DNA of 64,000 bases from an uncultured Planctomycetota bacterium (GTDB lineage Bacteria > Planctomycetota > Planctomycetia > Isosphaerales > Isosphaeraceae), in assembly GCA_963737655.1 (NCBI GenBank), contig CAVTTN010000002.1:5888001-5952000 (forward strand). The letters are read 5' to 3'. A program made the translations under genes and the position numbers. A model generated the notes under the pieces. That model made no database searches. It was not told the DNA's origin and saw only the letters and a list, made by a program, of their open reading frames with translations. Below are positions 1 to 64,000 of this stretch, piece by piece. Each line of letters opens with the position of its first letter. Position 1 is the first letter of the stretch.

Positions 1-689
1 TCCTGACCTGGTACGGGGATGCCCGGTGGGGCGAGAACCATGTCTCGCATCACAAGATGCCCGACGACGATAGCGTCGCGTTCTGGGCCGACCTGGCGAC
101 GGCCTTCGCCCACCAACCGGCCGTCCTTTTCGGCCTCTACAACGAGCCATGGGGCGTCCCCTGGCAAGTCTGGCGCAACGGCGGCACGGTCACGGAAGGG
201 AACGATAAGGTCCCCGGTGACAGGCGCGAGTACCACACCCCCGGCCTGCAAAAGCTCGTCGACGTCTGCCGCTCCAAGGGGGCACGGAACCTGATCGTCG
301 CCGGCGGCCTGGATTGGGCCTACGACCTGACCGGCATCGCCGAGGGGTTTGCCCTGAAAGACCCGAAGGGGCACGGCGTGGTGTACGATACACACATGTA
401 TTCCGGGAAAAAATGGCACATGCGCAATGGCAAGAAGGATTGGGAATGGGACCGCGTGGTGCTGTCAGGGGGCGGGAAGTATCCGGTCATCATCGGCGAG
501 TTCGGCGACGACGCGGCGGAATTCAATGCGAAGGTCCTGGAGTTCGCCGCCGAGCACGATCTCCCCTGGATCGCATGGAGTTTCCACCCCAGCGCCAAAC
601 CCTGCCTGATCAAGGACTGGAACTACGTGCCGACGAACATCGGCCGGCAGGTGAAGGACGCCCTTAAAAAGGCACCCGGCACGAGGTGA
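1..689 (+). CDS. Glycoside hydrolase family 5 (cellulase-like), 5'-truncated by window edge
   Basis: Frame open from window start; GH5 acid/base motif LYNEP, YDTHMY, nucleophile motif PVIIGEFG, WIAWSF. Confidence 0.85.
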   Translation, partial: LTWYGDARWGENHVSHHKMPDDDSVAFWADLATAFAHQPAVLFGLYNEPWGVPWQVWRNGGTVTEGNDKVPGDRREYHTPGLQKLVDVCRSKGARNLIVAGGLDWAYDLTGIAEGFALKDPKGHGVVYDTHMYSGKKWHMRNGKKDWEWDRVVLSGGGKYPVIIGEFGDDAAEFNAKVLEFAAEHDLPWIAWSFHPSAKPCLIKDWNYVPTNIGRQVKDALKKAPGTR

Positions 690-785
690 GCCGAAGGGAC
701 GAAGTTCGGGCCGTTGACGCGGGAAGAGGGGACGGCGGGAAATGGGGACGGCGGGAATTACGAGGTTACTGTATCGTCCAAGATC

Positions 786-885
786 GCCTAACCTCGCGCA
801 GCCGCGGACCCCGCACCGCCGCGGCGCTTTCTGTGTTATCATCGCCTTCTCGGCGGTGCGGGTCCGCTGAGCTTGGTCGTTAGGC
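786..885 (+). repeat. attC-like integron cassette recombination site 1
   Basis: Starts GCCTAAC (RYYYAAC), ends GTTAGGC (GTTRRRY); imperfect inverted arms gcggaccccgcaccgccg / cggcggtgcgggtccgc; 100 bp. Confidence 0.85.
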
Positions 886-891
886 GGCTCG

Positions 892-1521
892 ATGCCGAAT
901 CAAATCTCCCACCCCATTCCCTCGACGGGAGGCGTTCTCTTCCCCGAGGATCTGGCTGACCTGGGCGGCCGGCTTGTCGCCGGTCGGGCCGAGTTGATTT
1001 CGTTGCGCGGCGATCGCGGCGTAGGTTGCCTCACCTCTGTCGAGAGCCGACTGACTTGGCTTGATGACTTCGAGATCTTTGTCTTTCAAGTCCTTGCGGA
1101 TGGAACTCGGAAGGCTATCCGCAAGGCCACGAGTGAGGACTTTGAGGAGTTTCGTGATCCGATCCGGATTCAGGGCGAGGGGGTTCCGATCTGCATCTGG
1201 CTCGATCCGGTAAACCCGGGCTATTGGCCCAAGATCGAGCTGCACGACGGTCAAGAAGTCCTCATCGGTAGAGGTCCTCACTGCCATGTCGTCCTCACTG
1301 TAGACACCGTCGGGAAAACGCACTGCTCCATCTCGCATCGCGATGGTGTCACGGTGGTCGAGGATTTTGGCACGAGGTACGGGGTTTCCGTGAATGGCCT
1401 GCGCATCGATCGGGCGAGTCTCGCCCCGGGCGACCTGGTCGGGATCGGCGGGGTCGAAGTCGGGGTCGGCGGGGTAGAATATGTCGTGCGAGGACGCCAC
1501 AACGAACTGGCCGACGCCTAA
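892..1521 (+). CDS. Cassette ORF, C-terminal FHA domain protein
   Basis: LIGRGPHCHVVL...VGKTHCSI...VEDFGTRYGVSVNG FHA-like motifs; stop TAA lies inside the GCCTAAC of the next attC. Confidence 0.7.
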   Translation: MPNQISHPIPSTGGVLFPEDLADLGGRLVAGRAELISLRGDRGVGCLTSVESRLTWLDDFEIFVFQVLADGTRKAIRKATSEDFEEFRDPIRIQGEGVPICIWLDPVNPGYWPKIELHDGQEVLIGRGPHCHVVLTVDTVGKTHCSISHRDGVTVVEDFGTRYGVSVNGLRIDRASLAPGDLVGIGGVEVGVGGVEYVVRGRHNELADA

Positions 1522-1615
1522 CCTCGCGCAGCCGCGGACCCCGCACCGCCGCGGCGCTTTCTGTGTTATCATCGCCTTCTCGGCGGTGCGGGTCCACTGA
1601 GCTTATGCGTTAGAC
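1516..1615 (+). repeat. attC-like site 2
   Basis: GCCTAAC...GTTAGAC, 100 bp, nearly identical to site 1. Confidence 0.85.
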
Positions 1616-1633
1616 GGCTCGTTCGGAGGCGTT

Positions 1634-1999
1634 ATGATCCAGGGCTTACGGACGGCCATCTACCCCGTCGGGGACATCATCGAAGGCAGGTCGTGGTATC
1701 GCCGCGTGCTCGACTGCGAGCCCTACTTTGATGAGCCGTTCTACGTCGGGTTCTCGGTCGGCGGGTTCGAATTGGGGCTGGTCCCCGACGGCGTACCGAG
1801 CCCCGACGGCGTCCATGCCTTCTGGGGCGTTCCGAACGCGGCGGCGGAACTGGACCGCCTCGCGGGACTCGGGGCCGTCGTCTAGGAGCCGGTCAAGGAC
1901 GTCGGGGGAGGCATCAAGGTGGCGTCCGTGAAGGACCCGTTCGGGAATGTCTTCGGAGTCATCGAGAACCCGCACTTCGACCCCAAGGAAGTGCGATAA
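1634..1999 (+). pseudogene. Cassette ORF, VOC/glyoxalase family, internal TAG at 1883-1885
   Basis: GLRTAIYPVGD...WYRRVL...ELGLVP then in-frame after TAG: EPVKDVGGGIKVASVKDPFGNVFGVIENP. Confidence 0.8.
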
Positions 2000-2003
2000 C
2001 GCC

Positions 2004-2103
2004 GCCTGACCTCGCGCAGCCGCGGACCCCGCACCGCCGCCGAGCTCACCCTGAGATCAAGCTTCACTCGGCGGTGCGGGTTTGCTGAGCTCCGTCGTTA
2101 GGC
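2004..2103 (+). repeat. attC-like site 3 (variant R'' GCCTGAC)
   Basis: GCCTGAC...GTTAGGC, 100 bp, same arms as sites 1-2 with a different central loop. Confidence 0.8.
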
Positions 2104-2122
2104 GGCTCTGTTCGGAGGCGGT

Positions 2123-2653
2123 ATGGGGGCGGCGATCGCCTTTGTGACGTGCCTAGCGTGCTCCCTCGTCCTGATCCCTGTCCACGAGTTGGGCCACTAC
2201 CTGGCGGGCTGGGCGGCGGGGCTTCCGCGGCACGATATGCGCATCAGGCTGCTGGCCTTCCCCCAGTTCGTCGCCCTGCGGCACGAGGGGGCGTGGGCAT
2301 CGCCGAGGGAGCATGGGGAGGACTACGCCGCGATGTGCCAGCATCCGACCACCCCAGGGCGGATCTTCCTCTTCACGGCGGGTGGCTTCCTGCTCGAAAC
2401 CGCACTCGCCGCAACCTTCGGCGGCGTGGCGCTATCGCTGGGCTATCCCGGGCTGACCCTGGTGATCGTCGGGATGTCGCTCGGCATGAACGCCGTCTAT
2501 GTCCTCGTGATGGACCTGCCCTGGGCCTTGAAATTCGGCCACCCGTGCGGTGATATGACGGGGCTTTGGTGGACGGCGAAGCTGCCCGCTACGATCCTGG
2601 CCGCCGCTCTGCTGGGCATTCGGGGCGGCCTCCTCTTGCGGGCGATCGGTTAG
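2123..2653 (+). CDS. Cassette ORF, membrane protein with HExxH (M50 peptidase-like); 3' end created by IS insertion
   Basis: HELGH motif after hydrophobic helix, several TM segments; stop TAG lies in the IS66 IR. Confidence 0.65.
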   Translation: MGAAIAFVTCLACSLVLIPVHELGHYLAGWAAGLPRHDMRIRLLAFPQFVALRHEGAWASPREHGEDYAAMCQHPTTPGRIFLFTAGGFLLETALAATFGGVALSLGYPGLTLVIVGMSLGMNAVYVLVMDLPWALKFGHPCGDMTGLWWTAKLPATILAAALLGIRGGLLLRAIG

Positions 2654-2907
2654 CGTCCGAGATTCCCAGTTGCCGCGCGGTGTGGCTGAATCGGGTTGGT
2701 CGTTCACGAGCGGAGATGGCTTCCTTGACCGCATTCCGATGCGCATGTGCACTCTAATCGCGTTCGGCCTGACGCCAAGACCATGGGCATGTCCTTGGAC
2801 GACCTGGCTCATTGCTTTGGCTGATCGGCCCGAGTTCGCTTGGTCATGGCCAGCGGTTTGAACGCCTTTGTCAACGCACGTGTTCATTTCTAGGGCGGGA
2901 GCTATCC

Positions 2908-3606
2908 ATGAACCTCTACGTCGGCACCAGTGGCTATTCGTGCAAGCCCTGGAAGGGCACGTCTTATCCCGAGGATCTGCCGGTTTGGCAGATGCTCCGC
3001 TTTTACGGCGAGCGGTTTCGTACGGTCGAGATCAACAGCACGTTCTACGGCATGCCCAAGGTTTCGATCCTGGAGGGCTGGGCAGGCGCGGTCCCCACCG
3101 ATTTCCAATTCGTGCTCAAGGCGCCCAAGGAGATCACGCATGTGCGGAAGCTCCACGACGCGGGCGATTTGGTGTCGCGATGGCTCGAAGTCGCCGGAGC
3201 CTTGTCAGAGCATCAGGGGCCGATGTTGTTCCAATTGCCGCCGACGTCGAAGAAGGACATGCCGCGGCTGCGTGCGTTTCTTGCGCTGCTGCGATCGCAT
3301 CGGGGCGTGGCGTTCGAGTTCCGTCATCCGTCGCGGTTCGACGACGAGGTCCTGGGACTGCTTCGCGATCATCGCGCGGCCCTCTGCGTCGCCGATGCCG
3401 AGGGTGAGCTCGACGTTCCCTGGGTGGCGACCGCGGATTGGGGCTATCTGCGGTTGCGGCGGCCCGACTACGGCGACGCGGAACTGAAGACCTGGGTGAA
3501 GCGGGTCCAGGGACAAGGCTGGGGGAGTGCGTTCGTGTTCATCAAGCACGAGGATGAAGGCAAGGGGCCACGGCTGGCGCGGCGATTCATGGAGCTGGCC
3601 GCGTAG
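2908..3606 (+). CDS. DUF72 (YecE-like) protein
   Basis: YVGTSGYS, TVEINSTFY, FVLKAPKEITH, LFQLPP, AFEFRHPS, YLRLRR, FVFIKHE. Confidence 0.9.
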   Translation: MNLYVGTSGYSCKPWKGTSYPEDLPVWQMLRFYGERFRTVEINSTFYGMPKVSILEGWAGAVPTDFQFVLKAPKEITHVRKLHDAGDLVSRWLEVAGALSEHQGPMLFQLPPTSKKDMPRLRAFLALLRSHRGVAFEFRHPSRFDDEVLGLLRDHRAALCVADAEGELDVPWVATADWGYLRLRRPDYGDAELKTWVKRVQGQGWGSAFVFIKHEDEGKGPRLARRFMELAA

Positions 3607-3629
3607 GGCGTCCGTTTGGACTCGAGGTG

Positions 3630-3750
3630 CCCGAGTTGGTTCCTGGGCAAAGGCGGTGATCACCAAGCCGGAAAGCCCATCGAAGCCCTTGCGGAGATCG
3701 GTGGCCGGAGTGTGGAGGAACACGCGGACGGAATGAGGCAGGCTGATCAT
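3630..3750 (-). pseudogene. tnpB: IS66 TnpB accessory protein, 3'-truncated (lower coordinate approximate)
   Basis: MISLPHSVRVFLHTPATDLRKGFDGLSGLV; start overlaps tnpA stop. Confidence 0.8.
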
Positions 3751-4115
3751 CGCGAGCCTCCGTGGTCGGTTTTGGCCCGTGCCACGGCGCGGACGAGGCG
3801 GCAGGCCAAGCGGGCGTTCGCGGTGGGGATCCGAAGGCGGATTCCATTGGGAAGGTCGGCCTCGATGGGCACCGGCCCAGCAACGGTAAGGTCCGAGACA
3901 CGAACAGCGACCGGGACGAGAACCGGCGGCACGGGCACGGTGCGACAACGATCCGCCAGTTCGACGAGCCGAAGGCGGCGTTTCCAAGAATGAAACGAAG
4001 CCACCGAGAGCCGTTCCTGGTCGCAGAACCGACCGATCGTCAAACCGCTGACGCCTTGCCGGCGAACGCGATCGCGCCAAAGCCCATGGAGCTCAAGGTT
4101 GGGGGTTCTCGCCAA
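3747..4115 (-). CDS. tnpA: IS66 TnpA accessory protein
   Basis: WRDRVRRQGVSGLTIGRFCDQERLSVASFHSWKRRL HTH; IEADLPNGIRLRI. Confidence 0.85.
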   Translation of the reverse strand: MARTPNLELHGLWRDRVRRQGVSGLTIGRFCDQERLSVASFHSWKRRLRLVELADRCRTVPVPPVLVPVAVRVSDLTVAGPVPIEADLPNGIRLRIPTANARLACRLVRAVARAKTDHGGSR

Positions 4116-4204
4116 GGAGTGGACTCCTGAGAAGGGACGTACGGATCCGCCTCCCAGGCGAACAGACCCCGCAAGGATGGTTATCTCGGACGCTTACGGC
4201 GATC

Positions 4205-4304
4205 GCCCAACCCGGCGCTGCAGCGGACCCCACCCGGCGCGACGGTTTGTGCTACGATCGAAGGTCGCTCGGGCGGGCGGGTTCGCGGAGCTTTGGCGGT
4301 AGCG
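4205..4304 (+). repeat. attC-like site 4 (degenerate R' GGTAGCG)
   Basis: GCCCAAC...gctgcagcggacccc...gggttcgcggagc...GGTAGCG; 100 bp like the others; begins at the last base of the IS66 target duplication. Confidence 0.65.
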
Positions 4305-4315
4305 GTAGGAGGCGT

Positions 4316-4777
4316 ATGCGACGCTTCATCATACGGCGGCTTGCGGTCGCGGCGATCGGCCTCTTCGTGGCCGCCGTCGCCCTGCTCGCCGCATCGTTTC
4401 ACCCCGATTGGCCGTCGCACCCCCTTCAACTCGCCCACGACCGATGGGGCAACGGCATCGCCTACGTGCAAGTCGCGGGCGGGCGCGCCAGCCTCTTCAG
4501 CGAGATCGACTTCGACTCGGCCGACTCTCCCAAACCTTATGTCGCCAACCCTCGAACCATCGTCGCGCCGAAGGTGACGAAGCACTATCAGTTCGCTCTC
4601 CCGGGGTTGAACTTCCAGTTCTGCCGGTTCGCCGAAGGGCCGCCGACCTGGTCGCTCGGCCTCTCGTTGGCGATCCCCGCAGGCCTCTCGCTGATCGTCG
4701 CCCTTTTTCTCATCCGTCGATTGCGAGGCCGTCGGCCGCGGGATACCGTGGCCCACGACGGGGCCGCCTCTTCGTGA
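4316..4777 (+). CDS. Cassette ORF, hypothetical membrane protein (2 TM)
   Basis: AGGAGG RBS just after attC4; N- and C-terminal hydrophobic helices. Confidence 0.6.
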   Translation: MRRFIIRRLAVAAIGLFVAAVALLAASFHPDWPSHPLQLAHDRWGNGIAYVQVAGGRASLFSEIDFDSADSPKPYVANPRTIVAPKVTKHYQFALPGLNFQFCRFAEGPPTWSLGLSLAIPAGLSLIVALFLIRRLRGRRPRDTVAHDGAASS

Positions 4778-5145
4778 ACTCTTTGGCTGGGAACGGCCAT
4801 CGACGCGCGACACTACCCCAACCCCAGGCTTTGTGGCCGGGCAGCGGCGAGGTCCGGGTAGCAAACCGACGGATTCAAGAGCGGCGGACGAGGCGCGGGC
4901 CGAGAGGGGAGTCGGTTACGCTTGCAGTCTCTTCGACGGGAACATCCCCGCGAGTCGGCTCGCGGGGCGTCGCCAATGACCGGATCACGACCTCTCGGGC
5001 CAGGCTAACCTACGGGCAGGGAGCACCAAGGTGGAGACGGCCGGGAGGCCCGCGCCACACTCAGGCTACGCCGCGCCGGGTCGGCGGGCAAGTCGTCCCC
5101 GACCCCCGTTCACGCCCCGTCGGGAGCGGACGAAGGCCGCAGGAT

Positions 5146-5246
5146 GGTTAACCTCGCGCTGCAGCGGGCCCCGAACCGCCGCGGTGCCCGTGCTTCGAGT
5201 CGAAGTTTGCTCGGCGGTGCGTGGCCGCTGAGCTTGGTCGTTAGGC
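5146..5246 (+). repeat. attC-like site 5
   Basis: GGTTAAC...ctcgcgctgcagcgggcc...ggccgctgagcttggtcGTTAGGC, 101 bp. Confidence 0.8.
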
Positions 5247-5261
5247 CACGGGGGCATTCGC

Positions 5262-5744
5262 ATGGACTACGTTGTCCGCCTCGAACAGCTCGGCAGTGTT
5301 CCGCTTGCGGTGGTGCGCCGTCGCGCGGCGCGTGATGAACTCTCCAAGGTCGTCCCGGAGGGCTGCGGGACCGTGTGGAATGCCCTCCGGTCGCGGCGCG
5401 TGCCCGGAGCGGGTCGGCATGTCGCGGTCTACCTGGACGATCAAATCCACCTTGAAGTGGGCGTCGAGCTGGACGCCCCGTTCGCCGGGTCGGGCGAGGT
5501 CGTCGGCTCGGCAACCCCATCCGGCGCCGTGGCCACGACGACCCATTACGGGCCTTACGGGCGACTCAACGAAGCCCATGAGGCCCTTCGTCTCTGGTGC
5601 GAGGACCATGGGTATGCGTTGGCCGGCCCGAATTGGGAGGTCTACGGTCACTGGAAGGAGGAATGGGACGGCGAGCCGTCAAGAATCACCACCGAGGTCC
5701 ACTACCTGCTCGCCGCGGGCGGGGATTCGGCCGCCTCTCCGTGA
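5262..5744 (+). CDS. Cassette ORF, GyrI-like small-molecule-binding protein
   Basis: LAVVRRRAARDEL...VATTTHYGPYGRLNEAHEALRLWC...GPNWEVY. Confidence 0.8.
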   Translation: MDYVVRLEQLGSVPLAVVRRRAARDELSKVVPEGCGTVWNALRSRRVPGAGRHVAVYLDDQIHLEVGVELDAPFAGSGEVVGSATPSGAVATTTHYGPYGRLNEAHEALRLWCEDHGYALAGPNWEVYGHWKEEWDGEPSRITTEVHYLLAAGGDSAASP

Positions 5745-5819
5745 ACCGGGCACGGATTTGTGCCTTCAGGGATTGATGATGTGTTCGAGTGATGGAGGAT
5801 CGGCATCGGGTGGGCCGGA

Positions 5820-7118
5820 TCAGCTCGCCGCCTTCCGCCCCAGGGCCACGCTCAGGGCGATCCATGCCAGGCAGAGGGGCACCACCAGGGCCATCCCGGC
5901 CGACCCGGGCAGCGCGGCCAGGGGGGCGTAGATCCAGGCCCCGAGGGCGTCTCCGGCCCGGTAGACGGCCGTGTCGATGAGCGTCTTGGCCCCGAGCCCG
6001 CTGCCTCGGCGGGCCGAGGCGTAGAGGATCTCCCGGGTCGGCCGGGCGACCGCGTAATCGGTGGCCCTCCGGGCGACCTGGAACGCCAGGAGGACGCCGA
6101 GCGAGGGCCTGGCCCCCAGCGCCACGAAGCCGATCAGGGTGACCATCGGCAGGAGGGCCGCCGAGCCTCCCACCCCCAGGGTCGCGAGGATTCGGCCGGT
6201 CAGCAACACCTGGACGGCCAGCCCCGCGAGGTTCACCAGCAAGTCGATCCGGGCGAAGAACGCGGTGCGGTCGGCCGGGTCGGCGAACGTGGCCTCGACG
6301 ATCCGGGCCTGCTCCAGATAGACGCATGCGGACGTGATCGTGAACAAGAAGACGTTCCCCGCCAGGCCCATCAGGAAGGGCGAGGCGAGCGTTCGCCCCG
6401 GGCGGCCGGGACTTGGAGGGATCGGCTCGGGGCGCTCGGCCCCGCCGTCGCGGACGGCCCTCCTCGCCGCGAACAGGGCGATTTCGAGGAACGCGATGGC
6501 CGCGATCAGGAGGTTCATCGGGCCGACCCGGGGCGCCAGGCCCGCCGCGACCGCCGACCCGCAGATCGCGCCGAGCGTCCCCCCGGCGGCGAGGAACCCG
6601 AAGAGACGGCGGGCCTGGTCGGGCCGGAACCTCGCCGCCATCGCCCCCCAGACGACCGACACCACGAACAGGTTGTAGACGCTCGCCCAGACGAAGAACG
6701 ACCGCGCCACCCACGGCATGATGGTCGCCGGCAGGAGCCTCGGCACGACGAGGAAAAGGAGCAGATTCGCCTGCAAGAGCCGGTAGAGCGGGCGGAGCGA
6801 CGGCCTCCCGTCCTTCTTCCCTAGCCGCGAGGCCACGGCGGCGACGGCCAGCATCGCCACGAGCGTCCCGAGGAACATCCCCGGCAGGTTCTTGACCCCG
6901 CCGGCCACCCCCATCTCGTCGCGGACCGGCCGGATCGCGTAATTGCCGGCGAGGAGGCCGAAGAAGTCCAGGAACGACCAGAGGAGGGTGGGGATTTCGT
7001 CGTCGCGGACGTCCACCAGCCGCTTCAAGGCCCGCGAGACCGTCGCCGGCACGCCTGACGTCGCCATGCCTCGCGATCGGGAGGGCGGCCCATCGACGGA
7101 TCGGCCCATTTCAGGCAC
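5820..7118 (-). CDS. MFS transporter, ADP/ATP-carrier (TLC)-like (start may be 7067)
   Basis: YAIRPVRDEMG, FFVWASVYNLFVVSVVW, QARRLFG, YAVARPTREILY, AKTLIDTAVYRAGDA. Confidence 0.8.
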   Translation of the reverse strand: MPEMGRSVDGPPSRSRGMATSGVPATVSRALKRLVDVRDDEIPTLLWSFLDFFGLLAGNYAIRPVRDEMGVAGGVKNLPGMFLGTLVAMLAVAAVASRLGKKDGRPSLRPLYRLLQANLLLFLVVPRLLPATIMPWVARSFFVWASVYNLFVVSVVWGAMAARFRPDQARRLFGFLAAGGTLGAICGSAVAAGLAPRVGPMNLLIAAIAFLEIALFAARRAVRDGGAERPEPIPPSPGRPGRTLASPFLMGLAGNVFLFTITSACVYLEQARIVEATFADPADRTAFFARIDLLVNLAGLAVQVLLTGRILATLGVGGSAALLPMVTLIGFVALGARPSLGVLLAFQVARRATDYAVARPTREILYASARRGSGLGAKTLIDTAVYRAGDALGAWIYAPLAALPGSAGMALVVPLCLAWIALSVALGRKAAS

Positions 7119-8220
7119 CCGACTTGAGCTTTGCCAGCAGGATCGCCTCGCGGTCGGGCTTCAGGCCGGCGCGGAGCCTGGATTGGCGTTCCTCGGGCAG
7201 CGTCCTGAACCATTCGAGCGTGGCCTTCGCCGTGTCGAGGATCGGCCGGAACGTCAGGCCCGCTTTCGTCGCCCGGGCGTTGGAGACCTTGTGGAAGCCG
7301 AGCGAATCGCCCCGGGCCGGCACCCAGACCGGCATGTCGCTCCAGGGCTGGACCTTGTTCTCGTCCAGGAATGCGGGCGACGCCCAGACGAACTTCGCGT
7401 CGCTCCCGGAGGCCTCCTTGCAGGCGTCGAGCATCGCGCCCATCGTCAAGGGATGCTCGGGCGACGGGCCGGTGGCGTTGAAGACGCCGGTGGCGTTCGC
7501 CTCGATCAGCTTGACGAGGAACTCGCCGAGGTCGCGGACGTCGATCAACTGGACCTGGTCGGCCGGAGTCCCCGGGGCGAGGACGTCGCCCCCCTTCGCG
7601 ACCCTCGCCGGCCAGTAGGTGAAGCGGTCGCTGGGGTCGTCGGGGCCGACGATCAGGCCGGGGCGGACGACCGCCACCTTGCCCGGCATCGCCTTCTCGG
7701 CGGCCTGTTCCGACAGCGCCTTGAGGGGCCCGAAGGTCCGGCCGTCGATGGTCTCGGTCGCCGTGTCCTCGATCGTGCCGACCTTCGCCGTCTCGTCGGT
7801 CCCGGGCTTGCTTGTGTCGGCATAGACCGAAATCGAAGAGATGTAGACGTACTGGCCCAGGTTCGGCGCCAGGAGTTCGGCCGAGGCGCGGACGATCCTC
7901 GGGACGTTGCCCGAGGTGTCCACGGCGGCGTCCCACTTGCGTCCTTCGAGGGCCTTGAGGTCGCCGTCGCGGTCGCCCCGGAGCTTCTCCACGCCGGGGA
8001 AGAGGTCGGGCCGGGTCTTCCCCCGGTTGAAGAGGGTCACCGAATGCCCGCGCTTCATCGCGAATTCGACGACCTGGGGGCCGAGGAAGCCGGTCCCGCC
8101 GAGCATCAGGATGGACTTCTTCGCGGGCTTCCCGGCCGGCTCGTCGGCGATCAGCGAGGCCGCCCCGAGGGCCATCGGGGCGGCGGCGAAGGTCCGCAGG
8201 AAGGTTCGTCGGGAGGCCAT
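7111..8220 (-). CDS. NAD-dependent epimerase/dehydratase with Tat signal
   Basis: SRRTFL Tat motif; LGGTGFLG Rossmann; YISSISVY; VVRPGLIVGP. Confidence 0.9.
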   Translation of the reverse strand: MASRRTFLRTFAAAPMALGAASLIADEPAGKPAKKSILMLGGTGFLGPQVVEFAMKRGHSVTLFNRGKTRPDLFPGVEKLRGDRDGDLKALEGRKWDAAVDTSGNVPRIVRASAELLAPNLGQYVYISSISVYADTSKPGTDETAKVGTIEDTATETIDGRTFGPLKALSEQAAEKAMPGKVAVVRPGLIVGPDDPSDRFTYWPARVAKGGDVLAPGTPADQVQLIDVRDLGEFLVKLIEANATGVFNATGPSPEHPLTMGAMLDACKEASGSDAKFVWASPAFLDENKVQPWSDMPVWVPARGDSLGFHKVSNARATKAGLTFRPILDTAKATLEWFRTLPEERQSRLRAGLKPDREAILLAKLKSGA

Positions 8221-8377
8221 CGCGGTTCCTCTTCCTCAACCCGAGGAGAATTCGAAGGTCCGGGTCTCGATGAGGATAGTGCCGCGGCGCCCGGTTTTCT
8301 TACGATTTTCTCCGGATCGCCCCGGATTTGCTCCCGAAAGGGGGCCGGCGCCCCGGCCCCTTCTCCGGCGAATCCGA

Positions 8378-9517
8378 TCAGCGGGCCTCGGCCACGGCGC
8401 GGACGGCGCCGACGAGGTCGCCCTTGACGGTCGTCTTGAACCGGACGACCTTGCCCTCGCGCTCGACCTTCGCGGCCTTCACGCCCTGCTCGGCCAGGTC
8501 GATCAGGCGGAGGAAGGCCGGCTGGTCCTGGACCTCCTTGCGGACGAGCTTCAGGCCCTCGCCCGAGGCGTTCTGGGCCAGGGTCAGCACGGCATCCACG
8601 GTCTTCTGGACGGCCGAGGCGGCGGCCTCGTCGGCGCAGACGTTCTCCGAGGCGATCGTCAGCCCTCCGGTGCCGTCGACGGCGACGACCAGGCCCTCGA
8701 CCTTCTCCCAGAGCGGGGTGAGCGGCGAGGCCATGGCGAGGATCGCGGCGGCCTCGTCCCCCCCGGCCTGGACGGCCAGGTTGGACTGGCTGCGGAGCCA
8801 CGCCATGTCCACCGCGACGACCGCGTGGCCGACGATCGGCTGGCCCGCGCCGGTCCGCCACTTCGGCCCCTGGCCGGCCGGGGCCGGAGCATTCAGGAAT
8901 TTCTTGAGCGAGGCCTCGGAGGCGACGACGACCGTGCGGTCGTCGGGCTGATAGAAGGCCAGGCCCAGGGTGTCCTTGTCGCCGCCCAGGGGGGCCATCC
9001 GGTAATAGTCCTTGCCGTCGCCGGAGACCTTCGTCGAGTAGATCCCGGTCGCCGCGGCCAGGGCCTTCCATTCGCGGGGCTTGTTCGTGCGGACGATCAG
9101 GGCGCCGATGTCCAGCAGCGCCTTCTCGTTGCCCGAGGCGATCGCCGGGGCGAGCTCTCGGCCGAGGAGGACCACGGCGACCTGCTCGACCGACTCGGGC
9201 TCGGCGATGTCCAGGATCGTCTTGACCTCGGGCTGGCGGGCGAACTCGTCGTAGATCGCCTTGAGCTCGGGCAGCTTCATGAGGTCCGCCGGGCGGAAGG
9301 CGAACACGGCCGGCGCGTCGGCCGGGACCAACGACAGGTCGATCGTCGGCGGGGGCGTCGCCGGGGCCTCGACGGCCGGCGCCGGCGGCGGGGCCGGCTT
9401 CGGCTCCTGCCCGGTCGTCCGGCCCGCCCCGCCGGCCACCAGAGACAGCACCAGGCCCGCCAGGGCCAGGATCAGGGCCTCTCGACCGTACTTCGCGCCA
9501 TCCATCACGCGCTTCAT
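8378..9517 (-). CDS. Hypothetical exported protein
   Basis: Signal-like hydrophobic N-terminus, Pro-rich linker, IDLSLVPADAPAVFAFRPADL. Confidence 0.65.
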   Translation of the reverse strand: MKRVMDGAKYGREALILALAGLVLSLVAGGAGRTTGQEPKPAPPPAPAVEAPATPPPTIDLSLVPADAPAVFAFRPADLMKLPELKAIYDEFARQPEVKTILDIAEPESVEQVAVVLLGRELAPAIASGNEKALLDIGALIVRTNKPREWKALAAATGIYSTKVSGDGKDYYRMAPLGGDKDTLGLAFYQPDDRTVVVASEASLKKFLNAPAPAGQGPKWRTGAGQPIVGHAVVAVDMAWLRSQSNLAVQAGGDEAAAILAMASPLTPLWEKVEGLVVAVDGTGGLTIASENVCADEAAASAVQKTVDAVLTLAQNASGEGLKLVRKEVQDQPAFLRLIDLAEQGVKAAKVEREGKVVRFKTTVKGDLVGAVRAVAEAR

Positions 9518-9623
9518 CGCGAACCCTCCTGTTGCGACCCAAAGTGCCGGCGACCGGCCGGGCGGACCTCCTCCGCGCGCACCTCGCCCGGCCCGAGACC
9601 ATACGCCGGAGGGTCGGGTCCGG

Positions 9624-11114
9624 TCAATCCGAATCCCTTCGGCCGGCCGGCTCCGGGGCGACCGCCTCGGGACGGCCGATGACCGCCGGGGCCGGGTCCG
9701 GCGCCTCGGCCCGGGGCAGGCGGACGACGAATCGGCTGCCCCGGCCCGGCTCGCTCTCGGAGCCGATCGTCCCGCCGTGGGCCGAGGCGATCCGCCGGGC
9801 GACGGCCAGTCCCAGCCCGACCCCGGCTCGGCCGAGCCGGCGGGCCGATTCGGCCCGATAGAACGGCTCGAAGACGCGAGCGAGGTCCCCGACCGCGATC
9901 CCGCAGCCGCGGTCCTCGACCGACAGCGCCACGGCGCCGGGCTCGCTCCAGGCGCGGACGAGGATCGGGGTGCCCGGCCCGCTGTACTTGCACGCGTTCT
10001 CCAGCAGGTTGTCCAGCAACTGGCCGAGCAGAGGCCGGTGGGCCCGGGTCCAGGGCGGTTCCCCGTCGCCGGCCTCCAGGCGGATGTCGGCCGCCCGCTC
10101 GTGGGCCGACCAGGCGAGCAGGTGGCCTGCGGCCCAGGCGGCCAGGTCGAGGCGTTCGAGGTCGGGCAGCCCGGCCTCGGCGTCGGACCGGGCGAGGAAC
10201 AGCAGGGCCTCGACGACCCGCCAGAGCCGGTCGGCGTCGTCGTGGAGCTGGTCCAGGACCCCCTCATGCTCCTCGACCGTCCGGCGGCGTCGGCGGGCGA
10301 CCTCGATCGCGGCGATCAGGGCGGCCAGAGGGGTCCGCAGCTGATGAGAGGCCTGGCCGGTGAATTGCCTCTGCCGCTCCAGCGCCACGTGGAGGCGGTC
10401 GAGGAGGCCGTTGAAGCTGCCGGCGAAGTCCTCCAGCTCGTCGCGGGTCCCCGGGCTGGGCAGGCGGCCCTCGTCGAAGGGCATGGCGCGGGCCGACTCG
10501 GCCATCAGGGTCAGCGGGGCGAGGGCCCGTCTCGCGAAATGGCGGCCGATCACCGCGGCGAGCCCCCAGAGGCCCAGCGAGATCAGCGGGAGGATGGCCG
10601 CCAGCCAGCGGATTTCGGCCTCCACCGGCTCGATCGAGGCCCACGCCGACAGCACGCGAGGCGAGCCGTCGCGGCCCGGAGGCCCGTGGCGACGCTCCTC
10701 GCCCCGCGGCCCGCGAGGCCCGCCCGGAGGAGGGCCCGGAGGCGGGCCCGGGGGCGGGCCTCCGCCGATCTTCCTCGCGAGGATGCGCCAACGACGGCCG
10801 TCGGGCCCCTCGATCGTCGTCGGCACGTCCACCGCCAAAGGCCGGAGGTCGCGGCCGTCGAGGACCATCGTTTGCCAGTCGTCGCCCGGCCTGGATTCGA
10901 CCCTCCGGCCCGACTCCTCGTAGATGGCCCAGGAGACGCGGCCTCGCGGGGCCTCTCGGCGTTCGGGGAAGTGGTCCAGGGTCGTCTCCAGCTCCTGGTC
11001 CAGGGCGAGGCGCAGGCGCAGGCCGGCGACGTAATACAGGGTCGCGGAGAACCCGCCGAGGGCCATCGCCAGCGCCACGAGGAAGGCGACCGAGACTCGG
11101 GAGACCAGGCTCAT
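9624..11114 (-). CDS. Sensor histidine kinase (HAMP-HisKA-HATPase)
   Basis: FTGQASHQLRTPL H-box, NLLENACKYS, VEDRGCGI, GVGLGLAVA; 2 TM; ATGA overlap with the regulator. Confidence 0.93.
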   Translation of the reverse strand: MSLVSRVSVAFLVALAMALGGFSATLYYVAGLRLRLALDQELETTLDHFPERREAPRGRVSWAIYEESGRRVESRPGDDWQTMVLDGRDLRPLAVDVPTTIEGPDGRRWRILARKIGGGPPPGPPPGPPPGGPRGPRGEERRHGPPGRDGSPRVLSAWASIEPVEAEIRWLAAILPLISLGLWGLAAVIGRHFARRALAPLTLMAESARAMPFDEGRLPSPGTRDELEDFAGSFNGLLDRLHVALERQRQFTGQASHQLRTPLAALIAAIEVARRRRRTVEEHEGVLDQLHDDADRLWRVVEALLFLARSDAEAGLPDLERLDLAAWAAGHLLAWSAHERAADIRLEAGDGEPPWTRAHRPLLGQLLDNLLENACKYSGPGTPILVRAWSEPGAVALSVEDRGCGIAVGDLARVFEPFYRAESARRLGRAGVGLGLAVARRIASAHGGTIGSESEPGRGSRFVVRLPRAEAPDPAPAVIGRPEAVAPEPAGRRDSD

Positions 11115-11812
11115 GGGGCCTCCTCGACCGCGGGATGGGGCGGGTCGCCCAGCAGGTAGCCCCGGCCTCGGACCGTCTGGATCAGCCGAGGCCCCTGCGC
11201 CTCCAAAGCCCGGCGAAGCTCCTTGACGTGGACGTCCAGCGTGTTCGAGACGAAGTCGTAGGCCTCGCCCCAGACGTGCCCGTAGATCCGCGATCGCGAC
11301 AGGACTTCCCCGGGATGCCGGAGGAAGAAGACGAGCAAGGCCAGCTCCTTGGTCGTGAGGTTCAGGGCCTGGCCGGCTCGCTCGGCCTTCTGCTCCGCCA
11401 GGTCCACCCGCACGTCGCGATAGGAGAGCGTCGCGACCTGGACCGGCCGGCCCCGGCGGATCAGGGCCCGGGCCCGGGCGAGCAGCTCGTCGAAGGCGAA
11501 CGGCTTGCACAGATAGTCGTCGGCCCCGCCGTCCAGGCCGCGGACCCGGTCGCTCACGGCGTCTCTGGCCGTGAGGAACAGCGCGGGCGTCGTCCCGCCC
11601 TGGCGGCGATGGCCGCCCAGGACCTCCAGCCCGTCCAGGCCGGGCAGCCACCAGTCGAGGATCACGAGGTCCCATTCGGCGGCCCGGAGCGAGCCCAGGG
11701 CCGCGAGGCCGTCGGCGGCATGAGCGACGGTGAAGCCCTCGTCCGACAGACCTTCGACGATCGATCGGGCGAGGCTCGCGTCGTCCTCGACGACCAGGAC
11801 CCGCTTTCCCAT
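11111..11812 (-). CDS. OmpR-family response regulator
   Basis: VLVVEDD, DLVILDWWLPGLDG, GADDYLCKPF, IQTVRGRGY. Confidence 0.95.
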   Translation of the reverse strand: MGKRVLVVEDDASLARSIVEGLSDEGFTVAHAADGLAALGSLRAAEWDLVILDWWLPGLDGLEVLGGHRRQGGTTPALFLTARDAVSDRVRGLDGGADDYLCKPFAFDELLARARALIRRGRPVQVATLSYRDVRVDLAEQKAERAGQALNLTTKELALLVFFLRHPGEVLSRSRIYGHVWGEAYDFVSNTLDVHVKELRRALEAQGPRLIQTVRGRGYLLGDPPHPAVEEAP

Positions 11813-12198
11813 GGAATCCCATCGCCCCGCGAGAGGCCATCGCCGATCACCGCCGGAAAGCACCGACCTCTCCCATTAAATCACGGCCCGATGATCGGTG
11901 GGAGGCGAGTCCGCCGAAGGGCGCGGATTTCCTCGGGGATCGAGGATCGGGCGCGAGTCCCCCGTCGGGGCCGCGATGATGAAACGGATTTTAGGGTTTC
12001 TCGACGCCCGAACCAGGGGCGCGAACGCTACCATCTCGGGGAAGACGGTTCGCGCACGACGGTCCTTCGTCGGGCGGGCCTCGGCCTGCCCGACGAGGGC
12101 GTGATCCCCGGAATTCGGCCTCGGGCCGTGCCTCTGCGTCCCTGGATGCCTGCTCCGCAATCTTCCCGTCAGAGCTCCCAAGAACAGGAGAGCGTCGG

Positions 12199-13652
12199 AT
12201 GAACAGACCTGCCATTCTCACCCTGACGGCCTCGGCGGGCGCGTTGTCGCTCGGGTTGCTGGCGATCCACCTCGGCTCGGCCGCTCCTCGGGCCACGGCC
12301 CAGGCCTCGGGGCCCGCCCGGACCTGCTCACCTCGCCGAAGGAGGCCGACGTCGTGGACGCCGCCGAGGCGTTCCTGGCCTCGCTGACCCCGGAGCAGCG
12401 CGCGATCGCCCAGGTCGAGCTCACGCCGAAGCTCGCCGTCCGCTGGACGAACTTCCCGGGCGGGTCCAACGTGCGCAACGGCGTCTTCTATCGAGACCTC
12501 AAGCCCAACCAGGTCGCGGCGGCCCTGAAGGTCGCCCGGGTCGCCCTGGGCGAGGAGGGCTTCGCCCGATACCAGGAAGTCCGCGCGGCCGACGACGCCT
12601 TCGCCAAAGGGCGAGGCGGTCGGGGCCCGGGCGGCCCCGGCGGTCCGGGAGGAGGTCCTGGCGGTCCGGGCGGAGGCCCCGGCGGTCCTGGCGGACGCCC
12701 TGGCGGTCCCGGTGGACCGGACGGGCCTGGTGGCCCTGGCGGAGGTCCGGGTGGACCGGACGGCCCTGGCGGGCCCGGCGGTCCCGGCGGCCTGTTCGAG
12801 CAGTCCGACGCGAACAAGGATGGCAAGCTGAGCCGGGCCGAGGCCCAGGGCCCGCTCCTCGACATGTTCGCCGAGATCGACACGAACAAGGACGGCTTCA
12901 TCAGCCGCGAGGAGGACATGGCGTTCCTCCGCCAGCGAGGCCCCGGCGGTCCGGGTGGCGGGCCGCAACGCAAGGGCGGTGGTCCGGGCGGTCCCGGCGG
13001 TCCGGGAGGTCCCGGAGGCGGGTTCAACTTCGGGTCGGAAAACTACATGATCGCGTTCCTGGGCAAGCCGTCGAAGACCTCGCCCTGGATCTTGCAACTG
13101 GGCGGGCACCACCTCGCCATCAACCTCTTCTACAAGGGCACGACCGGCGCCGCGACCCCTTACCACGTCGCCGCCCAGCCGACGGTGTGGAAGGATGAGC
13201 AGGGCAAGACCCACGAGCCGCTCTTCCCGATGCGCGAGGCGCTGCAAGGCCTGCTCGCCTCCCTCTCGCCCGAGCAGGCGAAGCGGGCGAAGCTCGACGC
13301 GAGGTTCAACGACGTCTACGTCGGCCCCGGCAAGGACGGCAAGTTCCCCGCCAAGAGCGAGGGCGTCCCCGTCTCCGAGCTCTCCGACGCCTCGAAGGCG
13401 CTCGTCCGCAAGGCCATCGCCGCCTGGACCGATGACAGCCCCCAGGGCGCCGAGTACCGCAAGATCTACGACGCGGACCTCGACCGGGTGAAGGTCTCCT
13501 ATTCGGGGACGACGAAAGTGGGCGATCGGGGCGACTACGTCCGCATCGACGGCCCTCGCGTCTGGATCGAATTCGCCGTCCAGGGCAGCGACCACGTCCA
13601 CACCATCTGGCGGGACCGCCTGACCGATTACGGGGCCGAATTCTCCTTCTGA
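12199..13652 (+). CDS. Exported DUF3500 protein with inserted EF-hand pair and (GGP)n linkers; frameshift near 12320
   Basis: Signal peptide in 12199 frame joins AAEAFLASLTPEQ; WILQLGGHHLAIN, YVRIDGPRVWIEF, HVHTIWRD; EF-hands DANKDGKLSRAE and DTNKDGFISREE. Confidence 0.8.
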
Positions 13653-13659
13653 GGCCACG

Positions 13660-14997
13660 ATGCGACGACTTCTCCCGGCCCTCCTCCTCCTGATCGCGGC
13701 GAGTTCGGCCCGGGCCCATCCCATGCCGAACTCGGCCATCGTGCTGCGCCTCCATCGCACCGAGATCGGCGCCGAATTGACCCTGCCGATCGGCGAGCTG
13801 GCCGTGGGCTGGGAGAAGCCGTTGCCCCTGGACTCCGCCCGGACGGTCCGGGAATTCGGCGAGGAACTCCGGGGCTACGTGCTCCAGCACGTCCACGCCT
13901 CGGCGCCCGACGGGCGGCCCTGGGCCGTCACCGTCCGCGAGTTGACCCCGATCGACGACGAACAGGGGCCCGACGTCCGGATCTCGCTGACGATGACCCC
14001 GCCGCCCGGCGCGCCCGCGGACCGGCTGACCTTCCATTACGATGGGATCTTCCACCACCTCGTCACCCATGAGGCGGTCGTCACCCTGGCGAGCGACTGG
14101 AGCCACGGCGTCCTCGGCGATCGGCCGATCCTCCTGGGGACGATGCGCGACACCAACGCCGCGATCGCCATCGACCGCTCCGGCGGGAGCTGGTTCCGGG
14201 GATTCGCCGCCATGTTCCGCCTCGGCACCCGCCACATCGCCGAGGGGACCGACCATCTCCTGTTCCTCCTCGCGCTGATCCTCCCCGCGCCTCTCGTCGC
14301 GACGGGCGGGCGCTGGGGCGGCTATGCCGGATGGAAGACCGCGTTCCGGAGGATCGTCAAGGTCGTGACCGCGTTCACCCTCGGTCACTCGGTCACCCTG
14401 GTGATCGGCGCGTTGGGATGGGTGCGCCTGCCCGGTGCATTCATCGAATCGGCCATCGCCGTCTCGATCCTGGTCTCGGCCGCGAATGCCCTGGTGCCGA
14501 TCTTCCGGGGCCGAGAAGCCTTCATCGCCGGGGGCTTCGGGCTGGTCCACGGCCTGGCGTTCGCGGCGACGCTGACCGGCTTCGGGCTCGACCCGGTGAC
14601 GATGGTTTCGAGCGTCCTGGGGTTCAATCTCGGGATCGAGGCCTTCCAGCTCCTGGTCATCCTGGCGGCGATGCCCTGGCTCGTGCTCCTGGCCCGCTCG
14701 CGCGTTTATGGGCCGTTCCGCATCGCCGGGGCCACGCTGACCGGCATCGCCGCCGTCGCCTGGCTTGCGGAGCGGGCCTTCGGCTGGGTCAACCCCGTCG
14801 TCCCCCTGGTCGAAGGGGTCGCGGCTCACGCCCTCTGGCTACTCGCGTCCCTGGCCGTCCTGGCCTGCGTCGCGTCGGGCACGACACGCCTCGGCCGGAT
14901 GCCCGCCGAATGCGGCGGCACTCCACGGTCTGGCGGTAGCGCATCAAGCCGACTCGCGGGGTGGGTGCCGATTCGGTCGAGCACGTCGCAAAGGTAG
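13660..14997 (+). CDS. HupE/UreJ family membrane protein
   Basis: ARAH signal end; LGTRHIAEGTDHLLFL, VTAFTLGHSVTL, FGLVHGLAFA, GFNLGIE. Confidence 0.88.
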   Translation: MRRLLPALLLLIAASSARAHPMPNSAIVLRLHRTEIGAELTLPIGELAVGWEKPLPLDSARTVREFGEELRGYVLQHVHASAPDGRPWAVTVRELTPIDDEQGPDVRISLTMTPPPGAPADRLTFHYDGIFHHLVTHEAVVTLASDWSHGVLGDRPILLGTMRDTNAAIAIDRSGGSWFRGFAAMFRLGTRHIAEGTDHLLFLLALILPAPLVATGGRWGGYAGWKTAFRRIVKVVTAFTLGHSVTLVIGALGWVRLPGAFIESAIAVSILVSAANALVPIFRGREAFIAGGFGLVHGLAFAATLTGFGLDPVTMVSSVLGFNLGIEAFQLLVILAAMPWLVLLARSRVYGPFRIAGATLTGIAAVAWLAERAFGWVNPVVPLVEGVAAHALWLLASLAVLACVASGTTRLGRMPAECGGTPRSGGSASSRLAGWVPIRSSTSQR

Positions 14998-15196
14998 GCC
15001 AACGCCCCGCGGCCCAACGGTCGGCACGATGCGAGGCCAGGCCTCCAAATGAGCAAGTCGCCCCGGCCGGTACGACCGGGCATAAACGATCGCTTCGCCA
15101 GCCAAGCGATTCCGTCGCACCTTCGCGGCCTCGCCGTCCATCCACGCCCAGGACGAATCTCGCCAAGCCGCCACCAGGACCACCCGCGAAACCCCA

Positions 15197-15225
15197 TTGC
15201 ATGCCCGACCCAACGGCTGTAAACT
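15197..15225 (+). promoter_or_regulatory. Putative sigma70 promoter of tRNA-Gly
   Basis: TTGCAT - 17 bp - TAAACT about 30 bp upstream of the tRNA. Confidence 0.5.
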
Positions 15226-15254
15226 CCTTCTGAGCGGTAAAACACCTCAAAATC

Positions 15255-15326
<72 letters not shown>

Positions 15327-15364
15327 CTGTCGGAAATCGTTAGTGCCGAAGCGGTTACGCTTAC

Positions 15365-15422
15365 CCTCCGACGGTCGGAGGCGCGGCCGGATGCCTTCCG
15401 AAGTGAGTACGGTACTCACTTC
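15365..15422. promoter_or_regulatory. Two perfect palindromes between tRNA and integrase
   Basis: CCTCCGAC-G-GTCGGAGG (15365-15381) and GAAGTGAGTAC-G-GTACTCACTTC (15400-15422). Confidence 0.5.
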
Positions 15423-15438
15423 CCGGGAGAACCGACCC

Positions 15439-16716
15439 GTGCCCCGCAAGCCCCGCGTCCCCTCCTACCGCCGCCACAAGGGCCGCAACCTGGCCGTCGT
15501 GGTCATCCAGGGCCGCTCCCACTACCTCGGCCCCTGGAACTCCCCCGAGAGCCGGGCCGAGTACGCCCGGGTCGTCCGCGAGTGGGCCGCCCGCCAGGGC
15601 CAATCCCCTCCCCCTCGCGCCGCCCGCGAGGGCGGCCCGGCCCCCGACCCCACGGTCGACGAGGTGCTGGTGGCGTTCCTCCGGCACGCCGCCGTCCACT
15701 ACCGCGACCGCGACGGCCGGCCGACCCGGGAATTCGAGAACGTCCGCGAGGCGGTCAAGCCGCTCCGCCGGCTCTACGGCCACACCCCGGCCGCGGACTT
15801 CGGCCCGCTGGCCCTGCACGCGGTCCGTGACGAGATGGTCGCCTCGGGCCTCGCCCGGACGACCGTCAACGCCCGGGTCGGCCGGGTCCGCCGGGCCTTC
15901 AAGTGGGCCGCCTCGGTGGAGATGGTCCCCGGCTCGGCGAGTCGGGCCCTGGAGGACGTCCAGGGCCTCCGCGCCGGTCGGACCGAGGCCCCCGAGACCG
16001 ACCCGGTGGAGGCCGTCCCGCTCGACCGGGTGGAGGCGACTTTGCCGCACCTGACGCCGACCGTGGCCGCGATGGTCCGGGTCCAGTTGCTCTCGGCCTG
16101 CCGGGCGGGCGAGGTCATGGCCATGACCACCCGCGAGATCGTCCCCGGGGAGCCGGCCTGGACGTCCCGCCCGGGCCGGCACAAGGGCACATGGCGGGGC
16201 AAGGGGAGGGTCGTGGCGCTGGGCCCCAGGGCCGTGGAGGCCCTCCGGCCGTTCCTCCGGCCCGACGAGCCGGACCGCCCGCTGTTCTCGCCGGCCGAGG
16301 CGACGGCCGCGTACCGGGCGGGACGGGCCGCCGCCCGGAGGACGAAGCGGACCCCCTCGGAGCTGGCCCGCCGGGCCGTCGGGGTGCCGAGCCGCCCGCC
16401 GGCCGACCGCTACGACCGCCGGGGGTATCGCCAGGCGATCGTGCGGGCCTGCGACCGCGCGTTCCCGCACCCGACGCTCTCGACGATCCCGGCCGACAGG
16501 CTCTCCCCCGAGCAACGCGCGGAGTTTGTGCAGTGGCGGGACCGTCACCGTTGGTCGCCGCTGCAGCTCCGCCACGCCGCGGCGACGGCGATCCGGGCGC
16601 GGTACGGGCTGGAGGCCGCCCAGGTCGTCCTGGGCCACGCCAAGGCCGACGTGACCCAGGTCTACGCCGAGCGGGACCTCACCCGGGCCGTCGCGGTCAT
16701 GGCCGAGTTCGGCTGA
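15439..16716 (+). CDS. Tyrosine recombinase / genomic-island integrase
   Basis: N-terminal VPSYRRHK...HYLGPW; catalytic SACRAGE (R), RHK, LQLRHAAAT, LGHAKADVTQVY; directly 3' of tRNA. Confidence 0.92.
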   Translation: MPRKPRVPSYRRHKGRNLAVVVIQGRSHYLGPWNSPESRAEYARVVREWAARQGQSPPPRAAREGGPAPDPTVDEVLVAFLRHAAVHYRDRDGRPTREFENVREAVKPLRRLYGHTPAADFGPLALHAVRDEMVASGLARTTVNARVGRVRRAFKWAASVEMVPGSASRALEDVQGLRAGRTEAPETDPVEAVPLDRVEATLPHLTPTVAAMVRVQLLSACRAGEVMAMTTREIVPGEPAWTSRPGRHKGTWRGKGRVVALGPRAVEALRPFLRPDEPDRPLFSPAEATAAYRAGRAAARRTKRTPSELARRAVGVPSRPPADRYDRRGYRQAIVRACDRAFPHPTLSTIPADRLSPEQRAEFVQWRDRHRWSPLQLRHAAATAIRARYGLEAAQVVLGHAKADVTQVYAERDLTRAVAVMAEFG

Positions 16717-17030
16717 CGCCGGGCCGCTTCCCACGGGTGGGGACGGCCGTCGGCCGAGCGACGGGGTGGAAGCCGCTTCCACGCCGTCGCGGCCGAACGT
16801 CGGGTGCTCATGCTTGCTCTCCGAGGCGATTCGGCCTGCCCACGCCCGGGTCGGAAGTCCCACGACCACCTCCGCCGAGGGGCTCACCGGGGCGTCGACC
16901 GGCCGCGGGGCGGAAGCCGCTTCCACCCCGATCCCGGCGGCGCTGCTCCGGGACGCGGGGAGGAGGCCGTCGGGCCGCTGCTTCTCCGAGGCCCCCGGCG
17001 ATCGCCGCCCGGTGGGACCGGGCCCCGCAC

Positions 17031-17187
17031 CCGGCTTGCCATCCGTGGCCGCGGTCCCGAATAATGGGGTCGTCCCCGCGTCGCGAGGGGGGGCGAGGAG
17101 GCGCACGCCCATGACGGACGAGGCGGCGGGCCGCGAGGCGTTCGAACGGTTCCGATCGGCGTACGAGGTCGGCGACCGGAGGCTCCG
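17031..17187 (+). repeat. Inverted repeat copy A (primase 5' region); copy B at 29816-29973
   Basis: About 4 mismatches over ~140 bp; encodes MTDEAAGREAFERFRSAYEVGDRRLR vs MADEAAGREAFERSRSAYEVGDRRLR. Confidence 0.9.
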
Positions 17188-17789
17188 CTGGCCCATCGGC
17201 CCTCTGAGCCTCCGCCCCGCCGGCCGATCGCGGTTTGGCGACCGGCCCTCACCGGCCCTTCGGAATCGCCGCCGGACGGCCGCCGGCTCGGGGCCTGGCT
17301 CCGACGCCCCCGCCGTCGAGGCCGTGATGGATCTCGCCGAGGAAGCCGCACCGATCAGGCGAGACCGCATGGCGCGGCGGACCGGCGGACCGGCCCGACC
17401 GGACGCATGCGTCCGCCGCCGAGCCCCCGCCGTACGGGGCACCCGACCGAGCCGAGGCTGCGGGGTCGGGGCCCCGATTGCGAAGACATCGTGCCGGCCC
17501 TCGACCGGGTGCGTCGTTCGGTATGGCGGACCGGAGCCTGCAAGGCCGACTCCGGCACGCCATCGGAAGCGGACGTTCTCGACCGGAACCCGGTCATGGC
17601 CTTCACCTTTGGAGGAAGGCTCCGAGTCGTCCGCTCAAGCCTACCCACCGCTCGATGACTCCGGCCGTTGTGCGATTCCTTCTTTCCCTTGGCCCGGGTC
17701 TTCGGGCCGAGCCAAGGCCCCCGCCCGTGACGGTCAGCCGCTGTGGTCCGGCGGCAGGGCCGCCAGTCCTTCGAATTATTTCGGCACGG

Positions 17790-17994
17790 GGGGAGCCACG
17801 CCGTCGCTACCACTTTGATAGTACGTTGCCGTACCAGTCGCTGAAGAACGGCCAGGCGGCGATGGCGATCATCTCTACCAGCATGGCGTCCGCAACTTCC
17901 AGGTCCTGAGCACGGCGGGCACGAGTGGGCGGACTGGCGGCGGTACCTCCACCAGACCGCCCGGGTCATGTTCCCGGAGGACCGCAAGGATTGA
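17790..17994 (+). pseudogene. 3' remnant of an esterase (start approximate)
   Basis: Ends HEWADWRRYLHQTARVMFPEDRKD*, matching the C-termini of the two downstream esterases. Confidence 0.55.
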
Positions 17995-18024
17995 CGGTAA
18001 CATGGCCGCCGGCCGGGAGTTCCC

Positions 18025-18528
18025 ATGGTGAGCGGGCACGATCTGGCGAAGCGGCTCCGGGCCGCCTACCTGGCGCTGCACCGGCGGACGAACGCCGCGT
18101 TGGTCGAGTCCGGCGTCACGGCCGACCAGTTCGTCTTGCTCACGGCGCTGGCCGAGGGGGACGGCGTGACGCAGAAGGACCTGGTGGGCCGGACCGGCTC
18201 GGACCCGAACACGATCAGCGAGATGCTGGCCCGGCTGGAGAAGAAGGGGGTTGTCGCCCGCGAGCGGCACGCCGAGGATGGCCGGGCGCGGATCGTGACG
18301 CTGACGCCGTGCGGGCGGGGGGTGCAGGCCGGCCTCTGGGAGCGGACCGTACCGCTGCGTGCGGAGCTGGAGTCCCTCTTCTCGCCGGAGGGCCTGGGAC
18401 GCCTGACCCGCGGGCTCGGCCGCATCGCGACGGCGTTCGGCCCGCCCGCGACCGACCCGGCGGGCGGCCCCTCTCCCGAGGCCCTTCCGACGAGGCCGAC
18501 CGCCCGCACCGAGGCACCCGAGAGTTAG
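18025..18528 (+). CDS. MarR family regulator
   Basis: GVTADQFVLL...TQKDLV...TISEMLARLEKKGVVARERHAEDGRARIVTLT. Confidence 0.92.
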   Translation: MVSGHDLAKRLRAAYLALHRRTNAALVESGVTADQFVLLTALAEGDGVTQKDLVGRTGSDPNTISEMLARLEKKGVVARERHAEDGRARIVTLTPCGRGVQAGLWERTVPLRAELESLFSPEGLGRLTRGLGRIATAFGPPATDPAGGPSPEALPTRPTARTEAPES

Positions 18529-18603
18529 CCGTCGCCCGGTCGTGGAGTTCGCCTCCCACACATCGCCGTGACTTCCCTTCCCATCCGACGAGGACAAACC
18601 CGC

Positions 18604-19767
18604 ATGAGACCCGCCACCCGGATGCTCCTCACGGCGACGCTGCTCGCGGTCGCCCCGGCCGCGGCCCCCGCGCAGCAAGAGCGGCCCCGCGCCCCGACGG
18701 GGCCGGTGCGTTCGCCCGAGGTCGCGAAGGACGGCCGCGTCACCTTCCGCTTCCGGGCGCCGAATGCCCAGCGAGTGATGGTGGCCCGCGACGGCGCCCC
18801 GCCCTCGGCGATGGAGAAGGGCGAGCAGGGCGTCTGGACCCTGACGACCGACCCGCTGCCGCCGGACCTCTACCCCTACACCTTCAACGTCGACGGCACG
18901 ACGCTGGCCGACCCGGCCAACCCGCTCGTGAAGCCGATCGTGATGGGCGGGAATCAGAGCCTCGTCCACGTCCCCGGCGGCGACGACCTGAGCTGGGAGG
19001 TCCGCGACGTGCCCCGCGGGACGCTGCACCACCACTTCTACAAGTCCGCGATCGCCGGGGAGGGGCGAGACTATTACGTCTACACGCCGCCCGGCTATGA
19101 TCCGGTCGGCCAGGCCGACTATCCCGTCCTCTATCTCCTGCACGGCATCACCGACGACGCCAGCGCCTGGACGAACGCCGGCCGCGCGCATGTCATCCTC
19201 GACAACTTGATCGCCCAGGGGAAGGCGAAGCCGATGCTCGTGGTCATGCCGCTCGGGTACGCCTTCCCCGACGTCCCGCGGAACATCTTCAGCCAGGTGC
19301 GCGACCCATCTTCCTCGCGTCAGGCCATGGAGAAGTTCTCGGCCACGGTCCTCGACGAGCTGATCCCCGCGGTGGAGAAGGCCTACCGCGTCGCGAAGGG
19401 GCGCGACTCGCGGGCGATCGCCGGGCTCTCGATGGGCGGCGCCCAGTCCATTTATATCGGCCTGAACCACCCGGACCTGTTCGGTTGGGTCGGCTCCTTC
19501 AGCGGCGGGTTTGTCCTTTACAACAACGAATATGCCGGCTACTTCCCCAAGCTGGACGGGGACGGGGCGTCAAAGCCTCGGCTCGTCTGGCTGGCGTGCG
19601 GCAAGGAAGACTTCCTGATCGAGCCGCACCGCAAGTTCGAGGCGTGGCTCAAGGACAAGGGCGTGAAGTTCACCTCGAAGGAGACGCCCGGGGCCCACAC
19701 CTGGATGGTCTGGCGCCGCTACCTGACCGACCTGGCGCCCCTCCTGTTCCGCGACGCGAAGTCCTGA
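18604..19767 (+). CDS. Exported esterase (CBM48-like + CE1-like)
   Basis: [39 protein letters not shown]. Confidence 0.9.
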   Translation: MRPATRMLLTATLLAVAPAAAPAQQERPRAPTGPVRSPEVAKDGRVTFRFRAPNAQRVMVARDGAPPSAMEKGEQGVWTLTTDPLPPDLYPYTFNVDGTTLADPANPLVKPIVMGGNQSLVHVPGGDDLSWEVRDVPRGTLHHHFYKSAIAGEGRDYYVYTPPGYDPVGQADYPVLYLLHGITDDASAWTNAGRAHVILDNLIAQGKAKPMLVVMPLGYAFPDVPRNIFSQVRDPSSSRQAMEKFSATVLDELIPAVEKAYRVAKGRDSRAIAGLSMGGAQSIYIGLNHPDLFGWVGSFSGGFVLYNNEYAGYFPKLDGDGASKPRLVWLACGKEDFLIEPHRKFEAWLKDKGVKFTSKETPGAHTWMVWRRYLTDLAPLLFRDAKS

Positions 19768-19806
19768 GTCGATCCCGCACGGTCCCATCAACCTCCGGAG
19801 GTCCAC

Positions 19807-21000
19807 ATGTTCTCCAGGCGATCCTCCCCGCTCGCCGCGTCCCTCGCCCTGGTCGCCCTGGCCGCCCTCGTCCCGACTCGGGCCTCGGCCCAGGCGCCGC
19901 AGCGACGGCCTACCCCGAACGACGGACTGAAGTCCACCGAGGTGGCGTCCGACAAGAAGGTGACTTTCCGCATCTACGCCCCGAAGGCCGACGACGTCTC
20001 CGTCGGCGGCGACTTCGGCCAGGGCGGCAAGATGACCAAGGATGAACAGGGCGTCTGGTCGCTGACCGTCGGCCCGCTCACGCCCGACTTCTACAGCTAT
20101 TCCTTCACGGTCGACGGCGTCCGCACCGTCGACCCGAAGAACGCGATGGTCAAGCAGGGCGTCTCCAGCCTCGACAGCATGTTCCTCGTCCCGGGCGACG
20201 AGGCCGAGTTCGAGGCGACGAGGGACGTGCCCCACGGCGAGGTCCGGGCCGTCTGGTACCGCTCGGGAACGCTGGACGAGCCCCGCCGGATGCACGTCTA
20301 CACGCCGCCCGGGTACGAGGGGGGCGACGCGAAGTACCCGGTCTTCTACCTCCTGCACGGCGGCGGCGACGAGGACAGCGGCTGGAGCACGATCGGCCGC
20401 GCCGGCTTCATCCTCGACAACCTGATCGCCGCCAAGAAAGCGGTCCCGATGCTCGTCGTCATGCCCAACGGCAGCCTCCCCCCGCCGAAGGACATGCCCG
20501 CCCGCCCGGCCCCCGGCGAGACCCCTTCGGCCGAGTTCCGCGCCGCGATGGAGAAGATGCAGAACCGCTTCACCGACGAACTGCGGAAGGAGGTCATCCC
20601 GGCGGTCGAGAAGACCTTCCGCGTCCAGGCCGGCCGCGAGAACCGAGCCCTGGCCGGCCTGTCGATGGGCGGCGGCCAGACCCTGCGCGTGCTCGTCACG
20701 CACCCCGAGGAGTTCGCCTACGTGGGGATCTGGAGCGCCGGCATCTTCGGCGGCAACGCCGAGGCATGGGAGAAGCAGAACGAGGACTTCCTCGCCGAGA
20801 AGGGCAAGGCCAACGGCGCGATCAAGCGCCTGGAGATCGTCGTCGGCGACCAGGACTTCGCGCAGCCGGGCTCGAAGGCCCTCGCCGAGATCCTCAAGAA
20901 GCGTGGGATCGATCATGACCTGCGGATCACCGGCGGCGGTCACACGTGGATCAACTGGCGCCACTACCTGAACGAGCTGGCGCCGAAGCTGTTCCGGTAG
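19807..21000 (+). CDS. Exported esterase (CBM48-like + CE1-like)
   Basis: [41 protein letters not shown]. Confidence 0.9.
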
Positions 21001-21259
21001 GGATCGCCCGATCGATCCGGCCCGAGACGAGGCCATCGGTCCGGGAGGCGTCCGCGCGGCCCCGGTCCGATGGCATCGTCTCGGTGGCTCCGACGGCCTC
21101 CGCGCCGGCCGGCTCCCGAACGCGGAGGTCCTCCATGCCACGCGGCCTCGGTCCGGGATTCGGCCGACGTCGATGCCGGGGCGGGGCGGGGGCGAGCGAC
21201 GTCGTGCGATGGGCCCCGGACGGCCCGGCATGCCCCCGGCGATGGAGGCGGACCAATCG

Positions 21260-22558
21260 ATGCTCGCGACCCTGGGCCTGCTGACGATCCTCACGCTGCT
21301 GGCGGCCGTCCTCTCCCGGCGGATGTCGCCGCTGGTGGCGCTGATCGCGGTCCCGACGGCCGCCTCGCTCCTGGGCGGGTTCGGCCCGAAGACGGGCGCC
21401 TTCATGGTCGCCGGGATCCGCGAGGTCGCCCCCGTGGCGGGCATGTTCGTCTTCGCCATCCTCTACTTCGGCATCATGACCGACGCCGGCCTGCTCGACC
21501 CGATCATCGACCGCATCCTCCGCGTGGTCGGCTCCCGGCCGACGCGCATCGTCCCCGGCACGGCGCTGCTGGCCCTCCTGATCCACCTCGACGGCTCCGG
21601 CGCGGTGACCTTCCTGGTGACGATCCCGGCGATGCTGCCGGTGTACGATCGGCTCGGGATGGACCGGCGCATCCTCGCCGGGGTCGCCTCGCTGGCCGCG
21701 GGGGTGAACTTCCTCCCCTGGACGGGGCCCATGATCCGCGCCTCGGCGGCCCTGGGCATCCCCGCGTCCGACCTGTTCCGCCCCCTCGTCCCCGTCCAGG
21801 CGATCGGCCTGGCCTACGTCTTCGCGGTCGCCTACTGGCTCGGCCGACGCGAGGCGAGGCGGCTCGGGCTGGGCGATCGACCCGATTCCGCCCCGGCCGC
21901 CCGGCGCGAGCGGACGGAGGCGGAACGGGCCGTCCGACGGCCGAGGCTCTTCTGGGTGAACCTCGCCCTGACGATCGGCCTGATGGGGGCGATGGTGGCG
22001 GGGAGGCTAGAGCCCGTCGTGGGGTTCATGGCCGGGGTCGCCGTGGCGCTCGTCATCAACTATCCCGGCGCGGCCCTCCAGCGCGCCCGGGTCGAGGCGC
22101 ACGCCCCGGCCGCGCTCCTGATGGCGAGCATCCTCTTCGCCGCCGGCGCGTTCACCGGCATCATGCGGGGCACGGGCATGCTCGGCGCGATGGCACGGGC
22201 CTCCGTCCAGTTCCTGCCGGCGGAGCACGCCCACCACTTGCCGTTCTTGCTCGGGCTCGCCTCGATGCCGCTGAGCTTGCTGTTCGACCCGGACTCGTTC
22301 TACCTCGGGGTCCTGCCCGTGATGGCGGAGGCCGGCGTGTTGCGGGGGGTGGACCCATCCCAGCTCGCCCAGGCGGCGCTGCTGGGGCAGATGACCACCG
22401 GCTTCCCCGTCAGCCCGCTGACCCCGGCGACCTTCCTGGTCGTCGGCCTGGCGCGGATCGACCTGGCCGAGCATCAGCGGTTCGCCGTGCCTTACCTCCT
22501 CGGCGCGTCGGTCCTCATGACCTTCGCCTGCGTCGCCCTCGGCGTCTTCCCGTTCTGA
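21260..22558 (+). CDS. CitMHS family citrate/divalent-cation:H+ symporter
   Basis: [51 protein letters not shown]. Confidence 0.88.
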
Positions 22559-22590
22559 ACCCGGTCGGCCTCGCGGCCAGGAATGCTCCC

Positions 22591-23928
22591 ATGAAGACGG
22601 TCCGGATCGGCGCGGGCGCGGGGTACTCGGGCGACCGCATCGAGCCGGCGGTCGAGCTGGCCGAGCGGGGCGACCTCCGATACCTGGCCTTCGAGTGCCT
22701 GGCCGAGCGGACCATCGCCCTCGCGCAGCAGGCGAGGCTGCGGGACCCCGCCCTGGGGTGCGATCCTCTCCTGGAAGAGCGGATGGAGGCGGTCCTGCCC
22801 ACCTGCGCCCGCCAGGGCATCACCATCCTCACCAACATGGGGGCGGCCAATCCGCTCGCCGGCTCGGCCGTGATCAAGGAGGTCGCGCGACGCCGCGGCC
22901 TGGGCCGGCTGGTGATCGCCACGATCACCGGGGACGACATCCTGCCGGAGATCCTGCGCGGGGATTATGCCCTCCTGGAGACCGGCGAGCCCGTCGCCGC
23001 GCTCGCCGGTCGGCTGGTCTCGGCGAATGCGTACCTCGGCATTTCGCCCCTGCTGGAGGCCCTTGGTCGCGGGGCCGACGTCATCCTCACCGGCCGGGTG
23101 GCCGACCCGGCCCTGTTCCTCGCCCCGCTCGTCCACGAGTTCGGCTGGGGCCTGGACGACTGGGACCGGCTCGGCCAGGGGACGGTCGTCGGCCACCTGC
23201 TCGAATGCGCCGGCCAGGTCACCGGCGGCTACTTCGCCGACCTCGATCGCAAGCAGGTCCCCGACCTGGCGAGGCTCGGCTTCCCCCTGGCGGAGGTCGG
23301 CGAGGACGGCTCGGCCGTCATCACCAAGGTCCCCGGCTCGGGCGGACTCGTGACGCTCGCCACTTGCAAGGAGCAGCTTCTCTACGAGATCCACGACCCG
23401 GCCGCGTATCTCACGCCCGACGTGACGGCCGACTTCACCGGGGTCACCCTGACGGATGCGGGCCTCGACCGGGTCCTGGTTCGGGGCGGCACCGGCCGCG
23501 CCAGGCCCTCGCACCTCAAGGCGTCGGTGGGCTACCGCGACGGGTTCATCGGCGAGGGCCAGATCTCCTACGCCGGTCCCGACGCCGTGGCCCGCGGCCG
23601 GCTCGCGCTGGAGGTCGTCGCCCGGCGGCTGGAACTCGCCGGCGTGGCCGCCGAGGAGATCCGCTTCGACCTGATCGGTCTCGACGCCGTCCTGGGCCCG
23701 CGTGCGTCTGCCGCCGGCCATCCGTCGGAGGTCCGCGTGAGGGTGGTGGCCAGGACATCGACCCTGCGGGAAGCCGTCCGCATCGGGAACGAAGTGGAGG
23801 CGCTCTACACCAACGGGCCCGCCGCCGGGGGCGGCGTGACCCGATCGGCACGAGAGGTCATCGCGATGTCATCGACCCTCGTGCCCCGGGACCTGATCCG
23901 ACCGGTCGTCCATTACGAGGCCACCTGA
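22591..23928 (+). CDS. Acyclic terpene utilization AtuA family (DUF1446)
   Basis: IGAGAGYSGDRIEPA, FECLAERT, SANAYLG, GHLLECAGQVTGG, EQLLYEIHDP, LYTNGPAAGGG. Confidence 0.9.
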   Translation: MKTVRIGAGAGYSGDRIEPAVELAERGDLRYLAFECLAERTIALAQQARLRDPALGCDPLLEERMEAVLPTCARQGITILTNMGAANPLAGSAVIKEVARRRGLGRLVIATITGDDILPEILRGDYALLETGEPVAALAGRLVSANAYLGISPLLEALGRGADVILTGRVADPALFLAPLVHEFGWGLDDWDRLGQGTVVGHLLECAGQVTGGYFADLDRKQVPDLARLGFPLAEVGEDGSAVITKVPGSGGLVTLATCKEQLLYEIHDPAAYLTPDVTADFTGVTLTDAGLDRVLVRGGTGRARPSHLKASVGYRDGFIGEGQISYAGPDAVARGRLALEVVARRLELAGVAAEEIRFDLIGLDAVLGPRASAAGHPSEVRVRVVARTSTLREAVRIGNEVEALYTNGPAAGGGVTRSAREVIAMSSTLVPRDLIRPVVHYEAT

Positions 23929-23929
23929 C

Positions 23930-24242
23930 ATGAAGCTCGGCACCCTGGCCCACGCCGCGCACCGGCGACAAGGGCGACACGTCCAACGTCTCGGTGATCG
24001 CCTTCGACCCGGCGGACTACCCCCACCTGGAGCGCCACGTCACGGCCGACCGCGTGCGCGCGCACTTCGCCGGGGTCGTCGCGGGCCAGGTCGTCCGCTA
24101 TGCGATGCCGAAGGTCGGGGCGCTGAACTTCGTCATGCACCGCGCCCTGGGAGGCGGGGTCACGCGGTCGCTGGCTCTGGACGCACACGGCAAGTGCCTC
24201 AGCTCGCTGATCCTCGACCTCGAGGTCTCCGATCGCGAATGA
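23930..24242 (+). CDS. Small AtuA-related protein, frameshift near 23955
   Basis: MKLGTLAHA then RTGDKGDTSNVSVIA...ALNFVMHRALGGGVTRSLALDAHGK. Confidence 0.8.
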
Positions 24243-24475
24243 CGACTCCGACGGTTGGATCGATCGAAGACCGCCCGGATGGCTCCTCGCACCCGGGGAC
24301 CGGGCGAGGGCCCCCGAAGGAGAGTGTCCCGACGCGACACGCGATCGCTGAGAGTTGCACCGTCTCGGCGCTCATGGACGTGACCACCGGTCGCGGCATG
24401 GATACAATCGCTGCCCGCGGCGGGTGGCGGTCCGCGTCGGACGGCTCCCGTTGCGACACGACCCCGGAGGCGATC

Positions 24476-24751
24476 ATGAAGGCGATCCTCTCGATGGCGT
24501 TGGTCCTCGGGGCATGCAACCTGGCGGGCGCGGCGGACGACAAGGCGGCCGATCCGGTCGGGACGTGGCAGTGCAGTTACGAGATCGGCGGGCAGCAGCG
24601 GACGGCCACCCTGACGGTCAAGGAGGAGGGGGACGGGTACGTCGGGACCATGAGCTGGCCGGACCAGAAGGACGAGAAGGTCAAGAACCCGAAGTTCAAG
24701 GATGGGAAGTTGATGTTCTCCGCCGTGCGGAAGCTCGGTGGTGTCCGGTAG
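24476..24751 (+). pseudogene. Exported protein truncated by IS1-like insertion
   Basis: Signal peptide then ADPVGTW; ends a few codons into the IS end at 24737. Confidence 0.6.
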
Positions 24752-25920
24752 CCGTTGAAAAGGATTCTACCGATGGGTAGGCTGGTCGTCCAGGAGTTGA
24801 GCCACCTTCACGGACCGGCCCGCGACACGCCATGCCCACCGACGACCTCGCCCGCTTCTGCTGCCAGAACCCCGACTGCGACACCTACGGCCGGCGGGGC
24901 GAGGGGAACATCCTCGTCATCGACCGCTTCGGGAAGGCCCGCCACCGGCTGCTCTCCTGCCGGGACTGCAAGGCCCGCTTCTCCGAGTTCAAGGGGACGC
25001 CGTCCTTCAACTCCAAGCTGCCCCACGACAAGGTCCTGGCGGTCCTGGAGCACCTGGCCGAGGGCTGCGGCGTGCGGCAGACCGCCCGGCTGGTGGGGGT
25101 CGACAAGGACACCGTCACGCGGCTGGCCCTGCTCGCCGGTCGGCACGCCAAGGGCGCCGACGACGAGCTCGTCGGCTCTTCCCCCCGAGACCCGCGAGGT
25201 CCAGCTCGATGAGAAGTGGGCCTTCGTGGGCAAGAAGCAGAAGAATTGCGACCCGGGCGACCCAGCCGACGACGACCGCGGCGACGCCTGGGACTTCGTG
25301 GCCTACGACCCGGAGCATCGGTTGGTCCTGGCGGTGGTCCCCGGGGCGAGGACGGTCGAGAATGCCGAGGCGATCGTCGCCGAGGCCAAGGGACGGCTGG
25401 GCGGCCGGGCCCCGGACCTGATCACCAGCGATGAGTTCGCGGCCTACCCGAAGGCGATCGAGGCCGCGTTCAGCGAGCCGGTGCCGGCCCCGCGGAAGCG
25501 GAAGCCGGGACGGCCTCGGCTCCCGCCGAGACGTCGCCTGGCGGCCGGCCTGAACTACGCGACGGTCCACAAGCATCGCGAGAACAACCGGGTGGTCGCG
25601 GTCGAACGGCGGCAAGTCTTCGGGACCCAGGACGGCCTGGACGAGGCGCTGGGGCGATCCGCGGTCAGCTCCCGAGTGAACACGTCGTTCCTGGAGCGTC
25701 AGAACGGGTCCGACCGGGGCCGCAACGCGCGGAAGTGCCGCAAGACCTACCGGTTCAGCAAGGACTGGGGGGTCCACGAGGCGATGACGTACCTGACGAT
25801 GTACGGCGACAACTCCTGCTGGTGCGTGAGGACGCTGCGGATCAAGGACGCCAAGAGGCGTTGGCGGGTGCGAAGTCCGGCGATGGCCGCGAAGCTGACG
25901 GATCATGTGTGGACCTGGCG
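24737..25920 (+). mobile_element. IS1-family element (InsA/InsB-like with frameshift), right end missing (end approximate)
   Basis: Starts GGTGGTG; CCQNPDC...CRDC Zn finger and HTH (24832-25212); shifted frame VQLDEKWAFV, ITSDE, NTSFLERQN, SPAMAAKLTDHVWTW; slippery TTCCCCCC near 25180. Confidence 0.8.
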
Positions 25921-26818
25921 AGATTCGTGCTCGGCTTCATCGCGATGCCCTCGTCGAGCGAAGCCCGGACTCGAAGGTCACCCTGCCGGCGGCGAGGCGA
26001 CCGAGGAGGCCGGGCGGGGTCGTGGCACCGGCCCCAAGTCGCTCCGTCATCGTCCTGTGGATTCGCGTTTTCGGCGACGGTGGCCCGGCCTCCGCTCGGC
26101 GGCCCAATCTCGCCATTTTACGTGCACTGTAGTACATTAACCAGGGCTCGGTCCTCAAGCTGCCGTGCGCCCGGGCCCGCCTCCCCGGGATCGCGAGGGT
26201 GATCGGGCCACGGCGTCGACCCTCGGCGGGGCATCGAAGGGCCCGAGGCCGCGACCGAACCGGTCCCGGGCGCTGTTCCCGCGGCGAGGCAGGAGGCCCT
26301 CCGGGGGCTTCCCGAGGCTTCGAGACCGGACGGCCGGTGTGGGCCGGGGATCGCTCCTGCGTGGAGCCGGGGCCGCCACACGCGATACTCGGAGGGATGG
26401 CCGATGCTGAGCCGACGATACGGCCGGGAGTGCCGCCGGGTGACCATGCACCGGCAGACCCGCGTGCCCCTCTCCGACGGGGCGAAGGTCCGCTTGCCGC
26501 CGGCGTGCGAGGACTGCCGGTCCCGCGACGAGCCGGCCCCGGCCCCCGAGGCGGCCCGGGGGCCGGCCGCTCCTGCCTCCTCGAGGGGAGGACCGTGAGC
26601 CTCGCCGGCCCGCCGATCGGGCCGCGTGGCCGGCCTCGGGCGTGGCCGCATCTCGGGCCGGCGGCGCCGGATCGGCCTCCTCGCCGACGGCCGCCGTCGT
26701 GCGGACGAGCGTCGACGGCCCGTGCGGGCGGGGCCCCGGGCCGCCGGACGCGGCGAGTCCCTCGCTCGCCCGACGCCGCCCGCCCCCCGGCCGGACGGGC
26801 CGTGGCGTGCCCTACGCG

Positions 26819-27877
26819 TCAACGGGTCCGGTGATAGCCGTTGCCGCGGCAGTGTCCGCAGGGCTTCCCGTCCTTGAGCGTGGTCCCGTCGCAGCCCAGG
26901 CACAGCTTCCACTGCATCGGCCCGGGCCGCTCGACGAACGACCGGATCGCGACGGCCTCGGGCGTGTCCCAGCCCGACTGCCCCTTCTTGACCAGGGCGG
27001 ACAGGTCCTTGAGGGTCTGGGCCATGGTCGGCAGGGCACGGGCCCGCCGGTACAGCAGGGCGGCCATTTGATAATTCTCCCGGGCCTGGCCCCTGAGCTT
27101 CGGGAGCAGGGGCAGCTCGGCCAGGTATTGCTCGTCGGACTTCTCGTCGTCCCGGACCACCACGGGGGCGGCCGGAGGGGACGCCGCTCCGACCTCCTCG
27201 GGGGTCGGGCCCGACGGGTCGATCGAGGCCTCGGGCCGCGGCTCCCGCGACCCGGCCGCAAGCCCCGGGGCCCGGCGGGGCGGGGGCCTCAGCGCCGCCT
27301 CGGGGCGGCCGCCCGCCCCCTCGAGCTGCTGGCGGACCTGGTTCACCAGCGTGTGCCCGACCCCGAGGTGGCGGGCGATCCGCCGATTCGACCACCCCGC
27401 CCACTCCGGGTCGGCGAGCAGGGTCAGGACCGCCTTGCGGAGGTCGGCGGAGGTCCGCCGCCGGCCCGACCGGTCGTGGGCGGCGTTGGCCGCGAGGCCG
27501 AAGAGCAGGGCCTCCCGCCTTCCCCCCGGCCGGAGCGTCGCCGCGATCGATGGCCGGCCCAGCCTCCGGGCCGCGGCGACCCGGTGGAAGCCGTCGGCCA
27601 GCCAGGCCCGGCCGTCGGCGTCGAAGAAAGCGGCGACCGGGGGGAAGGCGTCGCCTTGCCGCATGGCCTCGGCGTAGTTCTCCACCAGCCCGTCGTCCAC
27701 CTCGGCCCGGGCCGACATCCCCGGGTCGAGGACCAGCCTGCCGAGGGCCACCTCCCGGTCCTGACCCGGCCCGAAGTCCGGCGGGGCGTCGGGGTCCGCC
27801 GCCTCCACGCCCCCTCCCGGGACCGCCTCGCCCTCGAACACCGGACCTCCGTCTTTGGTCGCGACACCTCGTCGCAT
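26819..27877 (-). CDS. ParB/Srx-like N-terminal domain + HTH protein, C-terminal CxxC-CxxC
   Basis: YAEAMRQGDAFPPV, WLADGFHRVAAA, WSNRRIARHLGVGHTLV, CLGC...CGHC. Confidence 0.8.
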   Translation of the reverse strand: MRRGVATKDGGPVFEGEAVPGGGVEAADPDAPPDFGPGQDREVALGRLVLDPGMSARAEVDDGLVENYAEAMRQGDAFPPVAAFFDADGRAWLADGFHRVAAARRLGRPSIAATLRPGGRREALLFGLAANAAHDRSGRRRTSADLRKAVLTLLADPEWAGWSNRRIARHLGVGHTLVNQVRQQLEGAGGRPEAALRPPPRRAPGLAAGSREPRPEASIDPSGPTPEEVGAASPPAAPVVVRDDEKSDEQYLAELPLLPKLRGQARENYQMAALLYRRARALPTMAQTLKDLSALVKKGQSGWDTPEAVAIRSFVERPGPMQWKLCLGCDGTTLKDGKPCGHCRGNGYHRTR

Positions 27878-28489
27878 CGCCTGCTCTCCCGGTTCGGAGG
27901 ACCCCCGAGGCCGGCCCGCCGTGGTGACGGTCCAGTACGCCGTGGTCGGGGCCCTCGCGACCGGACGCATGCTCGCCGATCGGGACGATGCGCGGCAGTG
28001 GACGGCCGGCGGATGGGGCGGCCGGGACGCCCCCCGAGGCCCCGCGGGGCGGAAGCCGCTTCCGGGGACCGGGGCCGCGACGGTCGGAGGTGGGCGGTCG
28101 GTCTCGGCGTGGGGGCCCCGGCCGTAGGGGCCAAGCCACGCCCCCCGGGCACGCCGGCGGGACGGCCGGCCGGCGGGCGAGGCCGGGGCCGGGGCCGACG
28201 AGACGGGCCGGGGCCGGGGCCGGGGCCGGGGGACGTCACCCCCCCGCCCGGCCGGGCGGGGCGGGTCGGAGGTCGTCCGCGGCCCGGGGGCCGTGCCGAG
28301 ACGCGGCGGGGCCGGGATCGTCGAAGCCCCCCGCCTCGGGTCGACAGCGACGACCGAACCGGCCGCCGAGCGGCGAGGCCCGCCCGGGCGGGGTCGGTCC
28401 CGAGGCACGCCCGAGTGGGAGGTCGGGCGGCGGCGAGGCGGTGGGTCCCCAGGTCGGTGGCGAACGATCCGTCTGTCCCTGAGGATCGA

Positions 28490-29892
28490 CTAACGCTCAC
28501 CATGGAGGGGATCATCCTCCGAATCGGAGGGAATCTGTCCTCCCAATGAACGTTTCGGGGTCTCTTGGGAGGGCTTCTCGCGGCGACCCCTGAGGAGGCG
28601 GGCGGCCACCGCGGCGGCCACCGCCTGGCCGGCGGGCGTCAGCGACCAGGTCGTCTCCCCGCCCTCGCGGCGGAACTCCAGCAGGCCGCCCTCGCGGAGG
28701 CGGTCCCGGGCGTCGCGGAGGGTCTTGGGCCGGTGGCCGGCCGCCCCGGCGCGGTCCTGGACCTCCCGGCTCGGCAGGGGGCGGCGGGCCAGCACGCCGA
28801 GGATCCAGTCCCCCGCCGCCGCGGTCTTCGGCGGCCTGGGCGGCGCCCCCGCGCCAGGTACCTCTCCGGGTCGATCGTCACGCGGGCCTTGCCCATCGAC
28901 AGGGCCTTGAGATTTCGGGGCGAGTGCTCCTCGAGCCATCGGGGCGGGCCCGCCGCGGCGGCCCGGGCCGCCATCGCCTCGAGCAGCGCCCGGGGCCGGC
29001 CGGGGCCGAGGCCGGGGGGCAGGCCGTCGAGCCAGTCGGCGACGTCGGCCTTCTCCGCCGGGGGAGGGAATGCCGGGTCGATGCCCGCCATGGCGTCGAG
29101 GTCGACGATGGTCACCGCGGCAGGCCGGGGGTTCGGTCGGCGGGCCTTGGCGACGACCGCCGCGGCCCACCGCCGCCCGGCCCTGTCGTGGTCGGGCACC
29201 ACGACGACCCGCCTGCCGGCCAGGGGCTGCAGGGTGGTCCGGCCGACGGCGTCGGCCCCGAAGGCGGGCGTCGTCGCGACCAGGCCGATCGCCCGGAGTC
29301 GGTCGGCGCACTGCTCGCCCTCGCAGACCCAGACCTCGTCGGCGGCCAGGACCTCGGGCAGGCCGTAGAGCGGGAGGCGCGCCCCGTTGGGCTGCTCGAG
29401 GGCCCATCGGCCGTCGGGGCGGCGGACGGCGGTCCGGAACTGCTTGGGGCCACCGTCGCGGGGGCGGAACCGGAGCACGGCGAAGTGCGGCGTGCCGTCG
29501 CGGCGGCGGTAGGGGTACGTCGCGACGTGGTCCCAGGGGCGGGTCCGCAGGACGTAGGCGAGGGCGTCCTCCAGGGTCGCGTTCAGCCGCCTACCCCGCC
29601 CGTGCGGCCCCGGGCGCGTCGAAGGCCGGGCGGCGGCCCATCGCGGCAGAGGCAGGCCGATCGCCGCGGCGACGTCCTCTCGCGGGCAGCCGGCGCGGCA
29701 ACGGCAGGTCACGCCGCGGTGGTCGTGGGTCACGGCGAGCGAGGGGCGACGGTCGGCGTGCGCCGGGCAGGTGCCCTCGTACTGGGGCCGGCCGCCGCGG
29801 CCCGGGGCCGCCGGCCGGAGCCTCCGGTCGCCGACCTCGTACGCCGATCGGGACCGCTCGAACGCCTCGCGGCCCGCCGCCTCGTCCGCCAT
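28490..29892 (-). CDS. Primase-like protein (Zn finger + Toprim + wHTH), frameshift near 28840
   Basis: TCPAHADRRPSL...CRCRAGC; VWVCEGEQCADRL; VVVPDHDRAG; other frame WILGVLARRPLPSREV...TLRDARDRL. Confidence 0.75.
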
Positions 29893-29973
29893 GGGCGTGC
29901 GCCTCCTCGCCCCCCCTCGCGACGCGGGGACGACCCCATTCTTCGGGACCGCGGCCCCGGGACGGCAAGCCGG
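29816..29973 (-). repeat. Inverted repeat copy B of 17031-17187
   Basis: Direct comparison; weaker similarity extends to 30097 / 16910. Confidence 0.9.
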
Positions 29974-30859
29974 ACGCGTAGCCTCTCTTCCTGCCGGACG
30001 GCGACCTCCGCGGGGGCGCCGAGGATCGGCGAGCCGACCGCCTCCGCCCTGCGTACCGGAGGGGCCGTGCCGGGATCGGGGTGGACGCGGCGTCCACGCC
30101 CGGGGAGGCTACACGTCATCGATCTCGGCGTCGCTCTCCAGTCGGTGGTACCCGGCCGGGGGCGTGGCGTCGTCCTCGTCGGGGCCCTCGCCGAGGGTGA
30201 TGATGTAGCCGGCCGGGCCGGCCTCGGTGATGTCCTCGGCCCGGCTCATCTCGTCGTCAGGGCAGGAGCCGGGGGCGTTCGGGTCGTCAACGCTCATGTT
30301 CGGCCACCTCCGCCGGGTAGGCTCGTCCGGACTCTTCGGGGCCTCGGGAGTCGGCGGGAATACCTCTCCCCGGCCCTCCCGGATTCTACGCCACCCGATG
30401 GCCCCGCCCCCGGGCCCCCGACCCGAACTCGGGCCTCGACCGATGGGGGCGGAGCGAGCGGCCGTGGACGCCGCGTCCACGCGCGGCGGGGCGGCCGGGT
30501 CGTGGAGAACCCACGCCACCGGGCGTCAGGGTCCCTGTGGCCGCTTCGCGAGCCGATCGCCTGCCCCGAGGGCCGGCGACCGGCAAGAACCCTGAAATCG
30601 CTCCCGGGCCGCGCCCTCGCCGTGCCCCGACAACGCACGGGCCTTGGCGCATCGGCGGACCGACAAACGCCTGGCGTCGCCCGGTCGGCGGCGTTAGGAT
30701 TCGGCGGGCGACGGGAATACGCTCTCGACGACGGGGCCTCCCGGCTCGTCGTGCGTCGGCGTCCCCGGCCCCTTGACCGAACCCCAGGTCCCGAGGCGAT
30801 GCCGCCTCGGCGGGGACCGAGCGATGAGGTTCAACAGGCGCCCGCTCAATCAGTGCCGA

Positions 30860-32130
30860 TGACCTGCCCCCGAATTCTGGTCCAGGGGTTATGAGAGTGC
30901 GGGGTTAGGGATCGTCACGGCCTCGGCCGGGGGGAGCGGAGCGACCCCCGGCTTGATCTGGGCCGCTGCGTACTCCGCCGGGGTCCGATTCCCCAGCGAG
31001 CGATGCGGCCTCCGGTGGTTGTAGTCCAGGCGATGATCTTCGAGGATCATCTTCGCCTCCTTCAGCGTCTCGAACGTCTCTCGGTCCAGCAGCTCGTCCC
31101 TCAGCCGGCTGTTGAACGTCTCGCTGTAGGCGTTCTCCCACGGGCTCCCCGGGGCGATGTACAAGGTCTTCGCCCCACGGCCGGCCAGCCAGCCCCTCGC
31201 CGCCTCGGCGATGAACTCCGGCCCGTTATCGCCGCGGATGAACTCCGGCTCGCCCCGGACCTCGAACAGGGACTCCAGGGTAGATACCACATCCTTCGCC
31301 GTCAGGTGCCGCTCGACCTCGATCGTCAGGCATTCCCTCGTGTACTCATCGACGATCGGCAGCATCTTCAGGCCCCTCCCGTCGGCGGTCTGGTCGTGGA
31401 TGAAGTCGTAGCTCCAGACGTGGTCGGGTCGCTCGGATCGCCGACGGGTGCAGCCGTTCTCGCTCTGCCCCAGACGGCGACGTTTCCTCCGGATCTGCGG
31501 CACCTTGAGGCCTCCTCGACGCCAGAGCCGATGCACCCGCTTGAGGTTGACCGACCACCCCTGCCGCACGAGCAGGGCCTTGATCCGACGGTAACCGTAG
31601 CGGGGGTTCCCTCGGGCCAACTCCCTGATCCGCAACAACAACTCTCCCTCTGGTCCTCGTTCGGTCCCGATGTACCGCCGGGTCGATCGGGGCACGCCCA
31701 GGGCCCGACAAGCCCGACGCTCGGAGATCTTGAACGAGGCCATCGCACGGGCGACGGCTTCCCGCCTCCGGGTCGGGCTCGACGAGTTTCCCCGGGCGGC
31801 CTCCTTGAGGATCGCCTTGTCCAGGGCCAGGTCGGCCACCAGGGCCTTGAGCCGGGCGTTCTCCTTCTCCAGCTCCTTGAGGCGTTTCATCTCGTCGGAT
31901 TTGATGCCGCCGAACTGGCTCCGCCAGCGGTAGTAGGTGTTCTCGGCGATGCCCAGGGCCTTGCAGATCTCGGGGACGGCGACTCCCTTGGCCAACTCGT
32001 CGTCGGCCTCGCGGAGCTTGCGGATGATCTGCTCGGGCGAGTGGCGGATGCGCTTCATGGTGAGTCCTCCTGCCCTGGCGGGCGAGAATGGCTCTCATAC
32101 CAGATGGACCAACCCAGGGGGAGCAGGCCA
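30860..32130 (-). mobile_element. IS3-family insertion sequence
   Basis: IRs TGACCTGCCCCCGAATTCTGGTCCA / TGGCCTGCTCCCCCTGGGTTGGTCCA; no target duplication seen. Confidence 0.92.
30889..32058 (-). CDS. IS3 transposase, OrfA-OrfB in a single frame
   Basis: HSPEQIIRKLREA HTH; WSYDF, IRGDNGPEF, PWENAYSETFN DDE motifs. Confidence 0.93.
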   Translation of the reverse strand: MKRIRHSPEQIIRKLREADDELAKGVAVPEICKALGIAENTYYRWRSQFGGIKSDEMKRLKELEKENARLKALVADLALDKAILKEAARGNSSSPTRRREAVARAMASFKISERRACRALGVPRSTRRYIGTERGPEGELLLRIRELARGNPRYGYRRIKALLVRQGWSVNLKRVHRLWRRGGLKVPQIRRKRRRLGQSENGCTRRRSERPDHVWSYDFIHDQTADGRGLKMLPIVDEYTRECLTIEVERHLTAKDVVSTLESLFEVRGEPEFIRGDNGPEFIAEAARGWLAGRGAKTLYIAPGSPWENAYSETFNSRLRDELLDRETFETLKEAKMILEDHRLDYNHRRPHRSLGNRTPAEYAAAQIKPGVAPLPPAEAVTIPNPALS

Positions 32131-33690
32131 GTGGCGACCGCCCCCCTGCCGGCGGCCCTCGCCGGGGCGACGGCCTCCGCCTCGCCGGGCACGTCCTCGC
32201 TCTCCGGGGGCGTGTTCACCGCCTCCGTCCCGATCCTCCCAGCCGGCGGGTCGTTCGCCGTGACGATCTCGGGGACGGCGATGGCCGGCGGGGCGATCGA
32301 GGGCACGCTCTCCGCGACCTCCGCCATCGCCGACCCGGACCCGACGAACGACTCGGCCACCGCGTCGGTCCTCGTCGAGCGGGCGGCGACCTCGACGACC
32401 CTGACGACGGCCCCCGACCCCTCCGCGATCGGCTCGACGGCCCGGCTCACGGCGGTCGTCTCCGGAGCGGTCGGGGGGCCGGCGCCGGGCGGCTCGGTGG
32501 CCTTCTCGGTCGATGGCGAACTGGCGGCGACGGTCCCGGTCACGGCGTCCCCCGGCGGCTCTTCGGCCTCGGCCGTGTTCTCGACGTTGGCGCTCGGCGT
32601 CGGTTCGCATCGCCTGACCGCCTCCTATTCGGGAGATGCCGACGATGACCCGAGCGACTCGTCGGCCCCGCTGACCGTCGAGCCGGCCGCTACGACGAAC
32701 CGCCTCGCCGCGGATCCCTCGGCCCCGGCCTTCGGCTCGCCCGTGACGTTCACGGCGACGGTCTCGGGGCCGGTGGCGCCGTCGGGCGCGGTGACCTTCT
32801 CGATCGACGGCTCCGCGGCGGCGACGGTCCCGCTGGCGGCGTCCGGGGGAGGAGCCTCGTTCACGACCTCGGCCCTGGGCGTGGGGGCGCATCAAATCGT
32901 CGCGACCTACTGCGGCGACGCCGAACTCGTTGCGAGTGCCTCGGAGGCCGACGCCGTGGACGTGGGCCGGGCGGCGAGCGCCGCCGTCGCCGCGACGCCC
33001 GCCCCGGCCGGCTCGCCCGTGACGCTCTGGGCGACGGTCTCCGGCCCGGCGCCGCCGACGGGGTCCGTGGCGTTCTTCGACGGCACGACGGCCCTGGGGG
33101 CCGCGGCGCTCGGCCCCGACGGCCGGGCCCTGCTGGTCGTCCCGTCGCTGGCGCCGGGGGGCCACTCGCTGACGGCGGCCTACGGGGGCGACGCGGACCT
33201 GCAGCCGGCGGCCTCGGCCCCGGTGGCCCTGGACGTCGAGGAGCCCCTATCGCCGCCGGGCGAGTCGCAGAGGCCGGCGCCGTCCGGGGCGGCCCCGCGG
33301 GTCGTCCTGGTCCAGCGGTTTGGTGTCGCCGGCCGGCTGACGGCCGTGGAGCTGACTTTCAGCGGGCCGCTCGACCCGTCGCGGGCGGGGGAACTCGCCA
33401 ATTACCGGATCGCCGGACCCCGCGGCCGGCCGATCCGGATCGCCTCGGCCGTCGTCTCGGCCGACGGCACGACGATCACCCTGACGCCGGTGCAGCGGGT
33501 CGTGGTGCGGCCGCTCCTCCGGCTGGAGGTGGTCGGGGCCCGGTCCTCGGGCCTGGCCTCGGCCTCGGCCTCGGCCTCGGGGGCCGCCCTCGACGGCCGG
33601 GGCGACGGCTCGCCCGGTTCGGACTACTCGACCACGATCACGGCGAGGGACCTGGTCCGGCCGCCGGCGGAGTCGTCGCGGGCTCGCCGT
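32131..33690 (+). pseudogene. 5'-truncated surface protein: DUF11-like + three Ig-like (Big_3) repeats (3' end unclear)
   Basis: DPDPTNDSATAS; repeated G.V.F..DG...LGVG.H.LTA.YSGD; begins at the IS3 end with no start codon. Confidence 0.75.
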
Positions 33691-36416
33691 CACGTCGGTC
33701 CGGCTCGTCGCGCGGAGTCGAAGGCCCGGCCATCGGCCGCGGGCGTGAGCACGGGTCCTCTCGTCGGGGTCGATCCGAAGGGGCCCGGGCCGGCCCGAGG
33801 CTCGGCCCGATCAGGGTTCGAGTCGCCGGCCCTTGGGACCCGCTCAGCAGGCCCTCCCTCCGGCCGGTCCTTCGCCGAGGGGGCCGGGCCGGCGGGCCCG
33901 GATTCCGCGGGCGCCGGCCCCTTCGCCGGGGGGCGGGACTCATTGGCCTCGGCGGGCCCGGGCGTCTCTCCGCCCTCGGGGTGGGCCTCGGATCGCGGGC
34001 CCGCCGGGCCGAGTTTCCCGGCCGGCTCGTGGTGGGCCGCCGACCCGGTCGCCTCGCCCTCGCTCCCCTCGCCGGCGGCCGTCCCCCGGAACGCCTTCAG
34101 GCCGAGGCCCAGGGCCAGGAACAGCACAAGCAGGGCGGCCATCCCGCCGAAGAAGACCTTCATCGGGCCGGGGACCCCCTCCTCGCCCCTCCTCGATCCC
34201 AGGAGCATGACGAGCGGGGCGGCGAAGGCCACCGTCAGGGCCGAAGCCCCAACGAAGACGTGGCCGAAGCCGAACGACTCGCCCAGGATGTGGAACAGCT
34301 CCACCGAGTACACCGAGATCAGGAAGATCTCGATCCAGTGGAACGCCGACTGGACCTCGGCCACCGAGCGGATGTGCTCCTCGATCCTCTCGGTGTTCCG
34401 GGCCATCTCGGCGGCGCGGACCCGCTCGACGTCGACCGAGTTGGCGTCCCGGACCATCGCCACGACCTCGTCGAGGCGGAGCGCGTCGAAGAAGAGGCGC
34501 TGGAGCCGCCTCTCGGGCAAGACCAGGCCGGACTTCAGGCGGATCAGCCGCCTCATCAGGGCCTCGCCGCGGCGGACCCGGGCGTCCATCTGGTCGGCCC
34601 AGTCGTCCAGCCCGTGAGCGACCGGGGGCTCGTGGACCAGCGCCTCGGCGTCGCGGGCGATGGCCGTCCACTCCGCCAGGTCGGCGGCCATCGCCTCGGC
34701 GCGGGCCCGGGCCGGCTCCTTCATCGCGACGACGATCCCGCGGCGGCTCCAGACCCCCACGCCGTCGGCGTCGACGACCAGGTGGTGGTCGCGGAAGTCG
34801 CCCGGGGGCTCGGGCCCGTCGCGCCCCTCCAGCAGGGTCCAGAGCAGATGGCTGACCCGGAGCGCGACCTCCCCGCGGAGCGGGTCGGCGCCTCCGGCCA
34901 GGGCCACGTGGCCGAAGCGGTAGCAGCCCGGCGAGGGCGGGTCGGTCCGGGCGATCGCCTCCGCCAGGGCGTGGGCCCGTTCGCCCCGGTCCTCCACTCC
35001 GGTCGTCGCCGGGCGGTCGTGGATTGTCACGTCCGAGACCAGCGGGAGCTCCAGCTCGTCGCGGACGAGCTTGGCGATCGGGTCGTCCTCCAGCCCGGGG
35101 GACGTGCCGGGCGGTCCGATCAGGGACCCTCGGTTCGGGGTGGCGACGATCGTGCCGCCGTAGTTGCTGCCGTCGAACCAGGGGTCGACGAAGAACCCCT
35201 CGGAGCCGTCGGCCCGGCCCCCGAAGCCGGGCCTTGCCCGGCCCTCCAGGGGGGAGCCGGCCGGCGCCCGGACCTCCTCGGCCTGGAGCCGGGACCAGAC
35301 GTTGTAGAGGTGACGGCCGCCGGCGCGCTCCGGGTCGAGCGCGAAGAAGTACTCCGTCGAGTTCACCGGCGAGCCGGCCCGGCGGCCCGAGTAGGCGATC
35401 GCCGTGAACAGGAAGCCCTCGCCCGACGCCGAGCCCTCGGCGTCGCCCCGGGCCCACTCCTTGAACAGGAGGCATTCCGGGTCGCGGAGGTACAGGCCGT
35501 CGACCTGGCGCCTCCTCTGGTACGGCGGCTGGAGGTGGACCGGCCGGATCGAGCCGCCCTTCTTCAGCAGCGACTGGTTCAGGACCGCCGTGTACCATTC
35601 GCCGAACGGGACCGTGGAGTCCAGGAGCGTCACGGTCGCCTTCCTCGCCCGGCGGAGGTCGCGGCGGTAGGCCTCCACCTCGTGGTCCAGGAGCCGGAGC
35701 TCGGGGGCGAACTCGGCGCTTCCCTCCAGGACCGAGTCGGCCAGGGGGTCCAGGGCCCCGGGGCCGGCGTCGGCCAGGAGGCGGGCGACCTCGTCGAAGA
35801 AGCCGCAGGCGCCGTCGGCCGCGCCGTAGCCCCCGCCCCGGCGGTGGACCGCCGCGTAGAGGACCGAGTGGAGCGAGCGGTTCCCGGGGCATTTCAGGCG
35901 GCGGCAGTTGTCCACGAACGCGGCGTAAGAGGCCAGGAGCACCGGCCATCGCCTCTCCGACGGCCAGCCGTCGGTCTTCGGGCCGAACCAGTCGACCTCG
36001 CCCGCGCCGCCCAGCCAACCCTCGGGCCGGAGGCCGAAGTCGGGCCAGCCGTCGGCCGGGACCGCGCCGTCCATGAGCCGGCGGGCGAGGTACATGGCGC
36101 AGAAGGCGTCGAAATCGGGGTCGCGGTGGGTCACGAACCAGAAGTCCCCCTCCGCCTTCTGCCCCAGGGCCGCGACCTTCTCGGCATTGTGCAGGACCGC
36201 CGCGGCGGCCGAGGGGAACTGGCCGGCCTGGCGGAAGAAGTGGTGGTCCAAAACCGGCCGATCGACGCCGTCATGGCCCCAGCAGGCGCCGCCGACGTCC
36301 ACCGCCAGCTCGTTGTCGTGGAGCGTCGCCGGGTCGAAGGTGCCCTCGATCCGTGACCGTCCCCGGGCTTCGTGGAAGTATGTCCCGTATCCGACATAGC
36401 GATAGCGAGGTCTCAT
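33690..36416 (-). CDS. Permuted DHH-type phosphoesterase fused to a CorA-like helical/TM C-terminus
   Basis: AVDVGG...VLDHH...SAAAAV precede FVTHRDPDFDAFCAMYL; long helical stalk then three hydrophobic segments; ATGA overlap with the upstream gene. Confidence 0.65.
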   Translation of the reverse strand: MRPRYRYVGYGTYFHEARGRSRIEGTFDPATLHDNELAVDVGGACWGHDGVDRPVLDHHFFRQAGQFPSAAAAVLHNAEKVAALGQKAEGDFWFVTHRDPDFDAFCAMYLARRLMDGAVPADGWPDFGLRPEGWLGGAGEVDWFGPKTDGWPSERRWPVLLASYAAFVDNCRRLKCPGNRSLHSVLYAAVHRRGGGYGAADGACGFFDEVARLLADAGPGALDPLADSVLEGSAEFAPELRLLDHEVEAYRRDLRRARKATVTLLDSTVPFGEWYTAVLNQSLLKKGGSIRPVHLQPPYQRRRQVDGLYLRDPECLLFKEWARGDAEGSASGEGFLFTAIAYSGRRAGSPVNSTEYFFALDPERAGGRHLYNVWSRLQAEEVRAPAGSPLEGRARPGFGGRADGSEGFFVDPWFDGSNYGGTIVATPNRGSLIGPPGTSPGLEDDPIAKLVRDELELPLVSDVTIHDRPATTGVEDRGERAHALAEAIARTDPPSPGCYRFGHVALAGGADPLRGEVALRVSHLLWTLLEGRDGPEPPGDFRDHHLVVDADGVGVWSRRGIVVAMKEPARARAEAMAADLAEWTAIARDAEALVHEPPVAHGLDDWADQMDARVRRGEALMRRLIRLKSGLVLPERRLQRLFFDALRLDEVVAMVRDANSVDVERVRAAEMARNTERIEEHIRSVAEVQSAFHWIEIFLISVYSVELFHILGESFGFGHVFVGASALTVAFAAPLVMLLGSRRGEEGVPGPMKVFFGGMAALLVLFLALGLGLKAFRGTAAGEGSEGEATGSAAHHEPAGKLGPAGPRSEAHPEGGETPGPAEANESRPPAKGPAPAESGPAGPAPSAKDRPEGGPAERVPRAGDSNPDRAEPRAGPGPFGSTPTRGPVLTPAADGRAFDSARRAGPT

Positions 36417-39325
36417 CGGCCGGTCTCCTCGATTCGGTCCGCCGCACCAACCGACCCATCCGGCCCGCCGGGGCCGGCGTCGCGGCCCCATTCCAGGACC
36501 TCGTCGAGCGAGGGCGGGCCGTCGCCCAGGGCCGCCCTCCGGACGCACTCGTCCAGGAACCGGGGGCGGAGCGGCCGGACCCTCCCCGGGAGCGATGTGG
36601 CCCCGCCCTCGGCGAGCTTCGAGAGCAGGCGGTCGAAGGCCGCCGACCAGGCGGCCCGGTCCTTCCTCCGGCCGTCGCCGGCCCGGGCGAGCTCCCCGTT
36701 CCGGGCGTGGAGGGCCAGGAGGAGCAGGTCGAGCGCGCCGAGCAGGGGGAAGCTCGTGTCGTCCTCGGGGCCTCGCGAGGCCAGGCGGTCGGCCAGGCCG
36801 TGGAGGACCAGCAGCGGGAAGTCCTCGCCGAACCCCTCGGGACCCGGGCCGAAGAGGCGGCCGAACGCCTCCTCGTCCGATCGGGGCAGAGGCCCCCTCT
36901 CCAGGGCCCCGGCGAGCTCCTCCGCCCGCCCGGAGCGGTCCTTCAGGTCCCGGGCGAGGTCGTGGTGGTGGAGGTGGCGGAGGATCAGCCGGCGGACCCT
37001 CACCCCGTCGCCCGGCCCGGCCCGGCCGCATGACGGGCAGGCCGCCTCGCCCTCGGGGCCGGTCTCGATCAGCGCCACCCGGCAGGCCGGGCAGTCGCGG
37101 CCGAAGAGGCGGGCGAGCGTCGGCTCGACCACCTGGAGGCCGTACGCTTCATGCCCCTGGAAGACGACCTTCAGCCCCCGGCCCGTCGGCTTCACCGCCC
37201 TCGTCCCGGGCTTGCCGACGTCGTGGAAAAGGGCCGCCCACTTCAGCACCGACGCCCCCGGCCCGGCCGTCGCGGCGGCGATTGCGGCCCCGACCTCCGC
37301 GTGATGGGGCCGGATCAGGTCGCGAAGGGCCGAGGCCCGGGCCTCCTGGGCCTCGCGGTTCGGAGGAGGGCCGCTGGCGACCGGCGGGAAGTCCAGGCCC
37401 GAGTCGGCCAGCGCTCGCGCCACGGGGCCGTCGAGCGACTCGGGGTTGAGCAGGCCGGCGAGGGGGGCGGCGAGGAGGGCCTCGGCGTAGGCCAGCGTGA
37501 GCAAGGAGTGATCGAGGACGTCCAGGTGGTGGACGGGGCTCTGGAGGACCCCGCGGGTCGCGGCCAGGGGGGCGAGGGCCCGGCGGCCGTCGCCGCGGTC
37601 GAGGGCGTAGCGGACGCGTCCCGCGGCGCCGGGGGCGTCGAGCCATCGGGGCGAGAGGAGCCGGCGGTGGTCCATCGGCTCGGCCCGGCGGTCGTAAGGG
37701 GCCCGGCCGAGGATGCGGTCCAGGGCGGCCTCCAGGACCCACGCCAGGCCGAGCAGGAGCCGGTAGTTCATCGGGGGGGCCGCCCCGGGTCGGCCGGCGA
37801 ACGGCAGGAGCCCGAGGACCGACAGGTACAGCACCGCGAGGTAGTCGCGACGGTCGGGCGAGCCGACCAGGCCGTGGGGGGCGGCCAGGGCCCGGAGGTG
37901 GGCGATCGAGTGGGCGAGCTTCATGAGGTCGTCGGGGTCGGCGCCGAGCCCCTCGGCCAGGGGGCGGACGCCCTCCAGCCCGCCCTCGACCCCGAGCGCA
38001 TGGTCGAGCAGGATCGCCTCGAACGCCTCGGCCGCGCCCTCGACGTCCTCGCCGCCGGTTCGGAGCGGGAGGCACCAGAGCCGGAGGTTCGCCTCCAGGT
38101 GGGCGAAGTCGGCCAGGGCCGGGCCGGGCCCGGTGTGCTCGAAGTCGATCAGCCAGAAGTCGTCCCCCGAGCCCAGGGCGTTCCTCGGGTTGAGGTCGCC
38201 GTGGATCAGGGAGAACTTCGCGGGGACCTCGCCGAGCCGGTGCAGGAGGCCGTCCCCGCGGCCGAGGAGGTGGTCCTTCAGGTGCTCGCCCCGGACGAAC
38301 GCCGTGTCCCACATCAGCCCGGCCGAGAACTCCCGCCGCCCCCGGAGGCCGCCCTCGCCCCGAGGCCGTGCGAGGTCGTACTTGCCGAACAGGAGCCACG
38401 GGGGCCGGTCCCCCGGGACCTCGGGCCCGGGCGGGGCGAAGGCGCGTTGCCACCGTTTCAGGGGGAGCGTCCGGCCCGGGGAGTGCCAGGGGGCGAGGTT
38501 CGCGAACACCCGGCCAATCATCCGTCCGCAGGTCTCCGGCTCCGAGGCCCCGCGGATCCGGTGCTCCAACGACTCGGCCCGGACCAGGTCGCCGCCGAGG
38601 AACGAGCTGATCACGGTCGCCTCGCCGACCCCCGCCGGCCCCTCGCCGACCGGCCGGACCTCCAGGACCTCCTCCGGGCGGGCGAGGAAGGGATGGAGCC
38701 GGTCTTCCAGATAAAGCCGGGACCGCTCCCACTCGCGAAGGACGTCCCGCGCCCGCCCCGTCTTGACCAGGAGGCAAGACCCCCAGGCCCCCCCGAGGAC
38801 GTCCCCGTCCTCCTCGACCCGGGCCCGCAACCTCGGGCGGACGACCAGCACCTCGGACCCGGAATACCCCCCACCGAACCGCTTCAGCGCCACGACCTCC
38901 TCATAACGCCGCCACGCCCGCCAGAGCAAGGCCGCCCGGGCCTGGGGACGAAGCCCGACCCCGGACCGACCGCCACCCATCAAGGCCGAGCCGATCCGGC
39001 ACCGGGTCCGCCGCACCACGACCCGGAGAGGCACACACTCCCCCCCATCCCGATCCCGAACCCCGACGACGGCCTCATCGTCCTCCCCATCCCCCTCGGG
39101 AAACTCCACGACCAGCCGGACCCCATCCCCCTCCCTCCCCAGCGAGACGACCCGGCAAGGCCCGGCCTCCACTTCGGCCGTCAGGCGAAGGGGCGAACCC
39201 GGTGGAAGGACCAGAGGGAGGGCCAGCGCGAGCCGAGGGCCGTCCGAGTCCCGCGCCAGGGCGAACCGGGCGGTCGCCCTCGCCCCCCCACCGGGATCAT
39301 CGCTCGCGGCCAGCCCATCGATCAT
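36413..39325 (-). CDS. APH/kinase-like phosphotransferase fused to HD phosphohydrolase with Zn-ribbon insert
   Basis: GGGYSGSEVL, LLVKTG, LIHGDLNPRN, WLIDFEH; HHLDVLDHS...LFHDVGKP...FQGHE...LADRLAS; CPAC...CPSC. Confidence 0.8.
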   Translation of the reverse strand: MIDGLAASDDPGGGARATARFALARDSDGPRLALALPLVLPPGSPLRLTAEVEAGPCRVVSLGREGDGVRLVVEFPEGDGEDDEAVVGVRDRDGGECVPLRVVVRRTRCRIGSALMGGGRSGVGLRPQARAALLWRAWRRYEEVVALKRFGGGYSGSEVLVVRPRLRARVEEDGDVLGGAWGSCLLVKTGRARDVLREWERSRLYLEDRLHPFLARPEEVLEVRPVGEGPAGVGEATVISSFLGGDLVRAESLEHRIRGASEPETCGRMIGRVFANLAPWHSPGRTLPLKRWQRAFAPPGPEVPGDRPPWLLFGKYDLARPRGEGGLRGRREFSAGLMWDTAFVRGEHLKDHLLGRGDGLLHRLGEVPAKFSLIHGDLNPRNALGSGDDFWLIDFEHTGPGPALADFAHLEANLRLWCLPLRTGGEDVEGAAEAFEAILLDHALGVEGGLEGVRPLAEGLGADPDDLMKLAHSIAHLRALAAPHGLVGSPDRRDYLAVLYLSVLGLLPFAGRPGAAPPMNYRLLLGLAWVLEAALDRILGRAPYDRRAEPMDHRRLLSPRWLDAPGAAGRVRYALDRGDGRRALAPLAATRGVLQSPVHHLDVLDHSLLTLAYAEALLAAPLAGLLNPESLDGPVARALADSGLDFPPVASGPPPNREAQEARASALRDLIRPHHAEVGAAIAAATAGPGASVLKWAALFHDVGKPGTRAVKPTGRGLKVVFQGHEAYGLQVVEPTLARLFGRDCPACRVALIETGPEGEAACPSCGRAGPGDGVRVRRLILRHLHHHDLARDLKDRSGRAEELAGALERGPLPRSDEEAFGRLFGPGPEGFGEDFPLLVLHGLADRLASRGPEDDTSFPLLGALDLLLLALHARNGELARAGDGRRKDRAAWSAAFDRLLSKLAEGGATSLPGRVRPLRPRFLDECVRRAALGDGPPSLDEVLEWGRDAGPGGPDGSVGAADRIEETGR

Positions 39326-39382
39326 CGCCCCGCCCTCCGAATCCGCCGTGATCGGTCGCACACCCCGCCGGGGATCGATCGC

Positions 39383-42300
39383 TCATTCCTTCCGCCTCTG
39401 GATGTAGGCCTTGAGCTGGATGAGGTACGGATGTGTCGGGATCAGCGCGAGCAGACGAGACACGATCGTCTCCGCCTCGGCAAACCGCCCCAACGAGCAC
39501 AAACTCCCCGCATAGCCCGCCGCGATCTCAAAGTTCTCGGGGTTGGCGGCGTAGAGGGCCTCGCGGATGGCGGCGGCGCGGCGGTAGGCGGCCTCGGCCT
39601 CCGGCGCCCGGCCGGCGGTGCGCAGGAGGATTCCGAGGTTGTTGAGGGTCCCGGCCACGCCGCCGCCCAGGGCGACGTTCTCGGGGTTGGCGGCGTAGAG
39701 GGCCTCGCGGATGGCGGCGGCGCGGCGGTAGGCGGCCTCGGCCTCCGGCGCCCGGCCGGCGGCGCGCAGGAGGTTGCCCAGGTTGTTGAGGGTCGAGCCC
39801 ACGCCGCCGCCCAGGGCGACGTTCTCGGGGTTGGCGGCGTAGAGCGCCTCGTAGAGGTCGGCGGCGCGGCGGTAGGCGGCCTCGGCCTCCGGCGCCCGGC
39901 CGGCGGCGCGCAGGAGGTTGCCCAGGTTGTTGAGGGTCATGCCCACGCCGTCGCCCAGGTCGACGTTCTCGGGGTTGGCGGCGTAGAGGGCCTCGTACAC
40001 CAGGGCGGCGCGGCGGTAGGCGGCCTCGGCCTCCGGCGCCCGGCCGGCGGCGCGTAGGAGGATTCCGAGGTTGTTGAGGGTCCCGGCCACGCCGCCCAGG
40101 GCGACGTTCTCGGGGTTGGCGGCGTAGAGGGCCTCGCGGATGGCGGCGGCGCGGCGGTAGGCGGCCTCGGCCTCCGGCGCCCGGCCGGCGGCGCGCAGGA
40201 GGTTGCCCAGGTTGTTGAGGGTCATGCCCACGCCGTCGCCCAGGGCGACGTTCTCGGGGTTGGCGGCGTAGAGGGCCTCGCGGATGGCGGCGGCGCGGCG
40301 GTAGGCGGCCTCGGCCTCCGGCGCCCGGCCGGCGGCGCGCAGGAGGATTCCGAGGTTGTTGAGGGTCCCGGCCACGCCGCCGCCCAGGGCGACGTTCTCG
40401 GGGTTGGCGGCGTAGAGCGCCTCGTAGAGGTCGGCGGCGCGGCGGTAGGCGGCCTCGGCCTCCGGCGCCCGGCCGGCGGCGCTCAGGAGGACCCCGAGGT
40501 TGCTGAGGGTCGAGCCCAAGCCGCCGCCCAGGTCGACGTTCTCGGGGTTGGCGGCGTAGAGGGCCTCGCGGATCGCGGCAGTAGCCTGGTAATAGGCCGT
40601 CGCGGCCAGGGCGAATGGGGTCTGATGGAGCTGGTACGCGGCCCCAAAGAGCGTGTCGGCGAATGCGGCCTCACCCGTGGCCGAGAGGGAGGCCGCGGCG
40701 GTCTCGGCGGTGGGGCTGCCCCGGCCCGGGATGTAGTCGGATCGGGCGATCTCGATGAGGAGGGTCGCGAGGCGGTCGGTCAGCCAGGAGGGGGCGTCTT
40801 TCCAGATCGCGACGATCGAGGCGTAGTCCCCCCGGGCGGCCAGGTCGCGCCCGAGGAAGAGGAAGGCGTCGGCGTATTCGGGGAAGACGGCTTCGTGGGC
40901 CGCCCGGCGACTCCAGGCGGCGACGTCGGCCTTGCGGTCGGGGTCGAGGTGGCGGTAGAGGAGGTATCCGGCCACGGCCTGGTAGAGGAATCGGTAGCCG
41001 CCCCCCTCTTCGCGGACTCTCTTGCGGACCCAGCCCTCGTTGGCGAGGGCCTCGACCGGGTTGGACGTCGCCCGGGCGACCGCCGCCGAGTGCCCCTCCT
41101 CCCAGGCGCGGCGGATCGCGTTCACGTCGTCGTCGTCGAGGTCGGCGCCGGGGCGGCCGAGGTCGTCCAGGAGGTGGTCGAGCACCGGGGCGAGCGCCGG
41201 GCCGAGTCCGGGCCTCTCGGCCATCGCGCGGTCGACGTAGCGGCGGAACAGCGAGGGGACCGTCGTCACCCGCTCGGCCGGTCGGCCGTCGAACGCCTCC
41301 ATGAAGAGGTTGAGGTGCAGCGGGCTGGCCAGGAGCCTCCGCGTCGGCCCCGGCAGGTCGTCCCAGGGCGTGGGGCAGAAGGGAACCCGTTCGCGGGACG
41401 GGGCCGCGTCGGGGCTCTGGTAGAGGCCGTAGACTCGCCGGGCCTGGGCCTCGCCCAGCGGCTCCAGGGAGACGACCGGCGGGCCCGGCATGCCGCCCCG
41501 GCCGTCGGACTCGGGGACGAACAGGTGCGGACGCGCCTCCTCCAGGGGGCTGGGCTCGTTCGGCCCGAGCTTGCCCGACCAGGTCCCCAGCCACTCCTGG
41601 CGGGTCGAGAGCAGGACCTTGCACCAGGGGAACCGAGCGGCCTCCCGGACGAGGTCCAGGGCCTCGCGGAGGGCCAGCTCGGGCGCGCCCGTCTCGTTCA
41701 GGGCGTCGATCACCAGGACCATCCGCCGGCCCTCGACCCGGTCCTCTCTCCAGAGCCGATGGAGGTGGTCGAACAGCTCGCGGAACGATCCGAACCCGCC
41801 GGCCTTGCGGCGCTTCCCGGTGGCCCCCTCGACGGCCACGCCGAGCTTCTCGGCCACGTCGCGGAACAGGGAAACCCCCTCCTCCCGGGGCGCCAGGCCG
41901 TTGCCCCGGAGGAACAGCACGAGGTTCGGGTTCTCGCGGGGAGCCTCCTCGGCGGGCCGAGCCAAGAGGGCCGCGACCCGGTGCGCCAGGAGGGCCGTCT
42001 TGCCCGCGCCCGCCGGGCCGACGAGCAGCAATCCGCCGGTGAACCGCGCCTTCGCCGAGTCCGCCGGCCACCGCGACGGCTCGGGCACGCGGAGGAAGGC
42101 GTCCAGGTGGCGCTCGACGTCCTCGAACGGGACGTAGCACTCGGGGAAGTACTTCCGGCCCAGGAGGTCGTCGAGCGTCTGCCGGGAGTAGTCGGCCGCG
42201 CTGTCGGCGATCGTCCAGGGCGCCGTCTGGGCCTTCTCCAACGCGTAGTCGATCCGCCGGGCGGCCAGGAGCTCGCGCATCCGGTCGCACGAGTTCGGCC

Positions 42301-43174
42301 CCGGCTCGGACAGCCGATGGTGGACGCCCAGGTAGTACAGATAACTGTTCTCCACGACCCGCTTCCCCTCGACGCGGATGCCGTAATGGCCGTCGTAGAG
42401 GTAGAGCGGCTCGCGGCCGGCACCCCGGAGCGGGTTGGCCAGGGGGAACAGGGGGACGGCCCGGCCGTCGGGCGCCACCAGGGCGGCCTCCGACTCGGCG
42501 AAGGCCTCGGCCAGGGGCCCGGAGAGATCCTCCTCCGAGGCCGGGGGTGGCTCGACCCCCTTCAGAGTCCGAACCAGCCCCCGCCCGGGAACGGACGCAT
42601 CCGGGGCTTCGAGGCGGACCTTCAGGCGGTAGTCGCCGAGGAAGTCGAACGCCTCCAAAACCCGATGGAGGACGGGCAGGTAGATTTCGAGGTGATGGGC
42701 GGCCTCGGCCTCGTCGGGGACGCCGCCGTGGGCCGTCCCGTTCCGAAGCGCGAGGATCGCCCGGAGCGGGGCCAGTCGCGTGCCGCCGTCGCCCCTGAGG
42801 CCGAACGGCCGTTCCTCGGTGGTTTTCAGGGCGTCGAGGGCGGCGCAGAGCCCGGGGAAGATCGGCGCGATGCCGACCGCCGGGAGGTGGGTTCGGAGGG
42901 TCTCGACCAGGGCGATCCAGTCGGAGAAGAACGGCGAGCGGATCGAGGCGACCGCCCGGTTCAGGGCCTTCACCCCCTTCTCGGCCGCCTCGTCGATCGG
43001 CCCGAGGAGGTACTGGCCGACCAGCGGCAGGCCGACGATCCGCAGGAGCTGGTACTCGGTGAAGCAGAGCGCCCATCGCCGCAAGGAGGCGTCGCCGGGG
43101 CCGAAGACCAGCGAATACGGATGGGCGATCGGATAGGGGAAGTCGTCGAGGACGCGGCGACGGGGGGAATGCAT
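39383..43174 (-). CDS. STAND/NACHT-like ATPase with HEPN-like N-terminus and TPR repeats
   Basis: FPYPIA...LRNGTAHG; Walker A VGPAGAGKT, Walker B LVIDALNE; 48-aa TPR-like repeats. Confidence 0.85.
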   Translation of the reverse strand: MHSPRRRVLDDFPYPIAHPYSLVFGPGDASLRRWALCFTEYQLLRIVGLPLVGQYLLGPIDEAAEKGVKALNRAVASIRSPFFSDWIALVETLRTHLPAVGIAPIFPGLCAALDALKTTEERPFGLRGDGGTRLAPLRAILALRNGTAHGGVPDEAEAAHHLEIYLPVLHRVLEAFDFLGDYRLKVRLEAPDASVPGRGLVRTLKGVEPPPASEEDLSGPLAEAFAESEAALVAPDGRAVPLFPLANPLRGAGREPLYLYDGHYGIRVEGKRVVENSYLYYLGVHHRLSEPGPNSCDRMRELLAARRIDYALEKAQTAPWTIADSAADYSRQTLDDLLGRKYFPECYVPFEDVERHLDAFLRVPEPSRWPADSAKARFTGGLLLVGPAGAGKTALLAHRVAALLARPAEEAPRENPNLVLFLRGNGLAPREEGVSLFRDVAEKLGVAVEGATGKRRKAGGFGSFRELFDHLHRLWREDRVEGRRMVLVIDALNETGAPELALREALDLVREAARFPWCKVLLSTRQEWLGTWSGKLGPNEPSPLEEARPHLFVPESDGRGGMPGPPVVSLEPLGEAQARRVYGLYQSPDAAPSRERVPFCPTPWDDLPGPTRRLLASPLHLNLFMEAFDGRPAERVTTVPSLFRRYVDRAMAERPGLGPALAPVLDHLLDDLGRPGADLDDDDVNAIRRAWEEGHSAAVARATSNPVEALANEGWVRKRVREEGGGYRFLYQAVAGYLLYRHLDPDRKADVAAWSRRAAHEAVFPEYADAFLFLGRDLAARGDYASIVAIWKDAPSWLTDRLATLLIEIARSDYIPGRGSPTAETAAASLSATGEAAFADTLFGAAYQLHQTPFALAATAYYQATAAIREALYAANPENVDLGGGLGSTLSNLGVLLSAAGRAPEAEAAYRRAADLYEALYAANPENVALGGGVAGTLNNLGILLRAAGRAPEAEAAYRRAAAIREALYAANPENVALGDGVGMTLNNLGNLLRAAGRAPEAEAAYRRAAAIREALYAANPENVALGGVAGTLNNLGILLRAAGRAPEAEAAYRRAALVYEALYAANPENVDLGDGVGMTLNNLGNLLRAAGRAPEAEAAYRRAADLYEALYAANPENVALGGGVGSTLNNLGNLLRAAGRAPEAEAAYRRAAAIREALYAANPENVALGGGVAGTLNNLGILLRTAGRAPEAEAAYRRAAAIREALYAANPENFEIAAGYAGSLCSLGRFAEAETIVSRLLALIPTHPYLIQLKAYIQRRKE
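39534..40580 (-). repeat. Tandem 144-bp TPR-coding repeat, 7 full units plus a partial
   Basis: TTCTCGGGGTTGGCGGCGTAG recurs at 39534, 39678, 39822, 39966, 40107, 40251, 40395, 40539 (one unit is 141 bp). Confidence 0.95.
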
Positions 43175-43585
43175 GGCCGAGGCTCCGGGGTCCGGCGTCT
43201 CGCCGGGGCCCGGTTCGGGCCCCGCGGGGTCGTCTCTCCGTCCGGTCGAGGCCCCCTCCGGGCCGCCGCTCCTGCGCGGCCCCTCGACTGTAAGGGGCGT
43301 CCGACGGGTTTTCCAGGATCAAATCCTCAAGCGATCGCGCAAAGGAGGTCCCGAGGGACTCGTCCCGAGCCGGGACGACCTGGTCAGGGCGATCCGTCCG
43401 TTGGTCCAGGTCATGGCGGAAGCTCCGTTCTCGGGCCTCGGCGCGATGTCATTCCCTCGTTCCCACTGGTCCTTACGCCCGGGACGCGAGAAGATCGGGC
43501 CCGACCGACCTCGGGACTCGTCGGACGCAACCCGGTTGCAACGCCGTCAAGTCGGGGCGGCGGGCCCTTGATGCGGGAGGGACTC

Positions 43586-44572
43586 ATGGCACGCGACGCC
43601 CGGGGGCCCTCCCTGGAGCTGCTCCAGACCCTGGTCCTCTTCGCCGAGCACGGGGCCGGGGCGCGGGTCGCCGCGGCCCTGGGCCTAGACGAGGCGGTGG
43701 TCAGCCGCCGCCTGGGCCAGCTCCGCGAGGACTTCGGGCTGATCGAGAGGCGGGGCCGGACCCCCGAGGTCTCGGCGAAGGGACGGGAGGCCCTGCCGGC
43801 GATCCGGGCGCTGCTGCGGCAGCACGACGGGCTCTGCGACTGGCTGGCCGACCGCCGCCCTGGCCCCCGAGAGCTGGCGCTGGCCCTCGGCGGGTTCGCC
43901 GCCCGCCATTACCTGCCGCGGGCCCTGGCGATCCTCGGCGGCCCGACGGGCGAGGCACACGTCCGGGCGCAGATTCGGAGGGGCCGGGAGCGGGTCTCGG
44001 GGGTCGCCGGGGGCGTCTATGACCTGGCGATCGTCTCCCACTCCGAGCCCCAGGTCCGCTCGATCGCGAGGGGCCTCCCAGGCGGGGCCGAGTTGCGGGT
44101 CTCGCCCCTGGCCGAGCTGCGGCTGGCCGTCGCCGCCCGGCCGGGGACGGCCGCCGCCGAGCCGTTGGGGCGGTCCCTGGCCGGCCAGCCCCTGCCCCTG
44201 GCCGCCCTGGCCGGGATGTCCCTGATCGGGCTCGACCGGCAGTCCGGCGTCCGTCTCCAGGTCGAGGGGAGGCTCCGGGGCCTCGGCACGCCCCCCCGAT
44301 TCCGGGTCGAGGCTGGTGGCTGGGACGCGGCCCGCGAGTGCGCCCGCCAGGGCCTCGGCGCCGCGATCCTCCCCCTGGCCCTCCTCCGCCGCGAGGACGC
44401 CGAGGACCTGGTGGTCCGCCTACTGGAACCCTCGGCCGCGATCCTCCACAGCCTCGTCGAGCGCGACGACCCGGCCGAACCGGCGCTCGACGCCCTCGAG
44501 CAGGCCCTGCTCCGGTCGGCCGAGGGTCTGGCCGAGGAGGTCGAGCGGACCTGGCGGGGCCGCCTGCTGTGA
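43586..44572 (+). CDS. LysR family transcriptional regulator
   Basis: N-terminal HTH VAAALGLDEAVVSRRLGQL; substrate domain YDLAIV, VEAGGWDAARECARQGLGAAILP. Confidence 0.88.
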   Translation: MARDARGPSLELLQTLVLFAEHGAGARVAAALGLDEAVVSRRLGQLREDFGLIERRGRTPEVSAKGREALPAIRALLRQHDGLCDWLADRRPGPRELALALGGFAARHYLPRALAILGGPTGEAHVRAQIRRGRERVSGVAGGVYDLAIVSHSEPQVRSIARGLPGGAELRVSPLAELRLAVAARPGTAAAEPLGRSLAGQPLPLAALAGMSLIGLDRQSGVRLQVEGRLRGLGTPPRFRVEAGGWDAARECARQGLGAAILPLALLRREDAEDLVVRLLEPSAAILHSLVERDDPAEPALDALEQALLRSAEGLAEEVERTWRGRLL

Positions 44573-44587
44573 TCGGTGCGTATCGGG

Positions 44588-45697
44588 TCAGTCGGGCCGG
44601 GGGCCGAGAGAGTCGAGCGCCTCCAGGAGCCGGGGCGGCTTCAGGCAGGTGCAGGAGGCGCAAGGCGTCTTTCCCGCCACGCCGAGCCGGCCGACCTCGG
44701 CGAGGGGGCCGGGCCCGGCCTTGAAGACCGTCCCCTTGCCGGGTCCGCCCCCGGCCAGCCAGCGGACGAAGTGGCAGCGGAGCGGCTCGACCTCGACCCA
44801 GCCGCCGGCCTCGACCTCCCGGCGGCTCCAGGCCGACGACCCGCGGTCCTCGTACGGCTTCCACCAGACCTCCAGCCGCCCCTCCAGCACCCCGTAGATC
44901 TCGACGATCGGGGCGCCGTGGACGTGGACGTCCTGCGGGTCCTTCGCGGTGAAGAAGCTCCAGGTGAAGCCCAGCCCCTGCCTCTGGTGGCGGAGGTACG
45001 GGTCGGCCACCCGGAGGTTGAACGCCCGGGGGCCGGCCTCCAGGATCGCGTCGAGCGTGGCCCGGTCGAGGATCGACACGCCCGAGCGGTTCCGCGACCG
45101 CCACCGCCGGGCCAGGGCGTCCATCGACGGCCCCGAGACGTCGCCCCCCAGCCACCTCCTCGAGGCGCCGACGCGTCGCTCCTCCTCCGGGCGGGACCGG
45201 TATCGGGCCTCCAGATCCGCCTCTCGGGCCCGGAGCCCCTCGAAGACCAGCCGGGCCGTCGGCGACAGGTCGGGCCGGGCCAGGGCGTCCCCGGCGGTCC
45301 GCCACTCGCCGCCGAGCCTCTGGGCGATCGGGCCGAGGTCGTCGGGATGGACCCAGGCGACGATCGGGTAGATCGTGTACCGGGTTGGCTCGCCCAGGGC
45401 CGGCGAGACGAGCTCGACGGACTCGGCCGGCAGCTCCTCCTCGATCGCGTAGCGGCCGTCGTCCAGGCCGAGGTCCCCCTGCATCAGGTCGTCGACGAAC
45501 GCCTCGACCGAGCGGCCGTCGAGCGAGGGGGCGGCCTCGTCCCGGACCGTCTTCTTCGCAGGAAGGCCGAGGAGCGGGGCCTCCCCCGACCCGACGTGCC
45601 ACCGGGGGTGGGGGTGGATGAGAAAAAGGGTCTCTCCGGGCCCACCGCCTCCTTGAGGGATGAGCATGTGGACGACGTGAACGCTCCGCCCTGTCAT
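44588..45697 (-). CDS. Hypothetical protein: degenerate NUDIX-like N-terminus + cupin C-terminus
   Basis: Cupin HVH...EIYGVLEG...CHFV; N-half FLIHPHPRW...LPAKK...SPALGEPTRYTIY...EWRTAGDAL resembles NUDIX fold (weak). Confidence 0.55.
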   Translation of the reverse strand: MTGRSVHVVHMLIPQGGGGPGETLFLIHPHPRWHVGSGEAPLLGLPAKKTVRDEAAPSLDGRSVEAFVDDLMQGDLGLDDGRYAIEEELPAESVELVSPALGEPTRYTIYPIVAWVHPDDLGPIAQRLGGEWRTAGDALARPDLSPTARLVFEGLRAREADLEARYRSRPEEERRVGASRRWLGGDVSGPSMDALARRWRSRNRSGVSILDRATLDAILEAGPRAFNLRVADPYLRHQRQGLGFTWSFFTAKDPQDVHVHGAPIVEIYGVLEGRLEVWWKPYEDRGSSAWSRREVEAGGWVEVEPLRCHFVRWLAGGGPGKGTVFKAGPGPLAEVGRLGVAGKTPCASCTCLKPPRLLEALDSLGPRPD

Positions 45698-46377
45698 GGC
45701 AACCCCCGGCCCTCGCCCGGTGCATTTCCTATGGATAAAGTGGCGGTTCACGGCCAGCGAGTCAAGGACGGCGAAGGCCACGTCCGGCGCGTGGCCCGGC
45801 CCCGATTGTCGCCGGCATCCGGTGCCTCCTCGCCGATGCCTCAATATCCGGTTTTCCTGAAGCCATGAGAATTAAGTTGGCACCCCCGGGCTCGCGGTGG
45901 GACAATCCGTCCGAGCAGAGACCGGGGATCAGAGATTCGGGAACGGGGCCGAGGAGGCAGATATGGTCTCGCAGATCATCCGATGGAATTGCCCGGGTGC
46001 CGGAGGGGGCCTGATCCTGGGCCGTCTCCCGTTCGGGCCCTCGGCCATGGGTGAGGTCCCGGGCAGGGTCAGGCGACCGCTTCTGCGAGCGGGATCCGGG
46101 GGTGGCCGGGGGCCAGGGACCCCGATCGAACGGGATTTTCCTTGAAAACGCACCAGGGGCCCTTGAGACCGCTCGGCCCGTCACGCCTATGACGTCGTGC
46201 GCAGGGCCCGTCACGATGACGTCCTCAATCCTGAGCGTGCGATCCCTCACGCGGCTGTCCGGGCTCCGAAGACGCCGCCGAGGGCGGGCCTGAGGCCGGT
46301 GCTCGATCCGGTCACGCGGCCTGGGAGGCCGGACTTCGCGCGTGCCGGTCCGCGGAACCCTCGATCGGAGGCCGGGC

Positions 46378-49334
46378 GTGCCGACGACCGAGCCCGCGAC
46401 GCTGGACGATCGGATCAATTTCCTCGTCGAGGCCGTCGATCCCGAGATCCGCCTCGGCCTCCAGCAGCAGCTCAGGACCCTCCGCGGCGCCGACAATCCC
46501 CTCGGCGTGGTGCTGGGCATGTCCCGGCTGGCAATCCAACTATTTCGGCTCATCTATCGAGATGCCGGCAAGAAATGGCCGGACGGCGACAACCTCTATT
46601 CCGTCATCGTCCGGGCCGCGAAGGGGGATGCGGCCGAAAAGATCCCCGGATACCAGATCCTGCCCGAGGCGCTCGACTCGCCCCTTCACACGCTCCGCGT
46701 GATGTCGAACAAGGTTGATCACGCGGCCGAGCGGTTCCGCATCGGCGTGGACGAGGCCGAGATGGTCCTCAACGCCCTCCTCTCGGTCCTCCGCTGGTAC
46801 TACTGCGATTCGTCGCTCGCCTCGCCCCCCCTGCCGGCGATCTATTCGTTCGGGCCTCCGACCCCGGCGGGTCCGCCTCGGGTGCCCCGGTCGGGGGCGG
46901 ATGGGGCGCCCTCGAACCTCCCCTATTTCGACGACGCGTTCGTCGGGCGTCTCCATGAGTTGGAGCAAATTCGCTTCCTCCTGGTCGACGAGGCGAAGGG
47001 GGTCGTGACGATCACCGGGACCGGGGGGATCGGCAAGACGAGGTTCGCGTGCGAGGCGGCGAGGGCCCTTCTGCCCTACTTTCCCGGGGGAGCCTTCCTG
47101 GTCGAGCTGAAGGAGAGGCTGACGATCGACGACCTCTGCGTCGCCATCGGGGACGCCTTCGGGTTGAGGCTCGACCAGCAGGACCGGCCGATAGACGTGA
47201 TCGGCAGCTTCCTGAGGTCGCTCGCCCGGCCGACCCTCCTCGTCCTCGACAACTTCGAGCACATGGCCATCCACGCGGATCGGACCGTGAGGGCCTGGAG
47301 GTCGACGGCCCGGGCCGTACAGATGCTCGTGACCAGCCGAGTCTCGCTGGGGACCTCGGGGGAGCACCTCTTCCCGCTGCCGAGCCTCGACGTCCCTCCC
47401 CCCGTGATCCTGGGGACGGGGGAGGCGTTGGCCCCGGGAGCGGGGCCGGTCCAGGAGCCGCCGGGGCTCGGGAGCGAGGACATCAGGGCCATCGGCCACA
47501 ACGAGGCGGTCCGGCTCTTCTGCCAGGCCGCGTCCTCGCGGGGGCGGCGGTTCGAGCTCGATGCGGCGACGGCCATCCCCGTGGTCCAGATCTGCCAACT
47601 CCTCCAGGGCCAGCCCCTCCCGATTATCCTCGTGGCCAAGCGCGCCCGCTTCCGTCCCGTCCTGGACCTGTACCTGGAGGCGAGCGAGAGCCCGCTCGAG
47701 GCCGCGTTTGCCGACGGCCAGACCCTGCGTGCGACCATCGCATGGAGCTACGACCTCCTGTCCGAGGGCGAGCGCGACGTCTTCCGGCAGGTCTGCGTCT
47801 TCCGCGACGGGTTCACCTCCGATGCCGTCGACGAGGTCGTCGCCCCCTCGGACGGTTCGGGGCGCAGCGCCGAGGAATTCGTCGAAAGATTGTGCGACTA
47901 CAGCCTCGTCGAGTGCGTCCCCCGGCCCGACGGCCGGACCCGATTCACCCTGTTCCAGACGGTCCTGGACTTCGGGAGGAACCTCTGGCCCGAGGGCCCG
48001 GATCGCCCGCCCCCGGGGGTCGCTCTGCGCTGGGCGGAATACTGCGCGAGGTCTGCCGAGCTCTGGGCCGGTCGCATTCCGACCGAGGAGTGCGGGCCGG
48101 CCCTCGACCGGCTGGTCGAGGAGCGAGAGAACCTCCTGGCCGCCCATCGCTGGGCCCTGGCCTCGGGCGAAGCGCACCTCGCTTCCCGCATCATCCTCGC
48201 CTTCGCCCCGGCCCTCAAGTACCGAGGGCCCTGGACGATCCGCGTCGAGAGGCTCCTGGAGACGCTGGACGTCACCCCCCTCGACGACGGCCGCCTCGGG
48301 GTCCTCCTGCGGATCGAGGCTCTCGGACGCCCTCTGGGGCATCGGCGACTACCCGGCCGCGCTGGAGGCCGCCCAGGCGGCCCTGGCCGCGGCCCGGGTC
48401 CTCCCCGCCACGGATCTCCCCCTCCTCGCCCGCTCGCTGGACGAGGCGGCGAAGCGGGCCGCGGACAACGGAAAGACGGCCCTCGCCGTCCGACTGCACG
48501 AGGAGGGCCGGGACCTCGGGATCCGGGAACGGGACGAATTCATCATCGCCCTCCACGAGACCGGCCTCGGTTCCATCTTCGACCGCGCCGGAAGGTTCGA
48601 TGAGGCGCGATCCTCCGTCCGTTCCGCCGTCGGCCGCCTCGAGCGTTCGGCCGACCCGATGACGCTGGCCTGGGCCGTTAACCGGCTGGGGCTGGTGCTC
48701 TGGCACGAGGGCAAGAGCGAGGAGGCCCTCGGGCACTTCGTGAGGGTCGAGCGTCTGTTCCGACAGGTCGATTACCCCCGTTGGTACGCAGGGGCGATGA
48801 CCAACCAGGGCCTCGCCTTGAATGACCTGGAGCGATTCGAGGAGGCCGAGGTTTGCTTCCGGGCCGCGGGTGCCATCCACACCGGTCAGGGGAACCGCTC
48901 CTGGTGGGCCGTCAACCAGGCCGGCCTGGGCGCGAACTATCTTCTCAGGGGCCGCCCGGCAATGGCGATCCAGGTGCTCTCGGGCGCGATGCTCGCGGCC
49001 CAGGAGACGCATTATCTCGAGAATCTGGCCCTGATCCACGGGCTCCTCGGTCGGGCCTATTCCCAGCGGGGCGAATACCCCGAGTCGAGGGCCCATCTCG
49101 TCCGGGCGGTCGTCATCGAGCACGGCATCGGGACCCGCGACCGGCGCTGATTTCGGGAATCTCGTCCGGCTGGCCTGGGTGCTGACCGCGTTGGGTAGGC
49201 CCCTGAAGGCCCGGTCCCTGCTCCGGGTCGGCGGCGAACTCTCGAGGAGGCTCGGGCTCTCCGCAACGCATCCCCTCGGGCCGGTCCGGGACGACCTGAA
49301 GATCGCCCGGGAACTCCAGGGGCCCCCGACCTGA
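46378..49334 (+). CDS. DUF4145/HEPN-like + NB-ARC (AfsR-type STAND) + TPR; frameshifts near 48320 and 49148
   Basis: LRVMSNKVDHA; TGTGGIGKT, LVLDNFEH, QGQPLPI, TIAWSYDLL; TPR frame AVNRLGLVLW, AMTNQGLAL. Confidence 0.82.
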
Positions 49335-49659
49335 ATCGACCGGAAACGCATTTCTCGCCCGTCCACCCCATCCGCCATCCGGGCCGTCGATTCGCCGGGC
49401 CGACAAGGCGAACGAGGAGGCCGACCTCGGGCGATTCGACATGCAAGGGCCAACATTACTGATTAGAATCCACGGGTCGTCATCGGACCAGGCCGCGCCG
49501 CCGCGACCTCGGGTACGGGCGGGTTGCCGCCGACGCAACCGGCATGCTCGGGCCGCAACCCGGGAGGGCCCGGGGCGAACGGCCGGGGCCTGGGCGACGT
49601 CCTGGCGGGTGAGGGGCCTCCGTTCCGGCGGCCCTCGATCGATCGAGGGGAGGGGCATC

Positions 49660-52600
49660 ATGGGGGCTTCCGACTCGTTCTTCCCGGCCCGGGCCGATCG
49701 CGACGTCCGGGACGAGGTGATCCGCGAATACCCGTTCCCCCTGGCCGTGACCTATGCCCGGCTCCAGGACGAGCTGGAACTCCAGGAGCCGGTCGCCGCG
49801 GCCTGGCAGATGCGGGACGCGATGGAGTCTTTCCTGAAGTTCTCCGCGAGCCTGGCCGTCGCCGACGCCCTGGCCTCCGGCCCCGACCCGAAGCTCGCCG
49901 GGGAGCTCGCGGGCCGGCTCCTGAAGTGGGGCGGCCTCGTCCTGGGGGACTGGCACGAGCTGGTCCGATTGCCCCTGAAACCCCTGGAGGAGGCCGCCCG
50001 CGCCGGCCGGCTCGACTGCTCGGGCCGTCGCCTGCCCGAGCTGTATCTCCTGTTCTTCAGCCCGAAGAACGGGCGGCCCTCGCCCCTGCATCGGCTGATC
50101 CAGGGCGACGGATCGGCCTTCATCGCCTGGAGGAACAGGGAGTTCGGCCACGGCCTGTTCCGCCGGGATCGCGCCTGGTACGCGAAGGAGACCCTCGGCT
50201 GGATCGATCGCCTCCACGCGCTCTACGACGGCCTGAAGCCGGTCCTGGCGGGGTGGTCGCTCGTGGGCCAGACCCCGGGCGGGGAGCGGGTCGAGTGGCA
50301 GGGGACGGACCGGCCGCCCCATGCCCCACCCCACGAGCACGAGCCCTGGGGCGAGCCCCTGCCGATGCTCCTGGTCCACGAGGACGGCCGCGAATTGCCG
50401 CTCGGCCCGCTCCTGTCGGTCCAGCACTGCACGCTCTGCGGCCATCCCGCCGCGTTCTACTTCGACAAGAGTGAGCGGAAAAAATATGGCCACAGCACCC
50501 ATTTCCTGGAGTACTTCGGCGGCCACCCGCACATCCATGCCAACTGGAACCAGACCCTCCGCCTCGCCGGTTTCCTCCCGCCCGAGTTCGAGTTCACTCG
50601 CGAGGCCCACGACCCCGACGAGCTGGCCGAGGGCATCCGCCTGGCGTTCCGCGACTTCGACGCCGAGTACTTCCCCCGGCCTACCTCCTCGAACGGGTCT
50701 GGGCGCTCGCCGAGGACCGTGCCCGGGGCTACGTCCACCTCGTCGGCCCCGAGGGGATGGGCAAGACGTTCGTCATCCGCGGCCTGGAGCGGGAGTCGAA
50801 GGCGAAGTCCATCCCGGTCCTGGCGTACCACGTCCTCCCGGGCGCGGCGGCCCTTTATCAGACGTTCCTGGTCGAGCTGAACGAGAGGGCCCGCGACGCC
50901 CTGAAGCTCCGCACGATCGATCCCCAGATCAAGGGGGAGACGACCCCCGAGGGGATGCGGGAGGAGTTCGTGGCGTACCTCACGACCCTCATGGAGGCGA
51001 ACCGGCTCGACCGCCTGATCGTCGCGATCGACGCCCTCGACGAGCTCCCGGACCCGCCCGCGAAGACGCCTTCGATCACCGACTTCCTGCCGCCCGCGGC
51101 GGAGCTTCCCCGGGGCTGCACGATCGTCCTGACGGGCCGCCCCGCGCTGCGTCCCCGCGCGGCCTCCGACCTCGACCGCGTCCGAACCGCGTCGGGAGTC
51201 GAATCGTTCACGACGATCCCCCTCGACCCCGCCGCCCCGGCCAACCGCGACCTCCTCCGGGCCTACCTGCTGCGAAAGGAGCACCTGCCGGCCGGTCTCT
51301 CCACGCCCGAGCAGGCCGACGCGGTGATCGAACGGGCCGGCGGGGTGTTCCTCTACGCCTTCCACCTGAGCCGCGCGCTCCGCTCCGGGGCCTACGCGGA
51401 CATCGCCGCCCTGCCCGACGGGGATCGGTTCTACGCCGACTACCTCGGCCGGCTCCGCGAGACGGCCGGCGACCGCCTGTTCGAGGAGGTCTACCTCCCC
51501 GCCCTGATCCTCCTGTCGGCCGCGTTCGCCCCGGTCACGCTCGGCCAGCTCGTGCGCTGGGGCATCCCGAAGGACCGGCTCCCGTTCGCCCTGATCGACC
51601 TCCACGACTTCCTCCGGGTCCACCGGGTCCGCGGCTGGCACGACTCGCTCGCCCCCGAGGGCCCCGAGCCCGAGCGCCGCTACGAGATCGCCCACGACGC
51701 CTTCCTCCGGTTCGTCCGCTCCGACCCCACGCTCTCCGCCCTCCTGCGAGATGCCCACGCGAAGATCGGCGCCGCGGCCCGCCCGAAGGACGGTTGGCCG
51801 AGCATCAGCCCGTTCGAGGACGAGGAGATTTACAACCTGATCCACGTCCTGCCGCACCTCCGCGAATCGGGCCGAACGGACCTGCTCCGCGCCGTGACGG
51901 CGGACGAGTCCTACGCGGAAACTTGCTGGGCGATCGGGAATCTCGCGCAGGACAGTGCGAGATTCCACATCGCCGAGAAGCTCCACGACCGATCGGAGAA
52001 GGTCTATCGGGAGTTGGTCGACTCGGGCCGCGTCGAGCTGGCCAACGACCTGGCCGGTGCCCTCATGAACCGCGGCAACGCACTATCGAATCTCGGCCGG
52101 CTGGCGGAGGCGGTGACGGCGTACGACGAGGCGGTCGCCATCCTCCGCCGGCTCGTCGACTCGGGCCGCGGCGAGCTGGCCAACGACCTGGCCGGTGCCC
52201 TCATGAACCGCGGCAACGCGCTGTCGGATCTCGGCAAGCTGGCGGAGGCGGTGACGGCGTACGACGAGGCGGTCGCCATCCTCCGCCGGCTCGTCGACTC
52301 GGGCCGCGTCGAGCTGGCCAACGACCTGGCCAAGGCCCTCATGAACCGCGGCGTCTCCCTCCGCAACCTGGGCAAGCTGGCGGAGGCGGTGACGGCGTAC
52401 GACGAGGCGGTCGCCATCCTCCGCCGGCTCGTCGACTCGGGCCGCGTCGAGCTGGCCAACGACCTGGCCAAGGCCCTCATGAACCGCGGCGTCTCCCTCC
52501 GCAACCTGGGCAAGCTGGCGGAGGCGGTGACGGCGTACGACGAGGCGGTCGCCATCCTCCGCCGGCTCGTCGACTCGGGCCGCGTCGAGCTGGCCAACGA

Positions 52601-53012
52601 CCTGGCCATGGCCCTCTTCAACAAGGCGTGGCTTCTGAAGAAGCAGGAAGATTGGCCCGCGGCCCTGGAGTGCTACGACGAGGCAATCGGGCTGCGAGAG
52701 GGCTGCGTCGAGGCCGGGATGGTCCATCTCCTGGGCAAATTGCTCCAGACCATCCGCTACCGGATGATGACCCTGCTGGACCTCGGGCGGTGGGACGAGG
52801 CCGCCGAGGATGTCGTCCGATTGCTCGACCATGCCCGGCCGGCTCTGGAAGCGGAGGAGATGCCGCAACCGATCCTGAAGGAGATCGGCGCGATGGTGGG
52901 CCGGTTGCGGAACCTGCCGGAGGAGGCGTGGATCCGGGTTGAGTCCGGGCTGGGCGATTGGGCGGAGATCGTCCGTCAGTGGGTGAAGGGGACGGGCGAG
53001 GATGAGGATTGA
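49660..53012 (+). CDS. HEPN-like + STAND ATPase + TPR; frameshift near 50680
   Basis: YPFPLA...WRNREFGHG; GYVHLVGPEGMGKT, IVAIDALDE; 46-aa TPR repeats. Confidence 0.82.
52020..52625 (+). repeat. Tandem 138-bp TPR-coding repeat, 4 full units plus a partial
   Basis: GACTCGGGCCGC at 52020, 52158, 52296, 52434, 52572. Confidence 0.95.
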
Positions 53013-53100
53013 TCGCGGGGGCGGTGGACTCGCGGGGGCCTCGGCCGGGTGGTAGGATCGTGGGCGAGGCGGGTTTCGGGGAGACCCGGAGGTCGGATCG

Positions 53101-54501
53101 ATGAACACGTGGATCGTCATGCTCATCATGGGCGTCGCCCCGATTGCGGATGGCCCCGGCGTCGGGCCGGGTCCCCCGGCCGTTGAGCTGGGGGGCGTGG
53201 TTTATGTCGCCCTCGATGCCCTGGCCGGGGCGATGGGCGGGAGCGTCGCGTTCACCGAGCCGGGCCTCCCCCTCGGCATCCGGCCGTTGACGGTGACCGT
53301 CGGCGAGGAGCGGTGGCAGTTCCCCAACGGCGGGGACCGCGTCCTCGTCGTGGCCTCGAAGCGGGAGGTCCCGCTGGCCCATCCCGTGGTGTTCTACCGG
53401 GAGGGCTACTACGTCTCGGCCCGGGAGATCGCCCCGATCCTCGGCGTCGAGGCGCGCACCGACGGCGGCCTCCGCGTGATCGCCAAGGGCCGGACCCTCG
53501 AACTCCGGCCGGTCCCGATCGATTCGCCGTTCCATGCCCATCGGGTCGAAGCGTTCAAGGCGGTCCATCGGCCCGTTCGGACCACCGCCACGCTCAGGGC
53601 GAGGACGTCGCTCCACGGCGCCGACGGCCTCCGCGAGATCCCGGCGGGGACGGCGCTGCTCGTCCGCCGGGAGGCCGAGGTGGACGGCTCCCGGGCGGTC
53701 GTCCTCTCGGACTGCGGCCCGGATTTCCGCAGCTACGTGGCCGACGCCCGGGCCGTCGAGAAGGCGACCGAGGCGGGGAGCCTCGCCGGGTCGCCCTGGG
53801 AGGCCGCCCGGGCCTGGTTCGACCGGGCCGCCGAGGCCGAGACCGGCCTGAAGAGGGGCGAGGCCGCCGCCCTCGGCAAGACCGCATGCCTGACCGTCGA
53901 TTTGTGCTGGTCGCTCCGCCCGTTCGAGCCGGGGCTGATGGACGTCCTCCGCGGCTCGGCCGAGGGCCGAGACAGGCCGGCCGCGCCGGTCCTGTTCCTC
54001 ACCGGCCGCTGGATGGAGCAGCACCCCGGCGAGCTCCATGAGCTGATCGAATTGTCCCGCCGCCCCGGGCTGGACGTCACCTGGGGCCTCCACTCGTTCG
54101 ACCACCCGAAGTACGGCAAGTTCCTGAACGATTACCCGAGGGAGAGGCTCCAGGCCGACGACCTCCGCCAGGAACGCCTGATGCTGGAGTGGGGGATCGT
54201 GCCGTCGGTCGTCTATCGCTTCCCCGGCCTCATCCACGACCGAGAGAGGCTCCGGGGAATCCTCGACCTGGACCTGTTCCCGATCGACTGCGACTCGTGG
54301 CAGGCGATCGTCGAGCAGGAGAAGGGCCGGCCCGAGGAGGACCGCGGGCCGTTCGCCCGGCCGATCGGCGACGGGAGCATCATCCTCGTCCACGGCAACG
54401 GCAACGAGCCGGCGGGCATCCCCCCTCTTCGTCGCTGGCTGGCCGACCATCCCGACTGGACTCTGGGACCGATCCGTCAGTTCCTCCCGACCGGGAAGTA
54501 A
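53101..54501 (+). CDS. Exported polysaccharide deacetylase (NodB-like) with copper-amine-oxidase-N/stalk-like N-terminus
   Basis: LTVDLCWS, LFLTGRWM, WGLHSFDH, YRFPGL, GSIILVHGNGNE. Confidence 0.75.
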   Translation: MNTWIVMLIMGVAPIADGPGVGPGPPAVELGGVVYVALDALAGAMGGSVAFTEPGLPLGIRPLTVTVGEERWQFPNGGDRVLVVASKREVPLAHPVVFYREGYYVSAREIAPILGVEARTDGGLRVIAKGRTLELRPVPIDSPFHAHRVEAFKAVHRPVRTTATLRARTSLHGADGLREIPAGTALLVRREAEVDGSRAVVLSDCGPDFRSYVADARAVEKATEAGSLAGSPWEAARAWFDRAAEAETGLKRGEAAALGKTACLTVDLCWSLRPFEPGLMDVLRGSAEGRDRPAAPVLFLTGRWMEQHPGELHELIELSRRPGLDVTWGLHSFDHPKYGKFLNDYPRERLQADDLRQERLMLEWGIVPSVVYRFPGLIHDRERLRGILDLDLFPIDCDSWQAIVEQEKGRPEEDRGPFARPIGDGSIILVHGNGNEPAGIPPLRRWLADHPDWTLGPIRQFLPTGK

Positions 54502-54531
54502 GGCCCCGCGAGCCGGGAGCCGGAGGGTCGC

Positions 54532-57500
54532 ATGACCGCTCCCGCCGAGCCTCGCCACGACCGCCTGCCGACGCCCGTGGCCGAGCTGGTCGAGCGCGCC
54601 CACCGCGGAGACGAGCCGGTCGAGGCGAGGCGAGAGGCGATGCTGAAGGTGCCGGAATGCCTCCTGAGGGTCGCCTCGCTCCCGCTCCTGGCCGTCTGCC
54701 TGAGAGGACCCTCGATCCACCCGGAGATGGCCAAGCTCCTGTCCCTGTTCGGCTTCCCCACGTTCTCGACCTGGCGATGGCTGGCCAAGGTGCTGAAGAG
54801 GGGGGACCTCGGCACCGACTGGGGCCCCCTGGCCGGCTACCGCGAGGACTTCGGCCGGGCCTACCGGTTGGTGAACGAGACGACCGCGGTGGCCCGGCCG
54901 GAGTACGCCCTCGGCGCCGCCGGGAAGGAGGCCGGCCTCCTCGACCTCTTCCAGGGCCTCCGCAACCACTGGGCGCACTCCTCCGGGACCTCGCCGGCCC
55001 TCTGCCGGAGGGACCTGGACGAGTACCTCCCGCGTCTGGACGCGATCCTCGACGCCTTCGCCTTCCTCGGGCGCTACCGCTTTTGCTCGATCGCGGGGGA
55101 CGGCCACCAAGCGACCCTGTTCCGGGGCGTCCGCCCGGCGGAGATCGACCTGGCCGATGGGGCCAGCGAGGGGGCGGCCCTGCTGACGCCCGACGATCGG
55201 GCGGTCCCGCTCTCGCCGCTGGTGGTCCCGGGGCCCGACGGCGCCCTCGGCTGGTTCGATGGCTACCGGCTGGGACGCGACGGGCCGGACGCCTCCGACG
55301 GCCTGGCCTATCAGACCGACCTCGGCCGGCAATACCGCTCGGGCCCGGTGGCGGAGGGCCTCCGGGCCCTGTTCCGGGCCCACAACGTCCTGCTGCTCCC
55401 GGGCTCGAAGGGCCTGACCCTCCGACGATTGAACGAATACCTCTCGGCGGTGACCGGCCAGAACCTGAAGGAGCTGGACGCCCGGTACGGCCGCGACCTC
55501 TTCGTCGATCGGCCCGCCCTGACCGGGGCCCTCAGGGCGTTCGTCGAGGGGGAGCGGTCGGAGGAGGCGCCCGTGGCCCTGCTCCTGACCGGGCCGGCGG
55601 GGTCGGGCAAGTCCGGGCTGCTGGTCCACCTGGCCCAGGGGCTCCTCCGGGCCCCGGGGGGAGGCCCTGGCGTCCTCCTGATGAGGGGGGACAAGTTGAC
55701 GGTCGAGGGGGACATGCCCCAGATCCTCTTCTCCAACCTCCTGATGATGCTCGGCGCCGACCGGGAGGAGGTCCGCACCTTCGCGGACCTCTGCGAGAGG
55801 CTGGAGGCCAGCCGCAAGGGGGAGGACCGGGACCTCCGCCTCGTGGTCGTCTTCGACGGGGTGAACGAGGCGTCGGACCGGCCCGAGAAGGTCTTCCGCG
55901 AGCTCCTGGACGTCATCGCGACGGCCCGCCCGTACCGCTGGATTCGGATCGTGGCGGCGGTCCGCTCGGACTTCCTCCGGAGGCACAGGGCGGGGCTGGA
56001 AGGGGCCGAGAAGGACCCGCTCCACGGCCTGCGCGACCTGCTGGCCACCCCCGGGCCCGACGCCCCGGAGGAGATCCGCGGCGAGGGCCTCCCGGTCTGG
56101 GCCGTCCCGACGATCACCGAGGCCGAGCGCCGGGAGATCTACGAGCGGTTCCGGGCCCGCCGCGCCGAGGGGACGCCCGGGGTCCCGGCGTGCCTGACGC
56201 CCTGGGACGGCCTCGACCCCGAAATCCGCGGGAAGATCCTCGACCGGCCTCTCTTGATCCGCCTCTGGATGGAGCTGTACGACGGCCGGCCCGCCGGGGC
56301 CCTGCACTCGGTCTCGGACCTCTACATCGCCTACCTCGACGCGCTCTCGGCCTCGATGCCGGGGCTGTCACGGGTCGCGCTGCCCCGGGTCGTCGAGCAC
56401 ATGCTGAGGGTCGGCCGGTCGGCGCTGACCGACGAGGACGCCGGGCAGATCCGGGCGTCCGGGCCGGCGGGGGGCGACGCGCTGTCCGCCCTGGTCGCCG
56501 CGGGCCTCTTCGAGGTCCGGGTCCCGACGACCGGGCCGGTCCGCTACGGCGTGTTCCACGAGCGGATGGCCGAGGCCCTGGCCGCCCGGTGGCTCCGCGA
56601 GTCGGTCGGCTACCCGGCCCGGCCCGACGGCGACCGGCCCCCGCCGGCCATCGATCCCGCCGCGCTCAGGGCCTGGGACGCGTTCCCCCGCCACTCGCTC
56701 AACCCCCTCCTGTTCGGCGGCCTGGAGCTCTTCATCCGCCGCCTCCTGGACGTGAAGGACTGGAAGAACGCCTCGCGGGTCCTGGAGCACGTCGACTTCC
56801 AGATGCCCCCGGGCTCCAGTTGGCTGTTCCTCGCCGGCCGCCAGAACCTGACGATCGAGTTCCGCGAGGCGCTCCGCGACCGCCTGGAGGACCGGTCCCT
56901 CCGCCAGCAGAACCTCTTCCAGCTCGGCCTGGGCTACATCCGGGCCGGCCGTCACGAGGAGGCGGCCGACGCCCTCGGCCTGGCTCGCTCGCTGGGCGGG
57001 AGCCCGCAGATGAGGGCGGCGATCGCGATGTACACCGGGCTCTGCCTGGTCCGCGAGGGGGACCTCGATCGCGGGGAGGCCGAGCTGGAGGCCGCCCGAG
57101 GGCTGGCCGCCGGGACCCGGCTCGAGGGGAACGTCCACGGCCACCTCGCCAGCCTGAGGGTCAGGCGGCTCCGGGCCTCCGGCGGCGATCGGCCGCCCCC
57201 GCAGGATGTCCAGGAGGTGGTCGAGGCCCTGTACCGTCGCGCCATCGAGCTGAACGGCCGAGGAACCCGGCCCGACCGCCGGTGCGAGGTCTTCTGGAGG
57301 AAGGAGTGGGGCGAGACGCTCCTGTTCCTCGGCCGGGCTGGCGAGGCCGTGGACGAGTTGGAGGCCGCCTGGACGACGTGCGTGGCCAGCGGCCTGGATG
57401 CCAAGTGCCGGCTCGACCTCCACCTCGCCCTGGGCCGGTCCTACCGGTTCGAGGGCCGGGGCAACGAGGCCGACGAGCAGTTCCGGCTCGGCCTGGCCTT

Positions 57501-57567
57501 GGCGGCCGAGATCGGCGACGCCGAGCTCCGGCAGGCCCTGGAGGCCGCCAAGGCGGGCGGCCCATGA
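54532..57567 (+). CDS. HEPN-like + STAND/NACHT-like ATPase + TPR
   Basis: LPTPVA...LRNHWAH; TGPAGSGKS, VVFDGVNE; C-terminal TPR-like helices. Confidence 0.83.
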   Translation: MTAPAEPRHDRLPTPVAELVERAHRGDEPVEARREAMLKVPECLLRVASLPLLAVCLRGPSIHPEMAKLLSLFGFPTFSTWRWLAKVLKRGDLGTDWGPLAGYREDFGRAYRLVNETTAVARPEYALGAAGKEAGLLDLFQGLRNHWAHSSGTSPALCRRDLDEYLPRLDAILDAFAFLGRYRFCSIAGDGHQATLFRGVRPAEIDLADGASEGAALLTPDDRAVPLSPLVVPGPDGALGWFDGYRLGRDGPDASDGLAYQTDLGRQYRSGPVAEGLRALFRAHNVLLLPGSKGLTLRRLNEYLSAVTGQNLKELDARYGRDLFVDRPALTGALRAFVEGERSEEAPVALLLTGPAGSGKSGLLVHLAQGLLRAPGGGPGVLLMRGDKLTVEGDMPQILFSNLLMMLGADREEVRTFADLCERLEASRKGEDRDLRLVVVFDGVNEASDRPEKVFRELLDVIATARPYRWIRIVAAVRSDFLRRHRAGLEGAEKDPLHGLRDLLATPGPDAPEEIRGEGLPVWAVPTITEAERREIYERFRARRAEGTPGVPACLTPWDGLDPEIRGKILDRPLLIRLWMELYDGRPAGALHSVSDLYIAYLDALSASMPGLSRVALPRVVEHMLRVGRSALTDEDAGQIRASGPAGGDALSALVAAGLFEVRVPTTGPVRYGVFHERMAEALAARWLRESVGYPARPDGDRPPPAIDPAALRAWDAFPRHSLNPLLFGGLELFIRRLLDVKDWKNASRVLEHVDFQMPPGSSWLFLAGRQNLTIEFREALRDRLEDRSLRQQNLFQLGLGYIRAGRHEEAADALGLARSLGGSPQMRAAIAMYTGLCLVREGDLDRGEAELEAARGLAAGTRLEGNVHGHLASLRVRRLRASGGDRPPPQDVQEVVEALYRRAIELNGRGTRPDRRCEVFWRKEWGETLLFLGRAGEAVDELEAAWTTCVASGLDAKCRLDLHLALGRSYRFEGRGNEADEQFRLGLALAAEIGDAELRQALEAAKAGGP

Positions 57568-58295
57568 GACCGGACCCCGGGGCCGGGCCGTGACCCCCGG
57601 GTGGGCGGCCCTCGCGGGGCGAGACGGGTTCGATCCTTCGCGACCTCTCCGATCCGGCGTTTCGTCCGAAACGACGGAGGCCCATCGACAAGGGGTTGTA
57701 GCGGAGGTCACGGGATGATCGCAGGACCTGGGTCCGGCCGGGGACCCGGCCGGGCCCCTCGCCGCCAGCCTGCCCCTGGGGCACCCGCGCGTTCACGGGC
57801 GCCCAGGAGCCGGCACCAGCGTGGGTCGCACGGACTACTCCGGGTCGCCGGGGCCGGAATCAGCCGGGGTCACACTCTCGGCCGGCGGTCGGGTGACCGA
57901 GGGCCGAACCCCATTGGGTGGGCGACGAATCCCGCGCGGCACTCCACGCGTAGCCGGGGCCCTGGGGGGGCCGGCGCCTCGCCCCTGGCGGGCCTCGGAC
58001 TGAGTGGCGGCCCCCGGTCGCGGGGGCCGGGGTGCGATGGTGGAGAGGACGCCGCGGCGTCGGCGATCGTGGCGAGTCACGCCGGCCCGTCGTCCTGGCC
58101 TGGTCCGGGCCACTCGGGAGACGATCGCGGTTCGGTCCCACGGTCGGCCGGGCGACCCGCAGGGACCCGGGGCGGTCGGCCGGCGAACTCCGGCTCCGGC
58201 CCGAGGAACGGAGCCGGTCGGCCCCGACCCCTCAGCTCACCGAGAGCCTCACGGTACGGCGGCCCGGCCGGGTTCAGCCCGGGCGGGCATCTCGA

Positions 58296-58751
58296 TCACC
58301 TCGGCATGGATTCCCATCCCCGTGGTCTCGCCGGCCGCGTGACGGACGAGCCACCGGTGCGGCCTCGGGGAGGCCGTGCGCAGTGAGCGGCCGTCGAAGG
58401 GGGCGACGTCGTCGCGGCGCGGATCAGCCGCAGGCCAGGCTCGGGGTACGGCAGCGAGGCGGCCCGCCAGCGGTCGATGATCCTCGTGCGGACAGCGGTA
58501 ACGGCGTGGTAGGCGGGGTGGCGGGTGTCGAAGATCTTCTTGCCGGCGGCCAGGGCCGGGGCGTCGGCGTCGAAGGGGGAGACGGCGGCGGCGCGCTGCT
58601 CGGGGGTCAGGGCCTTCTGCACGCCGGGCCGGGCGAACTGGAGGCGGCAGGCGGCCGAGCCGGCGCGGAGACGGCGGGCCGGGCCGTCGTCGGCGTCGAT
58701 GCCGGGCGGGGCCGGTCCGGCGTGGGGGGCGATCTCGGTGGCGAGGCTCAT
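58296..58751 (-). pseudogene. Truncated conserved hypothetical of the AAA module (DUF3150-like)
   Basis: AGKKIFDTRHPAYHAV...SLPYPEPGLRLIR then degenerates. Confidence 0.5.
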
Positions 58752-60287
58752 GCGGGCGGCTCCTGGTCGGGGTGGAGGTCGGGCGACGTGCGGACGTGCT
58801 CGCGTGTTCGAGCGAGTCGATGACAGGAGGTATCAGTTGGACGAAGGGTCGCCGCGGCGGACGGCCCGGCCGGGCCGGGCCTGGGGGACTGGCCGGCCTC
58901 GCGCGAGTACAGGCCGGGCCGCTCGGCCGACAGGCAGCGGCCGGAGGCCCACTGCCGCGGCCGCTCGACCGCCTCGCCGGCCGTGGCGGCGACCGGGACG
59001 ACGTGGTGCGCGGCCTCGACCGGAGCCACGCCCAGCAGGGCCGCCAGGCGGCAGCAGGCCCGCACCTCGGCGCCGGTCCAGTCGCGGTCCTCGGGCCGGC
59101 GGGCCGAGGGGTCCAGGCCGTAGCGTTCGAGGTAGGTCCGCCAGATGGCGTCCTTCTCGGCGCGGCCGGGCAGGTCGAGGAAGAACACGCCGTCGAACCG
59201 GCCGGCGCGGGCGAACTCCGGCGGCAGCCGCGAGACGTCGTTGCAGGTGCCGACGAAGAAGGCGTCGGACTCGTGATCATTGAGCCAGATCAGCAGGGCG
59301 CCGAAGAGCCGCGACCCGACGCCCGAGTCGGCCGAGGACCCCGAGGCGGCGCCGCCGAGGGCCTTCTCCAGCTCGTCGCAGAAGACGACGCACGGGGCCA
59401 TCGCGTCGACCTGGCGCAGCGCCTCGTGGACCCGCCTCTCGGTCTCCTCCACGAGCGAGCCCTTCAGGGCGCCGACGTCGAGCACCAGGGTGGGCCGCCC
59501 GGTCTCCGCCCCCAATGACTTCGCGAACTGCGACTTGCCGGTGCCAGGCGGCCGAGGCCCGGCCGGGCCTCAGAGCCTTCGCGCGGAAGTCCTTCAGCGC
59601 CCCGAGGCCGCCCAGCTCGGCGAACGACCCGCCGCCGCGGTGCAGGCTTAGCAGGCCCGAGGCCCGCAAGGCCCCGGCCTTCAGCTCCCACAGCGGCCCG
59701 GGCGCCAGGCGGCCGTGCCGCACCAGCGCCAGGCTGAAGGCGTTCTCGGCCTCGGTGCGGGTCAGGCCCGCCGCGTCGAGCACCGCCTCCAGGGCCTCGC
59801 CCCCGGGCAGCTCGCCCGGCTCGGTGGCCACGCCCCGGGCGATGGAGAGCAGGTCGTCGCGGCCGGGCAATTCGTGCTCGATCACGGCGAACTGGCATTC
59901 CAGCTCGACCGGGATCTGCAGCACGGGCGACAGGACCACCACGAACGTGCGGTCGGCCTTGCCGGCGGCGATCCGCGTCTCCAGGGCCTGGGCGACCTCG
60001 GCCGAGCCGAGCAGGCGGTGGAAGTGGCGGAGCACGCGGACCGCCGTGCCGCCGGGCGAGGCCATGGCGTCTAGGACCAGCGGGTCGCCGCCGGCGGTCT
60101 GGGCCGGGGTCGGACCGCCGCCGGGGTCGACCAGGCCGCGGTCGAGGTCCCAGGCGGCCAGGGGCCAGCCGCGATCGCGGCAGAGGGCGGCGACCTCGGC
60201 CGGGGCGTCGTCGGGCTCGTGGGTCAGGACCCACAGCGCCGGGAAGCAGGCGCGGACGTGCTCGTCCAGCCGCTCGGTGAGCGTCAT
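58748..60287 (-). pseudogene. Ycf46-like AAA ATPase, frameshifted/deleted around Walker A
   Basis: ACFPALWVLTHE, GLTRTEAENA, LGGLGALK; other frame VFCDELEKAL, FVGTCNDVSRLPPEFARAGRFD, WTGAEV. Confidence 0.85.
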
Positions 60288-60335
60288 CGGATGACTCCTC
60301 GGGGATGTTCGGAGGGAAGCGAAATCGGGAGGGGA

Positions 60336-60527
60336 TCAGGTGGGCTGGCGGAGGTCGGGGCGGGCCTCCGGCGCGACGTACATCTCGGCGGTGGGCCGCT
60401 CGGCCAGGCGAGCGCCCAGGGCTTCTTCATAGGGCCGGCCCGCCTCGCGGCACGACGGCCCGGAGAAGCGTCGGGTGGCCACGGTCGTCGCGCCCTTCGG
60501 GTCGACGACGATCTCGACGACCTTCAT
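60336..60527 (-). CDS. DUF2997-like small protein
   Basis: VEIVVDPKGATTVATRRFSGPSCREA...EEALG...TAEMY. Confidence 0.75.
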   Translation of the reverse strand: MKVVEIVVDPKGATTVATRRFSGPSCREAGRPYEEALGARLAERPTAEMYVAPEARPDLRQPT

Positions 60528-60892
60528 GCGCCACTTCCCACGGCGACCGTCAGGCGGATCGAGCCGTCGGGCAAGGCCGCCTCGACGACGGAGTGGCCGC
60601 TGCGGCGGGCCTCGGCCCTGGCCGTCTCGACGGCGTAGGCCTGGAGGAAGCGGCCGAGGTGCTCCTGCCGGCCCCACAGGCCGCCGTAGTTGTCGTAGCG
60701 GGCCACGCCGGCGGCGACGTCCAGGACCAGGGGATAGAGCCAGCCCGGCAGCCGGATCAGCAGGCCGGAGGCGTGGCCGGAGAACAGCGGGGACGAGCCC
60801 TCCTCGGGGGCGGGCAGGCCCAGGCGGCAGCAGGCGGCGGCGACGGCGGAGGGGTCGCGGCACTCGGCGCGGACCTCGACGACGTGCGACAT
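60524..60892 (-). CDS. DUF1257-like protein
   Basis: MSHVVEV...LPGWLYP...YDNYGGLWG...FLQAYAVE...DGSIRLTV. Confidence 0.78.
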   Translation of the reverse strand: MSHVVEVRAECRDPSAVAAACCRLGLPAPEEGSSPLFSGHASGLLIRLPGWLYPLVLDVAAGVARYDNYGGLWGRQEHLGRFLQAYAVETARAEARRSGHSVVEAALPDGSIRLTVAVGSGA

Positions 60893-61297
60893 GGATCGGG
60901 TTCTCCGGGGTGACGGGGCGGCCCCGCCCTTGAGACGACGGCGGGCGCCTCAAGGGATCCTGCCGCGAATCAGGCCCGGATTTAGCGGCGGCCCGTCGTC
61001 GGATCGGCCGGCCGCCCTGCCGCCGGATGGGGCCCGGCCGGGCCCCATCCGGCGGGATGACGGGGCCGGCCGAACGCATCCTCAGTGGCCGTCCCCTCCC
61101 GACGATCGCCACTGGAGGGACGAGCGACGTGACCGGGACCTCTGCCGCCCCACGACTGCCGTGGGGCGGCCCTCTCGGCCTCGCGACCGGTCGATGTTGG
61201 GCCTGGTCGCCCTCTCACATGGGGCTCGATTTCGACCGACCCGCCGATTAGGATCTGTTCGCATCCGCGAATGCTTTTGCCGCGAGGGCCTGGCGGG

Positions 61298-64000
61298 ATG
61301 GCGATCTTACCGATGCCGGTAGGGGTCGAGGAGAATGGCGGGACCGAGGAGTTCGTCGCCGCCATCGAGCGTCGTCGGGACGGGCTCGGGCTGGCGAGTC
61401 CCTGGTCCATCGCCGAGCTTCGACTCGACGAAGAGGATTACGAACGCCTGGGCTGCTGGGCCGGGAGGCTCGGCGGGCGGACGGTCCGGGAGTGGACTCG
61501 CGACGATTGGAGCTGGGCGGACCCGCCGGTGAGCCCAAAGCGATCACGTCGGGCCTGCCTCGGCCTGGTCCTGCTGGCGGTCGCCGCCGAGGCGGCCCGT
61601 CGCGAGGCAACCGAGGCGACGCTCTGGCGATACGTCCGCCGGCGCCCCGACGGGAGGCTCCGGTTCCGGGCGGATTCCGACCTCTTCGTCCAGGGTCAGC
61701 CCGGCGAGTCCTTCAAGGTGGCCCTCCGCGCGGCCGCGGAGGAGTTCGGCCTCCGCCACGTCACGGGCCACGCCGACACGAAGCGGTACTACCTGACGGT
61801 CTTCCTCCAGTTCGGCTTCGGCCTCCGCGACGCGGAGCACCGCCTCGCCGGTTGGCTCTCGGGCCAGGGCCTCCAGGTCGCGATCGAGCGCCTGGCCGAG
61901 CGGGGCGGGCCTCTCGGCTCCCAGTCGTTCTCGGCGCTCTGGCGCGACCTCCGTCACGGCCGGGGCCGCCTCCTGCCCGCCGAGGCCCTGCGGGTGAGGC
62001 TCACGGCCTCACCCTGGGTGTTGCCGTGCTGGGCAGACCGGCTCGTCGAGGCTCGCAGGCCGGTCGCTGCCCTCCTCGGAGGGCGCCGGACGGGTCCGCC
62101 TCGCGGCCTGAGGACGATCCTGGGCCCGCCCCTCATGGTCTGGGCCGGCGGCGGCCCACCCCAATTCGCCTGCAAGGTCGCCGACCTGGCGACGGCCCCC
62201 CTGCCGGGTCGCGAGTACTCGTTGAGGGTCGCCGGGCGAGTGCTCGCGAGGATCGAGCGCGACGAGGACGGCCTGTCGTCCGACCGCGATGCCGTGACCC
62301 TGCCCGGGTTCCCCGCGATCGCCGCCGTCGAGCCTCCGGGACGAGGACTCGGGCGAGGGCGAGGCCCTGCCCCTGGTGTGCTTCGACCCCCAGGAGCCCG
62401 CCTCGCTCTTCGACCTGCGGTCCGGCCGGCCGGTCGCGGCGGGCGCTCGGACGGACCCGACGGGGAGGTACGCCCTGGTCCATGCCGACGACCTGACGCT
62501 CGTGCCCTCGCCCGGCGAATGGAGGGCCGTCCGATCCGGGCCGCTGAAACTCCGGGCCGCCGCCCTGGCGGGCCCCGAGCTGGCGGCGGCGAGGCTGACC
62601 CTCGACGGCGCGACGGTCTGGGAGGCCCGATCGCCCTCGGCCGGGGCCGCCGCCCCGCCCTGGGCCAGCGTCCGGCTGGAGCTCGCCGGAAAGGCCGCGA
62701 GCCTGCCCTCCCTGCCGATGGGCCGTTCCTACGAGATCCTGGTCCGCCACCCAGAGGACGTGCGCGTCGCCTTCGTCCGCCGGGGGATGGAGCCCCTGGA
62801 ACCGTCGCCGGCGGGCCCCGGGACGACCCGCGTCGGGCCGATCACGTCCACCGTCCCGACGCTCGCCGGGACGACTCGGTGGCTGATCGGACTGGAGCGC
62901 CAGGGGGAGTCGGCCCGGGTCGTCGAGACCTTCCAGCCGCCTCGCCACGGGGGGGCCATCTTCCGCGAGGACGGCTGGGAGGTCCTCGACCCGAGCAACG
63001 CCCTGGACGCCGAGGACGGCCGGAGGTCGCCCGTGCTGATCCTCCCCCCCACGGCCTGGGACGGCCAGGTCATCCGCGAGGGATCGCAGACATGGGCCCT
63101 GATGGAGGGTGAGGCCTGGGTCGGACGCACGGAGCCGCGCCCTCGGATCATCCCGCGACTTTCGGGCCTCGGGGCCCGTTGACTGTGAGGCTCGGGCCGT
63201 TCAACGCCGTGCCCGGCACGCCTCCGGACGGCGGCCCGAGGCGTCTGGACGCCCTGATCCTGGCCGATCGCGTGGTGGATCGAGGGATCGTCCGGGGTGT
63301 CGTGGTCGCCGAGGCCACCGTCGATGCCCACGCCTGGCGGATCGAGCTGACGAGGGCCCTGGAGATCGGCGACGATCACGAGGTCCACTGGTGGGACCGC
63401 TCCGGGGAGGTGTTCCACCTGAGGCCGTCGGCCTGGCCGATCGGCGACCCCGTCCGCCTGGACTGGTGGTCGGTCCGGCCCCCGTTCGTCGCCTCCGAGC
63501 CCGGGCCCTGCTCGTCACCTACGAGGGCCGGAGGCTCGGAGCCTGGTGGGCGGCGGGCTGGGCCTCCGGGCTGGAGGAGGTCGCCTCGGCCCGCGACCCC
63601 GGCCTGATCGCCGAGTGGATCCGCTGGGCCCGGTTGCCCGCCCTGGAGCCGCGATCCCTGCCCGAGGTCCGGCGGCTGGCCGAGCGCTGGCCGGCGGAGG
63701 CCCTGCGGGCCTGGTCCGTCGAGGACTCCTCCGACGGCTGGCGGTTCGTGGCCCGCGCCGCGTTCCGCGACTGGTGGCCCGGGCCGGACCAATTGGACGG
63801 CGTGGCCGGCGTCCTGGGCGGCGCCGCCCCGATCCCGGAAGTGGCTGCGGCCCTCCGCCTGATGGATCTCTGCCCCGTGACGATGGGGCGTTTCCTCAAG
63901 GCGAGGGCCGAGGGCGCCTCCGACCCGGAGAGGCGAGTGCTGTTCGCCGGCGTCCGGAGGTCGATCGAGGACTCGCTCCGGTTCGACGTGGGCGAGTGGG
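61298..64000 (+). CDS. Large hypothetical protein, multiple frameshifts, runs off the window
   Basis: PWSIAELRLDEEDY...AAEAARRE...LRHV...FLQFGF; protein-like segments continue in frames 62376-63182 and 63179 onward. Confidence 0.6.

Follow-up and report, generated by a model that had tools for sequence, protein, structure and literature searches.

One gene in the window (the whole stretch of 64,000 nucleotides that was analysed) raises the question of what function is served by a protein that joins reordered DHH phosphoesterase motifs to a CorA-like membrane region without a GMN signature. Its product, P0001, had no family match in Pfam, NCBIfam or PADLOC scans, and no defence-system match was returned by PADLOC; it belongs to a conserved family with 341 matches. 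A GAGGAG site lies ahead of its start, which overlaps the upstream gene's stop. The features of the gene and its neighbours are listed in Table 1.

Table 1. Features of the P0001 gene and of neighbouring genes (positions are those of the window)
Feature	Position	Strand	Description
P0001, whole gene	33690..36416	-	908 aa; rearranged DHH/DHHA1 module, CorA-like region and low-complexity tail
Residues 1-87	36156..36416	-	Strand 2-8, motif II (D40), motif III (D57-H58-H59), SAA helix
Residues 88-116	36069..36155	-	Displaced motif I strand and helix, H97-x-x-P100-D101-F-D103
Residues 117-256	35649..36068	-	Helical part; D169 (probable motif IV); linker helix 237-256
Residues 257-458	35043..35648	-	DHHA1-like domain; FKEWAR (318-323), DPWFDG (411-416), without GGGH; structural matches span 246-458
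Residues 459-691	34344..35042	-	CorA-like alpha/beta head, helical hairpin, stalk
Residues 692-776	34089..34343	-	Predicted TM1, TM2 and extra TM3; YSVEL replaces YGMNF; TM1 polar residues Q689, E696, Y703, E706
Residues 782-908	33693..34073	-	P/A/G/E-rich, unconserved 127-aa low-complexity tail, likely disordered
P0002	36413..39361	-	Upstream, translationally coupled; TCAD9 kinase-like domain and HD domain
P0003	39383..43174	-	Second upstream gene; HEPN-like domain (RNGTAH), STAND/NACHT-like NTPase and TPR repeats
Gene without family match	44588..45844	-	Homologue (55% identity) ahead of TCAD9-HD in L012/L124; uncertain start
Second HEPN-like copy	49300..53012	+	HEPN-like 49300-50880, overlapping STAND-TPR frame 50475-53012; appears split
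Third HEPN-like–STAND-TPR gene	54532..57567	+	

The motifs of P0001 run in the order VDVGG (residues 39-43), LDHH (56-59), SAAAAV (69-74) and THRDPDFD (96-103). Of 134 homologues, 124 have the DHH motif ahead of HxxPD[FL]D and 10 lack one of the motifs by pattern; the canonical order was seen in 0/134. Judged from these sequences, the rearranged order is not due to chance. Residues D40, D57, H58, H59, H97, D101 and D103 were 95-100% conserved across 339 aligned sequences. Covariation was detected between D40 and D101 (z 4.7) and between D40 and H97 (z 4.0), strands 2-8, 91-97, 35-41 and 54-58 were coupled, and the motif I segment was coupled to strands 2-8 and 35-41. The covariation supports a return of the displaced motif I to the same active site as the DHH motif and so backs the original prediction that DHH and PDFD would converge on one metal site.

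Structure prediction, which had been proposed as a check against DHH enzymes, gave a DHH/DHHA1 fold for residues 1-458, and ranks 1-18 of a wide structure search were all DHH-superfamily chains (best Z 10.8), with pAp phosphatase 8a8k and the pGpG phosphodiesterase PggH (7d62) as the best matches. Foldseek with the same residues returned no PDB match at E<=1e-3 and a single Pandoravirus match at 8.6e-4, a family-profile sequence search of the PDB gave coiled-coil noise only, and the Pfam scan gave no PF01368 match. Profile libraries miss the rearranged family because its motifs are reordered. Residues 1-87 correspond to the middle portion of the canonical DHH lobe (33-62 aligned to NrnA 86-121 by hhalign), and the motif I segment 88-116 was matched to NrnA 21-48 (hhalign probability 82%, E 1e-5).

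The residue at position 169 (89% D, 9% E) couples to A70 and D101 and, from this covariation, is likely to be the motif IV aspartate, although in the hhalign comparison it did not line up with motif IV of NrnA. Since the stretch from H59 to H97 contains no conserved acidic residue, and D169 and DHHA1 come after motif I, the order II-III-I-IV is a swap of two segments inside the N-terminal catalytic lobe. Thus the motif order behind the predicted "circularly permuted DHH" was borne out, whereas circular permutation of the whole domain was ruled out, the likely motif IV residue and DHHA1 both being downstream of motif I. In the canonical NrnA, RecJ and PggH families the motifs run I-II-III-IV and DHHA1 carries a GGGH motif; GGH is absent from P0001.

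The C-terminal part had been predicted to be CorA-like over ~330 aa. The likeness was upheld, all 49 Foldseek matches listed at E<=1e-3 being CorA (E 9e-6 to T. maritima CorA) and a CorA profile matching the region with a probability of 42-49% (E 2e-4), while the extent was revised to residues ~459-776, followed by the low-complexity tail. The structural scores for CorA are modest (Z 7-8.6, which is the range of common helical bundles, and Foldseek TM-scores of ~0.2), and no PF01544 match was found in the Pfam scan. In agreement with the predicted lack of a Mg2+ filter motif, GMN was present in 0/134 homologues and GxN in 1/134, the YGMN position being taken by YxxE with GMN aligned to S704-V705-E706. 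Conserved polar residues lie on one face of TM1 (Q689 76%, E696 77%, Y703 76%, E706 67%); sequence conservation is low in the membrane helices, and, set against the DHH module, the CorA-like head shows few residues that are invariant.

The same rearranged module was identified in a sister family (hhalign 99.8%, E 1e-28), with all metal-binding positions kept in both families. Among the 120 sister proteins listed, it is C-terminal to a Ser/Thr kinase in 96 and N-terminal to TIR in 13, in the slot held by CorA in P0001; in family member P0156, TIR takes the place of the membrane hairpin, and fusions of the module to HTH-like domains are also present. The rearranged DHH module is mobile, a new finding that the original prediction, like the link to HEPN-like genes, had not included. 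Of 7 sister-family loci examined, 3 adjoin a gene for a TPR–class III cyclase. A class III cyclase-like ORF was found in none of 125 loci of the P0001 family (using a model built from two sequences). A further 36 shorter matches are candidate stand-alone forms, most spanning part of the module only. Searches of viral contigs found no full-length relative and no sister-family member, their lone motif-only match being a DHH of canonical order, and no relative was found on plasmids.

The TCAD9-HD gene is also directly upstream in loci L012 and L124, and several loci of the family have TCAD9 and Ser/Thr kinases as neighbours. The C-terminal half of the gene at 44588..45844 we take, by eye, to be cupin-like; a NUDIX reading was unsupported. 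All three HEPN-like–STAND-TPR copies of the genome are inside the window; support for their identity as HEPN is weak, a few of the 14 members giving Pfam matches at E 0.002-0.02, with RNxxxH invariant. Of 37 carrier genomes, 17 had a HEPN-like gene within 10 kb, against ~0.2 expected (40 matches in ~205 Mb), where 11 of the 17 cases are one arrangement and the search model was derived from the neighbour genes themselves. It was observed no more than 5 genes away in 26 of 125 family loci, and 97-99 of the 125 (about three quarters) had none nearby. Across 61 related genomes, HEPN-like genes occurred in 3/3 with the DHH module versus 2/58 of the rest, and the association changes label 14 times on the family tree. 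The P0001 gene is thus associated with HEPN-like–STAND/kinase genes and rarely with CRISPR. In a clade of 52 tips, most of the named ones being Acidobacteria, it stands alone amid housekeeping genes; several genomes carry two copies, and the distribution is patchy, the gene not having been found in 3/3 same-genus genomes searched.

Cas10/RAMP markers were not found in the host genome (88% complete), RAMP genes were found in just 5 of 37 carrier genomes, and type III markers were not found in the other 32. CRISPR arrays adjoin 2 of 124 loci, and in one of these genomes the array's repeat recurs at a type III locus. In a comparison bearing on a CRISPR-CorA-type N-terminal ligand domain, no similarity was detected to one CRISPR-locus CorA (a single-sequence template). 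Type III CRISPR membership was rejected for most of the family, which mostly lacks cas10/RAMP linkage. With no type III markers found in the host genome or in 32/37 carriers, most members are unlikely to have SAM-AMP as their ligand.

The role we tentatively favour for P0001, at somewhat less than an even chance, is that of a pore which is gated by a nucleotide, resets itself and serves a non-CRISPR conflict system. P0001 would form an oligomeric pore that opens on a nucleotide alarm signal at the DHH module and recloses as the module hydrolyses that signal. A neighbouring TPR-bearing STAND NTPase or kinase would sense infection or stress and activate its HEPN-like RNase domain. In the weakest step, a nucleotide product, most likely one bearing a 2',3'-cyclic phosphate, would bind the cleft between DHH and DHHA1; closure of the cleft would then pull on the CorA-like head and stalk and open an acidic-lined pore (E696, E706) that would not be Mg2+-selective. 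The cell would be depolarised, leading to dormancy or death, and slow metal-dependent hydrolysis would reset the pore. This reading is supported by a sensor-effector grammar, since the same module precedes TIR in CorA's slot and follows a kinase. The fold and active site, the CorA likeness, the HEPN-like neighbours, the patchy distribution and the NrN–CorA precedent also favour it. It is weakened by the many loci that have no HEPN-like gene close by, the housekeeping setting of the 52-tip clade, the weak HEPN assignment, the modest CorA structural scores, and the negative results for PADLOC, for a class III cyclase in the family loci, for plasmids and for full-length relatives in viral contigs. 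A broader proposal, which we regard as doubtful, is that the rearranged DHH domain may be a portable nucleotide receptor with a built-in timer, which would read 2',3'-cyclic-phosphate RNA-breakdown products from sensor-activated HEPN RNases, open a CorA-derived pore, drive TIR or kinases, and read cyclase-made nucleotides in sister systems. If so, it would constitute a second-messenger pathway without a dedicated synthetase; defence signalling would need no synthetase were RNA-breakdown products the ligand.

The DHH module could instead be an off-switch only, destroying a signal that the CorA-like head binds and an unlinked synthetase makes. Such a division has a precedent in CorA, which binds SAM-AMP, and NrN, which degrades it (available sections of PMC10600005), and the fully kept catalytic residues and the two CRISPR-adjacent loci, with their one same-repeat type III locus, would suit it. 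We consider it unlikely, however, given the scarcity of invariant residues in the head relative to the module, the kinase and HTH-like fusions, which better fit a sensor, and the rarity of RAMP genes in carrier genomes. Equally unlikely is a housekeeping phosphoesterase tethered to the membrane, for nanoRNase, pAp phosphatase or RNA-end-healing activity, in which the CorA-like part is an oligomeric anchor, or an antidote module limiting HEPN damage. It draws on the top structural matches, on the large clade stably inherited amid housekeeping genes, on the genomes with two copies, and on the HD and HEPN-like neighbours, which would suit RNA-end repair; but an anchor has no need of a polar TM1 face, TIR fills the CorA slot in other members, the distribution is patchy, and the genome already has three ordinary DHH genes besides P0001.

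Reversal of the linked kinases by the module, acting as a protein phosphatase or de-nucleotidylase with the pore controlled by covalent modification, would explain why the sister family consists mainly of kinase fusions and why kinases lie beside several family loci. Nucleotides are indicated, though, by the fusions to TIR and the cyclase genes nearby, and the substrates of DHH/DHHA1 enzymes are nucleotides and polyphosphates, which makes this improbable. Least probable is an ordinary CorA/ZntB-type divalent-cation transporter with a regulatory DHH domain: the fold is CorA-like and an acidic TM1 face could bind cations, but GMN is missing from all 134 homologues, P0001 has no PF01544 match, the host genome also encodes a canonical corA, and TIR can take the place of the membrane helices, which are little conserved. 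The presence of both parts in one polypeptide makes the choice between sensor and off-switch directly testable.

With P0001 comes a domain family that had no annotation and numbers several hundred clusters. In the literature searched, no description was found of a permuted DHH, of a DHH–CorA fusion of this type or of DUF6687 as a DHH, and DHH, CorA and TCAD9 are all absent from the main text of PMC7159879. Like NrnA, RecJ, GdpP, PggH and pAp phosphatase, P0001 has metal-binding motifs I to III and a likely motif IV, and it shares a two-lobe fold with 8a8k and PggH 7d62 (Z 10.8 and 9.6; rmsd 4.2 and 4.9; 238 and 236 aligned residues). Unlike these DHH/DHHA1 phosphoesterases, it has its motifs in rearranged order, insertions, no GGGH in DHHA1 and no Pfam match, and its module occurs fused to CorA, TIR, kinase or HTH-like domains. 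The alpha/beta head, helical hairpin and long stalk into TM1 and TM2 are common to CorA/ZntB/Mrs2 (2-TM-GxN), from which the P0001 family differs by YxxEL in place of YGMNF and often a third TM helix.

DUF6687 (PF20392), the third Atlas match at 0.87 and a lead only, has the same reordered series (VDG, SHW, NNHxDxDG, GDF) in 19/19 proteins examined, which suggests that it is also a rearranged DHH. It differs in having SHW rather than DHH and no CorA part in the proteins examined; with no Pfam match and hhalign probabilities of 1-9%, membership of P0001 was rejected, motif order alone being held in common. Membership of MYG1 (PF03690), which we take to resemble P0001 in DVG/DHH/SAA, was likewise rejected (no Pfam match, different motif order). 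SAVED-TIR, CARF-TM/Cam1 and Csx23 also reuse one nucleotide-binding module before TIR or membrane effectors (in part after PMC11229360), whereas what is reused in the P0001 family is a DHH enzyme whose site is intact, with no consistently linked synthetase.

The nearest functional parallel is the NrN–CorA pair of type III CRISPR, found as separate proteins in Bacteroides fragilis and fused in Aliarcobacter butzleri and Beggiatoa sp. PS (available sections of PMC10600005, PMC11229360 and bioRxiv 10.1101/270033). It too combines a DHH-family phosphoesterase with a divergent CorA-type membrane protein, and the proposal there is likewise a pore gated by a signal and accompanied by an enzyme that degrades this signal. 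PMC10600005 leaves open the reason for which CorA effectors require such an enzyme beside them, a question on which the P0001 fusion bears. Motif I of P0001 has moved, the NrN structure 9lq9 aligns to residues 90-457 only of the P0001 model (Z 6.7), and the partners of P0001 are HEPN-like–STAND/kinase genes rather than type III CRISPR. The DHH–CorA fusion outside CRISPR was apparently assembled separately from the CRISPR one, and on this analogy the best reading is that P0001 may work like the type III CRISPR NrN–CorA fusion without being a member of it.

The gene under study (P0001) was found to be the last of a three-gene run, following genes for a HEPN-like–STAND–TPR protein (P0003) and a TCAD9–HD protein; a GAGGAG site precedes the ORF, whose start and the stop of the gene before it overlap. 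Its product had no family match in Pfam, NCBIfam or PADLOC. A word-based search (7990 candidates scored) identified 341 relatives, and a full HMMER scan with the P0001 family returned 498 clusters at 50% identity. The 44 genome loci of the family came mostly from MAGs of Acidobacteriota, Planctomycetota and Verrucomicrobiota, and the labels on the best-matching relatives point to a planctomycete as the probable host. Among 61 related genomes the full gene was present only in P0001's own genome and was absent from all three genomes of the same genus. The reading frame of one relative, P0146, continues into apparent translated CRISPR repeats. The anatomy of P0001 is real and its domain make-up well supported; its function we infer.

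Features of the window around P0001
Feature	Position	Strand	Basis or remark
P0001 ORF, 908 aa	33690-36416	minus	ORF calling
Two-domain gene without assignment, cupin-like C-terminus	44588-45844	minus	C-terminus by eye; upstream of P0001 operon
LysR regulator	~43600-44572	plus	upstream of P0001 operon
IS-like ORFs	24755-26140 and 30889-32058
ParB-like ORF and primase-like ORF	26819-29892		by eye, with a weak zinc-finger match in Pfam

Downstream of P0001, the region 24755-33240 is mobile and repeat-rich, and an Ig-domain gene is apparently interrupted by an IS at 32058.

The N-terminal motifs named in the original prediction were located at residues 39-43 (VDVGG), 56-59 (LDHH), 69-74 (SAAAAV) and 96-103 (THRDPDFD). 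AlphaFold2 models were confident (pLDDT 93 for residues 1-781 and 96 for residues 1-458), and in a wide structural search with residues 1-458 ranks 1-18 were all DHH-superfamily chains, led by the pAp phosphatase 8a8k (Z 10.8; rmsd 4.2 over 238 aligned residues), with PggH 7d62 next (Z 9.6; rmsd 4.9 over 236). Most full-length alignments start deep in the known chain (8a8k at 25, 7d62 at 29, RecJ at ~100), which is past motif I, and a few start earlier (5o1u at 12, 8iu7 at 16). The structure of NrN (9lq9), the DHH-family enzyme of type III CRISPR, could be aligned only from residue 90 of the P0001 model onwards. Profile comparison with 14 NrnA-type proteins (hhalign) placed P0001 residues 89-116 on NrnA 21-48 (probability 82%, E 1e-5); residues 33-62 fell on NrnA 86-121 (probability 16%, E 0.0016).

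Convergence of the motifs was examined by direct-coupling analysis of 339 sequences (effective number 223). Strand 91-97 was coupled to strand 2-8 (Y5-F94 z 5.4, R6-V95 z 4.5) and to strand 35-41 (N35-W93 z 4.2, D40-H97 z 4.0), which is the sheet order of canonical DHH enzymes, and the motif I helix packed against the motif II strand (L37-A111 z 11.3, V39-A107 z 7.9). Catalytic positions were also coupled (D40-D101 z 4.7, A70-D169 z 4.7, D101-D169 z 3.7), and the couplings support the expectation that the DHH and PDFD motifs would be brought into one site. Motif IV cannot precede motif I, because the family alignment holds no conserved acidic residue between H59 and H97; we infer D169 to be the putative motif IV aspartate, which hhalign did not match to NrnA motif IV. 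Judged from sequence, the motif order is II-III-I-IV-DHHA1, with two segments swapped. The circular permutation originally proposed stood in so far as motif I follows DHH, but a permutation of the whole domain is ruled out by this order.

The same rearranged order was seen in 19/19 DUF6687 proteins read (loci L046-L065; VDG, SHW, NNHxDxDG, GDF), which are probably rearranged DHH-like enzymes; no profile similarity to the P0001 family was detectable. A DHH protein on a viral contig (L199:7989-8882), with no Pfam match, carries near-identical motifs in canonical order (VTHxxPDFDA, DMGG, DHH, CAA) and is a possible unpermuted relative.

The predicted CorA-like C-terminus was supported by Foldseek, where the whole model gave 49 matches at E<=1e-3, all of those listed being T. 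maritima CorA (best E 9e-6; TM-scores ~0.2), and by a profile of 19 canonical CorA proteins (probability 42-49%, E 2e-4). Residues 571-741 scored Z 7-8.6 against CorA, ZntB and Mrs2 in VIA-align, with unrelated helical bundles scoring nearly alike. A motif check of the sequence agreed that GMN is missing from P0001; among 134 homologues GMN occurs in none and GxN in one. The profile alignment set CorA YGMNF against YSVEL (703-707), and Q689, E696, Y703 and E706 are conserved at 67-77%, the first three with heptad spacing. A weak, single-sequence comparison gave no match of the family to one CorA of a type III CRISPR locus.

Two further genomes of the 61 contained a distant match, this being a Ser/Thr kinase joined to the same rearranged DHH module with no CorA part. 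A search with this protein returned 222 proteins (the sister family); among the 120 listed, a kinase is present in 96 and a TIR domain in 13, and the other 11 match no Pfam family. The modules of the two families align at a probability of 99.8% (hhalign), with catalytic positions retained in the sister family. TIR is C-terminal in the sister family, in the slot held by CorA in P0001; within the CorA family, it replaces the membrane hairpin in P0156 and lies at the N-terminus of P0133. The DHH–TIR fusions comprise P0347, P0354, P0357 and ten more. Among seven sister-family loci read, a TPR–class III cyclase gene adjoins three (two of these share a genus; in one the gene is frameshifted and its match weak), a HEPN-like–kinase gene adjoins two, and one has an HTH-like N-terminus (by eye). 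The kinase fusions beside cyclase genes lie at L210:11016-19999, L230:8702-12796 and L233:7506-11613, that of L210 also adjoining cNMP-binding/Fe-S and NuoF-like genes; such pairs are a candidate cyclic-nucleotide circuit in their own right.

A HEPN-like domain fused to STAND NTPases or kinases was found within five genes of the family gene in 26/125 loci. The search model was started from P0003 residues 1-330; the RNxxxH motif was invariant (14/14 aligned), and libraries backed the HEPN assignment weakly (best Pfam E 0.002). The 7.6-Mb genome of P0001 has three copies of the domain, every one of them inside the window. Genomes of 37 of the 44 carrier loci were searched (the other seven loci belong to genomes already covered), and 24 contained the domain. 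By coordinate comparison it fell inside the family gene's fetched flanks in 17/37, against ~0.2 expected from 40 matches in ~205 Mb, a figure whose independence is overstated because 11 of the 17 share one common arrangement and neighbouring genes themselves went into the model. Among the 61 relatives, the domain was present in 3/3 genomes with the DHH module versus 2/58 of the others. On a 115-locus tree, drawn after removal of short rows and read with no shuffle control, the HEPN-like label, carried by 28 tips, switches 14 times and reaches the deepest branches. Most family loci have no HEPN-like gene nearby and a 52-tip clade is set among housekeeping genes, which argues against a strict partnership. 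A conserved run of family gene, HEPN-like–NACHT protein (~1280 aa) and SAM-dependent methyltransferase was seen at L004:12414-16969 and similar loci. More divergent STAND proteins with RNxxxH, missed by the P0003-seeded model, lie upstream of the family gene at L028:5268-10004 (overlapping its start), L042, L148 and L155.

Neither Cas10 nor RAMP was matched in P0001's genome (88% complete); type I-C-like cas genes lie ~35-55 kb from P0001 (by eye). Past the window (G000:C2:5952000-5980000) are a DEAD-box helicase, a WYL regulator and two type I-C-like cas sets flanking an array, and the island of P0001 carries on beyond the window end. RAMP genes occurred in 5/37 carrier genomes and CRISPR arrays at 2/124 family loci. 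At L123, on P0001's own tree branch, RT-Cas1, Cas2 and an array follow the family gene. In genome G233 the family locus (L039) opens with an array whose repeat recurs on another contig with a type III locus (L201-L202), which comprises a CRISPR-type CorA, Cas10, RAMP fusions and Cas6-RT-Cas1 as well as a HEPN-like–STAND-TPR gene; the array apparently continues onto the contig that bears a HEPN gene and a family member. Occasional recruitment of family genes to CRISPR loci is possible, and joint residence in defence islands accounts equally well for the proximity.

As one module stands before a pore or TIR and after a kinase, it is most simply a ligand sensor; its metal site is intact, so it would also be an enzyme, and hence a timer. 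The reading we tentatively prefer, short of calling it probable, is that P0001 is a nucleotide-gated pore that resets itself and serves a conflict system outside CRISPR, with the rearranged DHH module as ligand sensor and as an enzyme timing the attached pore. Beside this placement, a module acting as off-switch only, merely destroying the signal, appears unlikely, and we are as doubtful that P0001 is a tethered housekeeping or antidote enzyme. A protein phosphatase activity of the module is less likely still. An ordinary transporter is very improbable; a separate canonical corA is present in the genome. HEPN RNases leave 2',3'-cyclic phosphates, which an HD domain of the type in TCAD9–HD is able to remove; that the HEPN product is the ligand of the module is a hypothesis we hold to be rather unlikely.

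Within the literature covered, no description was found of a permuted DHH, DUF6687 or the P0001 gene context, and the family may already be listed in some publication. In type III CRISPR, according to PMC10600005, PMC11229360 and bioRxiv 10.1101/270033, DHH nucleases occur beside or fused to CorA, and SAM-AMP is bound by CorA and degraded by NrN. Although P0001 differs from the NrN–CorA pair in having no defining cas10 link and in the order of its enzyme motifs, it would resemble that pair in its proposed working.
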